NCBI GenBank assembly: GCA_040220855.1
Contig: JAVJVZ010000023.1
Location: 22,102 to 86,101 of the forward strand
Direction: 5' to 3'
DNA from: Gammaproteobacteria bacterium
GTDB taxonomy: Bacteria > Pseudomonadota > Gammaproteobacteria > Ga0077536
DNA: 64,000 nt
Shown here: one piece after another, positions 1-64,000 of the stretch
Position numbering within the stretch: the stretch's first letter is position 1
How the letters are laid out: the number at the start of each line of letters is the position of its first letter
Position numbers and translations under genes: made by a program
Notes under the pieces: generated by a model
The model's input: the letters and a program-made list of their open reading frames with translations, nothing else
Databases searched by the model: none
Told to the model about the DNA's origin: nothing

Positions 1-169
1 ACAGTTTACCGATCTCGGCATCCATGTCGGCGATGAAGGCGAGCGCGGGATGGCGGACGCATTCCTCGTAGCGCTGCTTGTTGTCGTTGAACCAGGGGCG
101 GTTGTTGTTCTTCGCGAGCTGGCGCAGGAAGGGCAGGCAACCGGCCGGGAATCCCTGGAACTGGCCCAT
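1..169 (-). CDS. DUF2461 (TIGR02453) family protein, N-terminal 56 codons only; the gene continues beyond the window start
   Basis: Reverse-strand translation from ATG at 169-167 gives MGQFQGFPAGCLPFLRQLAKNNNRPWFNDNKQRYEE..., the characteristic DUF2461 N-terminus. Not in the ORF track because it is truncated. Confidence 0.55.
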   Translation of the reverse strand, partial: MGQFQGFPAGCLPFLRQLAKNNNRPWFNDNKQRYEECVRHPALAFIADMDAEIGKL

Positions 170-206
170 CGATGGTGTCTCCGGTGAGCTTGGATGGAAG
201 GGCTGC

Positions 207-1073
207 TCAGTCGAGCAGGGTGACGGTGTCGCCTTCACGCACGCGGCCCGGGACGCGACAGTGCGCGCCGACGCCGAGGCACTGTGCGGCCTCGCGCACG
301 ATGGTGCGCAGGATCAGCCGATCGTAGCCGAGCTCGCCCTGCGGGCGCACCGTCATGCCGCAGCGTGGCGTCGGCGCCGACACCTCGAGCTCGACCTCGC
401 CGATACGCAGCCGTCGACCCACCCAGTCGTTCTCGACCAGCCCGTCGAGCCCGGGCGCGGTGTCGATGAGAAAGTTGGGACGAAAGCGACGCACGTCCCA
501 GCTCGCTTCCGGTTCGCACGTGCGCATGTGCGCGAGCGAGGCGGTGGTGAGGAAATGAATTTCCTCGTTGTCGAAGAAGGTGCCGGGTACCGCGACATGA
601 TCCATCAGTACCTCGGGAAACTGCGCAAGATCGGGCATCGGTTCACCGGGTTCGCGCGCGAACGCGGCCGCCATCTCCTGCATGAACTGCGCCTCGTCGG
701 GCTTGTAGCGCTTGTAGAAGGCGACGTCCTCCGCCGGCTGCAACGGCCACAACCGTGCCTCCCGCCCGATCAGTGCGGTCAGTCTTGCGTGTACGGCGTC
801 GTCAGCGCTGGTCACGGTAGTGCCGTCCGGGAAGGTGATGGCAACCGGTTTGATCACACCCTCTTCGGGCTCTTCGAGGTAGCGCGCGTGGCAGAGCATG
901 AGCTGCGGAAACATCTTGCCCCATTGCACTTCCCGGCGCGTCTCGTCGCGCATCGCCCACGCGCGGTCGCCGGCGACGCCGCGCGGCGAGACCGCCGTCG
1001 CGGCGACGCGGTCCCCCTGCATGGACTTCACCGGAAACCGCCAGATCTCCCGCACCGTGCCGAGTGTCGTCAT
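207..1073 (-). CDS. MOSC domain-containing protein (YcbX-like)
   Basis: N-terminal MOSC beta-barrel motif ...REIWRFPVKSMQGD... Start re-picked at the internal ATG (MTTLGTV); the upstream part of ORF 207..1160 is probably an extension. Confidence 0.75.
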   Translation of the reverse strand: MTTLGTVREIWRFPVKSMQGDRVAATAVSPRGVAGDRAWAMRDETRREVQWGKMFPQLMLCHARYLEEPEEGVIKPVAITFPDGTTVTSADDAVHARLTALIGREARLWPLQPAEDVAFYKRYKPDEAQFMQEMAAAFAREPGEPMPDLAQFPEVLMDHVAVPGTFFDNEEIHFLTTASLAHMRTCEPEASWDVRRFRPNFLIDTAPGLDGLVENDWVGRRLRIGEVELEVSAPTPRCGMTVRPQGELGYDRLILRTIVREAAQCLGVGAHCRVPGRVREGDTVTLLD

Positions 1074-1105
1074 TGCGTTTCTCCCCACGCCGTGATGGTT
1101 GCCAG

Positions 1106-1990
1106 TCAGCGGCGGCCGAGGCCGCATTCCTCGCGCACCTCCAGTGCTATCGCCGTCCAATCCTTCTCACCGTGGCCGTGCGCCACGGCATCGGCATAGC
1201 GCGCCTCCAGCAGGTCGCCGAGCTGCATGCGTGCACCGTGACCGGCTGCCGTCGCGGTGGCGAGTCGCACGTCCTTCAGCCCCAGCACGAGCCGGAAGGC
1301 GGCTTCGTCCCAGGCGCCCTCGACGAGGATACGGCCGTAATTCTCGTACAACGGGCAGCCAAAGGCAGTACCGACGACCATCTCGTAGAAGGCGCGCGGA
1401 TCGAGACCGGCCTTCTCCGCCACGGCGAACGATTCCGCCATCGATTCGATAGCGGACGCGATGAGGAAATTGAAATTGATCTTGGCGAGGTTGGCCGCTG
1501 GCGGTGCTTCGCCGAAATCGAATACGCGGCGTCCGAGCGCCTCGAGCAGATCGCGCACACGCGCCTTGGCCGCCTGCGTCCCGGCCAGCAGCCACGACTG
1601 GGCCCGGGCGGCGACGGCGTCGGGCCGCCCGATCAGCGGGGCCGCGACGTAATGCGCGCCGGCCGCCTCGTGCGCAGCCGCCAGGCGTTCGGCGCAGGGC
1701 GCGGAGACGGTGCTGATGGACACGTGCACGCCGGCCAGGCCGAGCGCCTCGAGCACCGTGCCGTCAGTGCACACGGCGTCGAGCGCGACGTCGTCGGCGA
1801 GGCAACTGAAGACGATACCGCCCGGCCTGCACGCCGCCGCGGCGCTGTCGGCCACGCGCACCCGTCCGCCGGCGAGCTGCTCGGCCTTGGCGCGATCACG
1901 GTTCCACACGCGCACCTCGTGCCCGTCGGCGGCGAGGTTGGCGATCATGGGCGCCGCGAGGCGTCCGGCACCGATGAATCCGAGCTGCAT
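1106..1990 (-). CDS. NAD(P)-dependent oxidoreductase, 3-hydroxyisobutyrate dehydrogenase / 6PGDH-NAD-binding family
   Basis: N-terminal Rossmann motif MQLGFIGAGRLAAPM. Length 294 aa, typical of HIBADH-like enzymes. Confidence 0.8.
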   Translation of the reverse strand: MQLGFIGAGRLAAPMIANLAADGHEVRVWNRDRAKAEQLAGGRVRVADSAAAACRPGGIVFSCLADDVALDAVCTDGTVLEALGLAGVHVSISTVSAPCAERLAAAHEAAGAHYVAAPLIGRPDAVAARAQSWLLAGTQAAKARVRDLLEALGRRVFDFGEAPPAANLAKINFNFLIASAIESMAESFAVAEKAGLDPRAFYEMVVGTAFGCPLYENYGRILVEGAWDEAAFRLVLGLKDVRLATATAAGHGARMQLGDLLEARYADAVAHGHGEKDWTAIALEVREECGLGRR

Positions 1991-2044
1991 GATGGTTCTC
2001 CCCGCGCTCGAGCGCGTCAGGCGGTGGCCGGCGTCGGCCGCCGT

Positions 2045-3595
2045 TCAGTCACGCCGGCCACGCCAGCGTAGCGCGTAGAGTTCGCCGCGACGATCGGCGA
2101 GGTTGCGCACCGAGCCCTCCTTGCGCAGTTCGACGAGTTTCTCGAGATCGAGGTCGACCACCAGTAGCTGCTCGGTGTTCGGCGTGGTCTCGGCGATGAT
2201 GGCATCGTGCGGGAACGCGAAGTCGGACGGTGAGTACACCGCCGACTGCGCGTACTGCAGGTCGAGATGCTCGACCTGAGGCAGGTGGCCTACGCTGCCG
2301 GCAACCACTACGTAGCATTCGTTCTCGATCGCACGCGCCTGCGCACAGCGCTGCACGCGCAGGAAGGCGTTCTTGGTGTCGGTCCAGATCGGCACGAACA
2401 GGATGTCGATGCCGTCCAGCGCCTGCAGGCGCGCGAGCTCCGGGAACTCGACGTCGTAGCAGACCAATATGCCGACGCGGCCGGCGTCGGTATCGAAGGT
2501 GCGCAGGCCGTCGCCGCCCTTGATCATCCAGAACGTGCGTTCATCCGGCGTGATGTGAATCTTGTACTGGCTATCGACGCGACCGCTGCGGTGGCACAGG
2601 TAGGCGACGTTGTAGAGATCCTCGCCCTCGCGCAGCGGCATGCTGCCGGCGACGATATTGACGTTGTAACTGATCGCGAGCTCGCTCAGCGCGCTGACGA
2701 TGTCGGGGGTGTAATCGGCGAGGCTGCGCATGGCCTCCGCGGCCTTGTCGTCGTTACGGCCGACGCCCATCAGCGGCATCGAGAAGAACTCCGGCAGCAC
2801 GACGAAATCGGCGCGGTAATCGGACAGCGAATCGACGAAGAACTCGACCTGAGAGAGCAGTTCCTCGCGCGAACCGATGGTGCGCATCAGCCATTGCACC
2901 ACGCCGACACGGACCGCTGTCTTGGGCGCTTCGACGAGCGGTTTCTCCTCCGGCTCGTAGTAGAGATTGTCCCATTCCAGCAGGGTCGCGTAGCCGCGGC
3001 TCGCCTCGTCCTCCGGCAGGTAGGCGCGCATGATGCGTTTGACCTGGAAATCGTTCGAGAGCTGGAAGTTGAGCACCGTGTCGTCGAGTTCCTGGCGGCG
3101 CACCCGATCGATGTACTCGGCCGGGGTCATGGTGTCGGCATGCTCGGCGTAGCCGGTGATCCGTCCACCGGCGAGGATGCCGCGCAGGTTGAGCTCCATG
3201 CAGAGATCCTTGCGTGCATCGTAGAGCCGCCGCCCGAGACGGTAGCCGCGGTACTCCGGATCGACCATGACGTCGATACCGTAGAGGGCGTCACCGTCGG
3301 CGTCGTGGTGGATCTCGAGCTTCGCGCTGACCAGGTCGCGGTAGCGATGCGGCGAGGAGAAGCGGTTGTAGTCGACGCGTACTGTCAGCGCCGCGGCGAC
3401 GATGACACCGTTGTCCTCGATGCACAGCTGGCCCTCGGGGAACTCCTCGAGCAGGCCGTCGATGGTATGTCGCGGCCATGCGCCACCGAGGTCCGGGTAG
3501 ACCACGTTCTCGAGACGCTCGAGCCCGGCATGGTCCTCCACCGTCAGGTTGCGTAAGCGGATGAGGGTGTCGGCGCCGGCGTCGGTCTGGCTCAT
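2045..3595 (-). CDS. Bifunctional GNAT N-acetyltransferase / carbon-nitrogen hydrolase (nitrilase superfamily) protein
   Basis: 516 aa. N-terminal acetyltransferase-like region (YRGYRLGRRLYDAR). C-terminal CN-hydrolase region with the catalytic Cys context GILVCYDVEFPE and E...K residues. Confidence 0.8.
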   Translation of the reverse strand: MSQTDAGADTLIRLRNLTVEDHAGLERLENVVYPDLGGAWPRHTIDGLLEEFPEGQLCIEDNGVIVAAALTVRVDYNRFSSPHRYRDLVSAKLEIHHDADGDALYGIDVMVDPEYRGYRLGRRLYDARKDLCMELNLRGILAGGRITGYAEHADTMTPAEYIDRVRRQELDDTVLNFQLSNDFQVKRIMRAYLPEDEASRGYATLLEWDNLYYEPEEKPLVEAPKTAVRVGVVQWLMRTIGSREELLSQVEFFVDSLSDYRADFVVLPEFFSMPLMGVGRNDDKAAEAMRSLADYTPDIVSALSELAISYNVNIVAGSMPLREGEDLYNVAYLCHRSGRVDSQYKIHITPDERTFWMIKGGDGLRTFDTDAGRVGILVCYDVEFPELARLQALDGIDILFVPIWTDTKNAFLRVQRCAQARAIENECYVVVAGSVGHLPQVEHLDLQYAQSAVYSPSDFAFPHDAIIAETTPNTEQLLVVDLDLEKLVELRKEGSVRNLADRRGELYALRWRGRRD

Positions 3596-3783
3596 GCGGA
3601 ATCGGTAACGGGAAACGAGGGCGATCTAGCCTAACGGATCGTCGGGCGAGGCGATACGCCGCGGCAGGACGCGCACCGCCGACAGGTCCGGCTTGCGCCG
3701 CGGCGCGCGCTTGGCCATGCTCGCGGTCGCGTGCCGCCCGGCACGCGCCACCGACAACGTCGCCGTACCTGGAGCCAGTCGCC

Positions 3784-4503
3784 ATGCATGCCCCTTTCCT
3801 CGTCTTCCAGCACGTCGACGTCGAGCATCCCGGGATCTTCCGCGACTTCATGCGCGACGAGGGCATCACCTGGGACACGGTCGAACTCGACGCCGGCGCG
3901 CGCGTGCCGCCGCTCGAGGATTACGCCGCGCTGATCGTCATGGGCGGCCCCATGGATACCTGGCAGGAGGACAGCCACCCCTGGCTCGCCGCGGAAAAGG
4001 CCGCCATCCGTGCATGGGTGACATCCGGACGTCCCTTCCTCGGCGTGTGTCTCGGTCATCAGCTGCTCGCCGCCGCGCTCGGTGGCGAGGTACGCGCGGC
4101 CGCGCGCGCGGAGGTCGGCGTGCTCGAGGTCAGCCTGAACGACGCCGGTCGCCGACACCCTTTCTTCGCCGGCGTGCCGGCGCGCTTCGAGTGCCTGCAA
4201 TGGCACGGCGCCGAGGTTGCGCGTGCGCCGGAGGGCGCCACCGTGCTCGCGAGTTCACCCGATTGCGCAATCCAGGCGCTGGCTTGCGGCGCGCACGCGT
4301 TCAGCTTCCAGTTCCACGTCGAGGTGATCGAGACGACCGTCGACGACTGGGCCGCGATTCCGGCCTACCGTGAGAGCCTGGAACGGAATCTCGGCGCCGC
4401 GGGCGTCGACCAGTTCCGTCGCGCCGCCGCCGCGCGCATGGCCGCCTTCAACGGCCTCGCGCGGCGCGTCTACGACAACTGGCGCAGCCACGCCTTCGCC
4501 TGA
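3784..4503 (+). CDS. Class I glutamine amidotransferase-like protein (GMP-synthase-type GATase domain)
   Basis: GVCLGHQLL catalytic-Cys motif and the conserved downstream His/Glu region (FQFHVE). Divergent from the GNAT/nitrilase gene. Confidence 0.8.
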   Translation: MHAPFLVFQHVDVEHPGIFRDFMRDEGITWDTVELDAGARVPPLEDYAALIVMGGPMDTWQEDSHPWLAAEKAAIRAWVTSGRPFLGVCLGHQLLAAALGGEVRAAARAEVGVLEVSLNDAGRRHPFFAGVPARFECLQWHGAEVARAPEGATVLASSPDCAIQALACGAHAFSFQFHVEVIETTVDDWAAIPAYRESLERNLGAAGVDQFRRAAAARMAAFNGLARRVYDNWRSHAFA

Positions 4504-4545
4504 CCGGCGGCACCCTGCCGTATCGCGGGCACCCGGCGTCGCCGT

Positions 4546-5973
4546 TCAGCTGCGCGCCCGGCCCGGCAGGCACAGGCTGGCGCGCAGCCCCGGCGCGTTG
4601 TCGGCGAACTCGAGCGTGCCGCCATGACGCTCGGCCACCGCCTTGACCAGGCTCAGGCCGAGTCCGCTGCCCGGATGACTGCGGCTCTGGTCGAGGCGCG
4701 CGAAGCGCCGCGTGACGCGCTCGTAGTCGGCTGGCGGAATGCCCGGCCCGGCATCGGCGACGGTCAGGCGCACAGCGCCGGGCTGCGCGTCGCCGGCGTC
4801 CCGCTCGTGCCTCACGCTGACGACCACCCGGCTGTCCGGTGGCGCGAACTTCAGCGCGTTGTCGATGAGGTTGGCGACTGCCTGGATGAGCAGGTTGCGG
4901 TCGCCCGCAACCTGGCCGGCGGCCTCGTGGTCGGTTAGCAGCGTCACGCCGCGCTCCTGCGCGAGGCCCTGGTAGAGCTCGATGGCATCATCGACGATGC
5001 GTACGAGATCGACCGCCTCGACGTGCGCGTCGTAGCTGCCGGACTCGATGCGCGCGATGCGCAGGAGGGCGGTGAAGGTGGCGAGCAGCTGGTCTGCCTC
5101 GGCCACGCTCGCCTCGAGTTCTTCGCGCAGGTTCGCCGGTGCCTCGCGCGCGGCGAGTTCGATGCGGTTGCGCAGGCGCGTCAGCGGTGTGCGCAGGTCG
5201 TGAGCGATGTTGTCGGAAACGTGCCGTACCGTCTCGAGCAGGGCCTCGAGGCGATCGAGCATGACGTTCAGATGGGCGGCAAGGACGTCGAACTCGTCGC
5301 CCGAGCCGTGCTCGTCGAGGCGCCGGTCGAGTCGCCCATTGACGATTTCGGCGGTCGTGCGGGTAAACGCGGAGATCCGGTTCAGCACGCGCCCCGACAT
5401 CAGCAGCCCGCCGGCCGCGGCGAGCACGAAGGTCAAGCCACCACCGACCAGCAGCGCGCGATTGAAGTTCTCCTTGAGCTGCCGCAGCTGCGCGATGTTG
5501 CGCCCCACCAGCAGGTGCAGACCGTCGCGCAGCAGGTAGACGCGCGCGCGCGCCGGCATCTCGCGGCCGTCGGCGCGCAGGTGAACGAACTCCATCCAGC
5601 CCTCCTCGTCCGGTATCGCCGGCGGCCAGCTGGCGAGGTTGCCGGCGAGCGGGCGGTTGTCGCGGGTGGCGAAGAGATAGAGCATGTCACCGCTCGGATC
5701 GTTGCGGATGCGGTGTGCGATCACCTGCACCAGGCGATCGAGGCCATGCTCGAGATACTGCTCGGCGAGCCCCGTGATCTCAGACTTCAGGGTGGCATCG
5801 TTCTCGCGCACGATGAGCCCGATGGTCGACCAGTAGAAGAACAGCGTCAGCAGGCTGACCGAGATACCGAACAGGGCAATGTAGGACAGCGTCAGGTGGA
5901 ACGTGGTGGTGCGCAGCAGCGCACCGACGCGCTGGCCGAGGGCTCTGATCGAAATGACCTTACCTGCTGCCAT
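4546..5973 (-). CDS. Two-component sensor histidine kinase (TM-HAMP-HisKA-HATPase)
   Basis: Two TM segments, an H-box (HDLRTPLTRL), N/G boxes (NLIDNALKF, DAGPGIP, GSGLGLSLV). Confidence 0.85.
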   Translation of the reverse strand: MAAGKVISIRALGQRVGALLRTTTFHLTLSYIALFGISVSLLTLFFYWSTIGLIVRENDATLKSEITGLAEQYLEHGLDRLVQVIAHRIRNDPSGDMLYLFATRDNRPLAGNLASWPPAIPDEEGWMEFVHLRADGREMPARARVYLLRDGLHLLVGRNIAQLRQLKENFNRALLVGGGLTFVLAAAGGLLMSGRVLNRISAFTRTTAEIVNGRLDRRLDEHGSGDEFDVLAAHLNVMLDRLEALLETVRHVSDNIAHDLRTPLTRLRNRIELAAREAPANLREELEASVAEADQLLATFTALLRIARIESGSYDAHVEAVDLVRIVDDAIELYQGLAQERGVTLLTDHEAAGQVAGDRNLLIQAVANLIDNALKFAPPDSRVVVSVRHERDAGDAQPGAVRLTVADAGPGIPPADYERVTRRFARLDQSRSHPGSGLGLSLVKAVAERHGGTLEFADNAPGLRASLCLPGRARS

Positions 5974-6114
5974 CGCCGCTGCATCCCGCCTGGCGGCATT
6001 GCTCGTCGGTTGAACAGCGCGCTGTTCGGCCTCCTCGCGCCTTGCCAGACGGGCGCCCCGATGCGCCGGTTGGCCATCCTGTTTCGACCAGTGCCCTGAG
6101 CGCGCGCATTGTGC

Positions 6115-6795
6115 TCAGTCGTCCGGCGCCGCAATCTTGTAGCCGGCGCCACGTACGGTGTGCAGCAGGGGCTGCGCGAAGCCCTTGTCGATCTTGGCGC
6201 GCAGGCGGCTCACGTGGACATCGATGACATTGGTCTGCGGATCGAAGTGGTAGTCCCACACGTGTTCGAGCAGCATGGTCCGCGTGACCACCTGCCCGGC
6301 ATGCCGCATGAGGTACTCGAGGAGCGCGAACTCGCGCGGCTGCAGTTCGATCGCGGTATCGCCGCGGCGCACCGTGCGGGTCACCAGGTCCATCTCGAGG
6401 TCGCCGACGACCAGCCGCGTAGCCGGACCCTCCGGCACGGTACGCCGGCCGAGCGCCTCGAGGCGCGCCTCGAGCTCGCTGAACGCGAACGGCTTGACCA
6501 GGTAGTCGTCGCCACCGGCGCGCAGCCCGGCGACGCGCTGGTCGACCTCCCCCAGCGCGCTCAGGATCAGCACCGGGGTGCGGTTCTCCGCGGCCCGCAG
6601 CGAGCGCACGATCGCCAGCCCATCGAGCTCCGGCAGCATGCGATCGAGCACGATGAGATCGAAGCTGCCGGTACCGGCGAGCAGCAGGCCATCGCGGCCA
6701 TTGTCGGCAACGTCGACCGTGTGACCGGCCTGCACCAGGCCGCTGCGTACGAACTCGCGCGTGTCGCGATCGTCTTCCACGACGAGGATGTGCAT
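6115..6795 (-). CDS. OmpR/PhoB-family response regulator
   Basis: Receiver domain MHILVVEDDRD...DLIVLDRMLP and a C-terminal winged-helix (RLRAKID...HTVRGAGY). Start re-picked at MHILVVEDD. Confidence 0.85.
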   Translation of the reverse strand: MHILVVEDDRDTREFVRSGLVQAGHTVDVADNGRDGLLLAGTGSFDLIVLDRMLPELDGLAIVRSLRAAENRTPVLILSALGEVDQRVAGLRAGGDDYLVKPFAFSELEARLEALGRRTVPEGPATRLVVGDLEMDLVTRTVRRGDTAIELQPREFALLEYLMRHAGQVVTRTMLLEHVWDYHFDPQTNVIDVHVSRLRAKIDKGFAQPLLHTVRGAGYKIAAPDD

Positions 6796-6948
6796 TGCCG
6801 TCTCTCCCTGGGCGGACCGGCGGCGATTATGCCCGCCCTGCGGCACCCCCGGTGCCGGCATTACGAAAAGTTAATGTCCGGGAAAGCATCGTGTAATCCA
6901 CCAGCCCCTACCTTATGCGCAACGCCAACCTGATTGAAGGAGCACACC

Positions 6949-8469
6949 ATGAAACCAGCTCTTGCCCTGTTCTCGCATCGCCCCGCGCGGCGCGCCGCGC
7001 TTTACGCGGTGCCGGTGTTGCTCGGCGCCCTCGCGCTGAACGGCATCGGGCCGGCCGGTGCGCTGGAGGCGCCGGCAGCGGCACCGCGCCCGACCTTCGA
7101 ACGCGTGCAGTTCGCCGACGTCATCGAGCGGGTGCAGCCGGCCGTGGTCAAGATCGATGTCGTCAAGACCGTTGCCGGCGTCAACCGCCTCGGCGGCCAG
7201 GCCATGCCGTTCCCGCAAGACAGCCCGTTCGGCGAGTTCATGCGCCGCTTCGGCATGGTGCCGTTCGGTCCGCAGGGTGGCCAGGGTGGCCCACCCGCGC
7301 GCGCCGAGGGCCTCGGCTCGGGCTTCATCATCGATGCTGACGGCCACGTCGTCACCAACAACCACGTCATCGACGGCGCCGACGAGATGCGCGTGACCCT
7401 GCACGACGGCACCGAACTGCCGGCACGCCTGGTCGGGCGCGACCCGTTGACCGATCTTGCGCTGCTCAAGATCGAGGGCGGCAAGGATCTCCCGGCGGTC
7501 GAGTTCGGTGATTCCGACCGTGCTCGCGTCGGTGACTGGGTCGTCGCCATCGGCAACCCGTTCGGCTTCGGCGGCAGCGCGACGGCCGGCATCATCTCGG
7601 CGCGCGGGCGTGACATCAAGTCGGGGCCCTACGACGACTACCTGCAGATCGATGCCCCCATCAACAGCGGCAACTCCGGCGGCCCCATCGTCGACGCCAG
7701 CGGTCACGTCATCGGCGTCAATACCGCCATCTATTCGCCCAACGGCGGCAACGTCGGTATCGGCTTCGCGATTCCGGCAGCCGAAGCCGCCCAGGTCATC
7801 ACCGAACTGAAGGAGAGTGGCGCGGTCACGCGCGGCTGGCTCGGCGTGCAGATTCAACCGGTCACCGACGACGTCGCCAGCGCCCTCCAGCTCGAGGCGG
7901 CACGCGGCGCGCTGGTCGCGAGCGTAGTCGACGACAGCCCCGCATCGCTCGCTGGCGTGACCGCCGGCGATGTCATCGTGCGCTACGGTGACACCGCTAT
8001 CGAAGACCCGCGCGCGCTCAGCCGCGCCGTCGCGGCGACCGCCCCTGGCGAGAAGATCTCGCTGACGGTCGTGCGTCGTGGCAAGGAACAGCGCCTGGTC
8101 ACGGTCATCGATCGCAACGAGCAGCATGCGCTCGCCGCGACCGCCTCCGACGGCAACGACGCCGGCGCCGCCAACGACGCCCTCGGCCTCGGACTCGCGC
8201 TCGGCGAACTGCACGAGGACGCACGCCGGCGCCTCGAACTCGGTGATGACGTCAGCGGTGCTTTCGTCGTCGGCGTGAAGAACGACGGCCCGGCGGCACA
8301 GAGCGGCGTGCGCCCGGGCGACGTCATCGTGCAGGTCAACCAGCGCGAGGTCGCCGACGTTGCCAGTGCCAGGCAGGCGCTCGGCGAAGCGAAGCAGGCC
8401 GAACGCCCCATCGTGATGCTCATCCGCCGCGGCGGCGAACAGTTCTTCACCACCATGAAGCTGGCCTGA
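6949..8469 (+). CDS. Do-family serine endopeptidase (DegP/HtrA/MucD-like) with two PDZ domains
   Basis: Signal peptide. Catalytic triad contexts HVVTNNHV, DLALLK, GNSGGP. Two PDZ-like regions. RBS GAAGGAG upstream of the ATG. Confidence 0.9.
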   Translation: MKPALALFSHRPARRAALYAVPVLLGALALNGIGPAGALEAPAAAPRPTFERVQFADVIERVQPAVVKIDVVKTVAGVNRLGGQAMPFPQDSPFGEFMRRFGMVPFGPQGGQGGPPARAEGLGSGFIIDADGHVVTNNHVIDGADEMRVTLHDGTELPARLVGRDPLTDLALLKIEGGKDLPAVEFGDSDRARVGDWVVAIGNPFGFGGSATAGIISARGRDIKSGPYDDYLQIDAPINSGNSGGPIVDASGHVIGVNTAIYSPNGGNVGIGFAIPAAEAAQVITELKESGAVTRGWLGVQIQPVTDDVASALQLEAARGALVASVVDDSPASLAGVTAGDVIVRYGDTAIEDPRALSRAVAATAPGEKISLTVVRRGKEQRLVTVIDRNEQHALAATASDGNDAGAANDALGLGLALGELHEDARRRLELGDDVSGAFVVGVKNDGPAAQSGVRPGDVIVQVNQREVADVASARQALGEAKQAERPIVMLIRRGGEQFFTTMKLA

Positions 8470-8523
8470 ACGCACGATTCATCTCCCTTCACACGGATGT
8501 CTCCCGCCCCTCCCAAGGCGTTG

Positions 8524-8549
8524 CCCCGGCCCCGGCCGGGGTTTTTTTT
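8524..8549 (+). terminator. Rho-independent terminator after the DegP-like gene
   Basis: GC-rich hairpin CCCCGGCC/CCG/GCCGGGG immediately followed by TTTTTTTT. Confidence 0.75.
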
Positions 8550-8657
8550 GCGCCCGCGGGCAGACCCGACACCGCCGCGCGGCACCTGACGCGCAGTGCC
8601 CGCATCGGCTCGCGCCGGGTATGCTGCCGCCATCGCTCCCCCGCCCGAGGGCCCGCC

Positions 8658-9299
8658 GTGTCCAACCTGCCCGTACCCTGGACGCTCGCCGCCGATTGCG
8701 CCGCGCTGCTGGTACTTGCGCTCTACCACCTGCGACTCGTCCATCACCTGCGCCACGATCCGACGCGCACCATGATCGGTCGCAACCGCGGCGTACGCCG
8801 CGCCTGGCTCGCCGACGTCATCGCCCGCCGCGCCGATATCCTCGCCGTACAGACGCTGCGCAACTGGGCGATGACCGCGACCTTTCTCGCCTCGACCGCA
8901 ATCCTGATCGCGCTCGGCATCGTGCACTTCACTTTCACCAACGAGCCCGGCGCAGCGGCCGCGAGCACGCTGCTGCGCGCACCCTGGGCCGGCGCCAAGC
9001 TGCTCGTGCTGGCGAGCCTGTTCTTCGTCGCATTCTTCTGCTTCGCGCAGACGCTCCGCGCTCTCAATCACCTCGGCTTCGAGATCGTCGTCGCGCGCGA
9101 AGAGAGCTTCGAGGCGGTGCTCGCCCACCTGCATCGACACGCCGACAACTTCACCCTCGGCATGCGCAGCTTCTACCTCAGCCTGCCCTTCTCGCTGTGG
9201 CTGTTCGGCGCCCTGCACTTCCTCGCCGCGGCACTCGTGCTGACGCTGCTGCTGCTGCGCCTGGACTATGCCCGTGACCCGGGACCGCCGCCCGGCTGA
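8658..9299 (+). CDS. DUF599 family membrane protein
   Basis: GTG start. Hydrophobic segments and the conserved ...ILAVQTLRN... motif. Confidence 0.55.
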   Translation: MSNLPVPWTLAADCAALLVLALYHLRLVHHLRHDPTRTMIGRNRGVRRAWLADVIARRADILAVQTLRNWAMTATFLASTAILIALGIVHFTFTNEPGAAAASTLLRAPWAGAKLLVLASLFFVAFFCFAQTLRALNHLGFEIVVAREESFEAVLAHLHRHADNFTLGMRSFYLSLPFSLWLFGALHFLAAALVLTLLLLRLDYARDPGPPPG

Positions 9300-9380
9300 A
9301 GCCGCATCCTCGATCGGCTTGCGCCAGACCCCGCGTGCCGCGTAGGCTCGCCGGCATCAATCCGGCAAACGGGGTCCACC

Positions 9381-9593
9381 ATGCGCCTGTCCCGTAATGG
9401 CTATTACGTCGAACGTTACGTCAAGTGCGACAATTGTGGCGTGCTGATCTACGACGACGGCATGGCAGCGACGATCGCGGGTGACGACGGCCTGTACTGC
9501 TCCCAGTGGTGTATCGACTGGGCGACGGCGCGCGCCCGCGGCATCGAGGAGCCGCGCATACCGCTACCGCGCGTGCCACGCGAGCGCGGCTGA
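9381..9593 (+). CDS. Small hypothetical protein with a 4-Cys zinc-ribbon-like motif
   Basis: 70 aa, CDNCG ... CSQWC. Plausible RBS. Confidence 0.4.
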   Translation: MRLSRNGYYVERYVKCDNCGVLIYDDGMAATIAGDDGLYCSQWCIDWATARARGIEEPRIPLPRVPRERG

Positions 9594-9609
9594 CGACGCC
9601 GGGCACGGT

Positions 9610-10161
9610 TCACGCCGAGCCCGGCGCTTCGCCAGCGGGGACAACGGCCTCGGCGAGCCGGCGCGCGCGGGCGATGTTCTCCACGTGCAGCGTGCGCATC
9701 CAGCGCAAGTCGGCAATCAACGCGGCATCGGCGAGGCGCGGCAGCGCCGCGTCGATGCGACGCACCACCCAGGCCTGGCCGCGGTCGAGCAGCGCCAGGC
9801 GAGCCGGGAAATCGGGCGCCGCTGCGAGGCGTTCGAGGAACGCGCCCGGCGGGCCGGCGGCGTCGCTACCGTAACGCCTGAGCTGCGCAACCAGCATGCT
9901 GCAGCAGCGTCCCTCGTCGCGCGCCAGCGCGACCAGGACGCCCCGCGCCGTGGCGGGACCCGCGGGCAGGCACAGCTCCGTGATGCCCCGCGCGCCGGCG
10001 CGCTCGGCGGCCAGCAGCTCGGCGAGCAACGCGCGTATCTCCGCGGCGTCGGCGAGGCCCCGCCACGCCGGGTCGACATCGTCGAGCGCGCAGGGAGACG
10101 AAGCGACCTCGGCCGCGCCGTGGTGGTCGGGCACGCGTTCGCCGCCATGCCGATTGCTCAT
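9610..10161 (-). CDS. Hypothetical protein (possibly DUF6306 / ferritin-like helical protein)
   Basis: 183 aa, helical. The motif LLAELLAAERAGAR...LALLDRGQAWVVRRI recalls the DUF6306 family. The stop overlaps the MTHFS start by 4 nt, suggesting an operon. Confidence 0.5.
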   Translation of the reverse strand: MSNRHGGERVPDHHGAAEVASSPCALDDVDPAWRGLADAAEIRALLAELLAAERAGARGITELCLPAGPATARGVLVALARDEGRCCSMLVAQLRRYGSDAAGPPGAFLERLAAAPDFPARLALLDRGQAWVVRRIDAALPRLADAALIADLRWMRTLHVENIARARRLAEAVVPAGEAPGSA

Positions 10162-10934
10162 GCGTTGCCTCGCGGTCCGGCGTCGTGCGCATGCCCGGCC
10201 GGCTCGCGTGGAACGCCGCCGGTTGCCGCGGGTGCATGGCTGACACTGGCGCCGGCCGAAACCGTGCCCCAGCTACGTTCGAGGTCCGCCGCACGCTGCG
10301 CGCCGCGGCCGCGGTAACGCGTCAGCGCGGTGTCGGTCACGATGACGTCCATCGGCATGTCGTGGGGCTGCGGCAGGATGGTCGGCAGGCGCGCCCCGGC
10401 ATAGCCGACGCCGATGGCGAGCGGCCGCGGCACCGCGGCTGCCAGCGTGCGGTCGTAGTAGCCGCCGCCGTGGCCGAGGCGGTAGCCGGCGTCATCGTAG
10501 CCGAGCAATGGCACCAGCAGTACGTCCGGCGTCACTTCAGGGGCCGCGGCCGGGACCGGGATACCCCAGACGCCGCGCGTCATGCGCATCCCCGGCCACC
10601 AGCGACGGAACACGAGTGGCCGAGCGGGCGCCGCCACCACCGGGAGAGCGAAATCGACCGCGCGATCCGCCAGCGAATCGGCCAGCGGGCGCAGGTCGAG
10701 TTCACCCCGAAACGGCCAGTAGAGTCCGATGCAGGCGCCGTCCAGTTCCGGCAGGTGGTGCTCGAGCACGGCCCGCACGAAGTGCGCAGTGCGCTCGCGC
10801 AGGGCCGCGGGTACGGCTTCGCGCTCGGCACGCAGCACGTGTCGAACGCCGACACGCCACGTGCGTACCGTTGGCCACGTGGCATCTGCGGACGGCGGCA
10901 CGGCGGGCCGCGCCTGGGGTGTCACGTCGGTCAC
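10158..10934 (-). CDS. 5-formyltetrahydrofolate cyclo-ligase (MTHFS)
   Basis: Signature LLVPLLGYDDAGYRLGHGGGYYDRTL. GTG start. Long low-complexity C-terminal tail. Confidence 0.8.
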   Translation of the reverse strand: MTDVTPQARPAVPPSADATWPTVRTWRVGVRHVLRAEREAVPAALRERTAHFVRAVLEHHLPELDGACIGLYWPFRGELDLRPLADSLADRAVDFALPVVAAPARPLVFRRWWPGMRMTRGVWGIPVPAAAPEVTPDVLLVPLLGYDDAGYRLGHGGGYYDRTLAAAVPRPLAIGVGYAGARLPTILPQPHDMPMDVIVTDTALTRYRGRGAQRAADLERSWGTVSAGASVSHAPAATGGVPREPAGHAHDAGPRGNA

Positions 10935-11023
10935 ACGACCTCCTGCAGTGGCGATGGTCGGAGCATGGATGACACCCTAGATCGACGCCATCAATCGCTC
11001 AAGCAAAATTAATCTGGAATTCA

Positions 11024-11042
11024 TATCGACACCATCGATATA
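11024..11042. promoter_or_regulatory. Palindromic operator ATATCGA-N5-TCGATAT in an AT-rich divergent promoter region
   Basis: Perfect 7-bp inverted arms. Same core as the site at 11152-11166. Confidence 0.4.
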
Positions 11043-11151
11043 AAAAACCGGACTCACAGGCTGCAGCGAGCCTCGCGCGCCTGCACGATCTGACCAGGCA
11101 TGCTTTTCGGCGCAGTTGATATCATCAAAAAGAATGAAAAAATCACTTAAT

Positions 11152-11166
11152 ATCGAATCTTTCGAT
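11152..11166. promoter_or_regulatory. LysR-type T-N11-A box (ATCGA-N5-TCGAT), about 27 bp upstream of the LysR start
   Basis: Palindrome ATCGAATCTTTCGAT fits the T-N11-A architecture and its position is typical for LTTR autoregulation. Confidence 0.45.
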
Positions 11167-11192
11167 GCATAATGGGCTCACGCACGACGCGA

Positions 11193-12080
11193 ATGGATAC
11201 CGAACTCGCCCGTACCTTTCTCACCGTCATCGAGCGCGGCAGCTTCGTGCGAGCCGCCGAGCATCTCCATCTCACGCAGTCGTCGGTCAGTGCGCGCATC
11301 GCCGCGCTCGAGCGCGAACTCGGTTGCCGCCTGTTCGTGCGCAACCGCGCCGGTATCCGCCTCACGACGGAGGGGCACCGCTTCCAGCGTCATGCGGCGG
11401 CACTCGTGCGTGCGCTCGAGAACGCGCGCCAGGCCCTCGGCGTCGCGCGCGCCTACCCCGAGGAACTCGTCGTCGGCGCGCGCTTCGGCTTGTGGGACGG
11501 CTTCATGCTCGAATGGCTCGCGGCGTTACGCAGCCACGCTCCCGCAGTCGCCGTGCGCGCCGAGGTCGGCTTCGAGGACACCCTCATGCAGGCCCTGATC
11601 GAGGGTCGCCTCGACCTCGGCGTGATGTACACCCCGCAATACCGCCCGGGGCTGGTCGTCCAGCGCCTGTTCGAGGAGACACTGGTACTCGTCAGCACCG
11701 ACCCGCGCGACGATGCCCTCCCCGGTCGCGGTTATGTCTACGTCGACTGGGGCCCGGAATTCGGTCGCCAGCACCAGGCCGATTTCCCCGACTACGCGGG
11801 CGCTGCGATCACGGTCAACATCGGCTGGCTCGGCCTGCGCCACATCCTCGCCAAGGGTGGCAGCGGCTACTTCCCACAGCGCCTCGTCGACCCGCATCTC
11901 GTCGCCGGCCGCCTCGGCCTGGTCGACGGTGCGCCGCGCTTTGCGCTACCCGCTTACGCCGTGCACGCCACGGCAGCCGCCGAGGAGCCGCCGCTGCGTG
12001 CCGCGCTCGCGTTGCTCGGCGCGCGCGCGGCACAGCACGTTCAACCCTCGATATCCTCGAACAGCACGCTCGACAGGTAG
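11193..12080 (+). CDS. LysR-family transcriptional regulator
   Basis: N-terminal HTH ([40 protein letters not shown]) and a C-terminal substrate-binding domain. Confidence 0.85.
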
Positions 12081-12997
12081 CGCTCGCCGGCATCGGGCAG
12101 CACGACCACGATGGTCTTGCCGGCGAAGGCCGGCTCGGCGGCCAGGCGTGCCGCGACCACCGTGGCCGCACCGCACGAGATGCCGGCGAGGATGCCTTCC
12201 TCGGTGGCGAGCCGCCGCGCCATGGCGACGGCGTCTTCGTTGGAGACCTGTTCGACGCGGTCGATCAGGGCCAGGTCGAGCACGCTCGGTACGAAGCCGG
12301 CCCCGATGCCCTGGATCTTGTGCGGCGCCGGCTTGACCTCTTCGCCCGCCAGGGTCTGCGCAATCACCGGACTGGTCTCGGGCTCTACCGCCACGGTGGT
12401 CACGACGTGTCCGCAGGTGTTCTTGAGATAGCGCGCGACCCCGGTGATGGTGCCGCCCGTGCCGACACCGGCGACGAAGGCGTCGATATTGCCTTCGGTC
12501 TGCGCCCAGAGCTCGGGGCCGGTCGTCTTCTCGTGGATGGCCGGGTTGGCCGGGTTGTCGAACTGCTGCGGCATGAAGTAGCGCCGGGCATCGCTGGCCG
12601 CGATTTCGGCCGCCTTCGCGATGGCACCTTTCATGCCTTTCGCGCCCTCCGTCAGTACGAGGTTGGCGCCGAAGGCCTTGAGCACCTTGCGGCGCTCGAG
12701 GCTCATGCTGTCCGGCATGGTGAGCGTGAGCTTGTAGCCGCGCGCTGCGCACACGAAGGCGAGCGCGATGCCGGTGTTGCCGCTGGTCGGCTCGACCACC
12801 TCCACACCCGGTTTGAGCAGGCCCTTCTCCTCGGCATCCCAGATCATCGCCGCACCGATACGGCACTTCACCGAGTAGGCCGGGTTGCGCCCCTCGATCT
12901 TGGCCAGCACCGTCGCGCGCGCCGGGTCGACGATACGATTGAGCCGCACCAGCGGCGTATTACCGATGGACAACGAATTGTCGGTGAAATAGCTCAT
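12041..12997 (-). CDS. cysK: Cysteine synthase A (O-acetylserine sulfhydrylase)
   Basis: PLP-lysine context ([11 protein letters not shown]), TSGNTG, and the [10 protein letters not shown] loop. Start re-picked at MSYFTDNS. Confidence 0.88.
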
Positions 12998-13101
12998 GAT
13001 CGCTGACCTCCACTCCGGGATGCTCTTACCCGCATGGCGCGACGCCGGCGCCGCGCTCGACCCGCCACACGCCGCCGGACCATCGGCCTCGCCCCACCGC
13101 G

Positions 13102-13725
13102 TCAATCGGCATCGCCGCGCACCGCGCCGTCGCCGCCAACGGCGTCCCGCGCCCGTGGCGGACCCTGGCCGGCGTCGAAGAGGTCCGAACCGAGACTGCG
13201 CGTCTCGGCGCCGCTGACGGTACGGATGGCGCGTTGGAACAGCATGTTGTTCGGAATGCGAACGGTAGAGCCGTCGTCGTCCTGCAACGTGGTGTAGACG
13301 AGATCGATGCCCAGCACCTTACCACGGATACCGCGCTTGGAGCCGTCGTTCAGCACCACCTCGATGACCTCGATGCGGTCGCCGATGCGAAACGGCGCGA
13401 AGAGCACCAGGAACAGCGCGCAGAGCATGTTGCTGAGCACGCTCCACAGCGCAACGAAGCCGACCGCGACCAGCACGAAGACTGCCGACAGGGCCGTCCA
13501 CAATGCCTGCACCGAGACCCCGAACTGCTGCATCACCGCCACCGCGGCCAGCGCCGTGAGGCTCCATTTCACCACGGCGCCGGCGATGAAGCGGGTGTTC
13601 GAACTGACGTGCCCGGCCGCGCCGAGGCGATCGACGGCACGCCGTGCGAGGACGTGTATCACCATCGCGACGACGACGATCACCGCCGCGCGCGACAAGG
13701 TCACCCACAGGGCGCCGGACTCCAT
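13102..13725 (-). CDS. Small-conductance mechanosensitive channel (MscS-family) protein
   Basis: Three TM helices followed by the MscS beta domain ([10 protein letters not shown]...[13 protein letters not shown]). Confidence 0.75.
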
Positions 13726-13746
13726 GCGCGGTGGACGGAACGGCGG

Positions 13747-14760
13747 CTACAGGTGCGGAATGACCTGCTCGCCGAACAGCCGGATATCGGCGAGCGCCTC
13801 GGCCTGCGGCGGGCCGCCCGGCTGACGCATGCGCAGCATCACGTAGTCGGGCCGTATCTCGTCGCGCCACATCTGCAGCTGTTCGCGGCATTGCGACGGC
13901 GAGCCGGCGATGAGGCGATCGCGCGCAGCGATGTCGAAGCTGAGATCCTCCGGCCGCTTCACGTCCTTGATGTAGTCGTCGTGGACGTAGGCGCCGTAAT
14001 GGAAATACCAGCGGTGGGTGGTCATGGTCGGTGCGCTCTTGGCGACGCAGGCATCCCAGTCGGCGCCGATCACGCAGTCACGCATCAGCACCACGTAGGG
14101 CTTGCGACCGTGCTTGGCACATTCGGCGCGATACTGCTCGGCGTAATCCTTGATCACCGGCAGGGACTGGATCGGATCGGCAATCCACCCATCGCCCATG
14201 CGCCCGGCGCGCTCGAGGCCGGCCGGCACCCAGCCGGCCAGCCAGATCGGCGGGCCGCCGTCCTGGTAGGGCGTCGGGGTGACGCGGACATCCTCGATGC
14301 TGTGGTACTTGCTCGGGTAGCTGAACGGCTTGCCGGTCCAGGCTTCGCGCAGAATCTCGACACATTCTTCGGTCCGTCGCGCGCGCTGCTTGACGGGCAC
14401 GCCGAAGGCGTCGAAGTCGTGCGGCTGGTAACCGATGCCGAGCGCCGAAATCATGCGCCCGCGTGTCGCCTGGTCGACCACCGCAATATCCTCGGCGAGC
14501 CGGATGGGATGGTACAGCGGCGCGAGCAACACGCAGGTGCCGACCTTGATGCGTCGCGTGCGCATGCCGATCATGCCCGCCAGCAGCACCGGCGAAGGCA
14601 GGTAACCATCCTCCTGCTGGTGATGCTCGGTGAAGAAGAAGCCGTCGAAACCGACTTCCTCGCAGAGTTCTGCCTGCTCGACGAGTTCGTCGATGAGGCC
14701 GGCGACGTTGTCGCCATGCGGCGGATCCTGAGTACACGGAAAATAACCTACGGGCAGCAT
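13747..14760 (-). CDS. LLM-class flavin-dependent oxidoreductase (luciferase-like monooxygenase)
   Basis: TIM-barrel LLM motifs (FDGFFFTEHH, ISALGIGY). Confidence 0.8.
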   Translation of the reverse strand: MLPVGYFPCTQDPPHGDNVAGLIDELVEQAELCEEVGFDGFFFTEHHQQEDGYLPSPVLLAGMIGMRTRRIKVGTCVLLAPLYHPIRLAEDIAVVDQATRGRMISALGIGYQPHDFDAFGVPVKQRARRTEECVEILREAWTGKPFSYPSKYHSIEDVRVTPTPYQDGGPPIWLAGWVPAGLERAGRMGDGWIADPIQSLPVIKDYAEQYRAECAKHGRKPYVVLMRDCVIGADWDACVAKSAPTMTTHRWYFHYGAYVHDDYIKDVKRPEDLSFDIAARDRLIAGSPSQCREQLQMWRDEIRPDYVMLRMRQPGGPPQAEALADIRLFGEQVIPHL

Positions 14761-14928
14761 CGTCTCCCTCCCCTCTGTGGGCCAGCATGGTGCGGCATGA
14801 TGGCAGAAATGCGCGCGGCACGGGGCCGCGCGATGCGGGCGGCGACACCCTACGCAGCGCGTCGGCCCGCCGTCAACGCGTAGCCACGCGCGGCGCCGCG
14901 ACTGTCCGCGCCTGCGACAGCCGCACGT

Positions 14929-16119
14929 TCACTGCGGGGCGGGGCCGGCGGCGCGTCGGCGTGCCCCGGCAAGCAACAGCAGGCTGCCGGCGACGGCGGC
15001 CGCGAGGGAGCCGATCAATACGCCGATACGCGTCGCGCCGACATAGTCGAAGGCACCGCGTTCGAAGGCCAGGTTGCCGATGAACAGGCTCATCGTGAAG
15101 CCGATGCCGGCAAGCACGCACACGCCGTAGAAGCTGCGCCAGTCGGCGCCCTCCGGCAGGCGCGCGAGACCCAGCCGGATGGCGACCCAGCACACCGCGA
15201 ACACGCCCAGCTGCTTACCGAGGAACAGTCCGCTCGCGATGCCGAGCGGCACCGCGCTGACGACGAGCGCGGGGTCGAGACCCTTGAACGGCACGCCGGC
15301 ATTGACGAAGGCGAACACCGGCAGCACGAGGTAGGCGACCCACGGGTGCAGCGCGTGCTCAAGCCAGCGTAGCGGCGAATGGCCACGCGCGTCCGCGGCG
15401 AGCGGAATGCAGAGCGCAACGACGACGCCCGCCAGCGTGGCGTGCACGCCGGACTTGAGTACACCCACCCAGACCACGACACCGATCAGCAGGTAGGGGA
15501 TGATCGAGCGCACACCGCTGCGGTTGAGCGCGACGAGCGCGACGATCCCGCCGCCGGCGACGGCCAGCGCGCCAAGGGACAGATCGGCGGTATAGAAAAT
15601 GGCAATGACGATGATCGCGCCGAGGTCGTCGAAGATCGCAAGCGAGGTCAGGAACATGCGCAGGGATTGCGGGACGCGCGAGCCCAGCAGCGAGAGCACG
15701 CCGAGCGCGAAGGCGATATCGGTCGCGGCCGGAATGGCCCAGCCCTGGCGCGCCGCAGGGTCATCGTGGGTGAAAGCGAGGTAGATCAGCGCAGGCAGCA
15801 CGAAGCCGCCGATGGCACCGAGACCGGGCAACAGGATCTGGGAGCGATTGGAGAGTTCCCCCTCGAGCACCTCGCGCTTGATTTCGAGGCCGACGAGCAG
15901 GAAGAACACCGCCATCAGGCCATCGTTGACCCACAGGAAGAGTGGCTTGTCGATGCCGACGCCATCCACCAGTACGGCGAGGTGGACGATCAGCAGGCGG
16001 TCGTACCAGATTGCAAGCGGGGTGTTGCTGGCGAGCAGCGCGGCGGCGGTCGCCGCCATCAGCAGGATGCCGGCAGCCGCCTCGAGACGCAGGAACTCAC
16101 GGATCAGTGACAGTGGCAT
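14929..16119 (-). CDS. nhaA: Na+/H+ antiporter NhaA
   Basis: Twelve-TM profile with conserved NhaA segments (LAIFDDLGAI, FFLLVGLEIKRE). Start re-picked at MPLSLIREF; the upstream part of the ORF is a read-through of the MITE inverted repeat. Confidence 0.85.
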   Translation of the reverse strand: MPLSLIREFLRLEAAAGILLMAATAAALLASNTPLAIWYDRLLIVHLAVLVDGVGIDKPLFLWVNDGLMAVFFLLVGLEIKREVLEGELSNRSQILLPGLGAIGGFVLPALIYLAFTHDDPAARQGWAIPAATDIAFALGVLSLLGSRVPQSLRMFLTSLAIFDDLGAIIVIAIFYTADLSLGALAVAGGGIVALVALNRSGVRSIIPYLLIGVVVWVGVLKSGVHATLAGVVVALCIPLAADARGHSPLRWLEHALHPWVAYLVLPVFAFVNAGVPFKGLDPALVVSAVPLGIASGLFLGKQLGVFAVCWVAIRLGLARLPEGADWRSFYGVCVLAGIGFTMSLFIGNLAFERGAFDYVGATRIGVLIGSLAAAVAGSLLLLAGARRRAAGPAPQ

Positions 16120-16121
16120 AG

Positions 16122-16438
16122 TAGAACCGGTCTCACAATTAATCGTGGGTGCGTTGGCGCCCAAAAAGCTCGGCCCCAAGAAGATCGTTGGTGGGGACAC
16201 AGTGCGCAGGGAATAGTGGTTCTATTGCCAAGCACTGTAACGCCGTAGACGGGCCCCATGAAAATGTTGGTGGGGGGGGGCAACCCGAAGGGCCGATGGC
16301 TGCCAAATCCATCCTTTCTGGCGCGCATTTCCGCGTTGCTCGTCACTCACACGCTGAGCATCCTATTCGCTCCTCGCGCCTTGAACTGCGCGAAAGCAGC
16401 CGTCGGCGCAACCACGATTAATTGTGAGACCGGTTCTA
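16122..16438. mobile_element. MITE-like non-autonomous element with 27-bp perfect terminal inverted repeats and no coding capacity
   Basis: TAGAACCGGTCTCACAATTAATCGTGG at 16122-16148 is the exact reverse complement of 16412-16438. The interior is about 260 bp, lower in GC than its surroundings, and contains only short overlapping ORFs. Confidence 0.6.
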
Positions 16439-16535
16439 GTCACTCTGGCGTGGTATCGCGCCGCGATCAAGCCGCGCCCGAGAACGGCAGGCGCACTGGT
16501 TACAATCGCGCCGACGTCGCGCAGGAGTCCGCTTG

Positions 16536-18182
16536 ATGTATCTCGATCGCACCGCCACCACCTATGACGAAGTCCGCGCCCGCTTCAGCTGGGACGGCCG
16601 CGTACCCGACGAGCTCAATCTCGCGCACATGGTCTGCGATCGCTGGGCCGACGATCCGCAACGCGTCGCGCTCGTCTATGAACGCGCCCCGGGCGAGGTC
16701 GAACGCCATACCTATGCGCGCCTGCGCGAATGGAGTGACCGTTGCGCGAATCTCTACGCGAGCTGCGGTCTCAACCGCGGCGACCGGGTGGCGGTGCTGC
16801 TGCAACAGCACCCCGAGGCCATCGTCGCCCATCTCGGCGCGTGGAAACGCGGGCTCGTCAGCTGCCCGCTCGCCGTGCTGTTCGGCCCGGACGCGCTCGC
16901 CTATCGTCTCGCCGACTGCTGCGCGCGCGTGGTCGTGACGGACGCCGCCAACGCACCCAAGGTGCAGGAGATCCGCGGCGCGTGTCCGGCGCTCGAGGAA
17001 GTCTTCGTCATCGACGGCGCCGTGCCCGGCTGCACCGACTTCCACGCCGCGCTCGCGGCGCAACCGGACACGACCGAGGTCGCCGTGACGCACGCCGACG
17101 ATGCCGCCTGGATCAGTTACACCTCGGGCACCACCGGCCCGCCCAAAGGCGCGCTGCAGCCGCACCGCATGCTGCTCGGCATCCTGCCCAGCCTCGAGTT
17201 CGTGTGGGACTTCTTTCCCCGCACCGGGGACGTGACCTGGTCCCCGGCCGACTGGTCGTGGATGGGCGGCTTCACCGGCGTCATGCTGCCGAGCCTGTGG
17301 CATGGATTGACCACCGTCGGCACACGCCTTGGGCCATTCGAACCCGAAAATGCGTACCGCATCCTCGCCACCCATGGCGTGACCTGCACGCTGCTGGTAC
17401 CGACCATGCTGAAGCTGATGCGCCAGGTGCCGGCGCCGCGTGAGCGCTACGACCTGCGCCTGCGCGTGGTGAAGTCGGGCGCCGAGGCGGTCGGCGCGGA
17501 ACTGCTCGAGTGGGCCACGCGCGAACTCGGTGTGATCGTCAACGAAGTGTTCGGCCAGACCGAATGCATGGAGCCGCTCGGCAACAACGCCGCGGTGATG
17601 CCGATCAAGCCCGGCTCGATCGGCCGCCCCCTGCCCGGCCACGAATGTGCCATCGTCGACGACGACGGGCGTGAGCTGGGGACCGACCAGCTCGGTCACA
17701 TCGCGGTGCGCGCACCGCACCCGGTGATGTTTCTCGGCTACCTCGGCCGCGACGACGCGACCAGCGACAAGTACCGCGGCGACTGGCTCATCACCGGTGA
17801 CCTCGGCGTGCGCGATGCCGATGGCTATTACTGGTTCCGTGGGCGCGCCGACGACGTCATCACCAGTGCCGGCTACCGGATCGGCCCGGCCGAGATCGAG
17901 GATGCGCTGCTGCGTCATCCGGCGGTCGGCAACGCTGCCGTGATCGGCGTGCCCGATGCCGAGCGCACCGAGGTGATCAAGGCGTTCGTCGTGCTCGCCC
18001 CCGGCCATCACGGCGATGCGGCGCTGGTCGAGGCGCTACGCGACCACGTGCGCACGCGCCTGGCGCGCCACGAGGTGCCACGCTTCGTCGAGTTCGTCGA
18101 CAGCCTGCCGATGACGACTACCCACAAGGTGATGCGCCGCGAGCTGCGCGAGCGCGAACGGCAGCGTCGCGACAGCGCCTGA
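16536..18182 (+). CDS. AMP-dependent acyl-CoA synthetase/ligase
   Basis: AMP-binding motif YTSGTTGPPKG, the downstream GWLITGD-type motif, and a C-terminal K. AGGAG RBS 8 nt before the ATG at 16536. Confidence 0.85.
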   Translation: MYLDRTATTYDEVRARFSWDGRVPDELNLAHMVCDRWADDPQRVALVYERAPGEVERHTYARLREWSDRCANLYASCGLNRGDRVAVLLQQHPEAIVAHLGAWKRGLVSCPLAVLFGPDALAYRLADCCARVVVTDAANAPKVQEIRGACPALEEVFVIDGAVPGCTDFHAALAAQPDTTEVAVTHADDAAWISYTSGTTGPPKGALQPHRMLLGILPSLEFVWDFFPRTGDVTWSPADWSWMGGFTGVMLPSLWHGLTTVGTRLGPFEPENAYRILATHGVTCTLLVPTMLKLMRQVPAPRERYDLRLRVVKSGAEAVGAELLEWATRELGVIVNEVFGQTECMEPLGNNAAVMPIKPGSIGRPLPGHECAIVDDDGRELGTDQLGHIAVRAPHPVMFLGYLGRDDATSDKYRGDWLITGDLGVRDADGYYWFRGRADDVITSAGYRIGPAEIEDALLRHPAVGNAAVIGVPDAERTEVIKAFVVLAPGHHGDAALVEALRDHVRTRLARHEVPRFVEFVDSLPMTTTHKVMRRELRERERQRRDSA

Positions 18183-18212
18183 ACCGCGCCGCGAGCGCTG
18201 CTGGCGACCCGC

Positions 18213-18593
18213 TCAGCGGCGCAGTCCACCGAGCTCCCACAGCCCCCAGCCGATGCCGGCGAGCAGCAGCACGTGCGCGGTCACGCGCACGTCACCGGGC
18301 ACGCCTCCGCCATCGAGCAGCAAGCCGAGCATGAGCAGCAGGAAGCCCGCGGCAACAGTGCGCAGCGGACCGCGCAGCGCACTCACCGCGCGCTGCACCA
18401 GCAGGCCGACGAGCGTGGCCACGACGAGCACCGCGAAGCCGCACCAGAAGATCACCATCAGTTCCGCACGCGCACCGAGCAGTGCGATCGCCGCGAGCGC
18501 CGCCAGCGCGAGCGCGCCACCGGTCAGCGCGACCAGCGCGACGGCACGCTCGGCCGCCGAGGGTGTCGGCCAGCGTGGGTCGTCGTCAGCCAT
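18213..18593 (-). CDS. Hypothetical small membrane protein
   Basis: 126 aa, four predicted TM helices, no recognisable family. Confidence 0.4.
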   Translation of the reverse strand: MADDDPRWPTPSAAERAVALVALTGGALALAALAAIALLGARAELMVIFWCGFAVLVVATLVGLLVQRAVSALRGPLRTVAAGFLLLMLGLLLDGGGVPGDVRVTAHVLLLAGIGWGLWELGGLRR

Positions 18594-18617
18594 GCGCAGC
18601 GCCGTGTCGGGGCAGGC

Positions 18618-19619
18618 TCACGCGGACATCCCGTAAGGTTCCGCGAGTGCGCCGAGCTGCTCGCGCAGCTCGAGCACGTGACGTTCCCAGTAGGCCTGCG
18701 TACCGAACCAGGGAAACGCGTGCGGAAAGGCCGGATCGCTCCAGCGGCGCGCGAGCCAGGCGCTGTAGTGAAGCATGCGCAGCGTACGCAGCGGTTCGAT
18801 CAGCGCCAGCTCGCGGTAATCGAAATCGGCGAACTCCTCGTAGCCCTCGAGCACTGCATCGAGTTGCGTGCGCTGCTCGGCGCCATCGCCGGCCAGCAGC
18901 ATCCACAGGTCCTGTACCGCGGGCGCCATGCGTGCGTCGTCGAAATCGACGAAATGCGGGCGCTCGTCGCGCCACAGTACGTTGCCGCCGTGGCAGTCGC
19001 CGTGAACGCGCAGGTAACGCACCTCGCCCGCCGCGGCGAAGCGCGCCTCGACATGGGCGAGCAGATCGCGCGTGATGCTGCTGTACGCAGCGCGCAGGTC
19101 GGCGGGAATCCAGCGCTCGGTGAGAAAGGCGACGCTCGCATGGCCGAAGCCATCGACGCCGAGCGTTTCGCGCGCGCTGAACGGGCGCGCACCACCCACC
19201 GTGTGCAGGCGGGCAAGGAAGCGCCCCATGATGACGAGGTTGTCGCGCCGGTCGAGCTCCGGCGCGCGACCGCCGCGACGCGGGTACAGCGCGAGGCGGA
19301 AACCGGCATGGTGGACGAGCGTCGTGCCGTCGCCCTGCGCCATCGGCGCGACCACCGGCAGGTCCCGGGCGGCGAGCTCGGCGACGAAGGCGTGCTCCTC
19401 GGCAATCGCCGCGTCGCTCCAGCGTGCCGGGCGATAGAACTTGGCGACGAGCGGTTCGCCGTCCTCGCGCCCGACCTGGTAGACGCGATTCTCGTAGCTG
19501 TTCAGCGCGAGGAGGCGGCCGTCGCAGCGGTGCCCGCAGGCCTCCACCGCGGCAAGGACGAAGTCGGGCGTGAGGCGCTCGAAGGGATGAGTCTCGCCGG
19601 CCGCGCCTGCCTCCCCCAT
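18618..19619 (-). CDS. srkA: Stress-response Ser/Thr kinase SrkA (YihE/RdoA family)
   Basis: APH-like kinase motifs (LNSYENRVYQV, HGDCHGGNVLW, FVDFDD). Length 333 aa. Confidence 0.8.
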   Translation of the reverse strand: MGEAGAAGETHPFERLTPDFVLAAVEACGHRCDGRLLALNSYENRVYQVGREDGEPLVAKFYRPARWSDAAIAEEHAFVAELAARDLPVVAPMAQGDGTTLVHHAGFRLALYPRRGGRAPELDRRDNLVIMGRFLARLHTVGGARPFSARETLGVDGFGHASVAFLTERWIPADLRAAYSSITRDLLAHVEARFAAAGEVRYLRVHGDCHGGNVLWRDERPHFVDFDDARMAPAVQDLWMLLAGDGAEQRTQLDAVLEGYEEFADFDYRELALIEPLRTLRMLHYSAWLARRWSDPAFPHAFPWFGTQAYWERHVLELREQLGALAEPYGMSA

Positions 19620-19620
19620 T

Positions 19621-20472
19621 TCAATCGCGCAGGCGTCTTACGAGCGTCGCGACCTGGTCGAGCACCGGCAGCACCTCGCTGGCCGGCGCCGACGGCAGGC
19701 CGAAGATGAAATGCGTGTAGCCGGTGGCCATCTCGGCGCGCACCTTGTCCTCGTCGAGCGGTGCGAAGAACAACGCGAGGTCGAGTTCGTCGGGATTCCG
19801 GCCACGTGCCGCAACGGCCTCGCGCACCTGCGCGATCGAACCCTCGCCGCCGCGCCCGCCAATGGGGATCCAGCCATCGGCATACTCGGCCACGCGCGCG
19901 GCTACGTACTTCGAATTGGCACCGATCCAGATCGGCGGTCCGCCCGGCTGTACCGGCTTGGGGTAAGACCACATCTTGTCGAAATCGACGTACTCGCCGT
20001 GGAACTCGGGCTCTTCCTCGCGCCAGATCGTCTTCATCGCGAGGACGCGCTCGCGCAGTACGCGCCAGCGCTCGGCGAAGGGCACGCCGTGGTTCTCGAC
20101 TTCCGGCTGGTTCCAGCCGGCGCCGATGCCGAAGATGAAGCGTCCGTTGGACAGGCGATCGACCGTCGCCACTTCCTTGGCCAGCGTGATCGGATGGCGC
20201 TGCGAGACCAGGCAGATGCCGGTGCCGAGCTTGATGCGCTCGGTGACCGCGGCGGCCGCACCGAGCGCAACGAAGGGGTCGTAGGTGCGCAGGTAATGCG
20301 GCGGCACCTTGCCGTCCGGGAAGAACGGCGACTTGCTGTCGAGCGGCATGTGGGTGTGTTCGGGTACGAACAGCGAATCGAGCCCGCGTGCCTCGACCTC
20401 TCGAGCCAGCTCGATTGGCTGGATCGACTGGTCCGTCACGAAAATCATCACTCCGAAGGCTGGCTGCGGCAT
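19621..20472 (-). CDS. LLM-class F420-dependent / luciferase-like oxidoreductase
   Basis: LLM TIM-barrel motifs (LDSLFVPEHTHMP, IFGIGAGW). Start re-picked at the ATG with a GAGGAG RBS. Confidence 0.75.
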   Translation of the reverse strand: MPQPAFGVMIFVTDQSIQPIELAREVEARGLDSLFVPEHTHMPLDSKSPFFPDGKVPPHYLRTYDPFVALGAAAAVTERIKLGTGICLVSQRHPITLAKEVATVDRLSNGRFIFGIGAGWNQPEVENHGVPFAERWRVLRERVLAMKTIWREEEPEFHGEYVDFDKMWSYPKPVQPGGPPIWIGANSKYVAARVAEYADGWIPIGGRGGEGSIAQVREAVAARGRNPDELDLALFFAPLDEDKVRAEMATGYTHFIFGLPSAPASEVLPVLDQVATLVRRLRD

Positions 20473-20565
20473 CTGCTCTCCTCGCTGCTCGTTGTTATCG
20501 GCCCGGCGCATACGCGCGAGGGCGACAGGGTAGACCAATCGCCGCCGCGCAGACAGGTCCGCCAA

Positions 20566-20616
20566 TTACCCACAGGTGTCTGACCCCCGTCGGATTTATC
20601 CACAGGTGTCTGACCC
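20566..20616. promoter_or_regulatory. Two 21-bp direct repeats TTA(C/T)CCACAGGTGTCTGACCC with a 30-bp period in a divergent intergenic region
   Basis: 20/21 identity. Located between the LLM oxidoreductase (-) and the NAD(P) oxidoreductase (+). Candidate transcription-factor binding sites. Confidence 0.45.
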
Positions 20617-20779
20617 TCGCCATGGCGGGAATCGACCGCGATCGGACGATCGCCCATAATTGCGCGCGGTCGCGTCACGACCTCGAGCAGGAGACACGCA
20701 TGCAGGCTGAGCTGGACGTCGCCGCCGCGCGGAGAAGTGCGCGGGACGGACGCGTAGCACCGGCACGAGCGGCCAGTCG

Positions 20780-21673
20780 ATGAGCGAAACCGCCACACAC
20801 GCGCGCACGGCCGTGCTCGGTCTCGGCCGCATGGGCCACGCACTCGCGCGCTGCCTCGCCGATGCCGGCGTGCCGCTCGCCGTATGGAACCGCACGCCCG
20901 GGCGCAGCGGGTCTTTCGAGGGCCGCGCCAGCGTCGCCGCGAGCGCTGCCGCGGCCTGTGCCGATGCGGAGCTCGTGGTGCTTGCGCTCAGCAACTACAG
21001 CGTCGGCCTCGAGGTACTCGACACCGTCGCCACCGAACTGCCGCTGGCGGGACGCACGCTGGTCCAGCTGACCTCCGGTTCGGCCTCCGACGCGCGCACC
21101 ATGCAGGCCTGGGCACGCATGCACGGGCTCGGCTACCTCGATGGCGCCGTCGTCGGCCCACCGCAGGCCGTCGGCACTGACGCGGCAATCCTGCTGTGTG
21201 CCGGCGACGAGGAACTGTGGGAGCGGCACCAGGCGACGCTGCGGCCCCTCGCCGGCACCTGCCGCTACCTCGGCGAGGCCATCGGCGCCGCCGCCGCGCT
21301 CGATTGCGCGGTACTCGACTACTACTACGGCGCGACACTCGCCATGCTGCACGGCGCTGCGCTCACCGCATCGGAAGCGCTGCCGCTCACCGAGTACTTC
21401 TTTCTCGTCAAGAAACTCGCGCCGGCGCTCGCCCTGACCGCCGACGACGCCCGCGAGATGATCGCCCGCGAGGTCTACGCCGGCGATGCCTGTACGCTCG
21501 ACGTGCATGTCGCCATGCTGCGTCACATCCAGCGCATGAGCCACGACAACGAGCTCGACACGCGCGTGCCCGATGCCGTCGTGCAGGCCTACCGCAAGGC
21601 GCTCGCCGCCGGCCATGGCGATGACGAGATCGCGGCGCTGTTCGAAACCCTGCGGCGCGGACGCGACGCCTGA
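20780..21673 (+). CDS. NAD(P)-dependent oxidoreductase (6PGDH-type NAD-binding domain; HIBADH/imine-reductase-like)
   Basis: Rossmann motif AVLGLGRMGHALA, 297 aa. Confidence 0.75.
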   Translation: MSETATHARTAVLGLGRMGHALARCLADAGVPLAVWNRTPGRSGSFEGRASVAASAAAACADAELVVLALSNYSVGLEVLDTVATELPLAGRTLVQLTSGSASDARTMQAWARMHGLGYLDGAVVGPPQAVGTDAAILLCAGDEELWERHQATLRPLAGTCRYLGEAIGAAAALDCAVLDYYYGATLAMLHGAALTASEALPLTEYFFLVKKLAPALALTADDAREMIAREVYAGDACTLDVHVAMLRHIQRMSHDNELDTRVPDAVVQAYRKALAAGHGDDEIAALFETLRRGRDA

Positions 21674-21700
21674 GCGGCCGCAGCGCATGAATCGCCCGTC

Positions 21701-22459
21701 ATGAGCTCGCGCGAGCGCATCTTCGTTGTCACCTTCGGGCGCAGCGGCTCGTCGCTGCTGTGCGCGATTCTCGCCGATGCGGGCGCCGACTTCGGGGTTC
21801 CCGTGCCGGCGCAGTGGGACCCTCGCCACGGCGCCCTCGAGCACCGGGACATCAAGCGTGCGGCACACCATATGCGCCGCGCGTTCGACCTCGACCACGG
21901 CCGCCGCTTCCGCTTCTCGCCCGAACTCGAAGCGCGCTGGCGGCGACGCCGAGCACGCCACTGGCTCGCGCGTGCGCTGCCGCAGGCCGATGCCTTCAAG
22001 ATCGGCGACCTCGACCTGCTCGTGCAGATGAGCTTCGCGCTCGGCTATGCCCCCCGCGTGGTGCTCAACTACCGCGACTTCGAGCAGGCGCTCGCCAGCA
22101 CCCTGGTCGGACGCAAGCACGTCGGTCCCGACGCGCTCGCCGCCGAGTACGCACGCGTGTGCCGCCAGGGCCTCGCGCTGGTGCGCACCTTCGGCGGCTG
22201 CGTGGTCGGCTACGAAGACATGCTCGGCGATCCGGCCGGGGCCTGGCTGGACGCGCTCGCCGCGAGCACCGGCCTCGCAGCGGAGTCGCTGCGCGCGGCA
22301 GCCGCGCGGCGCATCACGGCCACCGAAGCGGCGCCGGCGGCAACCGGCATGCTCTATCCCGAGTGCAGGCGGCTGTACGACCTGCTGGCCGCACAGGCCG
22401 GGCGCGCCTTCCCGCCCAGTCGCACGGTGCTGCGAGCCCTCGACGCCCGCCGCGCCTGA
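21701..22459 (+). CDS. Sulfotransferase-family protein (putative)
   Basis: N-terminal P-loop-like FVVTFGRSGSS resembles the sulfotransferase 5'-PSB motif. Weak otherwise. Confidence 0.45.
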   Translation: MSSRERIFVVTFGRSGSSLLCAILADAGADFGVPVPAQWDPRHGALEHRDIKRAAHHMRRAFDLDHGRRFRFSPELEARWRRRRARHWLARALPQADAFKIGDLDLLVQMSFALGYAPRVVLNYRDFEQALASTLVGRKHVGPDALAAEYARVCRQGLALVRTFGGCVVGYEDMLGDPAGAWLDALAASTGLAAESLRAAAARRITATEAAPAATGMLYPECRRLYDLLAAQAGRAFPPSRTVLRALDARRA

Positions 22460-22634
22460 GCGCGCATCCGTGCGACGGCGGCGAGGCCGCACCGCGGCGG
22501 CGGGGCGCGGGCAGCACCCACCGTCGCACGACCCCGTTTGCGTGTCGCGGTGCCGCGGCTCAGCCGCGTCGCGTTGGCCCGACTCGCGCAATGCCACGCG
22601 TCGGCCGACCACGAGACAACGAGCAATTGCGAAT

Positions 22635-22670
22635 TATATAAACGCAAATGATAATGCGTCGCGTTTATAT
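22635..22670. promoter_or_regulatory. Fur-box-like palindromic element upstream of the TonB-dependent receptor
   Basis: ATAAACGCAAATGATAATGCGTCGCGTTTAT contains an AATGATAAT core inside an 8-bp inverted repeat, in an AT-rich patch of a 70% GC genome. Confidence 0.45.
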
Positions 22671-22672
22671 TC

Positions 22673-25345
22673 TTGCGATTTCCGATGCCCGTGCCGCCAG
22701 CTCCCCGCACCCGTGCACCGCGCCGGCCGACGCTCGGCCCGCGCCGCCCGCGGGCACACCGTCTCGCCGCCATCACCGCCCTTGGTGTGTGGCTCATGGC
22801 GGCCTCCGGCATGGACGCCACGATGGCGGCCGATCGCCTCGATGGCCATGGTGACGGCGAGGCCGTCGACGCCGCGGGCAGGGCGGCGCCGGCACCGGCC
22901 GCGGCAGGCGATGACGACGGTAATAGCGACGCCAACGACGACGGCCGCGATGGCGCTCGCGGCGACAGCGCGCAGCGTCACGCCCCCGGCACGCGCAAGG
23001 TCGAGGAAATCGTCGTCCGCGGGGTCCGGGAGAGCGCCTACGACCCGAACCTCGAACCGACCGATTCGGCCAACCTGCTGGATTTCGAAGATTTGCGCCG
23101 CACGCAATCGCCGGACGTCTTCGACGCCGTGCGCGACCTGCCCGGCGTGAGCGTCGAGGGCGGCCCGCGCACCAGCGGCAAGCGCTTCGCCATTCGCGGC
23201 TTCTCCGACAACGAGGACGTCCTCGTACGCATCGACGGCGTCACGCAGAATTTCGAGAAGTACCGCTACGGCGCCGGCGTCGACATCGAGCCCGAACTGC
23301 TCAAGCAGGTCGCCGTGCACCGCGGCGGCGCGGCCATCACGCAGGGCTCGGGTTACCTCGGCGGCGTGGTCGAGATGGAGACGGTCGACGCTGCCGACCT
23401 GCTCGCGCCCGGGCAGCGCCTCGGCGGGCAGGCCAGGCTCGGCTACCTCAGCAACAACGAGGGCAAGCTCTACTCGGGCAGCGCCTATGCCCGCCCCCTC
23501 GACTTCCTCGATGCGCTCGTCAACGTCACGCGGCGCGATTCGCGCGACTACGAGCTGCCGGACGGCAGCCGCTTCCCCGATTCCGCCGAGGCGCAGACGA
23601 GCGTCCTCGGCAAGCTCGAGCTGTCCTCGGACAGCGCGACCCTCGGTATCAGTCACCGTCGCGCCGAGCAGAGCGGCCAGCAGCCCTTCGACATCACCGG
23701 CGGCATCACGGGCATCGGCGGCCTCGTCCTGCGCGATACCTCGGAAGCGGCCACCGCGCTCCGCTTCGACTGGGACCCGGCCACCGAGTGGGTCGCGCTG
23801 GACGCCACCCTCGGCTTCATCGACAAGCAGGTGATCGATGCCAACAGCGCGATTGCCGGCGTCGACGACGCTGGCAATCCGGTCGGCACCGACCGCTTCG
23901 CCTACCAGATCTGGACCACCGGCATCGGCAACCGCGCGCGCTTCGGGCTCGGCCCGACCCGCCACGAGCTCGCTTTCGGGTGGCAGGGGAACCGCGAGCG
24001 CCGCGTCGCGACGCGCGATAACCTCGCAGGCAACGCGTTCAACCCTGCTCAACCTTCGGGCGAGAAGCGCAGCCACGGCGTCTATGCCCTGCACCGCGTG
24101 CGCTGGGGCGGCCTCACTGTCGAGGGTGGTCTGCGCCGCGACTGGTTCGACATCGCCGCCGGCCCCGCCGAGCGACGCGTGCTGAGCGCCCGCGGCGAAC
24201 CGGACAAGGTGTCCTACGCGCTCGATTCACCGGTCTTCTCGATCGCCTTCGCGCACGGCCCGGCGGAGGTCTTCTACCATTGGGGCGAGAGCTTCCGCGT
24301 GCCGCTCCTGGACGAGCTGTTCCAGCGCGGCAACTTCAGCGCCTGCGTCGAGTTCACCGCATTTGCCCGGGCGCCCACGGCGCCGGTCTTTCCCGCCCTG
24401 CCACCGCAGCCGCAGGTCAGCTTTCCGCCCACGCCACAGCTCGCCGACTTCGGCTTCGACGCCGTGGCGTGGCTTGCCGCGCTCGATGCCTGGAACGCCG
24501 CCGTCGCGCAGGCGACCGCGACGCTGGCGGCCTGGGCCGAGGCCATCGCTGCCCTGCGCGCGGGCTACGACCGCGACCTCGACGCGTTCGAGGACGCGCT
24601 CGCCGCCTACCTCGACGACCCGAACGCGGATCGCAACGCGATGTGCGGCGACCGTTACCGCCCGGAGACCGCGACGACGCGCGAGGCCGGCTTCGTCCTC
24701 GACTTCGACAGCGTACTGCACGAAGCGGACGCGTTGTCGCTCAAGTTCACCTACTACGACATTCGCGTCGGCAATCTCATCGAGTCCATCTATGAAGACA
24801 GCGTGACCGGCGCCATCGGCCAGCCCGGCCGCGAGGTTCGCAAGGGCTTCGAGGTCGAGGCTCGCTACGACCAGCCCCGCTGGTACGCGCGCTTCGCGCT
24901 GACCACGCTCGACGGTTACATCAAGTACGGTTTTTTCGCGAACAATGTCGATCCCGATATCGCGCGCTTCACCGATCCGGGACGCTTCGAGCTGTTCAAC
25001 GTGCCAGCCGACAATTTCAACCTGACGCTCGCGGTGACGCCGCGTCACGATCTCGAAATAGGCCATCGCCTGCGCGTATTCGCGCCGCGCCTCGTCACCG
25101 TCGGCTTCGAACCCGGCTGCGTCGGCACGCTGTTCACCAACCCCGTGTGCAGCGTCTTCGGCGAGCAGCACGGCTACATGACGTCGAACTTCTTCCTGAG
25201 CTGGCGGCCGCACCCGTCGGTCGACCTGCGCCTGACCGTCGATAACGCCCTCAACAAGGAATTTCAGAATACCGGCTTCGGGGGCGCGCTCGGCGCCATC
25301 GCGCCGGGCCGGGACATCCGCGCCAGCGTGCTGCTGCGCTACTGA
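22673..25345 (+). CDS. TonB-dependent outer-membrane receptor (probable heme/iron-complex receptor)
   Basis: Plug-domain TonB-box-like EEIVVRGV, beta-barrel repeats, an FRVP (FRAP-like) motif. Adjacent to a hmuTUV operon. The true start may be an internal Met. Confidence 0.85.
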   Translation: MRFPMPVPPAPRTRAPRRPTLGPRRPRAHRLAAITALGVWLMAASGMDATMAADRLDGHGDGEAVDAAGRAAPAPAAAGDDDGNSDANDDGRDGARGDSAQRHAPGTRKVEEIVVRGVRESAYDPNLEPTDSANLLDFEDLRRTQSPDVFDAVRDLPGVSVEGGPRTSGKRFAIRGFSDNEDVLVRIDGVTQNFEKYRYGAGVDIEPELLKQVAVHRGGAAITQGSGYLGGVVEMETVDAADLLAPGQRLGGQARLGYLSNNEGKLYSGSAYARPLDFLDALVNVTRRDSRDYELPDGSRFPDSAEAQTSVLGKLELSSDSATLGISHRRAEQSGQQPFDITGGITGIGGLVLRDTSEAATALRFDWDPATEWVALDATLGFIDKQVIDANSAIAGVDDAGNPVGTDRFAYQIWTTGIGNRARFGLGPTRHELAFGWQGNRERRVATRDNLAGNAFNPAQPSGEKRSHGVYALHRVRWGGLTVEGGLRRDWFDIAAGPAERRVLSARGEPDKVSYALDSPVFSIAFAHGPAEVFYHWGESFRVPLLDELFQRGNFSACVEFTAFARAPTAPVFPALPPQPQVSFPPTPQLADFGFDAVAWLAALDAWNAAVAQATATLAAWAEAIAALRAGYDRDLDAFEDALAAYLDDPNADRNAMCGDRYRPETATTREAGFVLDFDSVLHEADALSLKFTYYDIRVGNLIESIYEDSVTGAIGQPGREVRKGFEVEARYDQPRWYARFALTTLDGYIKYGFFANNVDPDIARFTDPGRFELFNVPADNFNLTLAVTPRHDLEIGHRLRVFAPRLVTVGFEPGCVGTLFTNPVCSVFGEQHGYMTSNFFLSWRPHPSVDLRLTVDNALNKEFQNTGFGGALGAIAPGRDIRASVLLRY

Positions 25346-25392
25346 GGACGTGCGGGCGTGCAGGCGGCGCGTCCGCGCGTCGCGTCATCGAA

Positions 25393-26211
25393 TCAACCGC
25401 GTCGGCGCGCGCGCCGGAGCAGCATGCCTGCACTGGCGACGAGCAGCCAGCCGGCCGGCAGCGGCACCGGCTGCGTGCTGCCGGTACCGCCGCTGCCGCC
25501 CGGGCCACCGGCCACCGCCTGCGGACCGATGTCGACGGCGACCGCGTCGAGGCTCAGGCTGGTGTCGGCAGCCGCGAAGGCGAACGCGTAGGTGCCGAGC
25601 GCGACCGGCAGCTCCCACAGGTACAGGTATTCGTTGTCGACGCCGGTGCCGCCGTCGGTCCCGCCCGGGGCGCTGGAATTTCCCGTCGCGAGTGTCACGC
25701 GCTGCGACCACGCGGCGCCGTTCAGCCTGACGCTCGCGTGGTCGATATCGGCGCCGAGTGCAGAGACCTGCAGTGCCGCGGTGATCGGCCGCACGCCAAG
25801 CGCCGTGTGCGCGCTCGCCGGACTCACGACCAGCTGGAAGGCGAGCTCGTCGTTGAAGCTGTAGATGTTCCCGCTACCGGTGATGAAGGCGGCGGGTTGC
25901 GCGGTGGAACCCTTCTTGCCCGTAACGAGAATGCTGCCATTGTTGGCGGCGAGACCGAGCGCGCCGCGGTCCGGCGTGCTGTCCGGCAGGACCGGCGCGA
26001 CCCCGATGTCGGGCTCGTTACGAAAGCGGTCGTAATGGACGTATGCGCTGCCAGCGCTGCCGCGCGTCCAGTCCCCCCACGCCGCGGTGGCCGGATCCTG
26101 GAACGCGACCGCTGCTGCGTCGACACTCGTATGGAAGAGCGCGCCGAGCGCGGCGCAGGCGAACAGGGAAACAGGTCGGAACACGGTACTTCTCCTCGAC
26201 AACGGACCCAT
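25393..26211 (-). CDS. Secreted hypothetical protein with a C-terminal VPLPA-CTERM (PEP-CTERM-like) sorting signal
   Basis: Signal peptide. The C-terminus ...VPLPAGWLLVASAGMLLRRARRRG is motif + TM helix + Arg cluster. Paralog of 31222..31959 (shared WGDWTRG.AG..Y..DF and NIYSFN/NLYNFG blocks). The N-terminal 173 codons of ORF 25393..26730 were rejected as an extension. Confidence 0.7.
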   Translation of the reverse strand: MGPLSRRSTVFRPVSLFACAALGALFHTSVDAAAVAFQDPATAAWGDWTRGSAGSAYVHYDRFRNEPDIGVAPVLPDSTPDRGALGLAANNGSILVTGKKGSTAQPAAFITGSGNIYSFNDELAFQLVVSPASAHTALGVRPITAALQVSALGADIDHASVRLNGAAWSQRVTLATGNSSAPGGTDGGTGVDNEYLYLWELPVALGTYAFAFAAADTSLSLDAVAVDIGPQAVAGGPGGSGGTGSTQPVPLPAGWLLVASAGMLLRRARRRG

Positions 26212-26237
26212 GAGCGGGCGGCGAACTGAGTGTAAGT

Positions 26238-26290
26238 AAGAATGATTCGTACTACTAGTATTCTTTTTCGTGATTGCGCACAATTGCGCG
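26238..26290. promoter_or_regulatory. AT-rich divergent promoter with inverted repeat AAGAAT-N16-ATTCTT and tandem ATTGCG half-sites (candidate Fur/iron operator)
   Basis: aagaatgattcgtactactagtattctt ... gattgcgcacaattgcgcg lies between the VPLPA protein (-) and the hutZ-like gene (+). Confidence 0.35.
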
Positions 26291-26334
26291 GGCGCCGCGC
26301 CGGCGCCCCGACCCCCATCGACCAGGAGCCGACG

Positions 26335-26862
26335 ATGAACGCACCGACCACCCCGCTCGAGGACGTTGCCCGCGAGGCGCGCGGATTTCGCGATAGCTTT
26401 CGCACCCTCCATCTCGCGACCGCCGGCGCCGACGGCACGCCGAGTGCGAGCTATGCGCCTTTCGCGCTGTCGAGCGATGACCGGTTCCAGGTCTACGTCA
26501 GCGAGCTGGCCGCCCACACCGCGAACCTTTTGCGCGGCACACCGGTGAGTGTGCTGATCATCGAGTCCGAGCATGACGCCGCGCACCTCTTCGCCCGCAA
26601 GCGCCTGACGTTCACCTGCGCCCCGCAGCACTGTCCGCGCGGCAGCGATGCGTTCGAAGCGGTGCTCGCCGGTCTCGAAGAACGCTTCGGCGAGTTCATG
26701 GGCTACCTCCGTACCCTCACCGACTTCCATGCGTTCACGCTAGAAGCGCGCCACGCGACCTACGTGCGCGGCTTCGCCCAGGCTTACGAGTTCCCGGACG
26801 GTCGCCTCGAGACCATTCGTCACGTCAACGACCGCGGCCACGCCGCCGACGACGAGAACTGA
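26335..26862 (+). CDS. Heme-utilization protein HutZ-like (pyridoxamine 5'-phosphate oxidase split-barrel family)
   Basis: 176 aa, PNPOx-like fold pattern. Position as first gene of the hmuTUV operon. AGGAG RBS. Confidence 0.7.
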   Translation: MNAPTTPLEDVAREARGFRDSFRTLHLATAGADGTPSASYAPFALSSDDRFQVYVSELAAHTANLLRGTPVSVLIIESEHDAAHLFARKRLTFTCAPQHCPRGSDAFEAVLAGLEERFGEFMGYLRTLTDFHAFTLEARHATYVRGFAQAYEFPDGRLETIRHVNDRGHAADDEN

Positions 26863-26866
26863 GCCG

Positions 26867-27721
26867 ATGCGCCTGCGTCTTCTGTCCACCGCCGGTCTCG
26901 CGCTCGCGCTCGCGCTCGGACTGCTCGCACCGCTGGCAACCGCCGCCGAGCGCATCGTCGCCGTCGGCGGCGCGGTGACGGAGATCGTCTTCGCGCTCGG
27001 CGCCGGTGACCGCCTCGTCGCCGTCGATACGACCAGCCGCTTTCCCGACGCGGCCACGCGCCTGCCGGACGTCGGCTACCTGCGCACGCTGTCGGCCGAA
27101 CCCATCCTCGCCTTGCGGCCCGACCTCGTGCTGCATGCCGCGGATGCCGGTCCACCCGAGGCGCTCGCGCAGCTCCGCGCAGCCGGTGTGCCGCTCGTCG
27201 CCATCCCGGATGCGCCGAGCGCGGCGGGTGTCGAGGACAAGATTCGCGCCACCGCCGAGGCGCTCGGTCAGGCCGACGCGGCAACCGGGCTGATCGCGCG
27301 CCTGCATCGCGAGCTTGCCGCCGCGCGCGCGGCGATCGACGCCGGCGCCACGCCGCCCAGGGTGGTGTTCGCCATGCAGTTCGACGCCGGATCGGTGCTC
27401 GCGGCCGGCCGCGAGACCGCGGCAGACGCCATCATCCGGCTCGCCGGCGGCCGCAACGTCGCCGGTGACTTCACGAGCTATAAGCCGATCGGCGCCGAAG
27501 GTCTCCTCGTCGCTCGCCCCGACGTCGTGGTCACCGTCGACCGCGCGGTGGCACAGTTCGCTCGCCCGGCCGATGCTCTCGCACTGCCGGCGCTGCGCCT
27601 GACCCCGGCCGCCGCGACCGGGCGCATCGTCGTCATGGATCCCCTGTTGCTGCTCGGTTTCGGGCCGCGTCTCGGCGAGGCAGTGACGACGCTCGCCGGC
27701 GCGCTGCACGCGGTGCCGTGA
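26867..27721 (+). CDS. hmuT: Hemin ABC transporter periplasmic substrate-binding protein (HmuT/ChuT-like)
   Basis: Signal peptide, class III (FecB-like) SBP architecture. Start is 5 nt after the hutZ stop. Confidence 0.8.
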   Translation: MRLRLLSTAGLALALALGLLAPLATAAERIVAVGGAVTEIVFALGAGDRLVAVDTTSRFPDAATRLPDVGYLRTLSAEPILALRPDLVLHAADAGPPEALAQLRAAGVPLVAIPDAPSAAGVEDKIRATAEALGQADAATGLIARLHRELAAARAAIDAGATPPRVVFAMQFDAGSVLAAGRETAADAIIRLAGGRNVAGDFTSYKPIGAEGLLVARPDVVVTVDRAVAQFARPADALALPALRLTPAAATGRIVVMDPLLLLGFGPRLGEAVTTLAGALHAVP

Positions 27722-27764
27722 GCGACGCAGGTCGCCCACCGCGCCGCCGCGCCCGCACGGCCCG

Positions 27765-28892
27765 ATGACACCCGCCGACGATCACCTCCTCGCCGCGGGT
27801 GCGCCCGCCGCCGCCGCGATACGGGCGCGGTACCTCGCGCTACCCACCCGCCGCATGCTCGTGCTCGCTGCCTGTTTCGCCTGCGCGCTCGCCGCGATAC
27901 TCGCCAACCTTGCGCTCGGTCCCGTCGTGGTGCCGCTCGCGAGCGTGCTGCGCATCCTGACCGGCACGCACGAGGCCGTCGGCGCGGACGGCGGCGTCGC
28001 CGCGAGCGTGGTGCTCGACCTGCGCGCGCCGCGCGTGGTGCAGGGACTGCTCGTCGGCGCCGCGCTCGCGGTCTCCGGGGCAGCCTTCCAGGGCCTGTTC
28101 CGCAACCCGCTCGCCGATCCCAGCCTCGTCGGCATCTCGGCCGGGGCCGCGACAGGCGCGGTCGGCTACATCGTGCTCGGCAGTGCGCTCGGCAGTGCGT
28201 TCGCGCCGCTCGCCGCGATCCCGCGCATGGCCGCGCTGCCGCTCGCGGCGATCGGCGGGGCGCTCGCCGCCGCGGCAGCGCTCTACCGGCTGGGCCGCCG
28301 CGGCAGCGACCTCGACATCGCGACCCTGCTGCTCGCGGGCATCGCCATCACCGCGCTATGCCTGTCTGCCTCGGGCCTGCTCATCTTCGTCAGCGACGAC
28401 GAGCAGCTGCGCGAGCTGAACTTCTGGTCCCTCGGCTCGCTCGCCCGCGCGCACTGGCCGGTGCTGTTGCCGGCACTGCCCTGGCTGCTCGGCGCAACCG
28501 CCTGGCTGGTGGCACGCGCCGGCGTTCTGAACGCACTCGCCCTCGGCGAAGCCGAGGCCTGGCACCTCGGCTACCGCGTAGAGCGGGTCAAGCTCGAGGT
28601 CGTCGCGCTGACCGCGACCGCGGTCGGCACCGCAGTCGCCATCGCCGGCGTGATCGGATTCATCGGTCTCATCGTGCCGCACCTGCTGCGGCTCGCGATC
28701 GGCGCAGACAACCGCTACGTCCTGGCGGGCGCCGCCGCGCTCGGCGGCGCGCTGCTGCTGGTGGCCGACCTGCTCGCACGCACGCTGGTAGTACCGGCGG
28801 AACTCCCGATCGGCATCCTGACCAGCCTGCTCGGCGGACCGTTCTTCCTGTGGCTCATGCAACGCCAGCGCTGCGCGCCCGCACTGCCGTGA
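27765..28892 (+). CDS. hmuU: Iron/hemin ABC transporter permease (FecCD family, HmuU-like)
   Basis: About 10 TM helices and FecCD conserved segments (LALGEAEAWHLGY..., TSLLGGPFFLWLM). Confidence 0.85.
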   Translation: MTPADDHLLAAGAPAAAAIRARYLALPTRRMLVLAACFACALAAILANLALGPVVVPLASVLRILTGTHEAVGADGGVAASVVLDLRAPRVVQGLLVGAALAVSGAAFQGLFRNPLADPSLVGISAGAATGAVGYIVLGSALGSAFAPLAAIPRMAALPLAAIGGALAAAAALYRLGRRGSDLDIATLLLAGIAITALCLSASGLLIFVSDDEQLRELNFWSLGSLARAHWPVLLPALPWLLGATAWLVARAGVLNALALGEAEAWHLGYRVERVKLEVVALTATAVGTAVAIAGVIGFIGLIVPHLLRLAIGADNRYVLAGAAALGGALLLVADLLARTLVVPAELPIGILTSLLGGPFFLWLMQRQRCAPALP

Positions 28893-29686
28893 TCGCGACC
28901 CACGCCCTCGGCTACGACGTCGCTGGCCGCGCGCTGCTCGCGGACTGCGAGCTCGCCTTCACGGGCGGCCGCGTGACCGCGGTCCTCGGCCCCAACGGCG
29001 CCGGCAAGTCGACCCTGCTGCGCCTGCTGACGGGTGAGCGGCGTCCGAGCCACGGCGAGGTGCGCGTCGACGGGCGCGCCCTGGACACCTGGACACCCGC
29101 AGCGCTCGCGCGGGTGCGGGCAGTCGTCACCCAGTTCAACCACGTCGCGTTCCCGTTCACGGCCGCCGAGATTGTTGCGCTCGGTCGCGCCCCGTGGCGG
29201 CGCAGCGATACGCGCGCCGCCCGCGCGGCGGCCGTCGAGGCCGCGCTCGCGCGGCTCGAGGTCGGGCATCTCGCGGGGCGTCTCTACCCGACCCTGTCCG
29301 GCGGCGAGCAGCAGCGGGTGGCCATCGCGCGCGCGCTCGCCCAGCTCGACTGGCCACGGGCCGGCGGCGCGCGCTGCCTGCTGCTCGACGAGCCGAGCGC
29401 GAGCCTCGACCTGCATCACCAGCACGCGCTCATGGCGTTGCTGCGCGAGCTCGCGACACAGGGCGTGACGGTGGTGGTCGTCCTGCACGACCTGAACCTG
29501 GCGCTCGGCTATTGCGACGAGGTGGTATTACTGCGCGAGGGCCGCGTCGCCGCCACCGGCGCCACCGCCGCCACCCTCACCCCGGCGCTCGTCGAGGCCG
29601 TCTACCGCGTCGCCGCCGAACAGTTCGAAACCCCCGACGGTGGCGTCTTTCTCGTCGCCCGTCGCGCCGTGGAGTACGCCGCATGA
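28889..29686 (+). CDS. hmuV: Hemin ABC transporter ATP-binding protein (HmuV-like)
   Basis: Walker A GPNGAGKST, ABC signature LSGGEQQRV, Walker B LLLDEP. GTG start overlapping the hmuU stop (GTGA). Confidence 0.85.
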   Translation: MIATHALGYDVAGRALLADCELAFTGGRVTAVLGPNGAGKSTLLRLLTGERRPSHGEVRVDGRALDTWTPAALARVRAVVTQFNHVAFPFTAAEIVALGRAPWRRSDTRAARAAAVEAALARLEVGHLAGRLYPTLSGGEQQRVAIARALAQLDWPRAGGARCLLLDEPSASLDLHHQHALMALLRELATQGVTVVVVLHDLNLALGYCDEVVLLREGRVAATGATAATLTPALVEAVYRVAAEQFETPDGGVFLVARRAVEYAA

Positions 29687-30330
29687 ATCCCGATCCGCAC
29701 ACGACCGCACGCCGCCTGCTGCTCGGCAGCGCGTCGGCCCGCTTTACCGCCGTTGCGCGCGGCAGCGCCGCGTCGACGCCTTTCTGCCTCGCGCCCGACG
29801 GCACGCCCCTGCTCGAGGCGACTGCCGGTGCCGCCGTCAGCATCGCGCTCGGCGCCGCGGGCGACACATTCGCACTCGTCCTGCGCGGACGGGCCATCCC
29901 GCTCGCCGCGGCCGAGGACGCGAGTCTCGCGCGCTGGCGGCGACACCATCCGGCGCATGCGCGCCCGCCCGTGCGCCTCGCCGAGCCGCATGCCCTGCTG
30001 TGCGCCGCGGGCGGGCAGCATGCGCTGGACTACTTTGCGCTGGTGCGTGATGCGCTGTTCGACTGGGCTAGCGAGACGCGCATGGTCGAGCACATGAACG
30101 ACGATCACCTCGACGCGCTGCGCGATTACTGCGCACACGCCGGGGTCTCCTGCACACGCGTGGCGCCGCTGATGGCCGGCGTCGACGTCGACGGCTTCTT
30201 CGTGCTTGCCGACGAGGGGGCGGCTCGCTTCGATTTCCCGGCGCCCTGCCCCAGCCCGCTCGCGGTGCGCAAGGCGCTCGTCGCCCTCGCGCAGGCGGCG
30301 CGCGCAGCTGAGCGCGCAGACGGCGATTGA
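29683..30330 (+). CDS. DUF2470-domain heme-utilization-associated protein (HugZ N-domain-like)
   Basis: MNDDHLDALRDY motif typical of DUF2470. ATG overlaps the hmuV stop (ATGA). Confidence 0.6.
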   Translation: MNPDPHTTARRLLLGSASARFTAVARGSAASTPFCLAPDGTPLLEATAGAAVSIALGAAGDTFALVLRGRAIPLAAAEDASLARWRRHHPAHARPPVRLAEPHALLCAAGGQHALDYFALVRDALFDWASETRMVEHMNDDHLDALRDYCAHAGVSCTRVAPLMAGVDVDGFFVLADEGAARFDFPAPCPSPLAVRKALVALAQAARAAERADGD

Positions 30331-30332
30331 GT

Positions 30333-31040
30333 TCAGCGCCCGGCGGTGAGGAAGACGGGTTCGCGTGCTGGCCGCCCGCTCGCGGGATCGTAGTGGCAGC
30401 GCGCACAGATGGCCGGCGCAGGCAGCGCTGCGGGCTGTCGCGCGGTGCCGAAATCGGCGCTCGCGGCGAGCCGACCCGCGTCGTCGTACACGAAGAAGTC
30501 GACCGCCGTCGAGGTCGGCGCCCGCCGCCGCACGATCTCGGTTTCGCGCACGCTACCGTCCGGATTGAGCGTTTCGGCAACCGACATGCGCCACTGCCGA
30601 CCCGGATTGCGGTAGATGCGCCGCGGCAGGTGCTTGGCCCGGCTCGGCGAGAGGAGTTCGCTCGACCATTCACGGTAGCCGCTGGCCGCGGCGAACGCGG
30701 ACAGTGAGTCCGGCAGCACGCGGGCGGCGGCCCGCGCCACCAGGGCGGCCGCAGCATCGGCCGTGCGCGGCGCATGGCGCAGGCGACGCAGCACGCGGGC
30801 GGCTGCGCGCCGCTCGCCGGAGAGCAGCGCGAGCGTGCCCGGCGCGAGCCGTCCACCAGCGCGCACCGCCGCGTCCCCGAACAGAAACCCGAGCCAGTGC
30901 ACGCTGCAGTCGACCGCGTAGCGGCCGCCGGCCACGGCCCCTTCGCGCGGCACGAGCAGCCACCCCCGCGGCGCCTGCAACAGCACGGCGGCGAGCAGGA
31001 TGGCCGCGAGCATGCTTGCACGGTGTGCGGACAGACGCAT
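30333..31040 (-). CDS. Hypothetical secreted protein with a single C-terminal CxxCH motif (possible heme-binding protein)
   Basis: Signal peptide MRLSAHRASMLAAILLAAVLLQAP, then ...AICARCHYDPASG near the C-terminus. The N-terminal 142 codons of ORF 30333..31466 were rejected as an extension. Confidence 0.45.
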   Translation of the reverse strand: MRLSAHRASMLAAILLAAVLLQAPRGWLLVPREGAVAGGRYAVDCSVHWLGFLFGDAAVRAGGRLAPGTLALLSGERRAAARVLRRLRHAPRTADAAAALVARAAARVLPDSLSAFAAASGYREWSSELLSPSRAKHLPRRIYRNPGRQWRMSVAETLNPDGSVRETEIVRRRAPTSTAVDFFVYDDAGRLAASADFGTARQPAALPAPAICARCHYDPASGRPAREPVFLTAGR

Positions 31041-31221
31041 ACAGCTCACCGTCCCCGGGCCGCGTTCGTTCACGGGCGCCCCGCGCACGTGCGGGGCGGA
31101 GGTACGGCACCGCACCCGGGAACGCCGCCGCTGCCACCGGCGCGTCCGACTCCCGGGGGTGCCGCAGAAGGGAGCGGCAGCGGCAGGAAGGCGCCGCGAA
31201 CCCGCGTCCGGGCGCTGAACG

Positions 31222-31959
31222 TCACGACGAGCTCGCGCCCCGGACAGCGCTATGGCGCCGCGCCAGGAGACCGGCGAGCACCGGCGCGCACAGCCACGCC
31301 GCGCCGGGCAGGGGAACCGGCGCGATGTCGACTGCCGCCTGCGCGAAGGACATGTGCGGGCCGCCCTGCAAGACGAACTCGTAGCTCGCGGCGGGTGCGT
31401 CGAGCGTCCACAGGAACAGCACCTGCTCGAGCAGCACGGTGCCGAACGCCGAGGCGAACGCGGCATCCTGGAAGGTCACCACCTTGCTGTCCCATTGGGC
31501 GCCGTTGAGCGTCACCGGGGCCACGGCGTTACCGGCGTCGTCGGCTTCCAGCGGGGTGCCCCAGGTCTCGGTCTGCAGCGCGACGACGACCGGACCGTCC
31601 AGCGGACCGGCGCTGCCGTCGACCGCGATGGTCAGCACCTGCAGGCTGCCGAAGTTGTAGAGATTGCCGGTGGTGCCGGTCACGAACGTGCCGGCATTCC
31701 AGCCGAAGCTGGCCGCCGGCGTGCCGGCGCTGCCGACGTCCGGCGCCACGGGATTGGCCGCACCGAAGTCGTCCCATTCGGCGTAGAGGGTGCCAGCGTC
31801 GCCGCGCGTCCAGCCACCCCAGTCGGCGCTGTCCGGGGTTGCGAAGCCGAAACCGGGTGCATACGGATCGGGGCCGTTGGCGAAATCGGCCAGCGCCAGC
31901 GGGCTGGTCAACAGCATCACGGCGCCAGCGACGGCGGAAATGGTTTGCTTGTTCTTCAT
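31222..31959 (-). CDS. Secreted hypothetical protein with a C-terminal VPLPA-CTERM-like (PEP-CTERM family) sorting signal
   Basis: Signal peptide MKNKQTISAVAGAVMLLTSPLALA. C-terminus VPLPGAAWLCAPVLAGLLARRHS. Paralog of 25393..26211. Confidence 0.7.
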   Translation of the reverse strand: MKNKQTISAVAGAVMLLTSPLALADFANGPDPYAPGFGFATPDSADWGGWTRGDAGTLYAEWDDFGAANPVAPDVGSAGTPAASFGWNAGTFVTGTTGNLYNFGSLQVLTIAVDGSAGPLDGPVVVALQTETWGTPLEADDAGNAVAPVTLNGAQWDSKVVTFQDAAFASAFGTVLLEQVLFLWTLDAPAASYEFVLQGGPHMSFAQAAVDIAPVPLPGAAWLCAPVLAGLLARRHSAVRGASSS

Positions 31960-32029
31960 CTCGAGTCACCCTCCTCAGGCGTGGTTGGCGCTTGCGGCGA
32001 CGGCAATTCCGGGCCGCTGAACGCGGAGT

Positions 32030-32048
32030 GACTCTAAACGATAATTAT
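32030..32048. promoter_or_regulatory. Fur-box-like 19-mer GATAATTATTCTTATTAGC upstream of the second VPLPA-CTERM gene
   Basis: About 13/19 match to the GATAATGATAATCATTATC consensus. Lies in an AT-rich patch immediately upstream of the gene start. Confidence 0.35.
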
Positions 32049-32158
32049 TCTTATTAGCAACTATGAGAAATGCGAGGTATTTCCGTGCGCGCCCGCCGGC
32101 CCCGCCCGGCCAGTCCACACGTCCGACCACCCGGGCCCGGGCCGCGCAAGCCGGCCGC

Positions 32159-33301
32159 TCACTGCAGATAGTTGCCGATCACCTCGCGCAGCCATGCCCG
32201 CGTCGCGGCTGCGTCGTAGGGCGTGCCATCGGCGTAGCTCGCCGCCCGCGCAAAGAGCCGCGCGAACAGCGGCTGACCATCGACACGTGCGGCAAGCGCA
32301 AACTCCGCGCGCGCCGCGAGGAGCTCGGCCCAGGTCGCGCGGACGTCGGCCCAGAATGGCGCCGTCGCCGCCCAGTACGCGTCGCCGGCCGAGAAATCCT
32401 GCCCGCTGACGTGCTCGTAGCGGTTCAGGCCACGTTCCTCGGCGAGCGGTGTGCCGTCGCTCGGATCACCCGCACGGTGGCGCAGCTTGCGATTGTGCTG
32501 CTCGTGCACCCAGCCCGTCGGCTGCACCACCAGGCGGTGGGTACCGAAGAGGCGGTCGTAATCGTCGCGCACGCTGAACTCGCGCCGCGGCAGCGGCCGC
32601 CCCATCGGCTCGCTGGTCCAGGTGGCGTCGCTCGCGCGATGCTGCCAGCGGCCGCGCGCGGCATAACGTGGCGCATCGTCGACCTGGTAGACGGTCTGCG
32701 TCCAGGTGCCCGCGACGGCCTCCTCGATGATTTCGCGCCAACGCCCGTCGCCACCGTAGGCGAGGCGCGTGGGGGCTTCGTAACGCCAGTCCTGCCGCCA
32801 GTGTTTCATGACGACGGGTTCGGGTTCGCCGGCGACGAACATCACCAGCAGGTGCTGCAGGCTGACGAAGCCCGGTTCGTCCGTGAGCACGTAGATGACT
32901 TCCGTGCCCCACGACCGGTAAGGGCGCGCCGGCTCGAAACCCGGGCTGAAGCCGAGCGTCTCGATGAACTCGAAGCTCGCACGGTACTCGCCGGCCAGGG
33001 CGCGAATGGCCAGGCGATCGCGTGCCTCGCCACGCGCTTCGGTCTCCTGCAGGGCCTGCCAGGCGGCGCCCGGCGTCGTCGCCAGCGTCACCGGCGCGCC
33101 GCGCGTCGTGCCCCCGCGCGGCGTCAGCGCACACCGTTCGCCAAGCATCCAGGAAAACACGTACGGTGGGCGCTCACAGGTCTCGGCTGTGGGCGTCGCG
33201 CCTGCGTACGGCGCGAGCAGCGCAAATGCGACGACCACCGCCGCGCAGAGCGGCGTCGTCAGGCCGGGGTGACGGGTAAAGCGGATTCGCTCGGTGCGCA
33301 T
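32159..33301 (-). CDS. Hypothetical secreted protein (380 aa)
   Basis: Signal peptide after MRTERIRF. No recognisable family. Fur-box-like element in its promoter. Confidence 0.5.
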   Translation of the reverse strand: MRTERIRFTRHPGLTTPLCAAVVVAFALLAPYAGATPTAETCERPPYVFSWMLGERCALTPRGGTTRGAPVTLATTPGAAWQALQETEARGEARDRLAIRALAGEYRASFEFIETLGFSPGFEPARPYRSWGTEVIYVLTDEPGFVSLQHLLVMFVAGEPEPVVMKHWRQDWRYEAPTRLAYGGDGRWREIIEEAVAGTWTQTVYQVDDAPRYAARGRWQHRASDATWTSEPMGRPLPRREFSVRDDYDRLFGTHRLVVQPTGWVHEQHNRKLRHRAGDPSDGTPLAEERGLNRYEHVSGQDFSAGDAYWAATAPFWADVRATWAELLAARAEFALAARVDGQPLFARLFARAASYADGTPYDAAATRAWLREVIGNYLQ

Positions 33302-33398
33302 TGGACATCTCCAGGAAATACGGGGTGCAGCTTCACGACAGCGTGGCACGGTGTTCCGTGCCGGCATACGCGGCGGCTGTCGGAATGGACTGGGCTAC

Positions 33399-33429
33399 TT
33401 ATTGCGAATGATTATCGATTGCAATAATC
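33399..33429. promoter_or_regulatory. Fur-box-like palindrome TTATTGCGAATGATTATCGATTGCAATAA in a divergent promoter
   Basis: 7-bp inverted arms (TTATTGC/GCAATAA) around an AATGATTAT core. Shares ATTGCGAAT-N-ATTAT with the site at 22625-22645. Confidence 0.45.
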
Positions 33430-33460
33430 TCCAGGCGCCACCACAAACGGAAGCCCTCTC

Positions 33461-33880
33461 ATGAAACTGGTCTACCACCGCCACCTTCCGCTCGATCAGT
33501 CGCTGCGCTGCGCTCGGCCGCAACGTCGGCTGCCGCCGCACGACCCGGCCGACCGCGTGCTGCTGGCCGAGTTCGACGACGGCCGCGGCGGCGGGCCGCT
33601 GTCGCGCTGGGAAGTGCGCGCGTTCGACCCCGCCGGCCAGTTCCACGCCTGGTTCGCCCCGCGCGGTTTCGTTCATCTGCAACTGTGGCAACCCTGGTTC
33701 GGGATATCGGTGCTGACGCCCTCGCGGCTCACCCTGGACCGCTTCGAAGCGTACCCGCTCGACGGCTGGAAGCGCGGTACGCCGGATTACGCGACCCTCG
33801 TCCGCCTGCTCGAGGCCGCCTACGCGGTCCGCCTGCCCGACGCCGCCCGCGTCGCCGGTTGGCGCGCGGTGCTCGATTGA
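33461..33880 (+). CDS. Hypothetical protein (139 aa)
   Basis: ATG with a GGAAG RBS. No family recognised. Downstream of the Fur-like box. Confidence 0.45.
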   Translation: MKLVYHRHLPLDQSLRCARPQRRLPPHDPADRVLLAEFDDGRGGGPLSRWEVRAFDPAGQFHAWFAPRGFVHLQLWQPWFGISVLTPSRLTLDRFEAYPLDGWKRGTPDYATLVRLLEAAYAVRLPDAARVAGWRAVLD

Positions 33881-33944
33881 GCGCGGCGCGGGCGTGCGTG
33901 TGTGCGCCGCAGACCGCAGCCAGCAACGCGTCACCTCGGACGCC

Positions 33945-34283
33945 TCAGGGGGACGCCGTGGCGCTGAAGGTGTAGCTGCGCTCGACGCGCGCCACGCGCA
34001 CCGCGTAGCCGGCATACCAGTGCGCGCGCCCGCGTTGCTGGGCTGCGCGGTGCTCGGCGTGGCGCTTCCAGGCCAGGATCGAGGCCTCGTCGCGCCAGTA
34101 GGAAACGACGATCTCGCCGCTCGCCTCGACCGCCGCCTCGACGCCGAGGAAACCCGGCATGTCGGCGACGAGTTCGAGCATGCGTGCCACCGTCTCGCCG
34201 TAGTCGCGCGTGTCCGCGCCCGGCGTCGCGGTGAAGATCACGGCGTAATAGGGCGCCTCGAGGCCCTCGAGCACGGCTGGCAT
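33945..34283 (-). CDS. Antibiotic-biosynthesis-monooxygenase (ABM) domain protein
   Basis: 112 aa ferredoxin-like ABM pattern (YYAVIFT...EIVVSYWRDEASILAWKRHAEH). Confidence 0.65.
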   Translation of the reverse strand: MPAVLEGLEAPYYAVIFTATPGADTRDYGETVARMLELVADMPGFLGVEAAVEASGEIVVSYWRDEASILAWKRHAEHRAAQQRGRAHWYAGYAVRVARVERSYTFSATASP

Positions 34284-34423
34284 GACGTTCTCCGCAGGAT
34301 CTTTGCTGGAGCTTAGCGCGCGCTACCCACGCTGCCCAGGCCGCGTGGAACCTCGCGGCGGGCCCGATGGGCTGCGCGCGTCCGCGCGCGCTACACTGCA
34401 TGCTCCCCGGTCGGAGCAAAGCA

Positions 34424-35206
34424 ATGACGCGCATCCTCACCGCCCTCGTCGTCCTCGTCGCCGGTCACACCGCCACGGCACAGCAATCCGCCGTCGACGT
34501 GTGGGAGACGCTGCTGCGTCCACACCACTTTCCGGAGGTCGAAATCATCGAGGACGGCAGCGTCATCGAACTCTCCACGCCTTACCGTTCCGAGGACGCC
34601 GCCTTCACCCCGGTACGCATCAAGGCGCGCATTCCGCAGACGCCGGAACGCTACATCGAAGCCATCCACCTGTTCGTCGACCTGAACCCCGAACCCAAGG
34701 TCGGCACCTTCACCTTCACCCCCGCGGCCGGCAGCGCCGACCTCGCATTGCGCATCCGCATCGACAAGTACACCGACGTGCGCGCGGTCGCGGTCCTCAA
34801 TACCGGCGAGCACTACATGGCGAAGAGCTACGTCAAGGCCCAGGGCGGCTGCGCGATCCCGGTCGCCATCGACTACAAGCAGGCGATGTCCGGCCTCGGG
34901 AAGGTTCAGCTGCGCACCCTCGACGGTGACGACGCGGACGGCATCGCGACCCAGTTGCGCGTCCGTCATCCGAACTTCACCGGCATGCAGATGGACTACA
35001 AGATCTACGCGGTGCGGCCGGCGCACTACGTCAACTCGATCCGCGTATTGCTGAACGGCGAGCCGGTGATGACGGCCGAGACGGGCATCTCGATTAGCGA
35101 GGATCCGAGCTTCCGCTTCTTCCTCGCGCCGCAGGCGAGTGGCGAATTGAGCGCGGAGATCACCGACACCAAGGGCAACAGCTGGACCGAGAAGCTGACG
35201 CTCTGA
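34424..35206 (+). CDS. SoxY/SoxZ-like fused sulfur-carrier protein (quinoprotein-dehydrogenase-associated SoxYZ-like carrier family)
   Basis: Signal peptide. SoxY-like N-half with a KAQGGCAIP carrier-cysteine loop, and a SoxZ-like C-half (SEDPSFRFFL). Confidence 0.55.
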   Translation: MTRILTALVVLVAGHTATAQQSAVDVWETLLRPHHFPEVEIIEDGSVIELSTPYRSEDAAFTPVRIKARIPQTPERYIEAIHLFVDLNPEPKVGTFTFTPAAGSADLALRIRIDKYTDVRAVAVLNTGEHYMAKSYVKAQGGCAIPVAIDYKQAMSGLGKVQLRTLDGDDADGIATQLRVRHPNFTGMQMDYKIYAVRPAHYVNSIRVLLNGEPVMTAETGISISEDPSFRFFLAPQASGELSAEITDTKGNSWTEKLTL

Positions 35207-35216
35207 GCCGCGCTAC

Positions 35217-36185
35217 TCAGGCGCGCGTGACGTGCGGCGCGCGGAGCGCGGCAAGCGTTTCGTCGACCAGGCGCGTCACGATCTCGGCCGCCGGTGGCGC
35301 GTCGTGCAGCAGGTCCGCCGCTTCGCCGACGATCACCGGCGCGACATCGACGTCGCCGTCCTCGACCGCACGTTCGAAGGTGACGCGCTCGCTCGCTAGG
35401 CGCGCGGCGAACGCCGCCGGATCGGCGGCATACCTGCGCGTAGTCGCGTTGCGCAGTGTGCGGAGCGCGTAGCCGGGCGGCCACGCCCAGCCACGTAACA
35501 GGTCGAACACCGCGCCCTGCTCGGTGTCGTCCCCGCCCGCGGCGAGCGCGGCGCGGCGCGCGGCGGCGCTGGCGAGGCTCTCGGCACTCACGTAGAAGCG
35601 ACTGCCGAGCATGGCACCGTGCGCGCCGAGCACGAGGGCAGCGGCGATGCCGCGGCCGTCACCGATGCCGCCGGCGGCAACCACGGGGTGCGCCCCGGCG
35701 ACATCGACGATTGCCGGAACCAGCGGCAGGGTCGCGCGGCGTCCGCCATGTCCGCCCGCTTCGCCGCCCTGGGCGACGATGACATCGGCGCCGGCGTCGA
35801 GCGCGGCAAGCGCCTGCGTGAGCGTCTGAACCTGCGCGATCACGCGGACGCCGGCAGCATGCACGCGCGCCGCCCACGGGGCGACGTCACCGAAAGAGAG
35901 CAGTATCGCGGCCACGCCGTGCTCGAGCGCACGGTCGAGCAGCGCCGGGCACGCGGCCAACCGCCAGGTGATGAAGCCGACACCGATGCGCACGCCACCG
36001 GCCTGTGCGAGCTCGGCGCCAAGCCATTCCGGATCGCCGTAGCCGCCGCCGATCAGTCCGAGGCCGCCGGCGCGGCTGACGGCGGCCGCCAGCGCGCCGC
36101 CGGCAACACCGGCCATCGGTGCCGACAGCACCGGGTAGCGGATGCCGAGCAGCGTACACAGCGGGGTGGAGAGCACGGGCGCCAT
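35217..36185 (-). CDS. Nitronate monooxygenase (NMO / 2-nitropropane dioxygenase family)
   Basis: FMN TIM-barrel motifs (IRYPVLSAPMAGV, VIAQGGEAGGH). Start re-picked at MAPVLSTP. Confidence 0.8.
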   Translation of the reverse strand: MAPVLSTPLCTLLGIRYPVLSAPMAGVAGGALAAAVSRAGGLGLIGGGYGDPEWLGAELAQAGGVRIGVGFITWRLAACPALLDRALEHGVAAILLSFGDVAPWAARVHAAGVRVIAQVQTLTQALAALDAGADVIVAQGGEAGGHGGRRATLPLVPAIVDVAGAHPVVAAGGIGDGRGIAAALVLGAHGAMLGSRFYVSAESLASAAARRAALAAGGDDTEQGAVFDLLRGWAWPPGYALRTLRNATTRRYAADPAAFAARLASERVTFERAVEDGDVDVAPVIVGEAADLLHDAPPAAEIVTRLVDETLAALRAPHVTRA

Positions 36186-36309
36186 GACGCCATTCTCGCC
36201 GGCGCCGCGCCGTCTGCCCAGCCGCCGCGGGCCGGCATCCGCCATCTCGGCTACACTGCGCGCCGTTTCCCGTCCTCGTTCAGCCAGCCCCCGCGCAGGA
36301 AGGCCCGCC

Positions 36310-37506
36310 ATGTTCGACCGCAATTTCATCGTCCTCGAGCTCGCCAACATCCTCGCCGGCCCGGTCACCACGATGGCCTTCGCCGAGCTCGGCGCACGCG
36401 TCGTCAAGGTCGAGAATCCGGGTACCCGCGGTGATGCCACGCGTGGCTGGAAGCTCGGCACCGAGCCGGGCGACACCGACGTCTCGGGCTATTTCTCCTG
36501 CGCCAACTGGGGCAAGGAATCCATTGCCGTCGACGTCACCTGCGCCGCTGGCCAGGCACTCGTGCACGATCTCGCGGCCCGCGCCGATATCGTGGTGGCG
36601 AGCTTCAAGCCCGGCGACGAGGTCAAGCTGGGGCTCGACTACACCACGCTCTCGGCGCGCAACCCGCGCCTCGTCTACGGCCAGATCACTGCCTATGGCC
36701 CACGCGACCCGCGGCCCGGCTTCGATGCCATCCTGCAGGCCGAGGCCGGCTTCACCTACCTCAACGGCGAGCCCGACGGTCCGCCGACCAAGATGCCGGT
36801 GGCGCTGGTCGACCTGCTGCTCGCGCACCAGCTGAAGGAGGCGCTGCTGCTCGCCCTGCTCAAGCGCGAGCGGACCGGCCAGGGCTCCTACGTCTGCACC
36901 TCGCTGTTCGAGGCCGCGGTGGCATCGCTCGCCAACCAGGCCACCAACTACCTGGTCGGTGGCGTGGTGCCGCAACGCATGGGCTCCGAACACCCCAACA
37001 TCGTGCCCTACGGCTCGATCCTCGCCTGCGCCGACGGCCGCGAGCTGGTCATCGCCGCGGCTACCGAGCGCCAGTACCGCGAGCTCGTGCGCGCGATGGG
37101 CCTGCCCGAACTCGCCGACGATCCGGCCTTCGCCACCGGCCAGCAGCGCGTGCGCGAGCGCGAGCGCCTGCTGGCGCGCATCCGCGCGCGCGCCGCCGAG
37201 CTCGACTCGGGCGATCTCGCCGCGCGCCTCGAGCGGGCCAAGGTCCCGTTCGGTTTCGTCAACGACATGGCGGCCGTGTTCGAGCAGCCGGGCGCACGGC
37301 GCCTGCTGCTCGAAGGCGCGGTCGACGGCCGTACGCTGCGTGGCGTGCGTACGCTGGCTTTCGACGGTGATGCCGCGACGCTCGTCGCGCCCGCACCGCC
37401 GCCCCACTACGACGCCCACCGCGCGGCCGTACTCGGCGATCTCCTCGGCCATGACGACGCCGCCATCGCGGCACTCGCTGCCAGCGGTGCGTTCGGCCCG
37501 ACCTGA
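36310..37506 (+). CDS. CaiB/BaiF family III CoA-transferase
   Basis: N-terminal motif IVLELANILAGPVTTMAFAELGARVVKVE and the catalytic Asp region. Start re-picked at MFDRNF. Confidence 0.85.
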   Translation: MFDRNFIVLELANILAGPVTTMAFAELGARVVKVENPGTRGDATRGWKLGTEPGDTDVSGYFSCANWGKESIAVDVTCAAGQALVHDLAARADIVVASFKPGDEVKLGLDYTTLSARNPRLVYGQITAYGPRDPRPGFDAILQAEAGFTYLNGEPDGPPTKMPVALVDLLLAHQLKEALLLALLKRERTGQGSYVCTSLFEAAVASLANQATNYLVGGVVPQRMGSEHPNIVPYGSILACADGRELVIAAATERQYRELVRAMGLPELADDPAFATGQQRVRERERLLARIRARAAELDSGDLAARLERAKVPFGFVNDMAAVFEQPGARRLLLEGAVDGRTLRGVRTLAFDGDAATLVAPAPPPHYDAHRAAVLGDLLGHDDAAIAALAASGAFGPT

Positions 37507-37636
37507 AGTCCCCGGCTACCCCGTCCGGGGCAGGACCGGTCACGCGTCGGCGCCCCTGCTCAAGCCTGCCCGCGCCGCGCCGCCATAGCCCGAGACGCAC
37601 CGAGAACGTGCACGCGTCCCGCGCAACGGGACAGGG

Positions 37637-40600
37637 ATGTCAGGGCGGCGACCAACGGCATGCCCTGCGGATGGTCATGGCTACTGGACCGGAGCAACGC
37701 GCTTGGACGACAAGGTCAGGATCTCGGAATACCTGTTCGCAGCGGCCTTCGAGGCCGTCGACGACGCCATCGTCATTCTCGACGCCGACGGCGACGTCGT
37801 GCACCTGAACCGCCACGCGGCGACCCTGCTCGGCTGCGCCCAGGGCACGGCCCGTGGCCAGGGTTGGCGCCAGGTACTGCGACTCGCCGGCGGCAACGGT
37901 GCGCCGACGCTGGCGCTGACCGCCGCCGGCCTTCTCCCGCCTGGCCTTCACGTGGTTGCCATCGAGGGGCGCCCGGGGTTGTGCGAAATTGCCGTCAGCG
38001 CGCTCGACGACCCGGTGCCCGGGACATTGCTGCGCATGACCGCGGCGGAGACCACGGGCGTTTCGACCACCCATCAGCAATCGCTGCTGCAGCTGGCGCT
38101 GGAGAATGGCCGCCAGGGGCTGTGGGAGTGGGAGCCGCAAGCGGACCGCCTGCGCTTCTCGCGTGAATGGTACGCCTTGTTCGGCCACGCACCCGGTTCG
38201 GTGCGCACGTTGCGCGGCGACCTGCAGCAATTGCTGCACCCCGACTCGGTCGCCGCCGGCCGTGCCGCCCTGTTGAGCATGCTGCGCGGCGAACGCGAGG
38301 ATTTCGAAGTCGAACACCGCCTGCGCCACGCCGCCGGGCACTGGATCGACATCCTCTCACGTGGTCGCTGCGTGGCGCGCGACGCGACCGGAGAGGCCAT
38401 CCTGGTGGTCGGCACGCACGTCGACATCACTGCGCTGAAGGACACCGAACAACGTCTGCTCGAATCACGCCGGCTGCTCGAGACCGTCATCGACGCCTTT
38501 CCACAGCGCGTGTTCTGGAAGGACGCCGATGGCCGCTACCTGGGCGCCAACGGCCGCTTTGCCCGCGATGCCGGACACGACAAACCCTCGTCGCTGCTCG
38601 GTCTCGGCATCGACGCCGTCGACTGGCCGATGCCGCTCGCCGCGGTCAATGCAGAGGAACGCGAGTTGCTTAGCGGCGCGGTCGACAAGGTCATGGTGCG
38701 CCGGCGCCTGAGCCCGGTGCGCGGCGAACCGTTCTGGGCCGAGACGATCAAGGTCGCGATCCCGGGCGCTGACGGCCGGCCCATCGGCGTGCTCGGCATG
38801 TACGACGACATCACCGAGCGACGCGAGCGCGAACTGCACATGCGCACCATCGCCGAGGCCTTCACCGCGGCCGGCGAGACGCGCCTGCTCGATGCGCTGG
38901 CGCGCGCCAGCGCAGTGCTCGCCGGCGCCGACTACGCCTTCGTCGCGCGGCTCGATGCCGATGGAACGCAGGCCCAGGCGAGTGCCTGCCACCCCCTCGA
39001 CGCGCCCTTGCGGGACGCCGTCTACGCGCTCGCCGGCACGCCCTGCGCAAGCGCCGTCAACGGTGCTGGCTGCGCCATCGAGCACGGTGCCGCGCGCGCC
39101 TATCCTGACGACCCGCTGTTGAGAGAACTCGGCATCGAGGGCTACGTCGGCCGGCGGCTCGAAGCCGCCGACGGCCGTGCCGTCGGCCTGTTCGTGCTCC
39201 TGTTCCGCAGTCGGGTCGCACATCTCGAACACGTCGACACCGTCATCGACATCTTCGCCGGGCGCGCCACCGCGGAACTCGAGCGCGAACGTGCGCTGAA
39301 CGATCTGCGCACCTCCGAACAGCGCCTCGAAACCGCCATCGCGCACGGTGGCCAGGACGTGTGGGAGTGGTCGCCTGCCGACGACAGCCTGAGCATCATC
39401 GGCACCGGCTTCGGCGGCCTCGGCATCGACAGCGGGGCCGCCCTGCGCGGTCGCATCCATCCCGACGACCTTGCAGTACAGAAGCGTGCCCTCGCCGACT
39501 ACTATCATGGCCGCAGCGAATACTACGAGTACGAGGCGCGCATCCGGCATGCCGCCGGCGACTACCGCTGGATGCTGGTACGGGGACAGACGGCCACGCG
39601 CGACGCCGCGGGGCGCGTCGCGCGCATCATCGGAACGGTCACCGACATCTCCGCCCTCAAGCAGGCGCAGCACGCGGCAGAGTCCTCGCAGCAGTTCCTC
39701 TCACTGGTGATCGACACCGTGCCGCAGGCAATCTTCTGGCAGGACCGGTCATTCCGCTACCGTGGCTGCAACCAGCGCTTCGCCGAACTCGCCGGCGTCG
39801 CCGCGCCCGACGACCTGGTCGGGCTCGACGATCACGCATTGTGGTGGCACGAAGCGACCCCGACGTTCCAGGCCGAGGACCAGGCACTCATCGACGGCTC
39901 GCTGCCCAGCGTGCGCGGCGAGCAGGCGTTGCGCCTGCCTGACGGCAGCGACAAGTGGTTCGAGACGGTGAAGGTCCCGATGCGCGGCGCCGACGGCACC
40001 ATCATCGGCGTGCTCGGCGCGGTCCACGACATCACCACGCGCCGCCAGGCCGAAGACGCCGCGCGCCACCTGGCCTGTTTCGATCCCCTCACCGGACTGC
40101 CCAACCGGCGCGACTTCACCGCGCGGCTGGAGGCGAGCCTGGCGCGCGCGCGGCGCCATCGCCGCAAGGGGGCGCTGCTGTTCATCGACCTCGACCAGTT
40201 CAAGCAGATCAACGATACCCTGGGACACTCGGTAGGTGACGCACTGCTGCAGGCAGTCGCCAAGCGCCTCGAGAACGTGACCCGCCAGGAGGACACCGTG
40301 GCCCGGCTCGGTGGGGACGAGTTCGTCGTCCTGCTGCCGGCAGACGTCGACGGTAACAGCGAGTGCGCCCGGCACGCACAGCGCGTTGCAGACAAGATTC
40401 ACGCCACCCTGCGCCAGCCGTTCCAGTTCGAGCACCACCAGTTCCACGTCACCCCGACCATCGGCATCTCGCTGTTTCCGGATGGCGACAAGGACGTCGA
40501 CGACGTCCTCAAGGAGGCCGATACCGCGATGTACAGCGGCAAGGCCGCCGGCCGCGGCGTGACCCGCTTCTTCCGTCGCGAGATGGAGGAAGCCGCGCAG

Positions 40601-41377
40601 CGCCGGCTGCGCATCGAAGGCGATCTGCGCAAGGCCATCGTGCGCGAAGAGTTCCAGCTCTGTTTCCAGCCACAGGTCGACGCCGCCGGTTACGTCTCCG
40701 GCGTCGAGGTCCTGCTGCGCTGGCAGCATCCCGAGCACGGCACCATCTCGCCGGCCGATTTCGTCCCCATCGCCGAGGAACGGGGGCTCATTGTCGACAT
40801 CGGGCGCTGGGTGCTCGACGCCGCGTTCGACCGCATGCGCGACTGGCTCGAGCATGGCCGCGCCGACGTCGGCGAGATTGCCATCAACGTCAGCTCACGC
40901 CAGTTCCGCTGCGAGGATTTCTACAATGACGTCGAGCGCCTGCTGCTTGCCCACCGTATCCCGCCGCAGCGGGTGGTCTTCGAGATCACCGAGGGCACCG
41001 TGGTCGAAGACGTCGAGGCGACCATCGCCATCATGGAACGCCTGCGTCGTCTCGGCATTCGCTTCGCCATCGACGATTTCGGGACCGGTTACTCCTCCCT
41101 CGCCTACCTCAAGCGCCTGCCCATCGACCAGCTCAAGATCGACCGTTCGTTCATCTCCGACATCGGTCGCGACAGCAACGACGAAGTGATCTGCCAGACC
41201 ATCGTCGCGATGAGCCAGCACCTGCGCCTGCAGACCATCGCGGAAGGCGTGGAGACCGCCGAGCAGTACAACTTCCTGACCCGCCTGCGCTGTCACGGCT
41301 ACCAGGGCTACCTGTTCCTGCCGCCGAGCGACGAGGCGACCTTCCTCGATTTCTGCGCGCGCGCCAATCGGCGCTGA
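37637..41377 (+). CDS. Multidomain signalling protein: PAS/PAC x3-4, GAF, GGDEF (diguanylate cyclase) and EAL (c-di-GMP phosphodiesterase)
   Basis: Repeated PAS/PAC blocks, GGDEF active site (RLGGDEFVVLL), EAL motifs (EITEG, DDFGTGYSSL, QGYLF). Confidence 0.85.
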   Translation: MSGRRPTACPADGHGYWTGATRLDDKVRISEYLFAAAFEAVDDAIVILDADGDVVHLNRHAATLLGCAQGTARGQGWRQVLRLAGGNGAPTLALTAAGLLPPGLHVVAIEGRPGLCEIAVSALDDPVPGTLLRMTAAETTGVSTTHQQSLLQLALENGRQGLWEWEPQADRLRFSREWYALFGHAPGSVRTLRGDLQQLLHPDSVAAGRAALLSMLRGEREDFEVEHRLRHAAGHWIDILSRGRCVARDATGEAILVVGTHVDITALKDTEQRLLESRRLLETVIDAFPQRVFWKDADGRYLGANGRFARDAGHDKPSSLLGLGIDAVDWPMPLAAVNAEERELLSGAVDKVMVRRRLSPVRGEPFWAETIKVAIPGADGRPIGVLGMYDDITERRERELHMRTIAEAFTAAGETRLLDALARASAVLAGADYAFVARLDADGTQAQASACHPLDAPLRDAVYALAGTPCASAVNGAGCAIEHGAARAYPDDPLLRELGIEGYVGRRLEAADGRAVGLFVLLFRSRVAHLEHVDTVIDIFAGRATAELERERALNDLRTSEQRLETAIAHGGQDVWEWSPADDSLSIIGTGFGGLGIDSGAALRGRIHPDDLAVQKRALADYYHGRSEYYEYEARIRHAAGDYRWMLVRGQTATRDAAGRVARIIGTVTDISALKQAQHAAESSQQFLSLVIDTVPQAIFWQDRSFRYRGCNQRFAELAGVAAPDDLVGLDDHALWWHEATPTFQAEDQALIDGSLPSVRGEQALRLPDGSDKWFETVKVPMRGADGTIIGVLGAVHDITTRRQAEDAARHLACFDPLTGLPNRRDFTARLEASLARARRHRRKGALLFIDLDQFKQINDTLGHSVGDALLQAVAKRLENVTRQEDTVARLGGDEFVVLLPADVDGNSECARHAQRVADKIHATLRQPFQFEHHQFHVTPTIGISLFPDGDKDVDDVLKEADTAMYSGKAAGRGVTRFFRREMEEAAQRRLRIEGDLRKAIVREEFQLCFQPQVDAAGYVSGVEVLLRWQHPEHGTISPADFVPIAEERGLIVDIGRWVLDAAFDRMRDWLEHGRADVGEIAINVSSRQFRCEDFYNDVERLLLAHRIPPQRVVFEITEGTVVEDVEATIAIMERLRRLGIRFAIDDFGTGYSSLAYLKRLPIDQLKIDRSFISDIGRDSNDEVICQTIVAMSQHLRLQTIAEGVETAEQYNFLTRLRCHGYQGYLFLPPSDEATFLDFCARANRR

Positions 41378-41553
41378 GGCGGCGGCGCAGGCGCACACGC
41401 GAGACCCGCGGTGGCGCGCCTCGGCGTCACCGTGCGGGGCGTCCGGCACCCGGCGCGCAGCGGCGCGACATGGAGGCTGCCGGCGGTTCCGGCGACGTCA
41501 CCCGGGCCGTGCCGGACGCCGCGAGGCGCACGAAGGCGACCTTTCACGCGCGC

Positions 41554-42369
41554 TCAGCGCGCCAGCCACTCCTCCAGCAGCGCGTTGATCGCAGCAGGGC
41601 GGTCGAGCGGCAGCCAGTGCCCGGCGCCCTCGAGGCGCTCGTAGCGCCACGGGGCGTCGACGCAGGCAGCGGAGCCGACCATCTGTGCCTCCTCGAGGTA
41701 AGCGTCGGCGCTGCCCCATACACCCAGCGTGGGTACCGCGACCCGCGGGAAGTCGAGTCCACGGAAGGTCTGGGCCGGGTGGGCATTGGCGCGGTACCAA
41801 TTGAGCGCCGCGGTGAGCGCCCCGGGGCGCGCCAGGTCGGCCGTCCAGCGCGCGCACTCCGGGTGGTGGCCGGTGAAGTCGCGCAGGAAGGCCCAGTCAT
41901 CCGCGGCCAGCACGCGCTCGGCGAGATCCTCGAACTGGAACAGCAGCATGTACCACGAGCGCGCGCGCTGGCCGAGGCCGGCGCCGTAAAAGCATTGCGG
42001 GTGACCGACCGAGAGTGCCGTCAGCGAACCCAACCGATCGCCGTGCAGGGCGGCGAGCAGCCAGCCCAGCGAGGCGCCCCAGTCGTGGCTGACCACGTGC
42101 GCACGCGGGAGCGCGAGCGCATCGAGCAGGCCGACGACGTCGGCGAGCAGCACCGCCACGCGGTACTCGGCCACCGCCGCCGGTCGCGAGCTGGCGCCGA
42201 AGCCGCGCAGATCGGGCGCGATCACACGGTACCCGGCAGCGACCAGCGCCGGCACCTGGTGGCGCCACAGCGCCGCCGAATCGGGAAAGCCGTGCAGCAG
42301 CAGCACGGCCGGGCCGTCGCCCTCGTCGAGGTAGGCGAGTTCGATGCCATTGACGTTCACGGTCGGCAT
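41554..42369 (-). CDS. Alpha/beta-fold hydrolase (epoxide-hydrolase/haloalkane-dehalogenase-like)
   Basis: HGFP oxyanion motif, nucleophile elbow SHDWGA. Start re-picked at MPTVNVNG. Confidence 0.8.
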   Translation of the reverse strand: MPTVNVNGIELAYLDEGDGPAVLLLHGFPDSAALWRHQVPALVAAGYRVIAPDLRGFGASSRPAAVAEYRVAVLLADVVGLLDALALPRAHVVSHDWGASLGWLLAALHGDRLGSLTALSVGHPQCFYGAGLGQRARSWYMLLFQFEDLAERVLAADDWAFLRDFTGHHPECARWTADLARPGALTAALNWYRANAHPAQTFRGLDFPRVAVPTLGVWGSADAYLEEAQMVGSAACVDAPWRYERLEGAGHWLPLDRPAAINALLEEWLAR

Positions 42370-42523
42370 GGTCGGGGTGGACTCCGTTGGGGGGGACCCC
42401 ACGATAACGGCGCGCAACGCCGCGGGCCAGGGCGCCGCGTCGGTGGCGGAAATACGAAACAATGGCGCTCCCGCGCCGGACGGCGCGGGTCCCCGCGGCA
42501 ACCACCACCAGGAGGATACGCCC

Positions 42524-43507
42524 ATGCCGGACCTGCTCGATCGCCTGCATACTTCGGCCCCGCTGTGGAGCGCCGGCATGGGCGGTGGCCTTGCCGGCCC
42601 CGCGCTCACCGCCGCGGTCAGCGAGGCCGGCGGCTTCGGCGTACTCGGCTGTGGCGGCGGCCTGCCGCGCGCGGAAGTGTCGCGCCTGATCGCACAGACC
42701 CGCGCGCTGACCTCGCGGGCGTTCGGTGCCAACGTGATCCTGCCGATGTCCGACGGCAGCGACATCGAGGCCTGCTTCGACGCGCGCGTACCGGTGCTGG
42801 TGTTGTTCTGGGGCGATGTGCAGCCGTTCGTCGCCGACGCCCATCGCCGCGACATGTACGTCGTCGCGCAGTGCGGCGGTCCGGATGACGCCGTCGCCGC
42901 GGCGGATGCCGGCGTCGACGCCGTGATCGTGCAGGGCAGCGAAGCCGGCGGACACGTCAAGGCGCGGGCGCCGCTGGCCGAGACGGTGCCCGCGGCGGTC
43001 CGCGTGCTCGGACCCGTGCCCACCATTGCCGCCGGCGGCATCGCGACCGGCGCGGACATCGCCGACGCGCTCGCCCTCGGCGCACGCGGCGTGTCGCTGG
43101 GCACGCGATTCCTCGCCTGCAGCGAGGCCGCAGCGCACGACGACTACAAGGCCCGCGTGGTCGCCGCCGCGGCCGCCGACACACTCCTCACCGAACTGTT
43201 CGATATCGGCTGGCCGGCCGCCGCGCACCGTGTACTGCGCAACGCCGTCGTCTCGGCGTGGGAAGCAGCCGGCCGCCCGGCACCCGGCGCGCGCCCCGGC
43301 GAAGGCGAGGAAATCGGTACAATCGGCCGCGGCGAGTCGCAGGTGGTGGTGCCGCGCTACAGCGTGCTGCCGCCGGTGACGGATTTCGACGGCGACCTCG
43401 AAGCGGTGGCGCTCTACGCCGGCGAATCCGTCGACCGCATCGATGCGGTCGCCGATGCCGCCACGATCATGACGAACCTGATGGAAGAGCTGCGCGCCGC
43501 GACCTGA
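42524..43507 (+). CDS. Nitronate monooxygenase (NMO family), second copy
   Basis: VIVQGSEAGGH motif. AGGAGGA RBS before the ATG. Start re-picked at MPDLLDRL. Confidence 0.8.
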   Translation: MPDLLDRLHTSAPLWSAGMGGGLAGPALTAAVSEAGGFGVLGCGGGLPRAEVSRLIAQTRALTSRAFGANVILPMSDGSDIEACFDARVPVLVLFWGDVQPFVADAHRRDMYVVAQCGGPDDAVAAADAGVDAVIVQGSEAGGHVKARAPLAETVPAAVRVLGPVPTIAAGGIATGADIADALALGARGVSLGTRFLACSEAAAHDDYKARVVAAAAADTLLTELFDIGWPAAAHRVLRNAVVSAWEAAGRPAPGARPGEGEEIGTIGRGESQVVVPRYSVLPPVTDFDGDLEAVALYAGESVDRIDAVADAATIMTNLMEELRAAT

Positions 43508-43581
43508 GCCGCGGTGCGCGGCGACCTGGACGCCGCCCCGGCGCCCCCACCCGAACCACGTTAACGACGACGGAACCGAGC

Positions 43582-45138
43582 ATGCGAGTCACCCAACCCC
43601 TGCAGCGCAACCTGCAACAGATCCCGCACGAGCTGGCGACCATCGACGGCGAGCGCCGTCGCACCTGGGCCGAGTTCGTCGATCGCGTCGCCCGCCTCGC
43701 CGGCGGCCTGCGCGGGCTCGGCCTCGAGGTCGGCGATCGCGTCGCCGTGATCGGGCTGAATTCCGACCGCCACATGGAGGTGTTCTTCGCCGTGCCGTGG
43801 GCCGGCGGCGTCATCGTACCGACCAACTACCGCTGGTCCGCGCCGGAAATCGCGTTCTCACTGAACGACTCCGGCACGCGCATACTGTGCATCGACCGCG
43901 CCTTCTGGCCGCTGGTCGCCGAACTGCGCACGCTGGTCGAGCACCCGCTCACCGTGATCTGCATGGACGACACGCTGGACGGCCACGATGCGGTGCACGA
44001 CGAACTCGTCGCTGCCCATGCGCCGGTCGAGGAACACGTGGCGCGCGGCGACGACATCTCCGGCATCTTCTATACCGGCGGCACCACCGGACGCTCGAAA
44101 GGGGTGATGCTGACGCACGCCAACCACGTGGCCAATACGCTGCAGTTCGCGGCCATGATCGGCCTCTCACCCGAAATCGTCTACCTGCACGCGGCGCCGA
44201 TGTTCCACATCGCCGATGCTCTCTATATCTACCTCGTCACCCATCTCGGCGCGCGCCACGTGTTCATTCCCCGCTTCGAGCCGGCCGCGTGTGCCCAGGC
44301 CATGCAGGAGCACGCGGTCACCGACACCATCCTCGTGCCGACCATGATCCAGATGCTGCTCGAGCAGCCCGGCTTCGGCGACTACGACCTCGGCCGCCTC
44401 GTGCGGCTCTACTACGGCGCTTCGCCGATGCCCGAGGCGGTCGCGATCCAACTCATCCACAAGCTACCCTGGGTCGCGGCGTACCAGCTCTACGGCCAGA
44501 CCGAGGCCGCGCCGTTGCTGACCGCGCTCGACTCGCGCTATCACGTCACCGAGGGCCCGCTGGCCGGGCGCCTGCGCTCGGCCGGACGTGCGGTGCCGGC
44601 GGTCGAACTGCGCATCGTCGACGAGCGCGGCGAGGAAGTCCCGCGCGGCACGGTCGGAGAAATCGTCGCGCGCGGACCCAACATCATGAAAGGCTACTGG
44701 GGCCGCGAGGACCTCAGCGCGGAGACCCTGCGTGGCGGCTGGTTGCACACCGGTGATGCCGCCTACATGGACGACGGCGGCTTCATCTTCATCAGCGACC
44801 GTCTCAAGGACATGATCATCTCCGGCGGCGAGAACGTCTATTCCACCGAAGTCGAGAACGCGCTCTACCAGCACCCGGACGTCGCGCAGGTCGCGGTCAT
44901 CGGCATCCCCGACGACAAGTGGGGCGAGCGCGTCCACGCCGTGGTGGTGCCACGCGAGGGGGCCCGGCCCGAACCGGCCGACCTGATGGCCTTCTGCCGC
45001 ACGCTGATCGCCGACTACAAGTGCCCGCGCTCGGTCAGCTTCCGCGACGAACCGCTACCGCTCTCCGGGGCCGGCAAGGTGCTGAAGACCGAGCTGCGCA
45101 AGCCGTTCTGGGAAGGTCGCGACCGCCAGGTCAACTAG
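43582..45138 (+). CDS. Long-chain fatty-acid--CoA ligase (AMP-binding family)
   Basis: FYTGGTTGRSKG, YGQTE, GWLHTGD and a C-terminal ...GKVLK. Confidence 0.85.
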   Translation: MRVTQPLQRNLQQIPHELATIDGERRRTWAEFVDRVARLAGGLRGLGLEVGDRVAVIGLNSDRHMEVFFAVPWAGGVIVPTNYRWSAPEIAFSLNDSGTRILCIDRAFWPLVAELRTLVEHPLTVICMDDTLDGHDAVHDELVAAHAPVEEHVARGDDISGIFYTGGTTGRSKGVMLTHANHVANTLQFAAMIGLSPEIVYLHAAPMFHIADALYIYLVTHLGARHVFIPRFEPAACAQAMQEHAVTDTILVPTMIQMLLEQPGFGDYDLGRLVRLYYGASPMPEAVAIQLIHKLPWVAAYQLYGQTEAAPLLTALDSRYHVTEGPLAGRLRSAGRAVPAVELRIVDERGEEVPRGTVGEIVARGPNIMKGYWGREDLSAETLRGGWLHTGDAAYMDDGGFIFISDRLKDMIISGGENVYSTEVENALYQHPDVAQVAVIGIPDDKWGERVHAVVVPREGARPEPADLMAFCRTLIADYKCPRSVSFRDEPLPLSGAGKVLKTELRKPFWEGRDRQVN

Positions 45139-45156
45139 CGCCTGCTTCGCCGGCGC

Positions 45157-46230
45157 TCAGCCGAGCGCGGCGTGGATCTCGCGCAGCAAGGTCTCGGTGG
45201 TCTTCCAGTCGATACAGGCATCGGTGATGGATACGCCGTAGCGCAGCTGGCTGACGTCCTTGCCGAGCGGCTGGTTACCGAACTCGAGGTTGCTCTCGAG
45301 CATGATGCCGACCAGCGCCCGCTGGCCGGCCGCGCGCTGCGCGACCACCTCGCGGGCGACGGCCGGCTGGCGTGCCGCGTCCTTGGCCGAGTTGCCGTGA
45401 CTGCAGTCGACCATCACGGCCGGTTGCAGGCCGGCCTGGGCCAGCGCCTCGACCGACGCCGATACCGCCTGCGCGTCGTAGTTCGGCGCGCGCCCGCCGC
45501 GCAGGATCACGTGGAGATCGGGATTGCCGCGCGTGCGCACGACCGCCGTGCGGCCATCGCCGTCGATGCCGAGGAAGGCATGGGGCGAGCGCGCCGCCTG
45601 CATCGCCTGCACCGCGACCTGCACGTTGCCATCGGTCGCGTTCTTGAACCCGCAGGGTGCCGACAGCCCACTCGCCATCTCGCGGTGGGTCTGCGACTCG
45701 GTGGTGCGCGCGCCGATGGCGTACCAGCTCACGAGGTCGCCGAAGTACTGCGGCACGATCGGGTCGAGCGCCTCGGTGGCTGCCGGCATACCACACTCCG
45801 CGAGCTCGAGCAGGAAACTCCGGGCCAGGGTCAGGCCGCTCTCGATATCGAAGGTGTCGTTCATCTGCGGGTCGTTGACGAGCCCTTTCCAGCCGATCGT
45901 GGTGCGCGGTTTCTCGAAATACACGCGCATCACGACGAGCACGCGGTCACCGATCTCGCTGGCGAGCGCGCGCAGGCGCGCGAGGTAGTCCCGCGCGGCG
46001 ACCAGGTCGTGGATGGAGCACGGCCCGACGACCACCACGAAGCGCGCGTCGCGTCCGGCGATGATGCCGCCCAGGTCGCGCCGCGTGCGATCGATGAAAG
46101 CGGCCTCGGCGGCACCCAGCGGGAGCCGCTCGTGCAGCGTCGCCGGTGACATCAGCGGCGTCAGTGAAGCGACATTGCGGTTCTCGAGTACGAAGGCTTC
46201 CATCGTCTCGTCATGGTCGGACATGCTCAT
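45157..46230 (-). CDS. Class I (AroG/F/H-type) 3-deoxy-7-phosphoheptulonate (DAHP) synthase
   Basis: EKPRTTIGWKGLVNDP and the downstream metal-binding Cys/His/Glu/Asp contexts. 357 aa. Confidence 0.85.
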   Translation of the reverse strand: MSMSDHDETMEAFVLENRNVASLTPLMSPATLHERLPLGAAEAAFIDRTRRDLGGIIAGRDARFVVVVGPCSIHDLVAARDYLARLRALASEIGDRVLVVMRVYFEKPRTTIGWKGLVNDPQMNDTFDIESGLTLARSFLLELAECGMPAATEALDPIVPQYFGDLVSWYAIGARTTESQTHREMASGLSAPCGFKNATDGNVQVAVQAMQAARSPHAFLGIDGDGRTAVVRTRGNPDLHVILRGGRAPNYDAQAVSASVEALAQAGLQPAVMVDCSHGNSAKDAARQPAVAREVVAQRAAGQRALVGIMLESNLEFGNQPLGKDVSQLRYGVSITDACIDWKTTETLLREIHAALG

Positions 46231-46516
46231 CGGACGTCTCCGTCGGAATCCCTGGGCGCTGAACGGCGCCGTGAGGTGCGCCCGGCATTGCTGCGGCACG
46301 CACGCACGGCGCCTCGTTTCCAGCATGATAGCGCGCCGCCGAAGACGATGAGCGATACCCGTGTTGTGTCGGGCGAGAGCAGCGGCGGTCCTGCATTGAC
46401 GAAAATCATTGCCATGTGGGCGCACCCCATCGATCATGCGGCCGCCCCGGCCGCGCGCCGGGCCGCCGCCCGCGCGCCCGGGCCGGCAGGATCTTTCGCC
46501 AGCGACCGGAGAGACC

Positions 46517-47356
46517 ATGCAATACCGTCACATCGAAATCGAACCCGTCACGCCCGCCATCGGCGCCACGGTGCACGGCGTCGACATCGCCATGCCGCTG
46601 ACCGAGGACGTTCTCGACGAACTCCGCCACGCCTACCACGAGTACCTCGTGTTGTTCTTTCGCGATCAACGGCTCGATCCCGAGCGCCTGGTCGCGTTCG
46701 CCCGGTGTTTCGGCGAGATCGGCTACTACCCCTTCGTCGAGGGCATGGCCGGCCATCCGGAAGTGGTCGAGGTGGTCAAGAAAGAGGACGAGACGATCAA
46801 CTTCGGCGGCCTGTGGCACACCGACACCAGCTACCTGGAGCGGCCGCCGATGGGTTCGGTGCTGTATGCCGTGGAGGTGCCGAAGGTGGGCGGCGACACG
46901 CTGTTCGCGAACATGTACCTCGCCTTCGAATCACTCTCCCCCACGCTGCGCGCGCTGCTCGAAGGACTGCGCGGGGTCAACAGCGCCGAGAAGCCGGACG
47001 CCGCCGTGACCCGCACGCATCGTATTGCCGAGAAGCCGCGCGACGCCGCCGGCGTCGTCACCACCGCGGCCCACCCGATCGTACGCACCCACCCGGTCAC
47101 CGGCCGCAAGGCGCTCTACTGCAGCGACGCCCACACGACGCACATCGAGGGCATGACGGCAGCGGAGTCGCGCCCGCTGCTGCAGTACCTGTACGGCGTA
47201 CAGCAGCGCGAGGAGTTCGGCTGCCGCTTCCACTGGCAGCCCGGCTCGGTGGCGTTCTGGGACAATCGCTGCGCGCAGCACAACGCGCTGAACGACTATC
47301 ATGGCCACAGGCGCGTGATGCACCGGGTCACGCTGGAAGGCGAGGTGCCGGCCTGA
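46517..47356 (+). CDS. TauD/TfdA-family Fe(II)/2-oxoglutarate-dependent dioxygenase
   Basis: HTDTSY (His-x-Asp facial triad), distal His, R-x-x-x-R 2OG-binding. GGAGAG RBS. Confidence 0.8.
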   Translation: MQYRHIEIEPVTPAIGATVHGVDIAMPLTEDVLDELRHAYHEYLVLFFRDQRLDPERLVAFARCFGEIGYYPFVEGMAGHPEVVEVVKKEDETINFGGLWHTDTSYLERPPMGSVLYAVEVPKVGGDTLFANMYLAFESLSPTLRALLEGLRGVNSAEKPDAAVTRTHRIAEKPRDAAGVVTTAAHPIVRTHPVTGRKALYCSDAHTTHIEGMTAAESRPLLQYLYGVQQREEFGCRFHWQPGSVAFWDNRCAQHNALNDYHGHRRVMHRVTLEGEVPA

Positions 47357-47388
47357 TCGGCCGTACCACAACACGAGGGGACACGACC

Positions 47389-48069
47389 ATGAGCGAGCGA
47401 TTCTTCAGCGACGACGAACTGCGCGAGATGGGCAAACGCACCGTCGACCGGCTCACCGAGGCCATCGACGCCGGCGATGGCGAGCAGGCCAAGAAGATCG
47501 CCCGGCGCATGTACAACGAATTCCTCGGCATGCACGACCTCTACCGCAACTGGATCACCGCGACACTCAGCGAGGTCGCGCGCCGCTACGGCGACGCGGC
47601 GCTCGACGACGTCATGGTCGAGGGCGTGCGCGCCTGGTGGAAGCCGATCGTGGCGAGCCTGCCGAACGACCCGGAATCGATGCCGGCGCGGATCAAGATG
47701 TTCGCCGCCGGCCTGCAGGGTCACCTGCAACCGCTCGAGATCACCGAGGACGACGACAAGGTCGAAATCAAGATGTGCCCCTGTGGCAGCGGCGGCCGGC
47801 TGATCCAGGAAGGCAAGTACGAGGGCGAGGAAGCCTTCCACACCATCGCCGATCCGCAACCGCTGACCTACGGTCGCCCCGATTACCCCGTCTACTGCGC
47901 CCACGAATACGCCATGGAACGAGTCGATATCGAGGAGAATGGCCGGCCTTTCGTGGTGGTCGAGCCGGCAGCAAAGCTCGGACGCGATTACTGCTCGCTG
48001 ATCGTGTACAAGGACCCGGACAAGATTCCGGACAAGTACTACGAGCGCATCGGCCTCAAGAAACCCTGA
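47389..48069 (+). CDS. Hypothetical Cys-rich protein (226 aa) co-oriented with tauD
   Basis: Starts 33 nt after the tauD stop. KMCPCGSGG ... YCAHEY putative metal site. The N-terminal part of ORF 46213..48069 was rejected. Confidence 0.5.
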   Translation: MSERFFSDDELREMGKRTVDRLTEAIDAGDGEQAKKIARRMYNEFLGMHDLYRNWITATLSEVARRYGDAALDDVMVEGVRAWWKPIVASLPNDPESMPARIKMFAAGLQGHLQPLEITEDDDKVEIKMCPCGSGGRLIQEGKYEGEEAFHTIADPQPLTYGRPDYPVYCAHEYAMERVDIEENGRPFVVVEPAAKLGRDYCSLIVYKDPDKIPDKYYERIGLKKP

Positions 48070-48081
48070 GCGACGAGCCTC

Positions 48082-48678
48082 TCAGGGCTCGACGGCGAGT
48101 TCACGCTCGACGATGTCGGCAAAGCTCTGCAAGACACGCAGGGTCAGACCCCAGATGACGTGCTCGCCGTAGCGGATGCCCGGCCACCAGCCAGCGCCGC
48201 TGCCGGGAGGGTATTCGAGTTCGGTGGCGGCACGCGGGTCGAACAGGTGTGCGAGCGGCACCCAGAACACGCTCGCCACCTCGTGCGGCTGGCGCGCGTG
48301 GGCCTGCGCGCGCACGTAATCGTCGACATGGTAGACGAATGGCGACAGGGTCAGCCCGCCACGTACGTCGGGCCGGATCGGCAACGGCCCGACGCGATGA
48401 TGGGAACCGAGCTCGAGGCCGATTTCTTCGCGCGTTTCGCGTTCCGCCACGGCATGGGCATCACGATCATGGATGCCGGCACGGCCGCCCGGCAGGGCGA
48501 CCTGACCGCTCCAGGGATCGCCGCGCCGCTCGGCACGACGGATGAAGCAGACATCGAGGCCTTCATCACCATCGGCGAGAATCATGGCGACCGCAGCGTG
48601 GCTGGGCGCGGGACGGAAAGCGGCGGGGACGTGGTCGCGCGCGACGAGGGCGGCGCGGATGTCGGCAAGGGTCAGCAC
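48082..48678 (-). CDS. NUDIX hydrolase, CoA pyrophosphatase (NudL-like)
   Basis: NUDIX box GGRAGIHDRDAHAVAERETREEIGL. The start is uncertain: a GTG at 48678 was chosen so that N-terminal length matches NudL and to avoid overlapping the divergent thioesterase. Confidence 0.6.
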   Translation of the reverse strand: MLTLADIRAALVARDHVPAAFRPAPSHAAVAMILADGDEGLDVCFIRRAERRGDPWSGQVALPGGRAGIHDRDAHAVAERETREEIGLELGSHHRVGPLPIRPDVRGGLTLSPFVYHVDDYVRAQAHARQPHEVASVFWVPLAHLFDPRAATELEYPPGSGAGWWPGIRYGEHVIWGLTLRVLQSFADIVERELAVEP

Positions 48679-48820
48679 CGCGCAAGCGTCGCCGGAACGC
48701 CGCGATCCGTCAAGCGGGCCAGGGCGTTGATGACCTTGCCACGCCGCGCGACCGCGCGGACATGCCCCTACCGGCAATGACCGCCCTGAATCTGCAATGA
48801 CCAGAGGAGGATCCCAACCC

Positions 48821-49237
48821 ATGCCATTTCGTCACCAGATCCGCGTCCGCTACGGCGAGTGCGATCAACAGGGCGTCGCTTTCAATGCGCACTACATGGC
48901 CTGGATGGACGATGCCACCGAGGTCTGGACACGCGGCCTGGTTCCCGGCGGCGACTACCGGACACTGGGGTGGGAATGGATGGTGGTGCGCGCGACGGTC
49001 GAATGGCAGTCCTCGGCGCGCAACGCCGATCTGCTCGACATCGATGTCGGCATCGTGCGCTACGGGCGCAGTTCGTTCGACTTCGGCTTTCGCGGCAGCA
49101 TTGCCGGTCGCGCGGTGTTCACCGGGCGCACGGTATGTGTGAGCGTCGCCCCGGTGACGCTCGCCAAGATGGATACCCCGGCACGCGTGCGCGAGCTGCT
49201 CGGCGCGCCGCTCGACTGGGCGGACGTACCCGCCTGA
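48821..49237 (+). CDS. Acyl-CoA thioesterase (4HBT/YbgC-like hotdog fold)
   Basis: IRVRYGECDQQGVAFNAHYMAWMD hotdog catalytic region. 138 aa. Confidence 0.75.
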   Translation: MPFRHQIRVRYGECDQQGVAFNAHYMAWMDDATEVWTRGLVPGGDYRTLGWEWMVVRATVEWQSSARNADLLDIDVGIVRYGRSSFDFGFRGSIAGRAVFTGRTVCVSVAPVTLAKMDTPARVRELLGAPLDWADVPA

Positions 49238-49381
49238 GCGCGGCGACGCCCGGCGATCCGGCGATGACCCGGCGGCGCGTGGCCGGCGCTGCGTGCCGCG
49301 CGCCGCGCTTCGAGGCCGAGCCGACGCCGCGCGCGGCCCGCTAATGGGCGCAGCAGCTGCGCCGGGCCGGCACGTGCGCAC

Positions 49382-50938
49382 TCAGACGATGCGCGAGTTC
49401 TTCTCGCCCCAATAACGGTCGCGCAGGAGGCGCTTGTACAGTTTGCCGGTGGGCAGGCGCGGCAGCTCGTCCTCGAAGTCGATGCTGCGCGGGCACTTGA
49501 TGTGCGAGAGATGCTCGCGGCAGAAACCGATCAGCTCCTGTTCGAGGGCCGCTCCGGGCACTTCGCCGGGCATTGCCTGCACGACCGCCTTGACCTCTTC
49601 ACCGAGATCCTCGTTCGGCACACCGAACACCGCCGCGTCGGCGACCTTGGGGTGCGTGATGAGGAGATTCTCGCACTCCTGCGGGTAGATGTTCACGCCG
49701 CCGGAGATGATCATGAAGGTCTTGCGGTCGGTCAGGTAGAGATAGCCCTCGTCATCGACGTAACCAACGTCGTTGACGGTGCTCATGGTGCCATCGGCGG
49801 AACGCGACTCGGTGGTCTTCGCCGGGTCGTTGTAATACTCGAACGGTGTCGCTGTCTTGAACCACAACGTGCCCGGCTCACCGGTCGGCACCGGCTGCAT
49901 GGCGTCGTCGAGCACGTGCAGCTCACCGAGCATGACCTTGCCCACGGTGCCCGGGTGCGCGAGCCATTCCTCGGCGTTGCAGTAGGCGAAGCCAAGGCCC
50001 TCGGTGGCGCCGTAGTACTCGTGGATGATCGGTCCCCACCAGTCGATCATCGCCTGCTTGACCTGTACCGGGCACGGAGCGGCGGCATGCACCACGTACT
50101 CGAGCGAGCTGACGTCGTAATGCGCGCGCACCTCTTCCGGCAGCTTCAGCATACGGCTGAACATGGTCGGAACCAGCTGGCTGTGGCTGATGCGGTAGCG
50201 CTCGATCAATGCGAGATACTGCTCCGGGTCGAACTTCTCCATGATGATGCAGGTGCCACCCTTGCGGATGGTCAGGCTTACCGCCGCATTCGGTGCCGAG
50301 TGGTAGAGCGGCGCCGGCGAGAGGTACACCATGCCCTCGCGGTATTGCCACAGCTCGGTGAGGAACTGGTAGAGCGCCAGCGGCTCGCTCGGCGGCTGGT
50401 CGGGCAAGGGACGCAGGATGCCCTTGGGTCGACCGGTCGTGCCGGAGGAGTACAACATGGCCGTGCCGAGCCACTCGTCGGCAATGGGCGTCGCCGGGAA
50501 CGGCGCCGTGGCCGCAGCGAAATCGCTCACGCGCGGGTCTGCGTCGTGCTCGCCGCCATCGACGACCAGCACCTTGACCACCTGCGGACACTGCGCGACC
50601 GCAGCGAGTGCGACCTCGCGTTTCGCCGCCGAGGTGATCAGCACGCGCGAATCCGAATCGTTGACGATGAAAGCGACTTCGTCGGCGGTCAGGTACGAAT
50701 TGATGCAGGTGTAGTAGAGCCCCGCGCGCGAACCGGCGCCGCAGGCTTCGCAGTAGCGCGCGTTGTTCTCCATGAAAATGGCGTAATGATCGCGGTGCGC
50801 GAGGCCGCAATCGCGCAGCAGGTGCGCGAGGCGGTTGGTGCGCGCTTCGTACTCACCGTAGGTCACCACCTCGCCGGAGCCGGCCATGATGAAACACGGC
50901 TGGTCGGCCTTTTCGATCGCATGCTTGCCCGGGTACAC
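49382..50938 (-). CDS. AMP-dependent acyl-CoA synthetase/ligase
   Basis: YSSGTTGRPKG motif, C-terminal ...PTGKLYKRLLRD. 518 aa. Confidence 0.85.
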   Translation of the reverse strand: MYPGKHAIEKADQPCFIMAGSGEVVTYGEYEARTNRLAHLLRDCGLAHRDHYAIFMENNARYCEACGAGSRAGLYYTCINSYLTADEVAFIVNDSDSRVLITSAAKREVALAAVAQCPQVVKVLVVDGGEHDADPRVSDFAAATAPFPATPIADEWLGTAMLYSSGTTGRPKGILRPLPDQPPSEPLALYQFLTELWQYREGMVYLSPAPLYHSAPNAAVSLTIRKGGTCIIMEKFDPEQYLALIERYRISHSQLVPTMFSRMLKLPEEVRAHYDVSSLEYVVHAAAPCPVQVKQAMIDWWGPIIHEYYGATEGLGFAYCNAEEWLAHPGTVGKVMLGELHVLDDAMQPVPTGEPGTLWFKTATPFEYYNDPAKTTESRSADGTMSTVNDVGYVDDEGYLYLTDRKTFMIISGGVNIYPQECENLLITHPKVADAAVFGVPNEDLGEEVKAVVQAMPGEVPGAALEQELIGFCREHLSHIKCPRSIDFEDELPRLPTGKLYKRLLRDRYWGEKNSRIV

Positions 50939-51036
50939 CGTCTGCTCCCCTTGTTCACAGTGGACCGACAGTATACGGAAGCGGGCGACCGCCCGGCCTG
51001 CGCAACGTCGACGCAGCGCAGGCCGTCATGCCGCCG

Positions 51037-51906
51037 TCAGGCGGCGGCCTGCGAGCGACGCTCGATGTCCTCCAGCACGGGCAGAAGGTAGGTCTTGAAC
51101 TGGCCCGGGTCCTCCGACATCGGGAAATGCCCCATGCCGGCCATCAACGTGTACTGCGCGCCCGGGACAGCGTCGGCCAGCGCCCGGCAGGCCTCGGGAT
51201 AGGCCGACCAGTCGTAGTCGCCGCTCATGACGTAGAGCATGCACTGCGCGGTGTCGATGAGGTGGGCGGTGTCGCGCAGGTCGTGCTCGGCGCCGTAGTA
51301 ATTGAGATCGCCGGAAAACACCGGCGGTGCACCCTGGCTGTAGGTCCACACGGTCTCGCGCACGCTCGCCTCGGGCGCGTGCGGCGAGCAGAGCGACAAC
51401 ATCATCGCCGGCTTGGCGTCATTCGAGAGGCGCGGATGGCGCCACCACTGCTTCCACACACGGTCGAAGTCGCCGCTCCACATCGACGCCTCGAGACCGA
51501 TGCAGGCACGAAAATGCGCCGCGTGGTGCAACGCCAGGTCGGCCGCGAGATGCCCGCCCATGGAGCAGCCCATGAACACCGGCTGGTCGAGCTCGAGCGC
51601 TTCGACGAGACGCACCCAGAACGTCATGAACCAGTGCTTGGTGAGCTTGTACTCTTCCTCCCAGTAACGCTTTGCCGCCGGCGGCAGGGACTTGCCGTGG
51701 TAGGGAAGGTCCACCGCAATGACACGGAAGCGTTCGGTAATCGCGCGGTCCTCGAGCAGGTGACGATACTGGCGGCCGTCCGAGCCGGCGGTGTGCTGGC
51801 AGACCAGCGGGATGCCGCTGCCGGCCTCTTCGAGGTAGACGCGGTACTCCGTACCCTCGACGTCGAGGTAGAGATACCGCCCGGTGATATCGGAAAAGCG
51901 AGCCAT
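51037..51906 (-). CDS. Alpha/beta-fold hydrolase
   Basis: Nucleophile elbow GCSMGG. 289 aa. Confidence 0.75.
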   Translation of the reverse strand: MARFSDITGRYLYLDVEGTEYRVYLEEAGSGIPLVCQHTAGSDGRQYRHLLEDRAITERFRVIAVDLPYHGKSLPPAAKRYWEEEYKLTKHWFMTFWVRLVEALELDQPVFMGCSMGGHLAADLALHHAAHFRACIGLEASMWSGDFDRVWKQWWRHPRLSNDAKPAMMLSLCSPHAPEASVRETVWTYSQGAPPVFSGDLNYYGAEHDLRDTAHLIDTAQCMLYVMSGDYDWSAYPEACRALADAVPGAQYTLMAGMGHFPMSEDPGQFKTYLLPVLEDIERRSQAAA

Positions 51907-51918
51907 GGATACCTCCCC

Positions 51919-52320
51919 TCAGGCCGCGCTGGCGAGCGCCCGTACGCTCTCGCCCATGATGGCGTGGATGCGGCGGATGGCGAAGTAGTAGGCGTAAGCC
52001 GACTCGAGATCACCGCCGAGTTCGAAGCTGTGATGGAACGAAGCCGCGAACCAGTCGTGGTAGAACGGCTGCGGCTTCTCCACCAGCATCTGTTCCCACA
52101 CCTCGACCGGCCCGCCGATGTTGATGGTGTACGGGTCGAAGCCCTGCGTGCCGTGCTCGAAGCTCGTCACGCGGCCGTTCTCGACGTGCATGAAGTAGAG
52201 GTCTTCGCCGACCACGAAGCGCAGGTCGCAGTACCACCAGCGCGCCGCGAGCAGGAACTCGGGATCGTGGTTGAGACGCTCGCGGATGTCGTCGGCGGGC
52301 AGGATCAAGGTGCCACTCAT
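51919..52320 (-). CDS. Hypothetical protein (133 aa)
   Basis: Clean ORF 12 nt downstream of the hydrolase gene. No family recognised. Confidence 0.45.
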   Translation of the reverse strand: MSGTLILPADDIRERLNHDPEFLLAARWWYCDLRFVVGEDLYFMHVENGRVTSFEHGTQGFDPYTINIGGPVEVWEQMLVEKPQPFYHDWFAASFHHSFELGGDLESAYAYYFAIRRIHAIMGESVRALASAA

Positions 52321-52379
52321 GTCGTTTCCTCGCAGGTCACCGGCGTACGGCCGACCGGGCCGGCCGCCGGCGCGGGGGT

Positions 52380-53027
52380 TCAGCCCTTCTGGGCCTGGAA
52401 GGCGGTCAGCGCGGCCTGCTGGTCGGCCATCACGCGAGCGCCGGCGGGGCGCGCGTTGGTCGCCTCGATGGCACCTGCCAGCCCCTGCACCTCGGCGACG
52501 ATGTCCCAGCCATAGACCGCCTGGCAGACCGGTGCGGCATAGATGAACGTGTGCACGGCGACGATGTCGGCCTGGCTGAAATCACCACAGACGAATGGCG
52601 CGAACCTGCCGAGCTGGCGCAGCGCGCGCAGTCCGTTCTCGATCACCGGCTTGGCCTCGGTGACGGCCGTTTCGTTACGCTTCTCGCCGAAGAAGATCTC
52701 GGCGTAGTGGCGCCGCGCGGGCAGCTCCACGTAGAGTTCGAGAACCTTGGCCACTTCGCGTACCTTGGCCGCGGCGAAAGCATCGGCCGGTAGCAGCGGC
52801 GGGCTCGGCTGCACCGCCTCGAGGTAGTCGAGCATGACGCTGGTCTCGGACAGGAAGCCCTGCGGCGTCTCCATGCACGGCACCTTGCCCATCGGGCTCT
52901 TGGCCTTGAAGTCGTCCTCCTGGCTCGGCATGGCCTGGACTTCCTCGAATGCCAGGCCCTTCTCGAGCAGTGCGAACTTGACCATGTTGTAGTAATTGCT
53001 GACCGCAAAGCCGTGCAGCTTGATCAT
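52380..53027 (-). CDS. Glutathione S-transferase
   Basis: N-terminal thioredoxin-like GST domain (MIKLHGFAVSNYYNMVKFALLEKGL...) and a C-terminal helical domain. Confidence 0.85.
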   Translation of the reverse strand: MIKLHGFAVSNYYNMVKFALLEKGLAFEEVQAMPSQEDDFKAKSPMGKVPCMETPQGFLSETSVMLDYLEAVQPSPPLLPADAFAAAKVREVAKVLELYVELPARRHYAEIFFGEKRNETAVTEAKPVIENGLRALRQLGRFAPFVCGDFSQADIVAVHTFIYAAPVCQAVYGWDIVAEVQGLAGAIEATNARPAGARVMADQQAALTAFQAQKG

Positions 53028-53194
53028 GACTCGTGACCTCCACTCGTTGAACGGAAAGCGCGCGCGGCGCCAGGCACGCCGTCTCTTCTAGCAGCGCACT
53101 GCGCGTTGCGCAGTGCGCTTTGCCACCGAGGTGCGGCGCGCCACGCCATTCTCACCAATCGCGCGCGTCGCGAACAGCACCGCGCAAGCCCGGT

Positions 53195-54406
53195 TCAGGC
53201 GCTCGGCTCACCGAGATCCTGCGCACGCGAGATACCGAACTGCTCGAACACCTCCGCGGAGTGCTCCCCCAGGGCCGGCCCGGCATGGCGCACGCGCCCG
53301 GGCGTCGCCGAGAAATGCACCGGCACACCGGCAAGTGCCGCACGCGTGCCGAGGCCCGGCAGCTCGACTTCGGGCAGCATGTCACGCGCCGCGGCGTGCG
53401 GATCGCCGACGATGTCGGTGATGTCGTTGACCGGTCCCGCCGGGACACGTCCGCCCAGCAGCTCGGTGAGTTCCTGCTTGGTGCGCGAAGCGCTCCACGC
53501 GGTGATGATGGCGCGCAGCTCGGTGGCGTTGTTCACGCGCAGCTCGTTGCTGGCAAAGCGCGCATCGGCGGCGAGCTCGTCGCGCCCCATCACCGCGACG
53601 AGTTCGCGCCAGTGCCAGTCGGTCGGGCAGCCGATCGCCATCCAGCCGTCCGCCGCGGCGTAGATCGAGAACGGCGCGACCAGCGGGTGGTCGTTGCCCT
53701 CGGGCTTCGACACCGCGCCACCGAAGCTGTAGCGATAGACGTTGCGCTCGCACAGCGCAATCATCGCGTCGACCATGCCGACGTCGACGAACTGCCCCTC
53801 GCCGGTGAGTTCCGCATGGCGAACCGCGGCAACGACGCCGAAGGCGCACATCAGCCCGGGCACGAGATCGCCGACGCCCGGCCCGGCTTTCATCGGCTCG
53901 CCGGGCGGACCGGTCATGGCCATGAAGCCCGACATCGCCTGGGCGACGATGTCGAAAGCCGGCCAGTCGGCATAAGGGCTGGCGCCGCTGCGTCGATCGC
54001 CGAAGCCGCGGATGGTAGCGTAGACCAGCTTCGGATTGATGCCCTTCAACGTCTCGTAGCCGAGACCAAGGCGTTCCATCACGCCCTGGCGGTAGTTCTC
54101 CACCACGACGTCGGCTTCCGCCGCGAGCGCAAGGAAGGCGTCACGGTCGTCGGCGTTCTTGAGATCGAGCACCACGCTGCGCTTGTTGCGGTTGATGCTG
54201 TGGAAGTAACCGCCGTGCTGGCGCGCCGTGTCCTGCGGGAGATAGGGCCCCATGCCTCGCGACATGTCACCGGCAGGCGGCTCGATCTTGATCACGTCGG
54301 CACCGTGGTCGGCGAGAATCATGGTGCAGAAAGGGCCGGCCAGCATCTGCGTGAGATCGAGCACGACCACGCCCTCGAGGGCACCGTTGGTGTCGAGCGC
54401 GCTCAT
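53195..54406 (-). CDS. CaiB/BaiF family III CoA-transferase
   Basis: VVVLDLTQMLAGPFCTMILADHGADVIKIE. Start re-picked at MSALDTNG. Overlaps the ACAD stop by 4 nt. Confidence 0.85.
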   Translation of the reverse strand: MSALDTNGALEGVVVLDLTQMLAGPFCTMILADHGADVIKIEPPAGDMSRGMGPYLPQDTARQHGGYFHSINRNKRSVVLDLKNADDRDAFLALAAEADVVVENYRQGVMERLGLGYETLKGINPKLVYATIRGFGDRRSGASPYADWPAFDIVAQAMSGFMAMTGPPGEPMKAGPGVGDLVPGLMCAFGVVAAVRHAELTGEGQFVDVGMVDAMIALCERNVYRYSFGGAVSKPEGNDHPLVAPFSIYAAADGWMAIGCPTDWHWRELVAVMGRDELAADARFASNELRVNNATELRAIITAWSASRTKQELTELLGGRVPAGPVNDITDIVGDPHAAARDMLPEVELPGLGTRAALAGVPVHFSATPGRVRHAGPALGEHSAEVFEQFGISRAQDLGEPSA

Positions 54407-55578
54407 CGCCCGGCCTTGCCCAGCAGGTGGTCGGAGACGATCCGCAGCTGGATCTCGGAGGTGCCCTCGAAGATCTTGGTCAAGCGCGCATCGCGCCAGT
54501 GGCGCTCGACGGCATGCAGGCGCGTATAGCCGGCGCCGCCGAGGATCTGCAAGGCATCGGAGGTGACCCGCTCGGCCATTTCGGAAGCGAAGTACTTGAC
54601 CATGGAAGCCTCCTTGTCGCAACGCACGCCGGTGTCGATGCGATCGCAGACGTAATACAGGAGCTGCCGCGCGGCTTCGATGTCGGTCGCCATGCGCGCC
54701 AGCTTGAAGCGAAGGTCCTGAAACTCGGCGATGGGACGGCCGAACTGCATGCGCTCCTGCGCGTAGGCCGTCGCATCCTCGAGCGCGCCCTGGGCGAGTC
54801 CGATGGCGCGCGCCGCGGTGTGCGCGCGCGCCTCGTCGAGCCCCTTGGCGAGCGCGTAGAAAGCACACCCCGGCTCACCGATCAGCGCACTGGCCGGCAG
54901 GCGCAGGCCGTCGAAGGCGAGCTCCCAGGTCTTCCAGCCGAAGTAGCCAATCTTGGGGATTGGCGAGCCGTGGCAGGCGGGCGGTAACTCGCCGCGCGGC
55001 TTGTCGATGAGAAAGGCGCTGATGCCGAGATGGCGGCGCTTCGCATCCGGCGGCTCGGCAGTACGCGCAAACAGCACGATGTAGTCGGCGCCGTCGGCAA
55101 AGGTGCACCAGTACTTGGAGCCGGTAATCACCCAGTCGTCGCCATCCGCCACCGCGCGGCAGGATATTGAAGCGAGATCCGAACCGGTGTCCGGCTCGGA
55201 GAGCGACATCGCGCCGAGGTAATCGCCGCTGACCACGCGCGGCAGCATCACCGCCTTCTGCGCATCGCTCAGCAGGTCCATCGTGAGAGTGCCGTTACCG
55301 CGCGCGATGATCGAGGCCACGCTCATCCAGCCGCGCGCGAGCTGTTCGGCGACGAGGCAATACTCGAAGCAGCCAAGACCACTGCCGCCGTACTCTTCGG
55401 GAATACGGATACCGAAGTAGCCCATGTCGGCGAGCTTGGCGCGCAGATCGAGCGGAATCTCGCCCTCGACCGGGTCGAGCGCGTTGGCGACCGGCAGCAC
55501 TTCGTTGAGGGTGAACTCGCGCGCGGTGTCGCGAATCATCAGGCGTTCTGCGCTGAGCAGCCCGTCGGCGGCGTTCAT
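54403..55578 (-). CDS. Acyl-CoA dehydrogenase
   Basis: ACAD N, middle beta and C-terminal helical domains (YLGAMSLSEPDTGSD, catalytic region ...EGTSEIQ). Confidence 0.85.
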   Translation of the reverse strand: MNAADGLLSAERLMIRDTAREFTLNEVLPVANALDPVEGEIPLDLRAKLADMGYFGIRIPEEYGGSGLGCFEYCLVAEQLARGWMSVASIIARGNGTLTMDLLSDAQKAVMLPRVVSGDYLGAMSLSEPDTGSDLASISCRAVADGDDWVITGSKYWCTFADGADYIVLFARTAEPPDAKRRHLGISAFLIDKPRGELPPACHGSPIPKIGYFGWKTWELAFDGLRLPASALIGEPGCAFYALAKGLDEARAHTAARAIGLAQGALEDATAYAQERMQFGRPIAEFQDLRFKLARMATDIEAARQLLYYVCDRIDTGVRCDKEASMVKYFASEMAERVTSDALQILGGAGYTRLHAVERHWRDARLTKIFEGTSEIQLRIVSDHLLGKAGR

Positions 55579-55624
55579 CGCTGGCTCCTTCGCGGGAAGC
55601 GGCGGCGCCACGGCCGCCGTGGGG

Positions 55625-56845
55625 TCACACCTCGCCGCTCAGCAACACGCCGGCCGCGGTCAACGCGGCGATGTCGTCGGCGCTGCGCCCGAGCAGGTCG
55701 CCGAGAACCGCGGCATTGTGCTGGCCGAGCGTCGGCGCCTCGTACGGCGCGTCGGCGGGGTAGTCCGAGGTCTTGATCGGCATGCCCGGGACCTTGAATT
55801 CGCCGACGATCGGGTCGGTGATCGAACGCACCGTGCCACGCTGCACCAGATGCGGGTGGGTCACGGTCTCGGCGACCGTGAGCACCGGCGCGCACGGTAC
55901 GCCGTGCGCCTCGAGCGTCGCGATCGCCGCGTCGATGTCGGCGAAGCCGCCAAGCCACGCTTCGATCAGCGCGATGACCTCGTCGAGCCGCGCGAGGCGC
56001 TCTGCATCGGTGCTCCAGCCGGGTGCGTCGACGAGGTCGTCGCGGCCCATCGCCGCGCAGAGATCCTTCCAGTGGTGCAGGAAGGCCATCAGCATGACGT
56101 CGCCGCCGTTGCCGCGGTAGACGCCGGCCGGGCACACGTAGCCCATGTGGCGGCCGTTGCGCATTGGCACCAGCGCGCCGTCGGAGCCGCTGTACTGGTG
56201 CACGTTGACCTCGTGGTAATGGTAGTAGCAGTCGAGCAACGCGATATCGAGGTGCTGGCCGCGCCCGGTGCGGTCGCGGTGCAGCAGCGCGGCGGCGATG
56301 GCGAAGGCGCCGTGCACGCCGGTGGAGACGTCACCGATGCCGAGCAACGGGATGTAGGGCGGCTCGTCGCGCTCGCCGATCATCGAGGTGACGCCGGCGT
56401 AGGCCTGGGCGATGAAGTCGTAACCGGGCTTGGCCGCCAGCGGGCCCTTCTGCCCGAGCGCCGAGATCGAGCACAGGATCACATCTCCGCGCAGCGCCTT
56501 GAGGGACTCGTAGTCGAGTCCCATCGACTTCATGACGCCCGGGCGGAAGTTCTCCACCACCACGTCGCAGTGCGGTACGAGCTCGCGCACCAGCGCCATG
56601 CCCTCGGGCTTGCGCAGGTCGATGCACACGCTCTTCTTGTTGAGGTTCTGCTGCACGTAGTACAGGCTGCGCTCACCGCGGATCTTGGAGACGGCCCGGG
56701 TGAGGTCGCCCGCCGGCGCGGCCTCGACCTTGATCACGTCGGCGCCCATCTCGGCGAACATGCGCGTACACGAGGGGCCGGCGAGCGCGCGGGTGAAGTC
56801 GAGGACGCGGATGCCGGTGAGGAGATGTTCGTTGGGGATACTCAT
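55625..56845 (-). CDS. CaiB/BaiF family III CoA-transferase
   Basis: IRVLDFTRALAGPSCTRMFAEMGADVIKVE. Start re-picked at MSIPNEHL. Confidence 0.85.
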   Translation of the reverse strand: MSIPNEHLLTGIRVLDFTRALAGPSCTRMFAEMGADVIKVEAAPAGDLTRAVSKIRGERSLYYVQQNLNKKSVCIDLRKPEGMALVRELVPHCDVVVENFRPGVMKSMGLDYESLKALRGDVILCSISALGQKGPLAAKPGYDFIAQAYAGVTSMIGERDEPPYIPLLGIGDVSTGVHGAFAIAAALLHRDRTGRGQHLDIALLDCYYHYHEVNVHQYSGSDGALVPMRNGRHMGYVCPAGVYRGNGGDVMLMAFLHHWKDLCAAMGRDDLVDAPGWSTDAERLARLDEVIALIEAWLGGFADIDAAIATLEAHGVPCAPVLTVAETVTHPHLVQRGTVRSITDPIVGEFKVPGMPIKTSDYPADAPYEAPTLGQHNAAVLGDLLGRSADDIAALTAAGVLLSGEV

Positions 56846-56915
56846 GGTGCGCCCGAGTATATGCCAAGCGGGCGTGCGCGGATAAATCCCCGCTCCGCCT
56901 CGCGGCGGGATGCCG

Positions 56916-57731
56916 TTACAGGAACGGCCGTATCGCAGCGACCACGGCGCCCGGCGCACTCAGGTGTGGCAGGTGGCCGCTGGCGTCGATGGTGACGAGG
57001 CGGCTGTCGGGGATGTGCGCAGCGAGGTACTCCGCCACCGCCTGCGGCACCGCCACATCGTCGCGGCTCTGGACGATCAGCACCGGCTGGGTCAGCCGCG
57101 CGACCTCCGCGCGGTGGTCGGACTGGAAGATCGCGCACAGCGTCGTATAGGCATGATCCTGCGGCACGGCCTTGAGCGCGGCGGCGAAATGCTCGGCAAG
57201 CGCCGGTTGCGAGGGGTTGCCCATGGCGAGCGGCGCAAAGGCATCGGCCCAACCTTCGTAATCGGCGTCGATGGCGGTGTACAGCCCGTTGAGGTCGTCT
57301 TCGCTGAAGCCGCCCCGGTAGGCACCGTCGTCGAGGTAGCGCGGCGAAGCGCCAATCAGCACGAGACGCGCGAAACGTTGTGGCTCGGCGAGCGCGGCGA
57401 GCACGCCGATCATCGCACCCACCGAGTGACCGACGAGGATGGCATCGTGCACGTCGAGCGCCGCGCAGACCTCGAGCAGGTCGCTCGCGTAGCCATGCAG
57501 GTTGAGATAGCGACTCTGCTGGAAGGCGGCCGGGTCGGCGCCGCCGGCACCGGCGTTGTCGAGCAGAACGATGCGGTAATCGTCGGCGAAGGTGGGCACG
57601 ATCGCCTCCCAGGCACGCTGGTCGGTACCGAACCCATGGACGAAGACGAGCGTCGCCGGCGCCTCCGCGCGCCCAATCACGTGTACGTTGTGGCGGCGCA
57701 GCGCGTCGCCGCGTTCGCTTTCCCCTTCCAT
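56916..57731 (-). CDS. Alpha/beta hydrolase of the RsbQ / D14 / KAI2 family
   Basis: VFVHGFGTDQ, nucleophile elbow GHSVGA. 271 aa, length and motifs typical of RsbQ-like hydrolases. Confidence 0.7.
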   Translation of the reverse strand: MEGESERGDALRRHNVHVIGRAEAPATLVFVHGFGTDQRAWEAIVPTFADDYRIVLLDNAGAGGADPAAFQQSRYLNLHGYASDLLEVCAALDVHDAILVGHSVGAMIGVLAALAEPQRFARLVLIGASPRYLDDGAYRGGFSEDDLNGLYTAIDADYEGWADAFAPLAMGNPSQPALAEHFAAALKAVPQDHAYTTLCAIFQSDHRAEVARLTQPVLIVQSRDDVAVPQAVAEYLAAHIPDSRLVTIDASGHLPHLSAPGAVVAAIRPFL

Positions 57732-57959
57732 GCACAATCCTCCGCGCAGACCGACGCCTTCCTGCGTCGTCTGCGCATCACCCCGCATGGCCCGGTGTGC
57801 CAGCGGAACATCATCGAACTCCCCGCACCATGCTGGCACGATGGCGCGACGAAATGTAGTGCGACGAGCGCGGACAACAGTTGATCCGGCTCATACGCGC
57901 GGCGGCCACCGCCTATGGCTTGCTTGCGCCATAATGCGACCCGATCTCCCCGGGAGCCC

Positions 57960-59516
57960 ATGCATGTACGAGGACATTCGCGCGCGGCGGAGCGCCGGCC
58001 GGTGAGCGGCTTCACCGACTACGACGCCTACGACGGTCGCGGTCTCGCCGCGCTCGTCGCCGCCGGTGAGGTCGCTGCGAGCACGCTGGTCGAGGAAGCC
58101 ATTGCGCGCAGCGAACGCGTCAACCCGCGCATCAACGCCGTCGTCGAGCCGATGTACGCGCAGGCCCGCGAGCGCGTCGCCCACGGCGCGCCGCCCGGCC
58201 CGTTCGGCGGCGTGCCCTTCCTGATGAAGGATCTCGGCTCAGCGGTCGCCGGGGTGCCGCTGCGCAACGGCTCGCGCTTCTTCCGCGATTACGTGCCCGA
58301 CTACGATCACAACATGGTCACGCGCCTGCATGCCGCCGGGCTCGTCACCATCGGCAAGTCGAGTACGCCGGAACTCGGGCTGCTCGGCAGCACCGAGCCC
58401 GCGCTGCACGGTCCGACGCGCAACCCGTGGAACCTCGCGCGCACCGCGGGCGGCTCGAGCGGCGGCTCGGCGGCGGCGGTCGCCGCCGGCATCGTACCGC
58501 TCGCCAGTGCCGGCGACGGCGGCGGCTCGATCCGCATACCGGCCGCGTGCAACGGCCTGGTCGGCCTGAAGCCGTCGCGCGGGCGCAATCCTTCCGGCCC
58601 GGTGCTCGGCGAGAGCTGGTACGGACAGGTGCAGCTCGGTGTCATCTCGCGCAGCGTACGCGACAGCGCGGCCGCGCTCGACGCCACCGCCGGCGGCGAC
58701 CCGGGCATGCTCTACGGGGCACCACCGCCGCCCCTGCGTTTCGAGGACGAGGTCGGCCGCGAACCGGGCCGCCTGCGTATCGCGATCTGCCGGGAGGCGC
58801 TGTGCTGCGAAGCGCCACTCGCACCGGACTGTCTCGCCGCACTCGATGACTGCGCGACGCTGCTCGCCGGTCTCGGCCACGCGGTCGAGGAAGCCATGCC
58901 GCCGATCGATCGCATGCGCCTCGGCACCGGCTACATGATGCGCGTCCTCGCCTGCACCGCGGCCGAGATTGCCGACGCCGAGCGCCTGCTCGGCCGCCGC
59001 GCGCGGCAGGACGAGTTCGAGCCGGTCACGTGGGCGTTCGCACGCCTTGCGCGCGCCTTCGACGCGGTCGATCTCACCGCGGCCAATCGCGACATCGAGC
59101 GCGAAGTGCGCAAGCTGGGGCGCTTCATGCAGGACTACGACATCCTCGTCACTCCGACGCTGGCGTGCCCGCCGGCGCCCCTCGGCGCGTTCCGCCCGCG
59201 CGGTGCCGACCGCCTGCTGGTCGCCCTGGCCAGCCGCGTCAGCCTCGGGCGCCTGCCCAAGTGGGGCGGCATCCTCGAACAGCTGGTGCGCAACAACTTC
59301 ACCTTCGTCGTCTCCACCATGCTCGCCAACATGAGCGGTGAACCCTCGGTCTCCCTGCCGCTCTACTGGAACGACGACAATCTACCGATCGGTATGATGT
59401 TCACCGCGCCCATCTATGAAGAGGGGCGCCTGCTGCGCCTGGCCGGCCAGCTCGAACAGGCCCGTCCGTGGCACTCGCGCCGGCCGCCCTGTCACGCCGG
59501 CGCCCCGCACGCTTGA
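57960..59516 (+). CDS. Amidase (amidase-signature family)
   Basis: AS signature [14 protein letters not shown] and Ser-cisSer-Lys context. The start at MHVRGH is uncertain; a nearby GTG is possible. Confidence 0.8.
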
Positions 59517-59529
59517 GGAGGTCCCGCCC

Positions 59530-60363
59530 ATGCCCGAACTGATCCACGGCGAGGCCGTTCGCGTCGCCCCACGCATCCGCCGCGTCACCGCCCCGAATCC
59601 CGGCCGCATGACGGGCGCCGGCACCAACACCTACCTGGTCGGCGAGGAGTCGCTGGCACTGGTCGACCCCGGGCCGGCAATCCCGCAACACATCGATGCG
59701 CTCGAGCGCATCTGCGCCGGTCGCCTGCGCTGGATCCTCGTCACCCACACCCACCGCGACCATTCGCCGGCGGCGCAACCACTCGCCGAGCGCACCGGCG
59801 CCGAGCTGATCGGCAACATCATCCCCAACGACGGTTACCAGGACGAGACTTTCACCAGTGCGCGCCCGCTCGCCCAGGACGAATGTCTCGCCACCGACGA
59901 GTTCACCATCCGCGCACTGCTCACGCCCGGGCACGTGGCCAACCACGTGTGCTTCCTTGTCGAAGAGGACCGCGTGCTGATGACCGGCGACCACATGATG
60001 GGCGGCTCGACGGTGGTCATCGTGCCGCCGGCCGGCGACATGAAGGACTACATCGCGTCACTCGAACGCATGCTCGACTACGACATCGCGCACGTGGCAC
60101 CGGGCCACGGCGATCTCATCGGTGAACCTCACGCGGAGATCCGCCGCCTGATCGCACACCGTCTCGGGCGCGAACAGAAGGTGGCCGACAACCTGCGACG
60201 CACCGGCCCGACGACCATCGCGCGGCTCACGCCGGATGTCTACGATGACGTCGACCCGGCCTTGCACGAATGGGCCGCGCTGTCGCTGCATGCCCACCTG
60301 CTCAAGCTCGCGGCTGACGGCCGTGCGCGCGTCGAGGGCGACACCTGGCGCATGCTCGACTGA
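59530..60363 (+). CDS. MBL-fold metallo-hydrolase
   Basis: HTHRDH zinc-binding motif. GAGGAGG RBS. Start 14 nt after the amidase stop. Confidence 0.75.
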   Translation: MPELIHGEAVRVAPRIRRVTAPNPGRMTGAGTNTYLVGEESLALVDPGPAIPQHIDALERICAGRLRWILVTHTHRDHSPAAQPLAERTGAELIGNIIPNDGYQDETFTSARPLAQDECLATDEFTIRALLTPGHVANHVCFLVEEDRVLMTGDHMMGGSTVVIVPPAGDMKDYIASLERMLDYDIAHVAPGHGDLIGEPHAEIRRLIAHRLGREQKVADNLRRTGPTTIARLTPDVYDDVDPALHEWAALSLHAHLLKLAADGRARVEGDTWRMLD

Positions 60364-60398
60364 GGTTCCACGCAAGCGTCGAGCGCCTGCCGGCGGCT

Positions 60399-61451
60399 TC
60401 AGAACGCCAGCGACAACGTCAGCGAGCCGAAGTTGTGGTGGCGTTCCTGGCCGTCGAACTCGCGACTGCGGAAGACCTGTGCGTAGGACAGCTTGAACTC
60501 GCGCCACACCACGCTCGCGCCGACGATGAAATCGCCGACGACGTTCTTCTTGTCGACGTCATGGCTGTCGCTGAACGTATTGCCATCGAGGAAGATATCG
60601 CGTGCGACGAAGCGCCCCCCGAGCGCGGCGAAGGTGTACACGCCGAGACCGCGCTGGCGCGTACCGCTGGCGATGGCCGGCGCGTTGGCGTCGCCGCCCG
60701 GGCGGATCAGCGAGGTGCCGAAATCGTGCGGCAGGCGCCAACCGAAGCGAACTTCGCCACCGGCGGCGACGTAGTCGTAGACATTGCCGAGCGCCACGCC
60801 GGCGTGGCCGATGACGTCGTAACCGAGGTCGTCGAAGAGATTGGCACGCCACAGGCGCCACTTGCGTTCGTAGTACACGACGAGGCCCGGCTCGTTGTCG
60901 AGCTGGTTGTCCCAACCACGCGGCAGCGGCAGGTCACGGATGTCATGGACGAATTTCTGCGCGTCCTCGGCCAGCGAGGCCGGCCCGATCATGCCGAGTT
61001 GGATTTCGAGCGTGTCGGCAACGTGGTCGTTCTTGCTGACGAAGGCCAGCGCACCATACAGCCAGCCGGCGTAGGGACGATCGTCGGTCACCAGCGCGGT
61101 GGCCTGGGTGTCGTTCGGCGTGAACATCAACTGGCCGATGGCAAAGCCGAGGTTGAACTGGCGTGCTTCGTCGCCGACCAGGCTGCGTTCGAAGGCATTG
61201 AGCCGTGACACCAGCCCGAGCAGCCAGGCCGGCACGGCGCCACCACTCTCCAGTGCCTTGAGATCCGGCGACAGCCAGGACAGGCGGATGCCGTTGGTGT
61301 ACTGCGCATCGCTGTCGCCGAACAGGTCGTTCTCGAACATCAGGGTGAACGTCTGAGGGCCGCCGTCGGCGGCGTCGCCTGCGGCGTGCAACGTGGGTGC
61401 GGCCCAGGCGAGCAACGTGAGCAGTATCGCGCCCAGCACACGTTGCGGCAT
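60399..61451 (-). CDS. Lipid A deacylase LpxR-family outer-membrane protein (DUF2219)
   Basis: Signal peptide. beta-barrel ending ...SLTLSLAF, conserved FENDLF...TNG region. Confidence 0.6.
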   Translation of the reverse strand: MPQRVLGAILLTLLAWAAPTLHAAGDAADGGPQTFTLMFENDLFGDSDAQYTNGIRLSWLSPDLKALESGGAVPAWLLGLVSRLNAFERSLVGDEARQFNLGFAIGQLMFTPNDTQATALVTDDRPYAGWLYGALAFVSKNDHVADTLEIQLGMIGPASLAEDAQKFVHDIRDLPLPRGWDNQLDNEPGLVVYYERKWRLWRANLFDDLGYDVIGHAGVALGNVYDYVAAGGEVRFGWRLPHDFGTSLIRPGGDANAPAIASGTRQRGLGVYTFAALGGRFVARDIFLDGNTFSDSHDVDKKNVVGDFIVGASVVWREFKLSYAQVFRSREFDGQERHHNFGSLTLSLAF

Positions 61452-61585
61452 TTTCGGGCAAGGGAGCATTGTGCGAGTATCGTCCATGCGAGGCGGCGCA
61501 CTATAGCATCGCCCGCATGCCGCGCCTGCGATCGGGTCGCGATCGCGTGGCGCATTCCGGCCATCGGTGAGGAGAGTGTGACGGC

Positions 61586-62452
61586 ATGAGTTGGATGAAG
61601 CTTGGAGACGTCGGCATCGGCCGCGTGCTCGAATCGAACGGGCCTTTCATGAGCATCTACGATTTTTTCCCCGACGCCACGCCCGAGGCGCTCGCGCCGC
61701 ACCGCGACTGGCTTTCACAGGGCGCGCTCGATGCCGAGGACTTCCTCGTGATGCCAATCCAGAGCTACGTGGTGCGGACCCCGCAGTCGACCATCCTGGT
61801 CGACAGCTGCGTGGGCAACCACAAGTCGGTCAAGTGGTTCCCCGCCTGGGACCAGAAGAGCAGCGACGCGTGGGAACGCAGCCTCGCCGCACTCGGTCTA
61901 GGCGTCGCCGATATCGACGTCGTGCTGTGTACGCACCTGCACGTCGACCACAGCGGCTGGAACACGCGCCTCGTCGATGGCCGTTGGGTGCCGACCTTCC
62001 CCAATGCGCGCTACGTGCTGTCGCGCCGTGAGGTGGCAGCCGCCGAGCGCGCGCACGAGAAGTACCAGGACCCGGTGTGGAAGGAGAACGTCGAACCGGT
62101 CATCGATGCCGGCCAGGCCTTGCTCGTCGACGACGATCACGAGGTCGACGGCTGCGTGCATCTCGAGCCGACGCCCGGCCATACACCCGGCCACTGCGCG
62201 GTGCGCATCAGCCATCGCGGTCACGACGCGGTGGTCACCGGGGACCTCATCCACAGCCCCATCCAGTGCCACTTCCCGCACTGGAACTTCAAGTTCGACT
62301 TCGACAAGTCGCTCGCCGCGCAGACCCGCTGCGCATTCCTCGAACGCTACGGGGACAGCGCCACGCGCGTGCTCACGGCACATTTTCCGCTACCGTCGAC
62401 AGGCCACATCCGGCGCGCTGGCGAAGCCTGGCACTTCCACTACGACGGCTGA
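61586..62452 (+). CDS. MBL-fold metallo-hydrolase (AHL-lactonase-like HxHxDH enzyme)
   Basis: LHVDHSGW motif and downstream His/Asp ligands. 288 aa. Confidence 0.7.
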   Translation: MSWMKLGDVGIGRVLESNGPFMSIYDFFPDATPEALAPHRDWLSQGALDAEDFLVMPIQSYVVRTPQSTILVDSCVGNHKSVKWFPAWDQKSSDAWERSLAALGLGVADIDVVLCTHLHVDHSGWNTRLVDGRWVPTFPNARYVLSRREVAAAERAHEKYQDPVWKENVEPVIDAGQALLVDDDHEVDGCVHLEPTPGHTPGHCAVRISHRGHDAVVTGDLIHSPIQCHFPHWNFKFDFDKSLAAQTRCAFLERYGDSATRVLTAHFPLPSTGHIRRAGEAWHFHYDG

Positions 62453-62476
62453 ACAGGCATTGGGCCGGCGGTGTCC

Positions 62477-63586
62477 TCACGGTCCGGCGCCATCGCCGTG
62501 GGCGGCCTGCAGGCGCGCCGCGAGCGCGCCGGCGCGCAGGTGCGGTTCGCGCTCGAGCAGTACCGCGGCGACGCCGCTGGCGTACGCGGTGACGAACGAC
62601 GGGCCGGAGACGAAGTCGTAACGCCCGTCCGGCACGGTGGTCAGCATCTGCAGGCTGGCACTGGCGAAGCTCGGCCCGGGCGGCAGCACGGGGGGCGCGG
62701 TCGGCGCCTGCAGGGCGACCGCGACGACGCCGGGAATGGCAGCCGGGAAGCGCATCTCGGGCTCCTCGCCGACCGCCCCCAGCACCACCGCGCCGAGTTC
62801 GATGGCGCGCTCGACGAGGCGCGTCAGTACCGGGTCGTCCGGCCCGGCGAGACTCAGGTTGATGATACGCGCGCGGATGTCGATGGCGTAGTCGAGCGCG
62901 CGCGCAAGCGTGTCCGTGCGACACAGGCCGTAGGCATACGAGGGCTCCCAGCACGCGCGCAGCGCGAACAGTTCGGCGTCGGGCGCGAGGCCGCGGATGC
63001 CGATGCCATTGCCGGGCACGGCGGCAATCAGCCCGGCCAGCGCGGTGCCGTGGAATTCCGGCGGGATCAGGGCCGGGTCACCGCCGACGAAGTTCATCGA
63101 ACCGGCGATCTGACCATCGAGGTCGGGGTGGTTGAGATCGACGCCGGTATCGAGCATCGCGATGCGTACGCCGCGACCGCTCGCACCACGCAGGATGGCC
63201 GCGACGCCGGCGCTGCGGGAACGCTGCTGGAGGTCGAAGTACGGATCCGCGAGCGCCGCCGGCCGCCCGCTCACGGCGTGTTCACGCACTGGCGCCGCCT
63301 CGATGACACCATCGGCGGTGCGCAGTTGCGCGAGCCGCACCGCCAGTGGCACCCGGGCGCGCGCGCCACCTGCGCCAATGACAAGGCAGTGAGCGTCGAG
63401 TGCGTGCACGGGCCAGGCCTCGAGCACTTCGAGCCCGTGTGCGGCAGCGAGCGTCTCCGCACGATCCGGCGAGTCGACCACGACCAGCGCGACTGGCGTC
63501 GCAGTGCCGGCGGCACACGCAACGTTCGCGGCGAGCAGCACGGCCAGCAGCACCGCGGCAAGCGCGGCGCCCCGGGCCGGCCTCAC
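62477..63586 (-). CDS. S8-family (subtilisin-like) serine peptidase
   Basis: Signal peptide. Asp (MLDTGVD), His (HGTALAG) and Ser (SGPSFVTAYASG) catalytic-triad contexts. Confidence 0.8.
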   Translation of the reverse strand: MRPARGAALAAVLLAVLLAANVACAAGTATPVALVVVDSPDRAETLAAAHGLEVLEAWPVHALDAHCLVIGAGGARARVPLAVRLAQLRTADGVIEAAPVREHAVSGRPAALADPYFDLQQRSRSAGVAAILRGASGRGVRIAMLDTGVDLNHPDLDGQIAGSMNFVGGDPALIPPEFHGTALAGLIAAVPGNGIGIRGLAPDAELFALRACWEPSYAYGLCRTDTLARALDYAIDIRARIINLSLAGPDDPVLTRLVERAIELGAVVLGAVGEEPEMRFPAAIPGVVAVALQAPTAPPVLPPGPSFASASLQMLTTVPDGRYDFVSGPSFVTAYASGVAAVLLEREPHLRAGALAARLQAAHGDGAGP

Positions 63587-63999
63587 CGCTGGCGATCCGG
63601 ACGCTTACCCACCGCCGAGACCGGCTCGACGAAGAGCGTATCGGCGTCGCCGCGGATGTCCTCGACCAGTTCCTCGAACGGCATGGAGGCGAGCGGCACG
63701 GTGACCGTCATCACGCCGATTGCCGATGGCCCGTCGACCAGCTCGGCATCGTGGCGTGCGAGCCAGGCTGCGCGCGCCGCGGTATTCACACCGTCGCGCA
63801 GCACCACGCGCAGGCGCGGCCGATCGAGCGTGCTCGCCGCAACCCGGTGCTGCCCGAGGGTCTGGAAGGACTGCCCCGGCGACGCCGGCGGCGGCGTGCC
63901 GCCAAGGACGATCAAAGCCACCGCGATAGCCGAACAGCCGAGCACGGCAGCACCGGCGGCGAGCGGCAGCGGCGCGATGGCGCCGACGAGCGCGCGCAA
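63583..63999 (-). CDS. Hypothetical exported/membrane-anchored protein; start may lie at the window edge
   Basis: Stop overlaps the S8 peptidase start by 4 nt, suggesting an operon. N-terminal hydrophobic segment. Confidence 0.4.
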   Translation of the reverse strand: MRALVGAIAPLPLAAGAAVLGCSAIAVALIVLGGTPPPASPGQSFQTLGQHRVAASTLDRPRLRVVLRDGVNTAARAAWLARHDAELVDGPSAIGVMTVTVPLASMPFEELVEDIRGDADTLFVEPVSAVGKRPDRQR

Positions 64000-64000
64000 A

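What the first reader, a model, noticed from the sequence alone, without database searches (positions are those of the whole stretch)
16122..16438. MITE-like element with 27-bp perfect terminal inverted repeats inserted immediately upstream of nhaA
TAGAACCGGTCTCACAATTAATCGTGG (16122-16148) is the exact reverse complement of 16412-16438. The roughly 260-bp interior has lower GC than its flanks and no credible ORF. The overlapping ORFs 16104..16346, 16149..16421 and 16258..16536 translate the repeat into the same peptide (...TINCETGS...) on both strands, a hallmark of an inverted repeat rather than of genes. The left repeat ends 2 nt from the nhaA start codon. The element therefore occupies the nhaA 5' region and may supply or disrupt its promoter. 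No transposase is nearby, consistent with a non-autonomous element, or a structured RNA with a very long closing stem.
Basis: seen in the sequence. Interest (0 to 1): 0.6.

Follow-up and report, generated by a model that had tools for sequence, protein, structure and literature searches.

The report
Small mobile repeat inserted before nhaA
The 317-bp inverted-repeat element in front of the nhaA gene is a real, non-coding insertion that close relatives lack, and it belongs to a widespread, apparently undescribed family of small TA-flanked mobile repeats whose interior keeps a conserved folded structure.

Summary
Positions 16122-16148 and 16412-16438 are a perfect 27-nt inverted repeat, extending to 32 nt at 97%. 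This is far beyond chance, and it sits 2 nt from the nhaA ATG. Three relatives with the same acyl-CoA-synthetase/nhaA gene pair have only about 100 bp there and no element, so this is an insertion, not a conserved leader.

About 60 further homologues were found in MAGs, JGI metagenomes and plasmids of Azotobacter, Pseudomonas aeruginosa and Halomonas. They lie at unrelated loci, with two copies in some genomes, and truncated copies also exist. Nearly all are 265-330 nt, non-coding and flanked by TA, often CTAG. About half abut a gene's stop codon, which the element's terminal G regenerates as TAG.

Unexpectedly, the terminal repeats differ completely in sequence between subfamilies but always pair, while the interior is conserved. 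Of 71 predicted pairs, 54 show compensatory double changes, and G-U pairs are biased to one strand. No Rfam family matches, and no transposase with matching ends was found.

Best reading: a non-autonomous TA-targeting MITE of the Correia/ERIC/IS630 type, with a structured core that acts as a single strand. Its effect on nhaA expression is untested.

The parts
16120..16123 (.). Left junction. AG is host sequence, followed by the terminal TA. The TA is either a target-site duplication or the first 2 nt of the element. The nhaA ATG ends at 16119.
16122..16153 (+). Left terminal inverted repeat, which is the 5' arm of closing helix P1 (27 nt perfect, 32 nt at 97%).
16157..16174 (+). 5' strand of helix P2 (GCGCCCAAAAAGCTCGGC). 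It pairs with 16244-16254 and its continuation.
16174..16196 (+). Extra CCCC...GGGG hairpin module 1, present only in 'long' family members (window, L009, L029, L037, L008).
   Evidence: (repeat D4)
16200..16243 (+). Most conserved core: hairpin P3 (CAGTGCGCAGGGAATAGTGGTTCTATTGCCAAGCACTG) plus TAACGC. This motif retrieved 62 metagenome loci.
16244..16280 (+). 3' strand of P2 (CGTAGACGGGC) followed by extra hairpin module 2, which ends in a G9 run.
16281..16292 (+). Invariant small hairpin CCC-NNN-GGG. The loop is GAA here and varies across the family (GAA, GGA, TGC, TTC and others).
16291..16302 (+). 5' strand of long-range helix P5 (GGCCGATGGCTG). It pairs with 16397-16407.
   Evidence: 8 of 9 pairs with double changes
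16303..16396 (+). Distal domain: variable module 3, then conserved CGCGCATTTCCGCGTTGCTCGTC, helix P6 and conserved GCGCCTTG.
16397..16407 (+). 3' strand of helix P5 (CAGCCGTCGGC).
16407..16438 (+). Right terminal inverted repeat, which is the 3' arm of P1 and ends in TA.
14929..16119 (-). nhaA (Na+/H+ antiporter, PF06965). It is intact, and its start codon lies 2 nt from the element.
16439..16535 (.). The remaining ancestral nhaA/acyl-CoA-synthetase intergenic region. It includes blocks conserved in relatives (GGTTACAATCGCGCC at 16498-16512; GATCAAGCC at 16465-16473) and the former nhaA-proximal GAGAGTG-like motif, now displaced by about 319 nt.
16536..18182 (+). Divergent AMP-binding acyl-CoA synthetase gene. 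Its ATG lies 97 nt from the right end of the element.

Best explanation
The 317-bp sequence is a non-autonomous, non-coding transposable element (a MITE). It inserted at a TA dinucleotide just upstream of the nhaA start codon in the recent ancestry of this uncultured gammaproteobacterium.

It belongs to a widespread family in Gamma- and Betaproteobacteria. Family members are 265-330 nt long, have 27-36-bp terminal inverted repeats and ends of the form TA|G...C|TA, and prefer TA or CTAG targets. These targets are most often the TA of a gene's stop codon, which the element's terminal G restores to TAG.

Inferred mechanism: cut-and-paste mobilisation in trans by an IS630/Tc1-mariner-type DDE transposase that duplicates the TA. 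The conserved interior folds as a single strand into helices P2-P6, and selection maintains this fold. It most likely acts on transcripts that run through the element (a long RNase III-type duplex and a compact fold that uncouple or stabilise the flanking messages), or on the element's own propagation.

At this locus the insertion separates nhaA from its ancestral upstream signals by about 319 nt and places the AUG 2 nt from the base of a 32-bp stem. nhaA expression is therefore probably altered, most likely reduced or made dependent on processing.

Shown: the repeat, the insertion, the family, the TA flanks, the stop-codon preference and the covarying fold. Inferred: the transposase type, the TA duplication, function at RNA level and the effect on nhaA.

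The confidence of 0.62 is for the whole statement. For 'mobile non-autonomous element of this family' alone it is about 0.9. For the IS630-type transposase it is about 0.45.
For: Insertion.
- Relatives L002, L003 and L004 have the same divergent gene pair with about 100 bp between the genes and no element.
- Removing the element and one TA leaves GTGACTACTATG, the same length as GTGGCCGCCATG in L003.

Family and mobility.
- A diverged copy lies at an unrelated locus in L007.
- Six loci occur in four MAGs, with two copies in each of two MAGs.
- The core motif alone retrieved 62 metagenome loci.
- Copies occur in Azotobacter chroococcum, P. aeruginosa PA83 and Halomonas replicons, 1-2 per replicon.
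- Truncated or internally deleted copies are L008, L080 and L077.

Ends.
- TA flanks both ends in most copies and CTAG flanks many. The base beyond TA is variable.
- A genuine IS630-family IS in Azotobacter has the same TA|G...C|TA end form. It has inserted into the terminal CTAG of the element in two strains.

Target preference. About 22 of 45 elements have an ORF of at least 140 codons whose stop codon overlaps the terminal TA(G), at either end and in either orientation. Individual cases are L011, L012, L013 and L078.

Non-coding nature is supported.

Fold.
- 94.5% of cells are paired, against 71% in shuffles and 36-44% in slid controls.
- 54 of 71 pairs show double changes.
- In the inner helices G-U outnumbers A-C by 125 to 29, or 23 to 9 after collapsing to 13 lineages. 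The terminal stem shows no such bias: 32 to 27.

The general properties match the published description of bacterial MITEs: TIRs, terminal 5'-TA-3', target-site duplications and highly base-paired transcripts (PMC2229807).
Against: - No transposase gene with matching ends was found in any fetched locus. The one IS630 seen next to a copy has different terminal repeats.
- TA duplication is not proven. TA is palindromic and could be part of the repeat, and the available empty sites are too diverged to show a single TA.
- Copy number is low: one copy in this 64 kb and 1-2 per replicon elsewhere. The exact terminal-repeat 20-mers gave no hit in the genome, metagenome or viral collections.
- Terminal repeats that differ completely in sequence around a conserved core are the reverse of what is expected for a deletion derivative of an IS recognised by a sequence-specific transposase.
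- No promoter or terminator consensus was found in or beside the element.
- Orientation relative to neighbouring genes is unbiased, 11 to 12. A function that depends on read-through in one orientation is therefore not supported.
Confidence: 0.62

Rival explanations
1. The element is primarily a mobile structured non-coding RNA (or folded single-stranded DNA) whose 'terminal inverted repeats' are simply its closing helix P1. It spreads by a mechanism that recognises structure or the conserved core rather than terminal-repeat sequence. Examples would be an RNA- or ssDNA-dependent integrase, or an RNA cofactor for its own transposase.
For: - The core is more conserved than the terminal repeats.
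- P1 keeps its length (31-36 bp) and pairing while its sequence turns over completely between at least 8 subfamilies.
- Short long-range helices (P5 of 9 bp, P6 of 5 bp) covary, which gene conversion between repeats cannot explain.
- G-U pairs in the inner helices are biased to one strand.
- Among more than 70 copies there is no autonomous version carrying the core.
- A stand-alone P2-P3 hairpin exists in Comamonas.
Against: - No match to any of 4227 Rfam families.
- No internal promoter or terminator, and no orientation bias relative to host transcription.
- The TA/CTAG flanks and TA|G ends match a known DNA transposase family.
- P1 itself shows no strand bias in wobble pairs.
- The loops of the small hairpin (GAA, GGA, TGC and others) do not discriminate RNA from DNA.
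- There is no expression data.
Confidence: 0.22
2. It is a cis-regulatory leader of nhaA, or of the divergent acyl-CoA synthetase gene. An example would be a cation-sensing riboswitch such as nhaA-I.
For: It lies in the 5' region of both genes and folds much better than shuffled sequence (z = -6.7 and -8.0).
Against: - It is absent from the same intergenic region in three relatives.
- Homologues sit next to unrelated genes, mostly at 3' ends.
- No Rfam hit at E <= 1, nhaA-I included.
Confidence: 0.02
3. It is a MITE of a different transposon superfamily: IS5-type with a 4-bp CTAG/YTAA duplication, Tn3-derived TIME, or REP/REPIN mobilised by a RAYT.
For: - CTAG flanks many copies.
- IS5-derived MITEPsy1 duplicates CTAG or YTAA (PMC3189936).
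Against: - The four bases at the two junctions are not identical in several copies: GTAG/CTAG in the window, TTAG/CTAG in L037, CTAG/CTAA in L012 and GTAG/CTAC in L009.
- The repeats do not start with the GGGG of Tn3-type ends, and there is no 5-bp duplication.
- The element is far longer and more complex than REP doublets.
Confidence: 0.06
4. It is a chance inverted repeat or an assembly artefact.
For: None beyond the fact that only a single copy occurs in the window.
Against: - None of 100 shuffles gave a match.
- The sequence is identical in three independent assemblies.
- More than 70 homologues exist.
Confidence: 0.01

Closest known systems
Correia/NEMIS elements of Neisseria
   Same: Non-coding, with long terminal inverted repeats (about 24-26 bp), terminal 5'-TA-3' and TA target duplication. 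They insert next to genes and no parent IS is known. Their transcripts form long hairpins proposed to be cut by RNase III (PMC2229807).
   Different: - Correia elements are 100-155 bp, AT-rich, highly repeated (hundreds of copies) and restricted to one genus.
- This family is 265-330 nt, GC-rich and low-copy, and spans Gamma- and Betaproteobacteria.
- It has a multi-helix conserved interior, and its terminal-repeat sequence varies between subfamilies.
ERIC/IRU (RU-1) elements of enterobacteria
   Same: TA-flanked intergenic palindromic repeats with no known transposase. They are found in transcribed intergenic regions in both orientations, are conserved across genera, and are thought to act at RNA level on mRNA stability (PMC2229807).
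   Different: ERIC is 127 bp, a single imperfect hairpin with short true terminal repeats. No sequence similarity to this family was detected. Here there are six helices, including long-range ones.
RUP of Streptococcus pneumoniae and other IS630/Tc1-mariner-derived MITEs
   Same: TA target. The ends resemble those of an IS630-family element. IS630-family ISs target CTAG and TA, and the one seen here in Azotobacter has the TA|G...C|TA end form.
   Different: RUP's terminal repeats match IS630-Spn1. For this family no IS with matching repeats was found, and the interior is not a remnant of any transposase gene.
Rfam structured RNA families, including the nhaA-I motif upstream of nhaA genes
   Same: A conserved secondary structure with compensatory changes, located in an nhaA 5' region.
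   Different: No Rfam 15 model matches the window copy or 14 other family loci at E <= 1. The element is not associated with nhaA elsewhere.

Membership tests
Bacterial MITE (Correia/ERIC/RUP type) | Terminal inverted repeats | tested here: met
   27 nt perfect, 32 nt at 97%. 31-36 bp in nearly all family members.
Bacterial MITE (Correia/ERIC/RUP type) | Small size and no coding capacity | tested here: met
   317 bp, with a family range of 265-330. ORFs are interrupted, and copies differ by frame-breaking indels and mirrored substitutions. This is larger than the <200 bp quoted for classical bacterial MITEs.
Bacterial MITE (Correia/ERIC/RUP type) | Presence/absence polymorphism at orthologous sites | tested here: met
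   L002, L003 and L004 lack the element between the same two genes.
Bacterial MITE (Correia/ERIC/RUP type) | Several copies at different loci of one genome | tested here: inconclusive
   This organism shows one copy in 64 kb, and the rest of its genome was not available. Other genomes: 2 copies in MAGs JAPOKK01 and JAUIFX01, 2 on contig L062, and 2 places in three plasmids.
Bacterial MITE (Correia/ERIC/RUP type) | Target-site duplication (TA) | tested here: inconclusive
   TA lies at both ends in most copies. Removing one TA restores the spacing seen in L003. However, TA is palindromic, and no near-identical empty site was available.
IS630/Tc1-mariner-mobilised element | Terminal repeats matching an IS630-family IS in the same genome | tested here: not met
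   No pair of matching repeats more than 450 bp apart occurs in any locus. The Azotobacter IS630 next to a copy has different repeats, GTGTCTCAACAC... against GGGTCTGTTGAC.... This could not be tested for the window's own genome.
IS630/Tc1-mariner-mobilised element | Preference for TA/CTAG targets | tested here: met
   TA flanks are general and CTAG flanks many copies. There is a strong excess of insertions at stop-codon TA.
IS5-derived MITE (4-bp CTAG/YTAA duplication) | Identical 4-bp direct repeats at both junctions | tested here: not met
   The window has GTAG vs CTAG, L037 TTAG vs CTAG, L012 CTAG vs CTAA, and L009 GTAG vs CTAC.
nhaA cis-regulatory leader / riboswitch (e.g. nhaA-I) | Conserved upstream of nhaA orthologues and matching the family model | tested here: not met
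   Absent in three syntenic relatives. No Rfam hit at E <= 1.
Structured non-coding RNA | Conserved secondary structure supported by covariation | tested here: met
   54 of 71 pairs show double changes. The covariation score is 0.62, against 0.20 in shuffles and about 0.09 in slid controls.
Structured non-coding RNA | Evidence of transcription as a discrete RNA | not testable with these tools
   No expression data. No consensus promoter or terminator. Only indirect evidence: G-U outnumbers A-C in the inner helices.

The most novel reading that the evidence does not exclude
The family may be a previously unrecognised kind of selfish element: a mobile, roughly 270-nt structured RNA (or folded single-stranded DNA). 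In this reading the long 'terminal repeats' are a structural closing helix rather than sequence-specific transposase sites. The conserved multi-helix core would be what is recognised, or would act as a cofactor or ribozyme, during TA-specific, stop-codon-sparing integration.
Probability: 0.2. Interest if true: 0.8.

Novelty: new variant of a known kind. Interest (0 to 1): 0.55.

Why it matters
For this genome: a mobile element has landed between nhaA and its upstream signals. This is a natural experiment on the expression of a key Na+/H+ antiporter.

More generally: the family is widespread (marine and sediment metagenomes, Azotobacter, Pseudomonas, Halomonas, Comamonas). It is absent from Rfam, and I did not find it in the literature searched. 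It also inverts the usual MITE pattern, with variable ends and a conserved, covarying interior.

It offers a tractable case for an old question raised by ERIC and Correia elements: are orphan TA-flanked bacterial repeats maintained by selection on a single-stranded fold, and what mobilises them? Copies exist in culturable hosts.

The 'stop-codon-regenerating' TA|G ends also illustrate how an element can insert at gene boundaries with minimal damage in GC-rich genomes.

Tried and rejected
- **Exact terminal-repeat scans.** The 20-mers gave no hit in genome contigs, viral contigs or metagenome contigs. The exact repeat is therefore specific to this lineage.
- **Whole-element blastn.** Searches against plasmids and phages gave only chance hits.
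- **Rfam.** Nothing was found on the window region or on 14 family loci. The only hits were spurious matches of the long hairpins to miRNA precursor models, below their gathering scores.
- **Promoter/terminator consensus scan.** Nothing was found.
- **Search for an autonomous parent.** No terminal-repeat pairs lie more than 450 bp apart in any locus. The partial hit on Azotobacter pAcX50e is an internally deleted copy, not an IS end. The IS630 adjacent to the Azotobacter copies has different repeats.
- **Named Pseudomonas MITEs.** MITEPsy1 (IS5-like, 4-nt duplication) and MITEPsy2 (Tn3-like) are unrelated.
- **Empty sites for the PA83 and Azotobacter copies.** None close enough was found among plasmids.
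- **A coding reading.** The single protein hit, P0121, is itself a spurious ORF laid over another copy of the element.
- **UNCG tetraloops as proof of RNA.** The small hairpin loop is equally readable as a 3-nt loop, and GAA is also a stable DNA loop. I therefore do not use it as evidence.

Full report
**1. The observation**

The window sequence shows TAGAACCGGTCTCACAATTAATCGTGG at 16122-16148 and its exact reverse complement at 16412-16438. The pairing extends to 32 nt at 97% (16122-16153 / 16407-16438). Even with 3 mismatches allowed there are only these two matches in 64 kb. None of 100 dinucleotide-preserving shuffles gave any match. A scan of the whole window for inverted repeats puts this pair first, and all others are 73-90% GC-rich pairs of the kind expected by chance.

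nhaA (396 aa, PF06965) runs on the minus strand from 16119 to 14929. Two bases (16120-16121) separate its ATG from the left arm. The divergent AMP-binding acyl-CoA synthetase gene starts at ATG 16536, 97 nt from the right arm.

GC is 55-62% inside the element and 64-73% in the flanking genes. The whole 317 nt folds far better than shuffled sequence on both strands (z = -6.7 and -8.0). The identical sequence is present in three independent assemblies of the same organism, L001, L005 and L006, so it is not an assembly artefact.

**2. It is an insertion, not a conserved leader**

The closest NhaA homologues (92, 90 and 87% identity) lie on contigs with the same gene order: luciferase-like, APH kinase, small hypothetical, AMP-binding gene, then divergently nhaA, luciferase-like, MscS-like and CysK. 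In all three relatives the AMP-binding and nhaA genes are separated by about 100 bp, and the alignment shows a clean 317-319-nt gap exactly at the element.

In nhaA orientation the relatives read ...GAGAGTGGC-GCC-ATG or ...CAGTGGCCGCC-ATG. The window reads ...CAGAGTGAC-[TA-GAACC...GGTTC-TA]-CT-ATG. Taking out the element and one TA leaves GTGACTACTATG. This has the same length as GTGGCCGCCATG in L003 and differs from it only by four transitions. This is compatible with duplication of a TA but does not prove it.

Rfam has no match in 15900-16700 at E <= 1, including the nhaA-associated riboswitch candidates.

**3. A family of homologous elements**

The exact terminal repeat has no match in the genome, viral or metagenome collections. 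The element has no convincing match in plasmids or phages either.

A protein search with the longest internal pseudo-ORF found a single hit, P0121. It is a spurious ORF laid over a diverged copy of the element at an unrelated locus, L007. Using the two pseudo-ORFs as a degenerate probe recovered six more loci in four MAGs. Two MAGs carry two copies each: JAPOKK01 (L008, L010) and JAUIFX01 (L009, L011).

A degenerate pattern for the most conserved core, AGTGYGCAGGNAA-N12-16-CCAANNNCTGYAACGC, then retrieved 62 JGI metagenome contigs and none in viral contigs.

Blastn with family members against PLSDB gave the following:
- full copies on Azotobacter chroococcum plasmids in two strains;
- a full copy on the P. 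aeruginosa PA83 IncP megaplasmid;
- a full copy on a 1.8-Mb Halomonas replicon;
- a stand-alone core hairpin in Comamonas odontotermitis;
- an internally deleted copy on a second Azotobacter plasmid.

The window copy is 84-88% identical to its nearest non-identical relatives, L046/L050, L008, L029 and L037. A family profile finds no second copy in the 64-kb window.

**4. Anatomy of the family**

Nearly every member is 265-271 nt. 'Long' variants such as the window copy are 317-330 nt and carry two or three extra CCCC...GGGG hairpin modules. Each member has a 31-36-bp terminal inverted repeat placed about 62 nt before the core.

The repeat sequences fall into at least eight unrelated types: TAGAACCGGTCTC..., CTAGTACTCCGTCAAC..., AGAGCCTATTTCAG..., CTAGTGTACTGCGCC..., CTAGGAGCCTGTCGG..., TTAGTACCCCGTTTC..., GTGTCCTGTGGTGC... 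and CTAGGGTCTGTTGAC.... The interior remains alignable across all of them.

RNAalifold on 44 distinct copies predicts 71 pairs:
- the terminal repeats form closing helix P1;
- helix P2 (about 18-22 bp) encloses the conserved hairpin P3;
- there is an invariant CCC-NNN-GGG mini-hairpin;
- there is a long-range 9-bp helix P5 (window GGCCGATGGCTG / CAGCCGTCGGC);
- there is a distal helix P6.

Of the 71 pairs, 54 show compensatory double changes. On the named structure, 94.5% of cells are standard pairs, against 71% in column shuffles and 36-44% when partners are slid by 1-3 columns. The covariation score is 0.62, against 0.20 and about 0.09 in those two controls.

G-U pairs outnumber A-C mismatches by 125 to 29 in the inner helices, or 23 to 9 after collapsing to 13 lineages at 85% identity. 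In P1 the counts are 32 to 27, or 9 to 6 after collapsing. The inner fold is therefore strand-specific: it corresponds to the window plus strand, which is antisense to nhaA. The terminal stem is symmetric, as expected of DNA-level terminal repeats.

The loops of the small hairpin (GAA, GGA, TGC, TTC and others) do not discriminate RNA from single-stranded DNA. No Rfam family matches 14 other family loci.

**5. Ends and targets**

Most copies are bounded by TA on both sides, and many by CTAG. The base beyond the TA is variable. Deviations are single-base changes such as TG, CA or CG.

A 4-bp duplication of the IS5 type is excluded, because the four junction bases differ in several copies, including the window (GTAG vs CTAG).

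In about 22 of 45 elements an ORF of at least 140 codons ends with a stop codon that overlaps the terminal TA(G). This happens at either end and in either orientation (11 vs 12). In L074 two convergent genes end at the two termini. Annotated or inspected cases agree:
- L011 and L012, where the stop codon includes the TA;
- L009 and L013, between the stop of one gene and the start of the next;
- PA83, 5 nt after the acyl-CoA dehydrogenase stop.

Thus the element prefers the TA of stop codons, which is a rare dinucleotide in these GC-rich genomes. Its terminal G (or C on the other strand) recreates TAG, so the host gene keeps a stop codon. The window insertion, at a start codon, is atypical.

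**6. What moves it**

No fetched locus contains a transposase bounded by matching repeats.

In Azotobacter an IS630-family IS (annotated transposase WP_233094031.1) lies immediately next to the element. It sits at the right end in strain NCIMB 8003 and at the left end in strain HR1. In both cases it is inserted in the element's terminal CTAG, and it has ends of the same TA|G...C|TA form. Its repeats (GTGTCTCAACAC...) differ from those of the element. This shows that IS630-type transposases coexist with the family and use exactly this kind of target. It does not show mobilisation.

The general picture matches the published description of bacterial MITEs such as Correia, ERIC and RUP: terminal repeats, terminal TA, target duplication and strongly paired transcripts, with RUP attributed to IS630-Spn1 (PMC2229807). 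Named Pseudomonas MITEs, MITEPsy1 and MITEPsy2, are different elements (PMC3189936). Three literature searches did not turn up this family.

**7. Most likely mechanism and rivals**

I commit to a non-autonomous TA-targeting transposable element mobilised in trans by an IS630/Tc1-mariner-type transposase. Its interior is kept by selection as a single-stranded fold.

Steps shown: the insertion, the family, the multiple loci, the TA/CTAG flanks, the stop-codon preference and the covarying fold.

Steps inferred: the transposase type, the TA duplication, whether the fold acts as RNA, and the role of the fold. One possible role is processing or insulation of read-through transcripts, as proposed for Correia elements and RNase III. 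Another is a role in the element's own propagation.

The main rival (about 0.2) is that the fold is the essence of the element. In that reading the terminal 'repeats' are only its closing helix, and integration depends on structure or on the core. This would explain why the repeats turn over in sequence while the core stays, and why no autonomous parent is seen. A cis-regulatory leader, a chance repeat and an artefact are all excluded.

**8. Consequence for nhaA**

This section is inferred and untested.

The insertion moves the ancestral nhaA-proximal sequence by about 319 nt. That sequence includes the GAGAGTG-like motif 5-6 nt before the ATG in relatives, and conserved blocks at 16465-16473 and 16498-16512. 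Transcripts reaching nhaA from the ancestral promoter region must cross the whole element. The AUG then lies 2 nt from the base of a 32-bp duplex whose 3' arm contains the only purine-rich stretch (GAGA). Translation initiation is therefore probably impaired or dependent on processing.

nhaA itself is intact, and the filled allele is the only one seen in four assemblies.

**9. Verdict**

The MITE interpretation is supported and extended.

The element is a member of a widespread family that is, as far as these tools show, undescribed, and whose conservation pattern is unusual. I rate it a new variant of a known kind, of moderate interest.

Noticed in passing
L076:3215-3900 and L081:3001-4186: An IS630-family IS (annotated transposase in strain HR1) is inserted exactly in the terminal CTAG of the Azotobacter copy of the element. 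It sits at the right end in strain NCIMB 8003 and at the left end in strain HR1. The HR1 copy has also lost its right terminal repeat.
   Followed up: partly
L080:4225-4395: An unrelated MITE-like sequence of about 150 nt on Azotobacter plasmid pAcX50e, with terminal repeats GGCTGTGAAAAAACTCC... / ...GATTTTTTCACAACC. It lies next to an internally deleted copy of the family studied here.
   Followed up: no
L062 (two copies, minus strand: 2557-2823 and 3455-3718): Two family members of different subfamilies lie about 630 bp apart on one metagenome contig.
   Followed up: no
L027, L057, L066: Three contigs share flanks in mixed combinations: L066 has the left flank of L027 and the right flank of L057. 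This indicates recombination between copies, or chimeric assembly at the repeat.
   Followed up: no
L073:5549-5983: A 435-nt family member carrying a nested insertion of about 170 nt in its distal domain.
   Followed up: no
L077:2983-3078: In Comamonas odontotermitis only the P2-P3 hairpin of the family (about 97 nt) is present, immediately after the ruvA stop codon. This suggests the core hairpin can exist or persist on its own.
   Followed up: partly
window 16272-16280: A run of nine G closes extra hairpin module 2 of the window copy. Related long copies have shorter G runs at this position, so its length may be unstable.
   Followed up: no
window 16498-16512 and 16465-16473: The blocks GGTTACAATCGCGCC and GATCAAGCC in the nhaA/acyl-CoA-synthetase intergenic region are invariant in the three relatives. 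They are candidate promoter or operator elements of the divergent genes, and the first contains a TACAAT hexamer 28 nt before the synthetase ATG.
   Followed up: no
window 16146-16159 and 16946-16959: A 14-nt exact inverted match links the inner end of the left terminal repeat and the coding region of the acyl-CoA synthetase gene. It is probably chance.
   Followed up: no
L002:1-1800: No gene is called in the 1.8 kb upstream of nhaA in MAG GCA_040218915.1, although the aligned sequence clearly continues the AMP-binding synthetase gene. This may be a missed call or a pseudogene.
   Followed up: no

Follow-up and report, generated by a model that had tools for sequence, protein, structure and literature searches.

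The four AT-rich patches of this heme island, which belongs to an uncultured high-GC gammaproteobacterium, are probably core promoters carrying predicted Fur operators, two of them canonical and two canonical in one half only. Together they would serve six transcription units: the TonB-dependent receptor; VPLPA-CTERM paralog 1; hutZ-hmuTUV-DUF2470; VPLPA-CTERM paralog 2 with a 226-aa ORF; the DUF6607 gene; and a 139-aa gene (Table 1). In 100-nt windows, the GC content of the patches drops to 0.49-0.53, whereas the 64-kb stretch of DNA analysed (hereafter, the window) has 0.69 overall. A preliminary description had pointed to four AT-rich patches with palindromic elements, placed in front of the receptor, hutZ-hmuTUV, both VPLPA-CTERM genes and two genes for hypothetical secreted or small proteins, and both the patches and this gene setting were recovered from the sequence. 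The letters of the strings it quoted are correct, although three small errors affect their position, extent or continuation. Thus, GATAATTATTCTTATTAGC is located at 32040-32058 instead of 32030-32048, and the palindrome of site 1 exists but extends over 22638-22668. The word held to be common to two sites is exact as the 9-mer ATTGCGAAT, whose two copies (22626 and 33401) are the only exact ones in the window, but the continuation N-ATTAT is found at site 4 only, site 1 reading ATTGCGAAT-T-ATATA. ATTGCGAAT is no separate element: it represents a -35-like hexamer (TTGCGA) that runs into the beginning of the box.

The siting of the patches, upstream of genes for iron and heme acquisition (heme-type TonB receptor, hutZ-like, hmuTUV and DUF2470), is that of Fur operators. 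Each component of a Hut/Hmu locus has a candidate here, namely the TonB receptor, the periplasmic binding protein, the permease, the ATPase and the heme-degrading enzyme. HmuV passes the NF010068 model (297.7 for a cut-off of 261), while the receptor (TIGR01785, 231 bits, curated cut-off 316.85) and the HutZ-like protein (141.8 bits, curated cut-off 225) score below the cut-offs of their best-match families. The revised start of paralog 1 sits behind the ribosome binding site GAGGAG, and its orthologues in loci L037 and L040 also start right after GAGGAG.

Table 1. Predicted operators, promoter elements and genes of the heme island (positions in the window)
Feature	Position	Strand	Basis or remarks
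Site 1, half-canonical Fur-like box GCAAATGATAATGCGTCGC	22644-22662	+	12/19, 10.0 bits; shuffle P ~0.01
Predicted sigma-70 promoter of receptor, TTGCGA-N17-GATAAT	22627-22655	+	strict promoter scan
TonB-dependent receptor, heme/hemoglobin type	22685-25345	+	Pfam plug and barrel domains; best NCBIfam match TIGR01785 TonB-hemin
VPLPA-CTERM paralog 1	25393-26184	-	translation, C-terminal VPLPAGWLLV...RRARRRG; GTG 26184 taken as revised start
Site 2, two degenerate Fur-like boxes between VPLPA-CTERM paralog 1 and hutZ	26232-26256	both	26238 (-) AGTAGTACGAATCATTCTT and 26232 (+)
Conserved near-palindrome ATTGCGCACAAT upstream of hutZ	26273-26284	.	invariant in window, L005, L037, L040
hutZ-like, hmuT, hmuU, hmuV, DUF2470 operon, heme degradation and ABC import	26335-30330	+	Pfam, NCBIfam
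Conserved 226-aa ORF, 3' of VPLPA-CTERM paralog 2	30333-31013	-	
VPLPA-CTERM paralog 2	31222-31959	-	
Site 3, canonical Fur box GCTAATAAGAATAATTATC in paralog 2 promoter spacer	32040-32058	-	15/19, 24.7 bits, top match in window
DUF6607 protein, N-terminal signal-like segment	32159-33301	-	PF20311, E 3e-66
Site 4, palindromic Fur box GCAATCGATAATCATTCGC common to two mirror-image promoters	33404-33422	both	13/19, 16.2 bits; also 13.5 bits at 33398
139-aa protein, small family with three invariant histidines	33461-33880	+	

The Fur likeness of the patches was scored in two ways, as matches to the E. coli Fur 19-mer consensus (x/19) and with a matrix trained on Fur-like sites of other genomes, taken from unrelated loci (bits). 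The matrix scores are not independent of the E. coli consensus, since the training sites had been pre-selected by it. The three top matches to the 19-mer in the whole window (15/19, 13/19 and 13/19) are those of sites 3 and 4, and the seven top matches to the matrix in the 64 kb (128 kb over both strands) all fall within the four patches. Among the 19 AT-rich patches of the window, only these four reach at least 10 bits. In composition-preserving shuffles of each patch, the observed score was never reached for site 3 or site 4 (0/2000 each), and it was reached in 0.2% of cases for site 2 and about 1% for site 1. Sites 3 and 4 both hold a 19-bp inverted repeat like GATAATGATAATCATTATC that scores above background, with sites 1 and 2 borderline (12/19 and 11/19, about 10 bits).

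A first alternative is that the patches are ordinary sigma-70 promoters of a high-GC genome, whose likeness to Fur boxes is an artefact of composition. The four patches and the consensus are indeed both AT-rich, and the matrix was derived from consensus-selected sites. However, the other 15 AT-rich patches, including the most AT-rich one of the window (10972-11188), score at most 5.2 bits, no shuffle of site 3 or 4 attains the score of the real patch, conservation across five orthologous promoters is base-specific, and homologues are preceded by boxes also in genomes of 38-64% GC, in which AT-rich sequence is unremarkable. This explanation is hardly credible overall, and for sites 3 and 4 it is already largely refuted.

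Fur-family operators resemble one another, and no fur gene was found in the 64-kb window with an approximate query sequence. A second alternative is that the motif belongs to another member of the Fur family, of the Zur, Mur or PerR type, or to an unrelated repressor that recognises a comparable AT-rich palindrome, in either case with its gene outside the window. Nevertheless, the genes concerned serve heme and iron uptake, the Fe-Fur consensus gives the best matches, and approximate strings of the Zur, IdeR/DtxR, Irr and RirA consensus sequences did not pick out the four patches, the Zur string finding no match at the sites. Moreover, homologous loci of nitrifiers carry the same box, and the nitrifier regulator that has been characterised is of the Fe-Fur type (PMC3050691), the Nitrosomonas Fur box being about 80% similar to that of E. 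coli (PMC3050691). Binding of the motif by such a regulator is very unlikely.

The best example of a predicted Fur operator in the island is site 3. Its box lies between putative minus-strand hexamers, a -35 TTGCTA (32060-32055) and a -10 TAGAGT (32036-32031), which were assigned by eye and fall below the scan threshold. In five other genomes (L005, L041, L037, L040 and L039), the orthologous VPLPA-CTERM gene is preceded by an orthologous box of 14.1-22.9 bits, and the invariant columns of the alignment are limited to TTGC..AAT....TTTAGA, that is, to the box and the -10, the flanking spacer having diverged. Paralog 2 and the 226-aa ORF recur as a gene pair in L005, L040 and L041, and no terminator-like site was found between them; they probably form one transcription unit (30333-31959, minus strand).

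Site 4 would serve two divergent promoters at once, with putative hexamers TTGCGA (33402-33407) and TAATCT (33425-33430) on the plus strand and TTGCAA (33424-33419) and TAAGTA (33401-33396) on the minus strand, each pair separated by 17 nt and likewise assigned by eye below the scan threshold. At both sites 3 and 4 the box occupies the 17-18 nt spacer between TTGCnA and TA..(G/C)T hexamers. A Fur-like box precedes the homologues of the 139-aa gene, or their operon, in all four contexts fetched (L049, 11.2 bits; L052, 17.8; L051, 17.4; and L050, 13.9, where it stands at the head of the operon holding the homologue). On the DUF6607 side, no box was found upstream of the gene in L041, L042 or L043, which include the closest relative (L041) as well as Parahaliea and Lentisalinibacter; L041 lacks both the 139-aa gene and the site 4 box upstream of DUF6607, a protein with more than 3800 homologues.

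Sites 1 and 2 are of a different quality. Site 1 covers both the -10 of the predicted receptor promoter and its predicted transcription start. This promoter is the sole promoter-like match of the strict scan in 22000-35500 and has an equivalent at the same position, TTGTCA-N17-AATAAT, in L037 and L044. Its left half scores +11.4 bits and its right half -3.2, and the orthologous 19-mers keep the shape but score 5.5 bits (L037) and 7.8 bits (L044). The element GCGTCGCGTTTA, 3' of the -10, is invariant among the orthologues and bears no likeness to Fur sites. In the case of site 2, the two boxes score 10.6 and 10.0 bits (11/19, shuffle P 0.002), with +10.9 bits in the right half and -2.0 in the left. 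L005, L037 and L040 share the conserved block, their orthologous boxes scoring 7.3-8.9 bits. Read toward paralog 1, the box is followed after 3 nt by a -10-like hexamer (TACACT/TAGACT), a geometry that matches site 3. No promoter was recognised for hutZ. The neighboring ATTGCGCACAAT does not resemble the Fur matrix and may be a site for a second regulator or a promoter element.

These features underlie a third alternative, in which Fur would act at sites 3 and 4 only, and the receptor and hutZ-hmuTUV are constitutive or controlled by another, for example heme-responsive, regulator acting on conserved non-Fur blocks. The Fur likeness of sites 1 and 2 would then be a by-product of an AT-rich -10 such as GATAAT, with which the Fur-like half of site 1 coincides. 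The negative half at each site, the orthologue scores of 5.5-8.9 bits and the invariant non-Fur elements ATTGCGCACAAT and GCGTCGCGTTTA agree with this explanation. Against it, sites 1 and 2 exceed their own shuffles (P ~0.01 and 0.002) and all 15 AT-rich patches outside the island, and the spacing between box and -10 at site 2 equals that of site 3. In addition, repression by Fur is classical for heme receptors and hut/hmu operons, and among Fur boxes validated by experiment agreement with the consensus can be as low as 10-11/19. This alternative is unlikely, although it carries far more weight than the two discussed above.

Predicted Fur operators at all four patches thus remain the preferred reading, with unequal strength. 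Fur control of paralog 2 and the 139-aa gene is well supported at the level of predicted sites, because sites 3 and 4 are good boxes and conserved, in five orthologues and in 4/4 contexts respectively, while sites 1 and 2 are canonical in one half only and are not conserved as Fur boxes. For the receptor and the hutZ-hmuTUV operon, Fur control is plausible but weak and rests mainly on prior expectation, since both boxes are one-halved and their orthologues score low; for the same reason, promoter elements or a factor other than Fur could account for the conservation of sites 1 and 2. The motif resembles a Fur box and marks the island promoters specifically, and the iron regulon put forward in the preliminary description is therefore a reasonable reading, although its four sites are not equivalent. 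Its proposal that the uncharacterised genes are co-regulated by Fur is supported by conservation for paralog 2 and the 139-aa gene, is weaker for paralog 1, and would be lineage-specific for DUF6607.

In the proposed mechanism, each patch would contain an operator for the iron-loaded Fur repressor overlapping the -35/-10 region. In the presence of iron, Fur-Fe2+ would sit on the box and block RNA polymerase; in its absence, Fur would leave the box and the genes would be transcribed. Binding would probably be tight at site 3 and at the palindromic site 4, and weak at sites 1 and 2, or there dependent on a second factor or on cooperative spreading. It is established that iron-uptake genes have Fur boxes near their -10/-35 (PMC3050691) and that Fur represses heme uptake (PMC2851614).

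The VPLPA-CTERM family extends this association well beyond the island. Both paralogs, which share 33% identity (paralog 1 being 73% identical to its orthologue in L005), are named VPLPA-CTERM proteins by NCBI. They begin with a signal peptide and end in a VPLPA/VPLPG motif, a hydrophobic helix and an Arg-rich tail, a pattern seen across the family alignment. Neither matches Pfam or NCBIfam at an E value of 0.01 or better; for this family and that of the 139-aa protein, no model in these databases and no informative structural neighbour were found. The VPLPA alignment contains no invariant His, Cys or Met, with only Tyr59 and Tyr101 near-invariant. Of 32 loci, 27 have the family gene beside a heme-type TonB receptor or hutZ/hmuTUV, in bacteria as different as methanotrophs, nitrifiers, Planctomycetes and Verrucomicrobia. 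The 34 loci with a homologue hold 35 clusters of consensus matches of at least 14/19, compared with 4.1 expected from shuffles. In the nitrifier and Hydrogenophilales loci the box heads an operon of the VPLPA gene followed by the heme receptor, and in methanotrophs it heads the entire heme cluster. Homologous loci also encode HemS/ChuX, TonB-ExbBD and heme receptors passing the TIGR01786 cut-off.

Fur boxes before heme-uptake genes are textbook knowledge, and the regulatory finding by itself therefore adds little. The regulation is of a known kind with new candidate members, and two uncharacterised families look, from their sequence context, to be tied to iron or heme acquisition. Its value is that of a pointer, as the best-conserved predicted operators of this lineage guard these two families. 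In several bacterial classes and phyla, with cultivable methanotrophs and nitrifiers among them, the gene of the VPLPA/PEP-CTERM beta-sandwich protein is flanked by a heme receptor on one side and HemS/HutZ/HmuTUV on the other, or stands first in an operon with a heme receptor. It is tentatively proposed, with somewhat less than even confidence, that this protein, and possibly the small His-rich 139-aa family, are undescribed Fur-controlled parts of heme acquisition. The VPLPA protein would be sorted by an exosortase to the cell surface, where it would capture heme or a heme source and pass it to the adjacent heme-type TonB receptor, in methanotrophs, ammonia oxidisers, Hydrogenophilales, Planctomycetes and Verrucomicrobia. 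This points to a possible role for one family of exosortase-sorted proteins and provides a testable hypothesis on heme scavenging by free-living environmental bacteria, some carriers being in culture (Methylotuvimicrobium, Methylomonas and Nitrosospira).

Among known systems, the signal peptide and the VPLPA/VPLPG-helix-Arg tail place both paralogs with the PEP-CTERM/VPLPA-CTERM (exosortase-sorted) surface proteins. Like the HasA hemophore, HmuY, HxuA and NEAT proteins, the VPLPA protein would be a secreted or surface protein encoded beside a heme-type TonB receptor under a predicted Fur box, but it has no sequence or fold similarity to any of them. The Fur boxes of Pseudomonas phu/has, Yersinia hemPRSTUV, Chromobacterium chuPRSTUV and Vibrio hut are the same 19-bp AT-rich inverted repeat near GATAATGATAATCATTATC. 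In these loci the box covers the -35/-10 region of promoters driving the genes of a TonB heme receptor, an ABC importer for heme and an enzyme that degrades it, as predicted here, and one box can be common to a divergent promoter pair, as at site 4. Unlike in those loci, the putative receptor and hutZ promoters of this island have half-canonical boxes only, and the strongest and best-conserved boxes precede two uncharacterised genes instead of the receptor or the transporter.

The heme-uptake island, whose gene order was established from frame-specific GC3 and family searches, has four promoter-bearing intergenic regions, which are exactly the four AT-rich patches singled out in the preliminary description of this window from an uncultured gammaproteobacterium (69% GC): upstream of the receptor (site 1), between VPLPA-CTERM paralog 1 and hutZ (site 2), upstream of paralog 2 (site 3), and between DUF6607 and the divergent 139-aa ORF (site 4). 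The strings reported for these patches are present, with the one from site 3 lying at 32040-32058, 10 nt away from its reported place, and the site 1 palindrome spanning 22638-22668. Paralog 1 is likelier to start at the GTG at 26184 than at the ATG further upstream (26211). This GTG follows a ribosome-binding site, GAGGAG (minus strand, 26197-26192); with it, the signal peptide is clean and the start matches those of the orthologues. No tRNA genes were found, and an RNA element within the patches was rejected, as an Rfam scan of 22000-34500 (E 1 or better) returned a single spurious miRNA match and nothing in the patches.

Genes of the island and Fur matrix matches at its sites (window coordinates), with the boxes found at homologues of the 139-aa ORF in other genomes
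Feature	Position	Strand	Score and remarks
TonB receptor, heme-type	22685-25345	+	
VPLPA-CTERM protein, paralog 1	25393-26184	-	
hutZ-like	26335-26862	+	
hmuT; hmuU; hmuV; DUF2470 protein, after hutZ-like	last ends 30330	all +	
226-aa ORF	30333-31013	-	
VPLPA-CTERM protein, paralog 2	31222-31959	-	
DUF6607	32159-33301	-	
139-aa ORF	33461-33880	+	
ABM-fold protein, 112 aa	33945-34283	-	
Site 3 match	32040	-	24.7 bits
Site 4 match	33404	-	16.2 bits
Site 4 match	33398	+	13.5 bits
Site 3 match	32037	-	11.2 bits
Site 2 match	26238	-	10.6 bits
Site 2 match	26232	+	10.0 bits
Site 1 match	22644	+	10.0 bits
L049 box			11.2 bits; 90% identity, divergent DUF6607 neighbour as in the window
L052 box			17.8 bits; 50% identity, TTGCGA-plus-box layout as in the window
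L051 box			17.4 bits, 15/19; 45% identity
L050 box			13.9 bits, 14/19; at operon head

Beside site 1, the island is bordered by a sulfotransferase-like gene (21701-22459), a 60%-identical homologue of which (L052, 1-471) stands directly upstream of a Fur box and a 139-aa homologue in another genome. The sulfotransferase-like gene could be a conserved marker of the island's edge, past which the cargo varies. The island is also flanked by the ABM-fold protein, from a superfamily that includes IsdG-type heme-degrading monooxygenases, which adjoins DUF6607 in the contig L041 as well; no Fur-like box lies upstream of its gene in the window.

When the E. coli Fur 19-mer was compared with every position on both strands of the whole window, the best matches were those of site 3 (15/19) and site 4 (13/19, twice), while site 1 reached 12/19, equal to several coding-region matches, and site 2 11/19. 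With a matrix built from 32 distinct sites in loci of other genomes, each matching the consensus at 14/19 or more, the seven best matches of the window all fall inside the four patches. AT-richness is an obvious confound, and every stretch of at most 45% GC over 40 nt was therefore listed, which gave 19 patches: at least 10 bits are reached in the same four only, and the remaining ones, including the most AT-rich stretch (10972-11188), score 5.2 bits or less. Shuffles of each patch attained the observed score in 0/2000 cases at sites 3 and 4, in 0.2% at site 2, and in about 1% at site 1. Motifs of other metalloregulators were rejected, since consensus strings for Zur, IdeR/DtxR, Irr (ICE) and RirA (IRO) have no matches at the patches. 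A fur gene was found neither in the window nor in the fetched loci. The next-best Fur-like match outside the island, ATTGACGAAAATCATTGCC (46395-46413; 12/19, 9.6 bits), lies outside the AT-rich patches and ends at the ATG of a gene for a TauD/TfdA-family Fe(II)/2-oxoglutarate dioxygenase (46409-47356).

Site 3 was compared with contigs of five other genomes (L005, L037, L039, L040, and L041) carrying homologues of paralog 2, a protein with only 38 homologues, at 59-76% protein identity. All five have a box of 14.1-22.9 bits upstream, at an equal distance from the start codon, and the alignment is invariant only at columns within TTGC.AAT....TTTAGA, the flanks having diverged. On the gene strand, a -35-like TTGC(A/T)A overlaps the first four bases of the 19-bp box, which is followed by 3 nt and a -10-like TAGAGT, an arrangement that is classical for repression by promoter occlusion (PMC3050691).

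Site 4 is palindromic, and a single box fills the spacers of two putative promoters, TTGCGA-N17-TAATCT toward the 139-aa gene and TTGCAA-N17-TAAGTA toward DUF6607. The extended word ATTGCGAAT-N-ATTAT, described as common to two patches, occurs here and at no other site; ATTGCGAAT itself was rejected as an independent shared element, being the -35-like TTGCGA that overlaps the start of the box, and is not over-represented when one mismatch is allowed. The 139-aa protein belongs to a very small family, with eight homologues and the invariant motifs PPHDP..R, WEVR.F, H62, H72-QLW-P, S.LTPS.L, and E..P..GWK, and no informative PDB neighbour of its fold was found. A Fur-like box precedes the homologue or its operon in 4/4 contexts fetched (L049-L052). 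In L051, the gene adjoins those for PNPOx, HemS/ChuX and hmuTUV. No box is present upstream of DUF6607 in L041, the closest relative lacking the 139-aa gene, or at the DUF6607 loci of Parahaliea (L042) and Lentisalinibacter (L043), so that the operator travels with the 139-aa gene. DUF6607 was rejected as a general Fur target; it is a passenger, in this lineage alone, of the divergent promoter shared with that gene. The proposed co-regulation of the uncharacterized genes by Fur has support from conserved boxes for paralog 2 and the 139-aa gene, is weaker for paralog 1, and would be lineage-specific for DUF6607. In Parahaliea aestuarii, the DUF6607 gene comes about 40 nt after that for a class II fumarase, FumC (L042, 2584-5149). 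FumC is iron-regulated in Pseudomonas; no Fur-like box of at least 8 bits was found within 4 kb.

On computational grounds, the most likely mechanism at sites 3 and 4 would be repression by Fur-Fe2+ through promoter occlusion, which is quite probable. The claim of four related Fur elements holds less well for sites 1 and 2, which have conserved sequence blocks, yet only half boxes. The left half of site 1 is perfect (GCAAATGATAAT, +11.4 bits) and falls on the -10 hexamer (GATAAT) of the region's only strict sigma-70 match, the right half does not resemble a Fur site (GCGTCGC, -3.2 bits), and the orthologous 19-mers score 5.5 bits (L037) and 7.8 bits (L044). At site 2, the right half is good (GAATCATTC, +10.9 bits) and the left half poor (-2.0 bits), with orthologues at 7.3-8.9 bits. 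Toward paralog 1, its box is followed after 3 nt by a TACACT/TAGACT hexamer, a spacing equal to that of site 3, which suggests that the promoters of the two VPLPA-CTERM paralogs are themselves paralogous.

The main rival explanation has something other than Fur controlling the receptor and the hutZ operon through conserved blocks unlike Fur boxes. Immediately downstream of the receptor -10, GCGTCGCGTTTA (22656-22667) is invariant in the window, L037, and L044/L045 and lies outside the Fur consensus, and upstream of hutZ the near-palindrome ATTGCGCACAAT (26273-26284), which is not Fur-like, is invariant in the window, L005, L037, and L040 and could serve a second regulator or belong to a promoter. 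We regard such separate control as rather unlikely; sites 1 and 2 would be weak operators at best. Binding at all four sites has slightly less than an even chance, and the Fur regulon reading of the island as a whole seems reasonably likely. Two further elements were discarded. The 8-bp inverted repeat of site 1, ATAAACGC/GCGTTTAT, was rejected as a working palindrome or hairpin, because L037 and L044 do not conserve its left arm and it lies upstream of the predicted transcription start. The other, CAATTGCG, common to sites 1 and 2, lacks conservation in the relatives and was treated as chance.

Beyond the window, a profile search with one genome per species gave 32 loci of the VPLPA/PEP-CTERM beta-sandwich family, for which no Pfam or NCBIfam model was found. 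In 27 of these loci (L005-L036), which range from Methylococcales, Nitrosomonadales, and Hydrogenophilales to Tepidisphaeraceae and Verrucomicrobia, the family stands beside heme-type TonB receptors and/or HemS-HutZ-HmuTUV, the flanks having been searched by tblastn for a TonB receptor or hutZ/hmuTUV. Of five adjacent receptors examined, four score above the curated cut-off of TIGR01786. Cultured strains that carry the family include Methylotuvimicrobium buryatense 5G (L026), Methylomonas methanica (L016), and Nitrosospira sp. NpAV (L014). The loci of Methylomonas and Methylotuvimicrobium read Fur box, small ORF, (TonB-ExbB-ExbD), heme receptor, VPLPA family, HemS/ChuX, HutZ, and HmuTUV. The family gene instead precedes a heme receptor in a unit of two genes, 200-350 nt downstream of a box of 21-25 bits, in Nitrosospira, Nitrosovibrio, Hydrogenophilales, and another gammaproteobacterial MAG. 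A total of 34 loci contain 35 clusters of consensus matches of at least 14/19, where shuffles predict 4.1. Behind the Nitrosovibrio unit lies the gene of a 600-aa protein (L023, 9444-11246) that has a chelatase-like CbiX domain and could be a heme or iron-handling enzyme.

In the literature, we found no paper naming DUF6607, a single, unrelated one naming VPLPA-CTERM, and none tying PEP-CTERM to Fur boxes or heme; no work on the VPLPA family or the 139-aa family as such turned up. The regulatory device itself is already known and stands in its usual place, and is thus of modest interest as such; what the island adds is a predicted link between two uncharacterized families and iron-controlled heme acquisition, one of them widespread in the heme-uptake loci of environmental bacteria.

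What the first reader, a model, noticed from the sequence alone, without database searches (positions are those of the whole stretch)
25393..31959. Paralogous secreted proteins with VPLPA-type PEP-CTERM sorting signals, embedded in a heme-uptake locus with no sorting enzyme in sight
Two ORFs (25393..26211 and 31222..31959, both minus strand) encode signal-peptide proteins. Their C-termini are VPLPAGWLLVASAGMLLRRARRRG and VPLPGAAWLCAPVLAGLLARRHS, each a motif + hydrophobic helix + basic cluster. This is the architecture of the PEP-CTERM family, and specifically of the VPLPA-CTERM variant. They share several conserved blocks (WGDWTRGSAGSAYVHYDRF vs WGGWTRGDAGTLYAEWDDF; NIYSFNDELAFQLVV vs NLYNFGSLQVLTIAV). 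They are therefore true paralogs of an uncharacterised family, not fragments. They bracket the hutZ-hmuTUV-DUF2470 heme operon, and each is adjacent to a Fur-box-like element. This suggests an iron-regulated, sortase-processed surface protein pair, possibly heme or iron binding. No exosortase or other cognate sorting enzyme is encoded in the window.
Basis: partly seen in the sequence, partly recalled or inferred. Interest (0 to 1): 0.78.

Follow-up and report, generated by a model that had tools for sequence, protein, structure and literature searches.

The report
Exosortase-tagged partner proteins of heme receptors
Two related secreted proteins flanking a heme-import operon belong to a large, unnamed family carrying an exosortase-type sorting tail, and its genes almost always sit beside TonB-dependent outer-membrane receptors and heme-utilisation genes, so they are probably cell-surface helpers for heme capture, which has not been tested.

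Summary
Two minus-strand genes, A (25393..26211; likelier start 26184) and B (31222..31959), encode true paralogs (BLASTP E 4e-15). Each has a signal peptide, a roughly 190-aa beta-sandwich and a VPLP + hydrophobic helix + Arg-cluster tail. They bracket a hutZ-like/hmuTUV/DUF2470 operon next to a heme-type TonB receptor.

The tail is PEP-CTERM class at family level. 28 of 46 homologs hit TIGR03370 and 15 hit TIGR02595, some orthologs carry canonical VPEP, and NCBI already names B "VPLPA-CTERM". The two window copies themselves fell below the HMM reporting limit here.

No exosortase lies in the window. That is expected, because exosortase genes normally sit in exopolysaccharide loci.

The new result concerns the mature domain. 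It has no Pfam, NCBIfam or PDB relative, yet it defines about 1,000 representative proteins. In 39 species loci, 32 have a TonB receptor within 3 kb and 24 have heme genes nearby. A-like and B-like copies pair with different receptor clades. The same domain is also the head of an autotransporter sitting next to ExbBD and the same receptor type.

Best reading: Fur-regulated, surface-displayed ligand-capture partners of heme receptors. Heme binding itself is inferred, not shown.

The parts
22627..22662 (+). Sigma-70-like promoter (TTGCGA-17-GATAAT) overlapping a 12/19 Fur-like box (22644-22662), upstream of the TonB receptor
   Evidence: It lies in one of six AT-rich islands of the window.
22673..25345 (+). 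TonB-dependent receptor, here called 'type 1'. Its best family is the heme/hemoglobin receptor family.
   Evidence: Plug + beta-barrel. TIGR01785 TonB-hemin E 2.4e-68, 231 bits, below the curated cut-off of 317. Orthologs sit next to A-like genes in L006, L007, L008 and L049.
25393..26211 (-). Protein A: signal peptide, beta-sandwich, Gly-rich linker, VPLPA-type tail. Likely true start is the GTG at 26184.
25393..25467 (-). C-terminal sorting signal of A (VPLPAGWLLVASAGMLLRRARRRG plus stop)
   Evidence: Predicted helix 253-271. The tail is conserved in the family.
26221..26286 (.). AT-rich divergent control region between A and the hutZ-like gene, with a conserved element AATACTAGTAGTAnGAAnCATTC
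   Evidence: The element is conserved in three MAGs. It scored below 12/19 against the E. coli Fur consensus in the window (my hand count about 10-11/19) and 13/19 in the L006 ortholog region.
26242..26862 (+). HutZ-like PNPOx-fold heme utilisation protein
   Evidence: PF01243. TIGR04110 heme_HutZ E 2.9e-41, 141 bits, below the cut-off of 225.
26867..27721 (+). Periplasmic binding protein (HmuT-like)
   Evidence: PF01497 E 6e-38
27765..28892 (+). FecCD-family permease (HmuU-like)
   Evidence: PF01032 E 1e-84
28889..29686 (+). Heme ABC transporter ATPase (HmuV)
   Evidence: NF010068 297.7 bits, above the equivalog cut-off of 261
29683..30330 (+). DUF2470 protein (matches profile positions 1-81 of 243, the N-terminal part, of the HugZ heme-oxygenase model)
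   Evidence: PF10615. Weak TIGR04109 HugZ match.
30333..31040 (-). Unknown 235-aa protein downstream of B, with an N-terminal hydrophobic segment and a conserved C-terminal CxxCH motif
   Evidence: No Pfam or NCBIfam hit. CARCH here and CMRCH in the L008 ortholog, which also follows B.
31222..31959 (-). Protein B: signal peptide (..PLALA|DF), beta-sandwich, VPLP-type tail
31222..31317 (-). C-terminal sorting signal of B (VPLPGAAWLCAPVLAGLLARRHSAVRGASSS plus stop)
   Evidence: Predicted helix 219-243. Family conservation of V215, P216, P218, R234 and R235.
32040..32058 (.). Fur-box-like operator upstream of B (15/19, the best in the window)
   Evidence: Conserved in L008 and L009. 13-16/19 boxes lie upstream of orthologs that head a transcription unit.
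32159..33367 (-). Secreted DUF6607 protein upstream of B, possibly part of the same iron-regulated island
   Evidence: PF20311 E 3.7e-66. Fur-like 13/19 sites at 33398-33422. A DUF6607 homolog lies 1 kb from the family gene in L047.

Best explanation
A and B are two subfamily representatives of a large, unnamed family of Sec-exported proteins. The mature part is a jelly-roll beta-sandwich of about 190 aa, capped by a strongly conserved N-terminal loop (F-x2-P-x4-W-G-x-W-x-R-G ... Y-x2-W-D-x-F). It ends in a PEP-CTERM-class (VPLPA-type) exosortase signal.

Proposed mechanism:
1. Under iron limitation, Fur repression is lifted (inferred from the operator-like boxes).
2. The proteins are exported by Sec and held in the inner membrane by the C-terminal helix.
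3. They are cleaved and transferred by an exosortase encoded elsewhere in the genome (inferred from the signal class).
4. They end up on or outside the cell surface.
5. There the beta-sandwich head captures heme or a heme-carrying ligand and passes it to a cognate TonB-dependent receptor. A-like proteins work with the receptor type encoded next to A. B-like proteins work with a second receptor clade that is absent from this window.
6. Heme then goes through HmuTUV to the HutZ-like/DUF2470 proteins.

What is shown: paralogy, family membership, tail class at family level, predicted fold, conserved gene neighbourhood and subfamily-to-receptor co-variation. What is inferred: iron regulation, exosortase processing, surface location in this organism, and heme as the ligand.
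For: - Paralogy: E 4e-15.
- Tail: V215/P216/P218/R234/R235 are conserved in 132-156 of 158 family members of 200-300 aa (R235 in 102). A regex finds an xPxP + hydrophobic + basic tail in 148 of 188 collected members, with the middle residue V 54, E 49, L 26. 28 of 46 homologs hit TIGR03370 and 15 of 46 hit TIGR02595.
- Heme locus: HmuV passes the heme ABC ATPase equivalog cut-off, and the receptor's best family is TonB-hemin. HutZ-like and DUF2470 proteins are present.
- Synteny: of 39 species loci with at least 4 kb of flank, 32 have a TonB receptor within 3 kb, 24 have at least 2 kinds of heme genes within 8 kb, and 35 have either. In Methylococcales the order is receptor, small ORF, family gene, HemS, HutZ, HmuTUV.
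- Partner co-variation: every B-like copy with an adjacent receptor has a type-2 receptor, and every A-like copy has a type-1 receptor.
- Surface exposure: the same domain is the N-terminal head of an autotransporter (PATR + beta-domain). That gene is flanked by ExbB/ExbD and a type-1 receptor 34% identical to the window's (E 1.9e-115). The domain also heads PKD/Big_9 stalks.
- Regulation: 15/19 Fur box upstream of B; 16/19 boxes upstream of orthologs in L009, L032 and L044; conserved operators.
- Precedent: ZepA is a FUR-family-regulated, PEP-CTERM exoprotein that mediates zinc uptake and lies near TonB transporters (PMC10957091).
Against: - There is no direct evidence of heme binding.
- No His is conserved. 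The only candidate axial ligands are Tyr59 and Tyr101.
- The two window tails do not reach a reportable HMM score.
- No exosortase could be examined in this genome.
- B here has no adjacent receptor.
- The Fur-like element beside A is weak.
- FecCD/BtuF-type transporters also carry cobalamin and siderophores.
- The synteny sample is rich in Methylomonas and relatives, so the 39 loci are not phylogenetically independent.
Confidence: 0.55

Rival explanations
1. Lectin-like matrix or adhesin proteins. The beta-sandwich binds a polysaccharide or a host or particle surface, as carbohydrate-binding modules do. It is merely co-regulated with iron uptake, for example to build an iron-scavenging biofilm matrix, and does not itself handle heme.
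For: The nearest folds are carbohydrate-binding modules and adhesin domains. The conserved Trp/Tyr/Asn/Gln/Asp residues are typical of sugar or Ca2+ sites. PEP-CTERM proteins are classically linked to exopolysaccharide and floc formation (PMC1569441; PMC9850573 listed).
Against: This does not explain why the gene sits inside heme operons, between the receptor and HemS, in Methylococcales. It also does not explain why the two subfamilies track two receptor clades, or why the autotransporter form keeps the same receptor neighbour.
Confidence: 0.18
2. A partner of TonB receptors for a ligand other than free heme, for example a hemoprotein, another tetrapyrrole such as cobalamin, or a metal chelate.
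For: In Nitrosospira and Nitrosovibrio the gene is paired only with a receptor and a faint CbiX-like protein, with no HemS, HutZ or HmuTUV within 10 kb. The window's HmuT and HmuU also resemble BtuF and BtuC. In the sister MAG, two metzincin-like proteases with the same tail follow the B ortholog, which hints at protein substrates.
Against: 24 of 39 loci carry dedicated heme utilisation genes (HemS/ChuX, HutZ) right beside the gene. HmuV passes the heme-specific equivalog cut-off, and the receptor's best family is the heme/hemoglobin one.
Confidence: 0.15
3. An inner-membrane-anchored periplasmic heme chaperone. The tail is an uncleaved membrane anchor, and the domain shuttles heme between the receptor and HmuT in the periplasm.
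For: The window copies score poorly on the PEP-CTERM HMMs. No exosortase was seen. The predicted C-terminal helix plus Arg cluster would anchor the protein with the domain in the periplasm.
Against: The domain occurs as an autotransporter passenger and on PKD/Big_9 stalks, both devices for display outside the outer membrane. The V-P-x-P motif is nearly invariant, which a plain anchor would not need. Some orthologs carry canonical PEP-CTERM tails.
Confidence: 0.08
4. Chance neighbourhood: ordinary PEP-CTERM proteins that happen to lie near a heme operon in this MAG.
For: PEP-CTERM genes are not placed next to the exosortase gene, which lies among exopolysaccharide genes (PMC1569441). B has no adjacent receptor in this window.
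Against: 35 of 39 species loci keep the link to a receptor or heme genes. These include Gamma- and Betaproteobacteria, and Verrucomicrobiae MAGs that keep heme-transport genes; a Tepidisphaeraceae MAG has a receptor 93 bp away.
Confidence: 0.03

Closest known systems
PEP-CTERM / VPLPA-CTERM exosortase substrates (TIGR02595, TIGR03370, PF07589; Haft et al. 2006, PMC1569441)
   Same: N-terminal signal peptide. The C-terminus has a Pro-containing motif (VPLP here, VPEP in some orthologs), a hydrophobic helix and an Arg cluster. Most family members hit these HMMs. NCBI already names B this way.
   Different: The window copies themselves fall below the reporting limit on the short HMMs. The mature domain matches none of the curated PEP-CTERM protein families except through the tail. 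Their genomic home is a heme-uptake island rather than an exopolysaccharide locus.
ZepA (All3515) of Anabaena, a Zur-regulated PEP-CTERM exoprotein for zinc uptake (PMC10957091)
   Same: Sec signal plus PEP-CTERM tail. A beta-sandwich-containing exoprotein under a FUR-family regulator, with TonB-dependent transporters in its neighbourhood, and a proposed extracellular scavenger role for a nutrient.
   Different: ZepA is defined by an H-x(2-9)-H-[FY]-H zinc site and a two-domain fold. A and B have no such motif and no conserved His. Their context is heme, not zinc.
Hemophores and surface heme-binding partners of TonB receptors (HasA/HasR, HmuY/HmuR, hemophilin/HphA, HpuA/HpuB); listed from my general knowledge
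   Same: A small secreted or surface protein encoded next to a heme-type TonB receptor and heme transport and degradation genes, apparently under iron control. Subfamilies track their own receptor clade, as expected for specific partners.
   Different: No sequence or fold similarity to any solved structure. Anchoring or secretion is by an exosortase signal (or an autotransporter or PKD stalk in variants) instead of type I secretion, a lipid anchor or Slam. No conserved His ligand.
Jelly-roll carbohydrate-binding modules and 'cleaved adhesin' domains

Membership tests
PEP-CTERM / VPLPA-CTERM sorting-signal proteins | N-terminal Sec signal peptide | tested here: met
   Read directly from the sequence. 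B is MKNKQTISAVAGAVMLLTSPLALA|DF. A is (M)FRPVSLFACAALGALFHTSVDA|AA. No dedicated signal-peptide predictor was available.
PEP-CTERM / VPLPA-CTERM sorting-signal proteins | C-terminal tripartite signal: Pro-containing motif, hydrophobic helix, basic cluster at or near the end | tested here: met
   A ends VPLPAGWLLVASAGMLLRRARRRG. B ends VPLPGAAWLCAPVLAGLLARRHS plus 8 residues. Predicted terminal helices. The motif columns are conserved in 132-156 of 158 relatives, and R235 in 102.
PEP-CTERM / VPLPA-CTERM sorting-signal proteins | Significant match to TIGR03370, TIGR02595 or PF07589 | tested here: inconclusive
   Neither window protein, nor either tail scanned alone, is listed for these models at E <= 10 or <= 1. 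Only weak tail matches to other PEP-CTERM families appear, at E 0.01-0.07. However, 28 of 46 homologs hit TIGR03370 (best 1.4e-9) and 15 of 46 hit TIGR02595. NCBI names B 'VPLPA-CTERM sorting domain-containing protein' and A 'hypothetical'.
PEP-CTERM / VPLPA-CTERM sorting-signal proteins | A cognate exosortase encoded in the same genome. From my memory of Haft et al. 2012, the VPLPA type pairs with XrtD. | not testable with these tools
   Only 64 kb of the genome, plus about 8 kb of flank, could be read, and neither holds one.
PEP-CTERM / VPLPA-CTERM sorting-signal proteins | Proteolytic removal of the tail and export beyond the inner membrane | not testable with these tools
   This needs proteomics or fractionation.
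Hemophores and heme-binding surface partners of TonB receptors | Gene linked to a heme-type TonB receptor and heme transport or degradation genes | tested here: met
   Window. Across species: 32 of 39 loci have a receptor within 3 kb and 24 of 39 have at least 2 kinds of heme genes. Subfamily-to-receptor co-variation.
Hemophores and heme-binding surface partners of TonB receptors | Homology, by sequence or fold, to a known heme-binding family (HasA, HmuY, hemophilin/HphA, NEAT, HusA) | tested here: not met
Hemophores and heme-binding surface partners of TonB receptors | Conserved axial heme ligand (His, Tyr or Met) and demonstrated heme binding | tested here: inconclusive
   No conserved His or Met. 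Tyr59 (122 of 158) and Tyr101 (149 of 158) are conserved, together with Arg52, Trp50 and Trp62. Binding itself cannot be tested here.
ZepA zinc-handling exoproteins (PMC10957091) | H-x(2-9)-H-[FY]-H zinc-binding motif | tested here: not met
   The motif is absent from A and B (sequences). No His column is conserved in the family.
ZepA zinc-handling exoproteins (PMC10957091) | Sequence homology to All3515 (at least 35% identity and at least 75% coverage, as used by the authors) | not tested

The most novel reading that the evidence does not exclude
The family is a previously unrecognised class of Gram-negative heme-capture proteins (hemophore-like or receptor-docking). It is delivered to the cell surface by the exosortase pathway, or by autotransporter or PKD-stalk scaffolds in variants. 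Each subfamily is matched to its own TonB-dependent heme receptor clade. It is widespread in methanotrophs, ammonia oxidisers and other environmental Proteobacteria, and extends into the Planctomycetes-Verrucomicrobia group. If so, it would be the first exosortase cargo with a defined role in heme or iron acquisition.
Probability: 0.4. Interest if true: 0.75.

Novelty: new variant of a known kind. Interest (0 to 1): 0.62.

Why it matters
Almost no PEP-CTERM/exosortase cargo has a known molecular function. Linking a cargo family to an easily scored phenotype, growth on heme as the iron source, would give the exosortase field a tractable reporter.

For heme-uptake biology, it would add a new accessory class to the short list of hemophores and surface receptors. 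That class occurs in environmentally important methanotrophs and nitrifiers, where heme acquisition is little studied.

The comparative evidence already makes this directly testable. It consists of receptor adjacency in 32 of 39 species, two subfamilies tracking two receptor clades, and the same head domain on three different display scaffolds. Cultivable Methylomonas, Methylotuvimicrobium and Nitrosospira strains are available for the tests.

Tried and rejected
1. Direct HMM confirmation of the tails. NCBIfam and Pfam scans of the full proteins and of the isolated tails did not list TIGR03370, TIGR02595 or PF07589. I fell back on family-level scanning.
3. The AFDB50 fold library was not available.
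4. A genome scan with the full A+B alignment failed for lack of a conserved stretch. I repeated it with the B-type alignment, so A-type loci are under-sampled in the genome collection.
5. A search for an exosortase in the window and one flank found none. The look-up for the other flank failed. A whole-genome test was not possible.
6. The small 82-aa ORF that precedes the gene in Methylococcales has no counterpart in the window.
7. The lipoprotein reading of A (LFAC) was rejected. The Cys is too close to the N-terminus and is not conserved in A-type homologs.
8. ZepA homology was rejected on the missing His motif.
9. Literature searches for PEP-CTERM together with heme uptake, hemophore, iron limitation or TonB receptor found no paper describing this family. 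Haft et al. 2012 could not be retrieved.

Full report
**1. What is in the sequence**

The window has about 70% G+C. NCBI proteins 100% identical to A and B come from MAGs labelled 'Gammaproteobacteria bacterium'.

Both reported ORFs exist on the minus strand.
- A runs 25393..26211 from the ATG. The GTG at 26184 is preceded by AGGAG about 8 nt upstream, and it is the start used by NCBI (263 aa, MEQ8231725.1, 'hypothetical protein RLW61_05685').
- B is 31222..31959 (245 aa). It is identical to MEQ8233180.1, which NCBI names 'VPLPA-CTERM sorting domain-containing protein'.

Each protein has a plausible Sec signal peptide. The tails are VPLPAGWLLVASAGMLLRRARRRG (A) and VPLPGAAWLCAPVLAGLLARRHS followed by AVRGASSS (B).

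The two proteins align at 30% identity with E 4e-15. A tblastn of both against the window finds no third copy.

**2. The locus**

- A TonB-dependent receptor (22673..25345, +) converges on A. Its best NCBIfam family is the heme/hemoglobin receptor family, at 231 bits against a cut-off of 317.
- Diverging from A are a HutZ-like PNPOx protein, a periplasmic binding protein, a FecCD permease, an ATPase that passes the heme ABC ATPase equivalog cut-off (297.7 bits against 261), and a DUF2470 protein.
- On the minus strand follow an unknown 235-aa protein, then B, then a DUF6607 protein.

So the 'bracketing a heme operon' description is right.

A scan for the 19-bp Fur consensus gives its best hit of the whole window (15/19) at 32040-32058, upstream of B. 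It gives 13/19 at 33398-33422 beside DUF6607. It gives 12/19 at 22644-22662, overlapping the -10 hexamer of a sigma-70-like promoter for the receptor.

Only six 40-bp islands with 37.5% G+C or less exist in the window, and four of them are the promoter regions of this locus.

The A/hutZ island scored below 12/19 in that scan (my hand count about 10-11/19). It does contain an element conserved across three MAGs. The B operator is likewise conserved.

**3. The tail**

Direct scans of A, B and their isolated tails did not list TIGR03370, TIGR02595 or PF07589. They gave only weak tail matches to other PEP-CTERM families. The family settles the question:
- Of 46 homologs, 28 hit TIGR03370 (best 1.4e-9) and 15 hit TIGR02595.
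- Several orthologs carry canonical PIPEP or PVPEP.
- In 158 relatives of 200-300 aa, the columns V215, P216, P218 and R234 are conserved in 132-156 sequences, and R235 in 102.
- A regex finds an xPxP + hydrophobic + basic tail in 148 of 188 collected members, with the middle residue V 54, E 49, L 26.

The tail is therefore a PEP-CTERM-class signal that drifts between the PEP and VPLPA/VPVPA flavours.

No exosortase lies in the window. The polytopic membrane proteins are NhaA, DUF599, an MscS-like protein and FecCD, plus a small 3-helix ORF. About 8 kb beyond the window start holds none either. This is expected: Haft et al. 2006 report that the epsH gene is nearly always found among exopolysaccharide biosynthesis genes (PMC1569441). 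Whether this genome has an exosortase could not be tested.

**4. The mature domain**

There is no Pfam or NCBIfam family and no PDB sequence relative at E <= 1.

AlphaFold2 gives confident models: B has pLDDT 85.3 and pTM 0.80; A has 84.7 and 0.75. Each is a beta-sandwich followed by a linker and a C-terminal helix.

A profile search of 1.84 billion representative proteins finds 1,058 members at E <= 1e-3 and 562 at E <= 1e-10.

The best conserved residues lie mostly in the N-terminal loop that packs on the sandwich: F39, P42, W47, W50, R52, G53, Y59, W62, D63 and F65. Also conserved are N99, Y101, Q129, W184 and D211. No His is conserved.

**5. Gene neighbourhood across species**

Contexts recovered for individual homologs show two recurring orders:
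- Methylomonas and a related MAG: receptor, small ORF, family gene, HemS/ChuX, PNPOx, binding protein, permease, ATPase.
- Nitrosovibrio: family gene, then receptor.

A 5.7-Mb sister MAG has the same island as the window, with A and B orthologs bracketing the transporter operon.

A scan of one genome per species returned 41 loci. They come from Methylococcales, Nitrosomonadales, Burkholderiales, Hydrogenophilales/Thiobacillus, Rhodocyclaceae, Pseudomonadales, Verrucomicrobiae and Planctomycetota. Of the 39 loci with at least 4 kb of flank:
- 32 have a TonB receptor within 3 kb, usually under 500 bp away;
- 24 have at least two kinds of heme utilisation or transport genes within 8 kb;
- 35 have one or the other.

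The subfamilies co-vary with the receptor. Every B-like copy with an adjacent receptor sits by a 'type-2' receptor. Every A-like copy sits by a 'type-1' receptor, the window's type. The window holds only the type-1 receptor, so B's usual partner is not within these 64 kb.

Where the family gene heads a transcription unit, strong Fur-like boxes lie upstream: 16/19 in L009, L032 and L044, 14/19 in L034, and 13/19 in L008 and L006.

Caveat: many of the loci are from Methylomonas and its relatives, so the counts are not phylogenetically independent.

**6. Other architectures**

The same head domain is found in three further settings:
- On PKD/Big_9/cadherin-like stalks.
- As the N-terminal passenger of an autotransporter (PATR repeat plus autotransporter beta-domain). 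That autotransporter gene is flanked by ExbB/ExbD and followed by a type-1 receptor 34% identical to the window's (E 1.9e-115).
- In the sister MAG, the B ortholog is followed by three more proteins with VPLP-type tails, two of them with metzincin HExxH motifs.

These arrangements argue that the domain works outside the outer membrane, together with the receptor.

**7. Interpretation**

The best-supported reading is that A and B are Fur-controlled, exosortase-sorted, surface or extracellular ligand-capture partners of heme-type TonB receptors.

The closest functional precedent is ZepA, a Zur-regulated PEP-CTERM exoprotein for zinc uptake found near TonB transporters (PMC10957091). A and B lack its His motif, so they are analogues, not members.

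Against known hemophores, the genomic logic is the same, but the sequences and predicted folds resemble no solved structure (no hemophore among the matches), the sorting route differs and no His ligand is conserved.

Heme binding, exosortase processing, surface location and iron regulation are all inferences. The generic carbohydrate-binding-module-like fold, and the kind of residues conserved, leave a lectin-like role open.

Literature searches found no paper linking PEP-CTERM proteins to heme uptake.

**8. Verdict**

It is right on the signal class, the paralogy and the likely link to iron and heme. It is wrong to treat the missing exosortase as notable, and it overstates the Fur box beside A.
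- The sorting signal is already annotated. The domain family, and its tight and apparently specific pairing with heme receptors, appears undescribed and is directly testable.

Noticed in passing
window 30333..31040 (-): An unknown 235-aa protein lies just downstream of B. It has an N-terminal hydrophobic segment and a C-terminal CxxCH motif (CARCH). The motif is conserved as CMRCH in the ortholog that also follows B in L008. This may be a heme-c or heme-binding protein. It has no Pfam or NCBIfam hit.
   Followed up: partly
window 32159..33367 (-) and 33398..33422: A secreted DUF6607 protein sits upstream of B, with 13/19 Fur-like sites in its divergent promoter region. A DUF6607 homolog also lies about 1 kb from the family gene in Planctomycetales ZRK34 (L047). 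DUF6607 may be another iron- or heme-island component.
   Followed up: partly
window 33945..34283 (-): A 112-aa ABM-domain monooxygenase (PF03992, E 1.3e-10) sits at the edge of the island. IsdG-type heme oxygenases have this fold and size (from my general knowledge). It was not examined further.
   Followed up: no
L001 10756..13287 and 14194..15084 (sister MAG OZ257136.1): The B ortholog is followed by three further proteins with VPLP/VPVP/IPLP tails. Two carry metzincin motifs (HELAHILG and HELGHALGMGH). A fourth tailed protein lies next to DUF4465 and a TonB receptor. Together they form a cluster of exosortase-signal proteins inside an iron-uptake island.
   Followed up: partly
L049 2069..4750 and 4936..6939: An autotransporter whose N-terminal passenger head is the A-like family domain. 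It is flanked by ExbB/ExbD and a TonB receptor 34% identical to the window's.
   Followed up: yes
P0027, P0028, P0063, P0071, P0125 (family members of about 400 aa): A subgroup replaces the PEP-CTERM tail with an extension of about 180 aa that ends in a shared motif (..G.CD[VI]D....G[VI]Q.G[IM]PE[IL].[ED]GD[YF]..F[RK]R). P0027 and P0063 had no Pfam hit when scanned.
   Followed up: no
L002 9606..9854 and equivalent positions in about 25 Methylococcales loci: A conserved cytoplasmic-looking ORF of about 80 aa (MNHSHRAHGPKKQ..EVILHCGKQYRYVVDF..) sits between the heme receptor and the family gene. It has no counterpart in the window.
   Followed up: partly
window 22673..23050 (+): The TonB receptor has an unusually long N-terminus of about 110 aa, rich in Ala, Asp, Gly and Arg, before the plug domain. 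The true start codon is uncertain.
   Followed up: no
window 34367..35206 (+): A fused SoxY-SoxZ protein (PF13501 + PF08770) lies just beyond the island. It is unrelated to the finding.
   Followed up: no
L007 9273..10747 and L039 5698..10651: Some genomes carry two or three tandem copies of the family gene next to one or two TonB receptors.
   Followed up: partly
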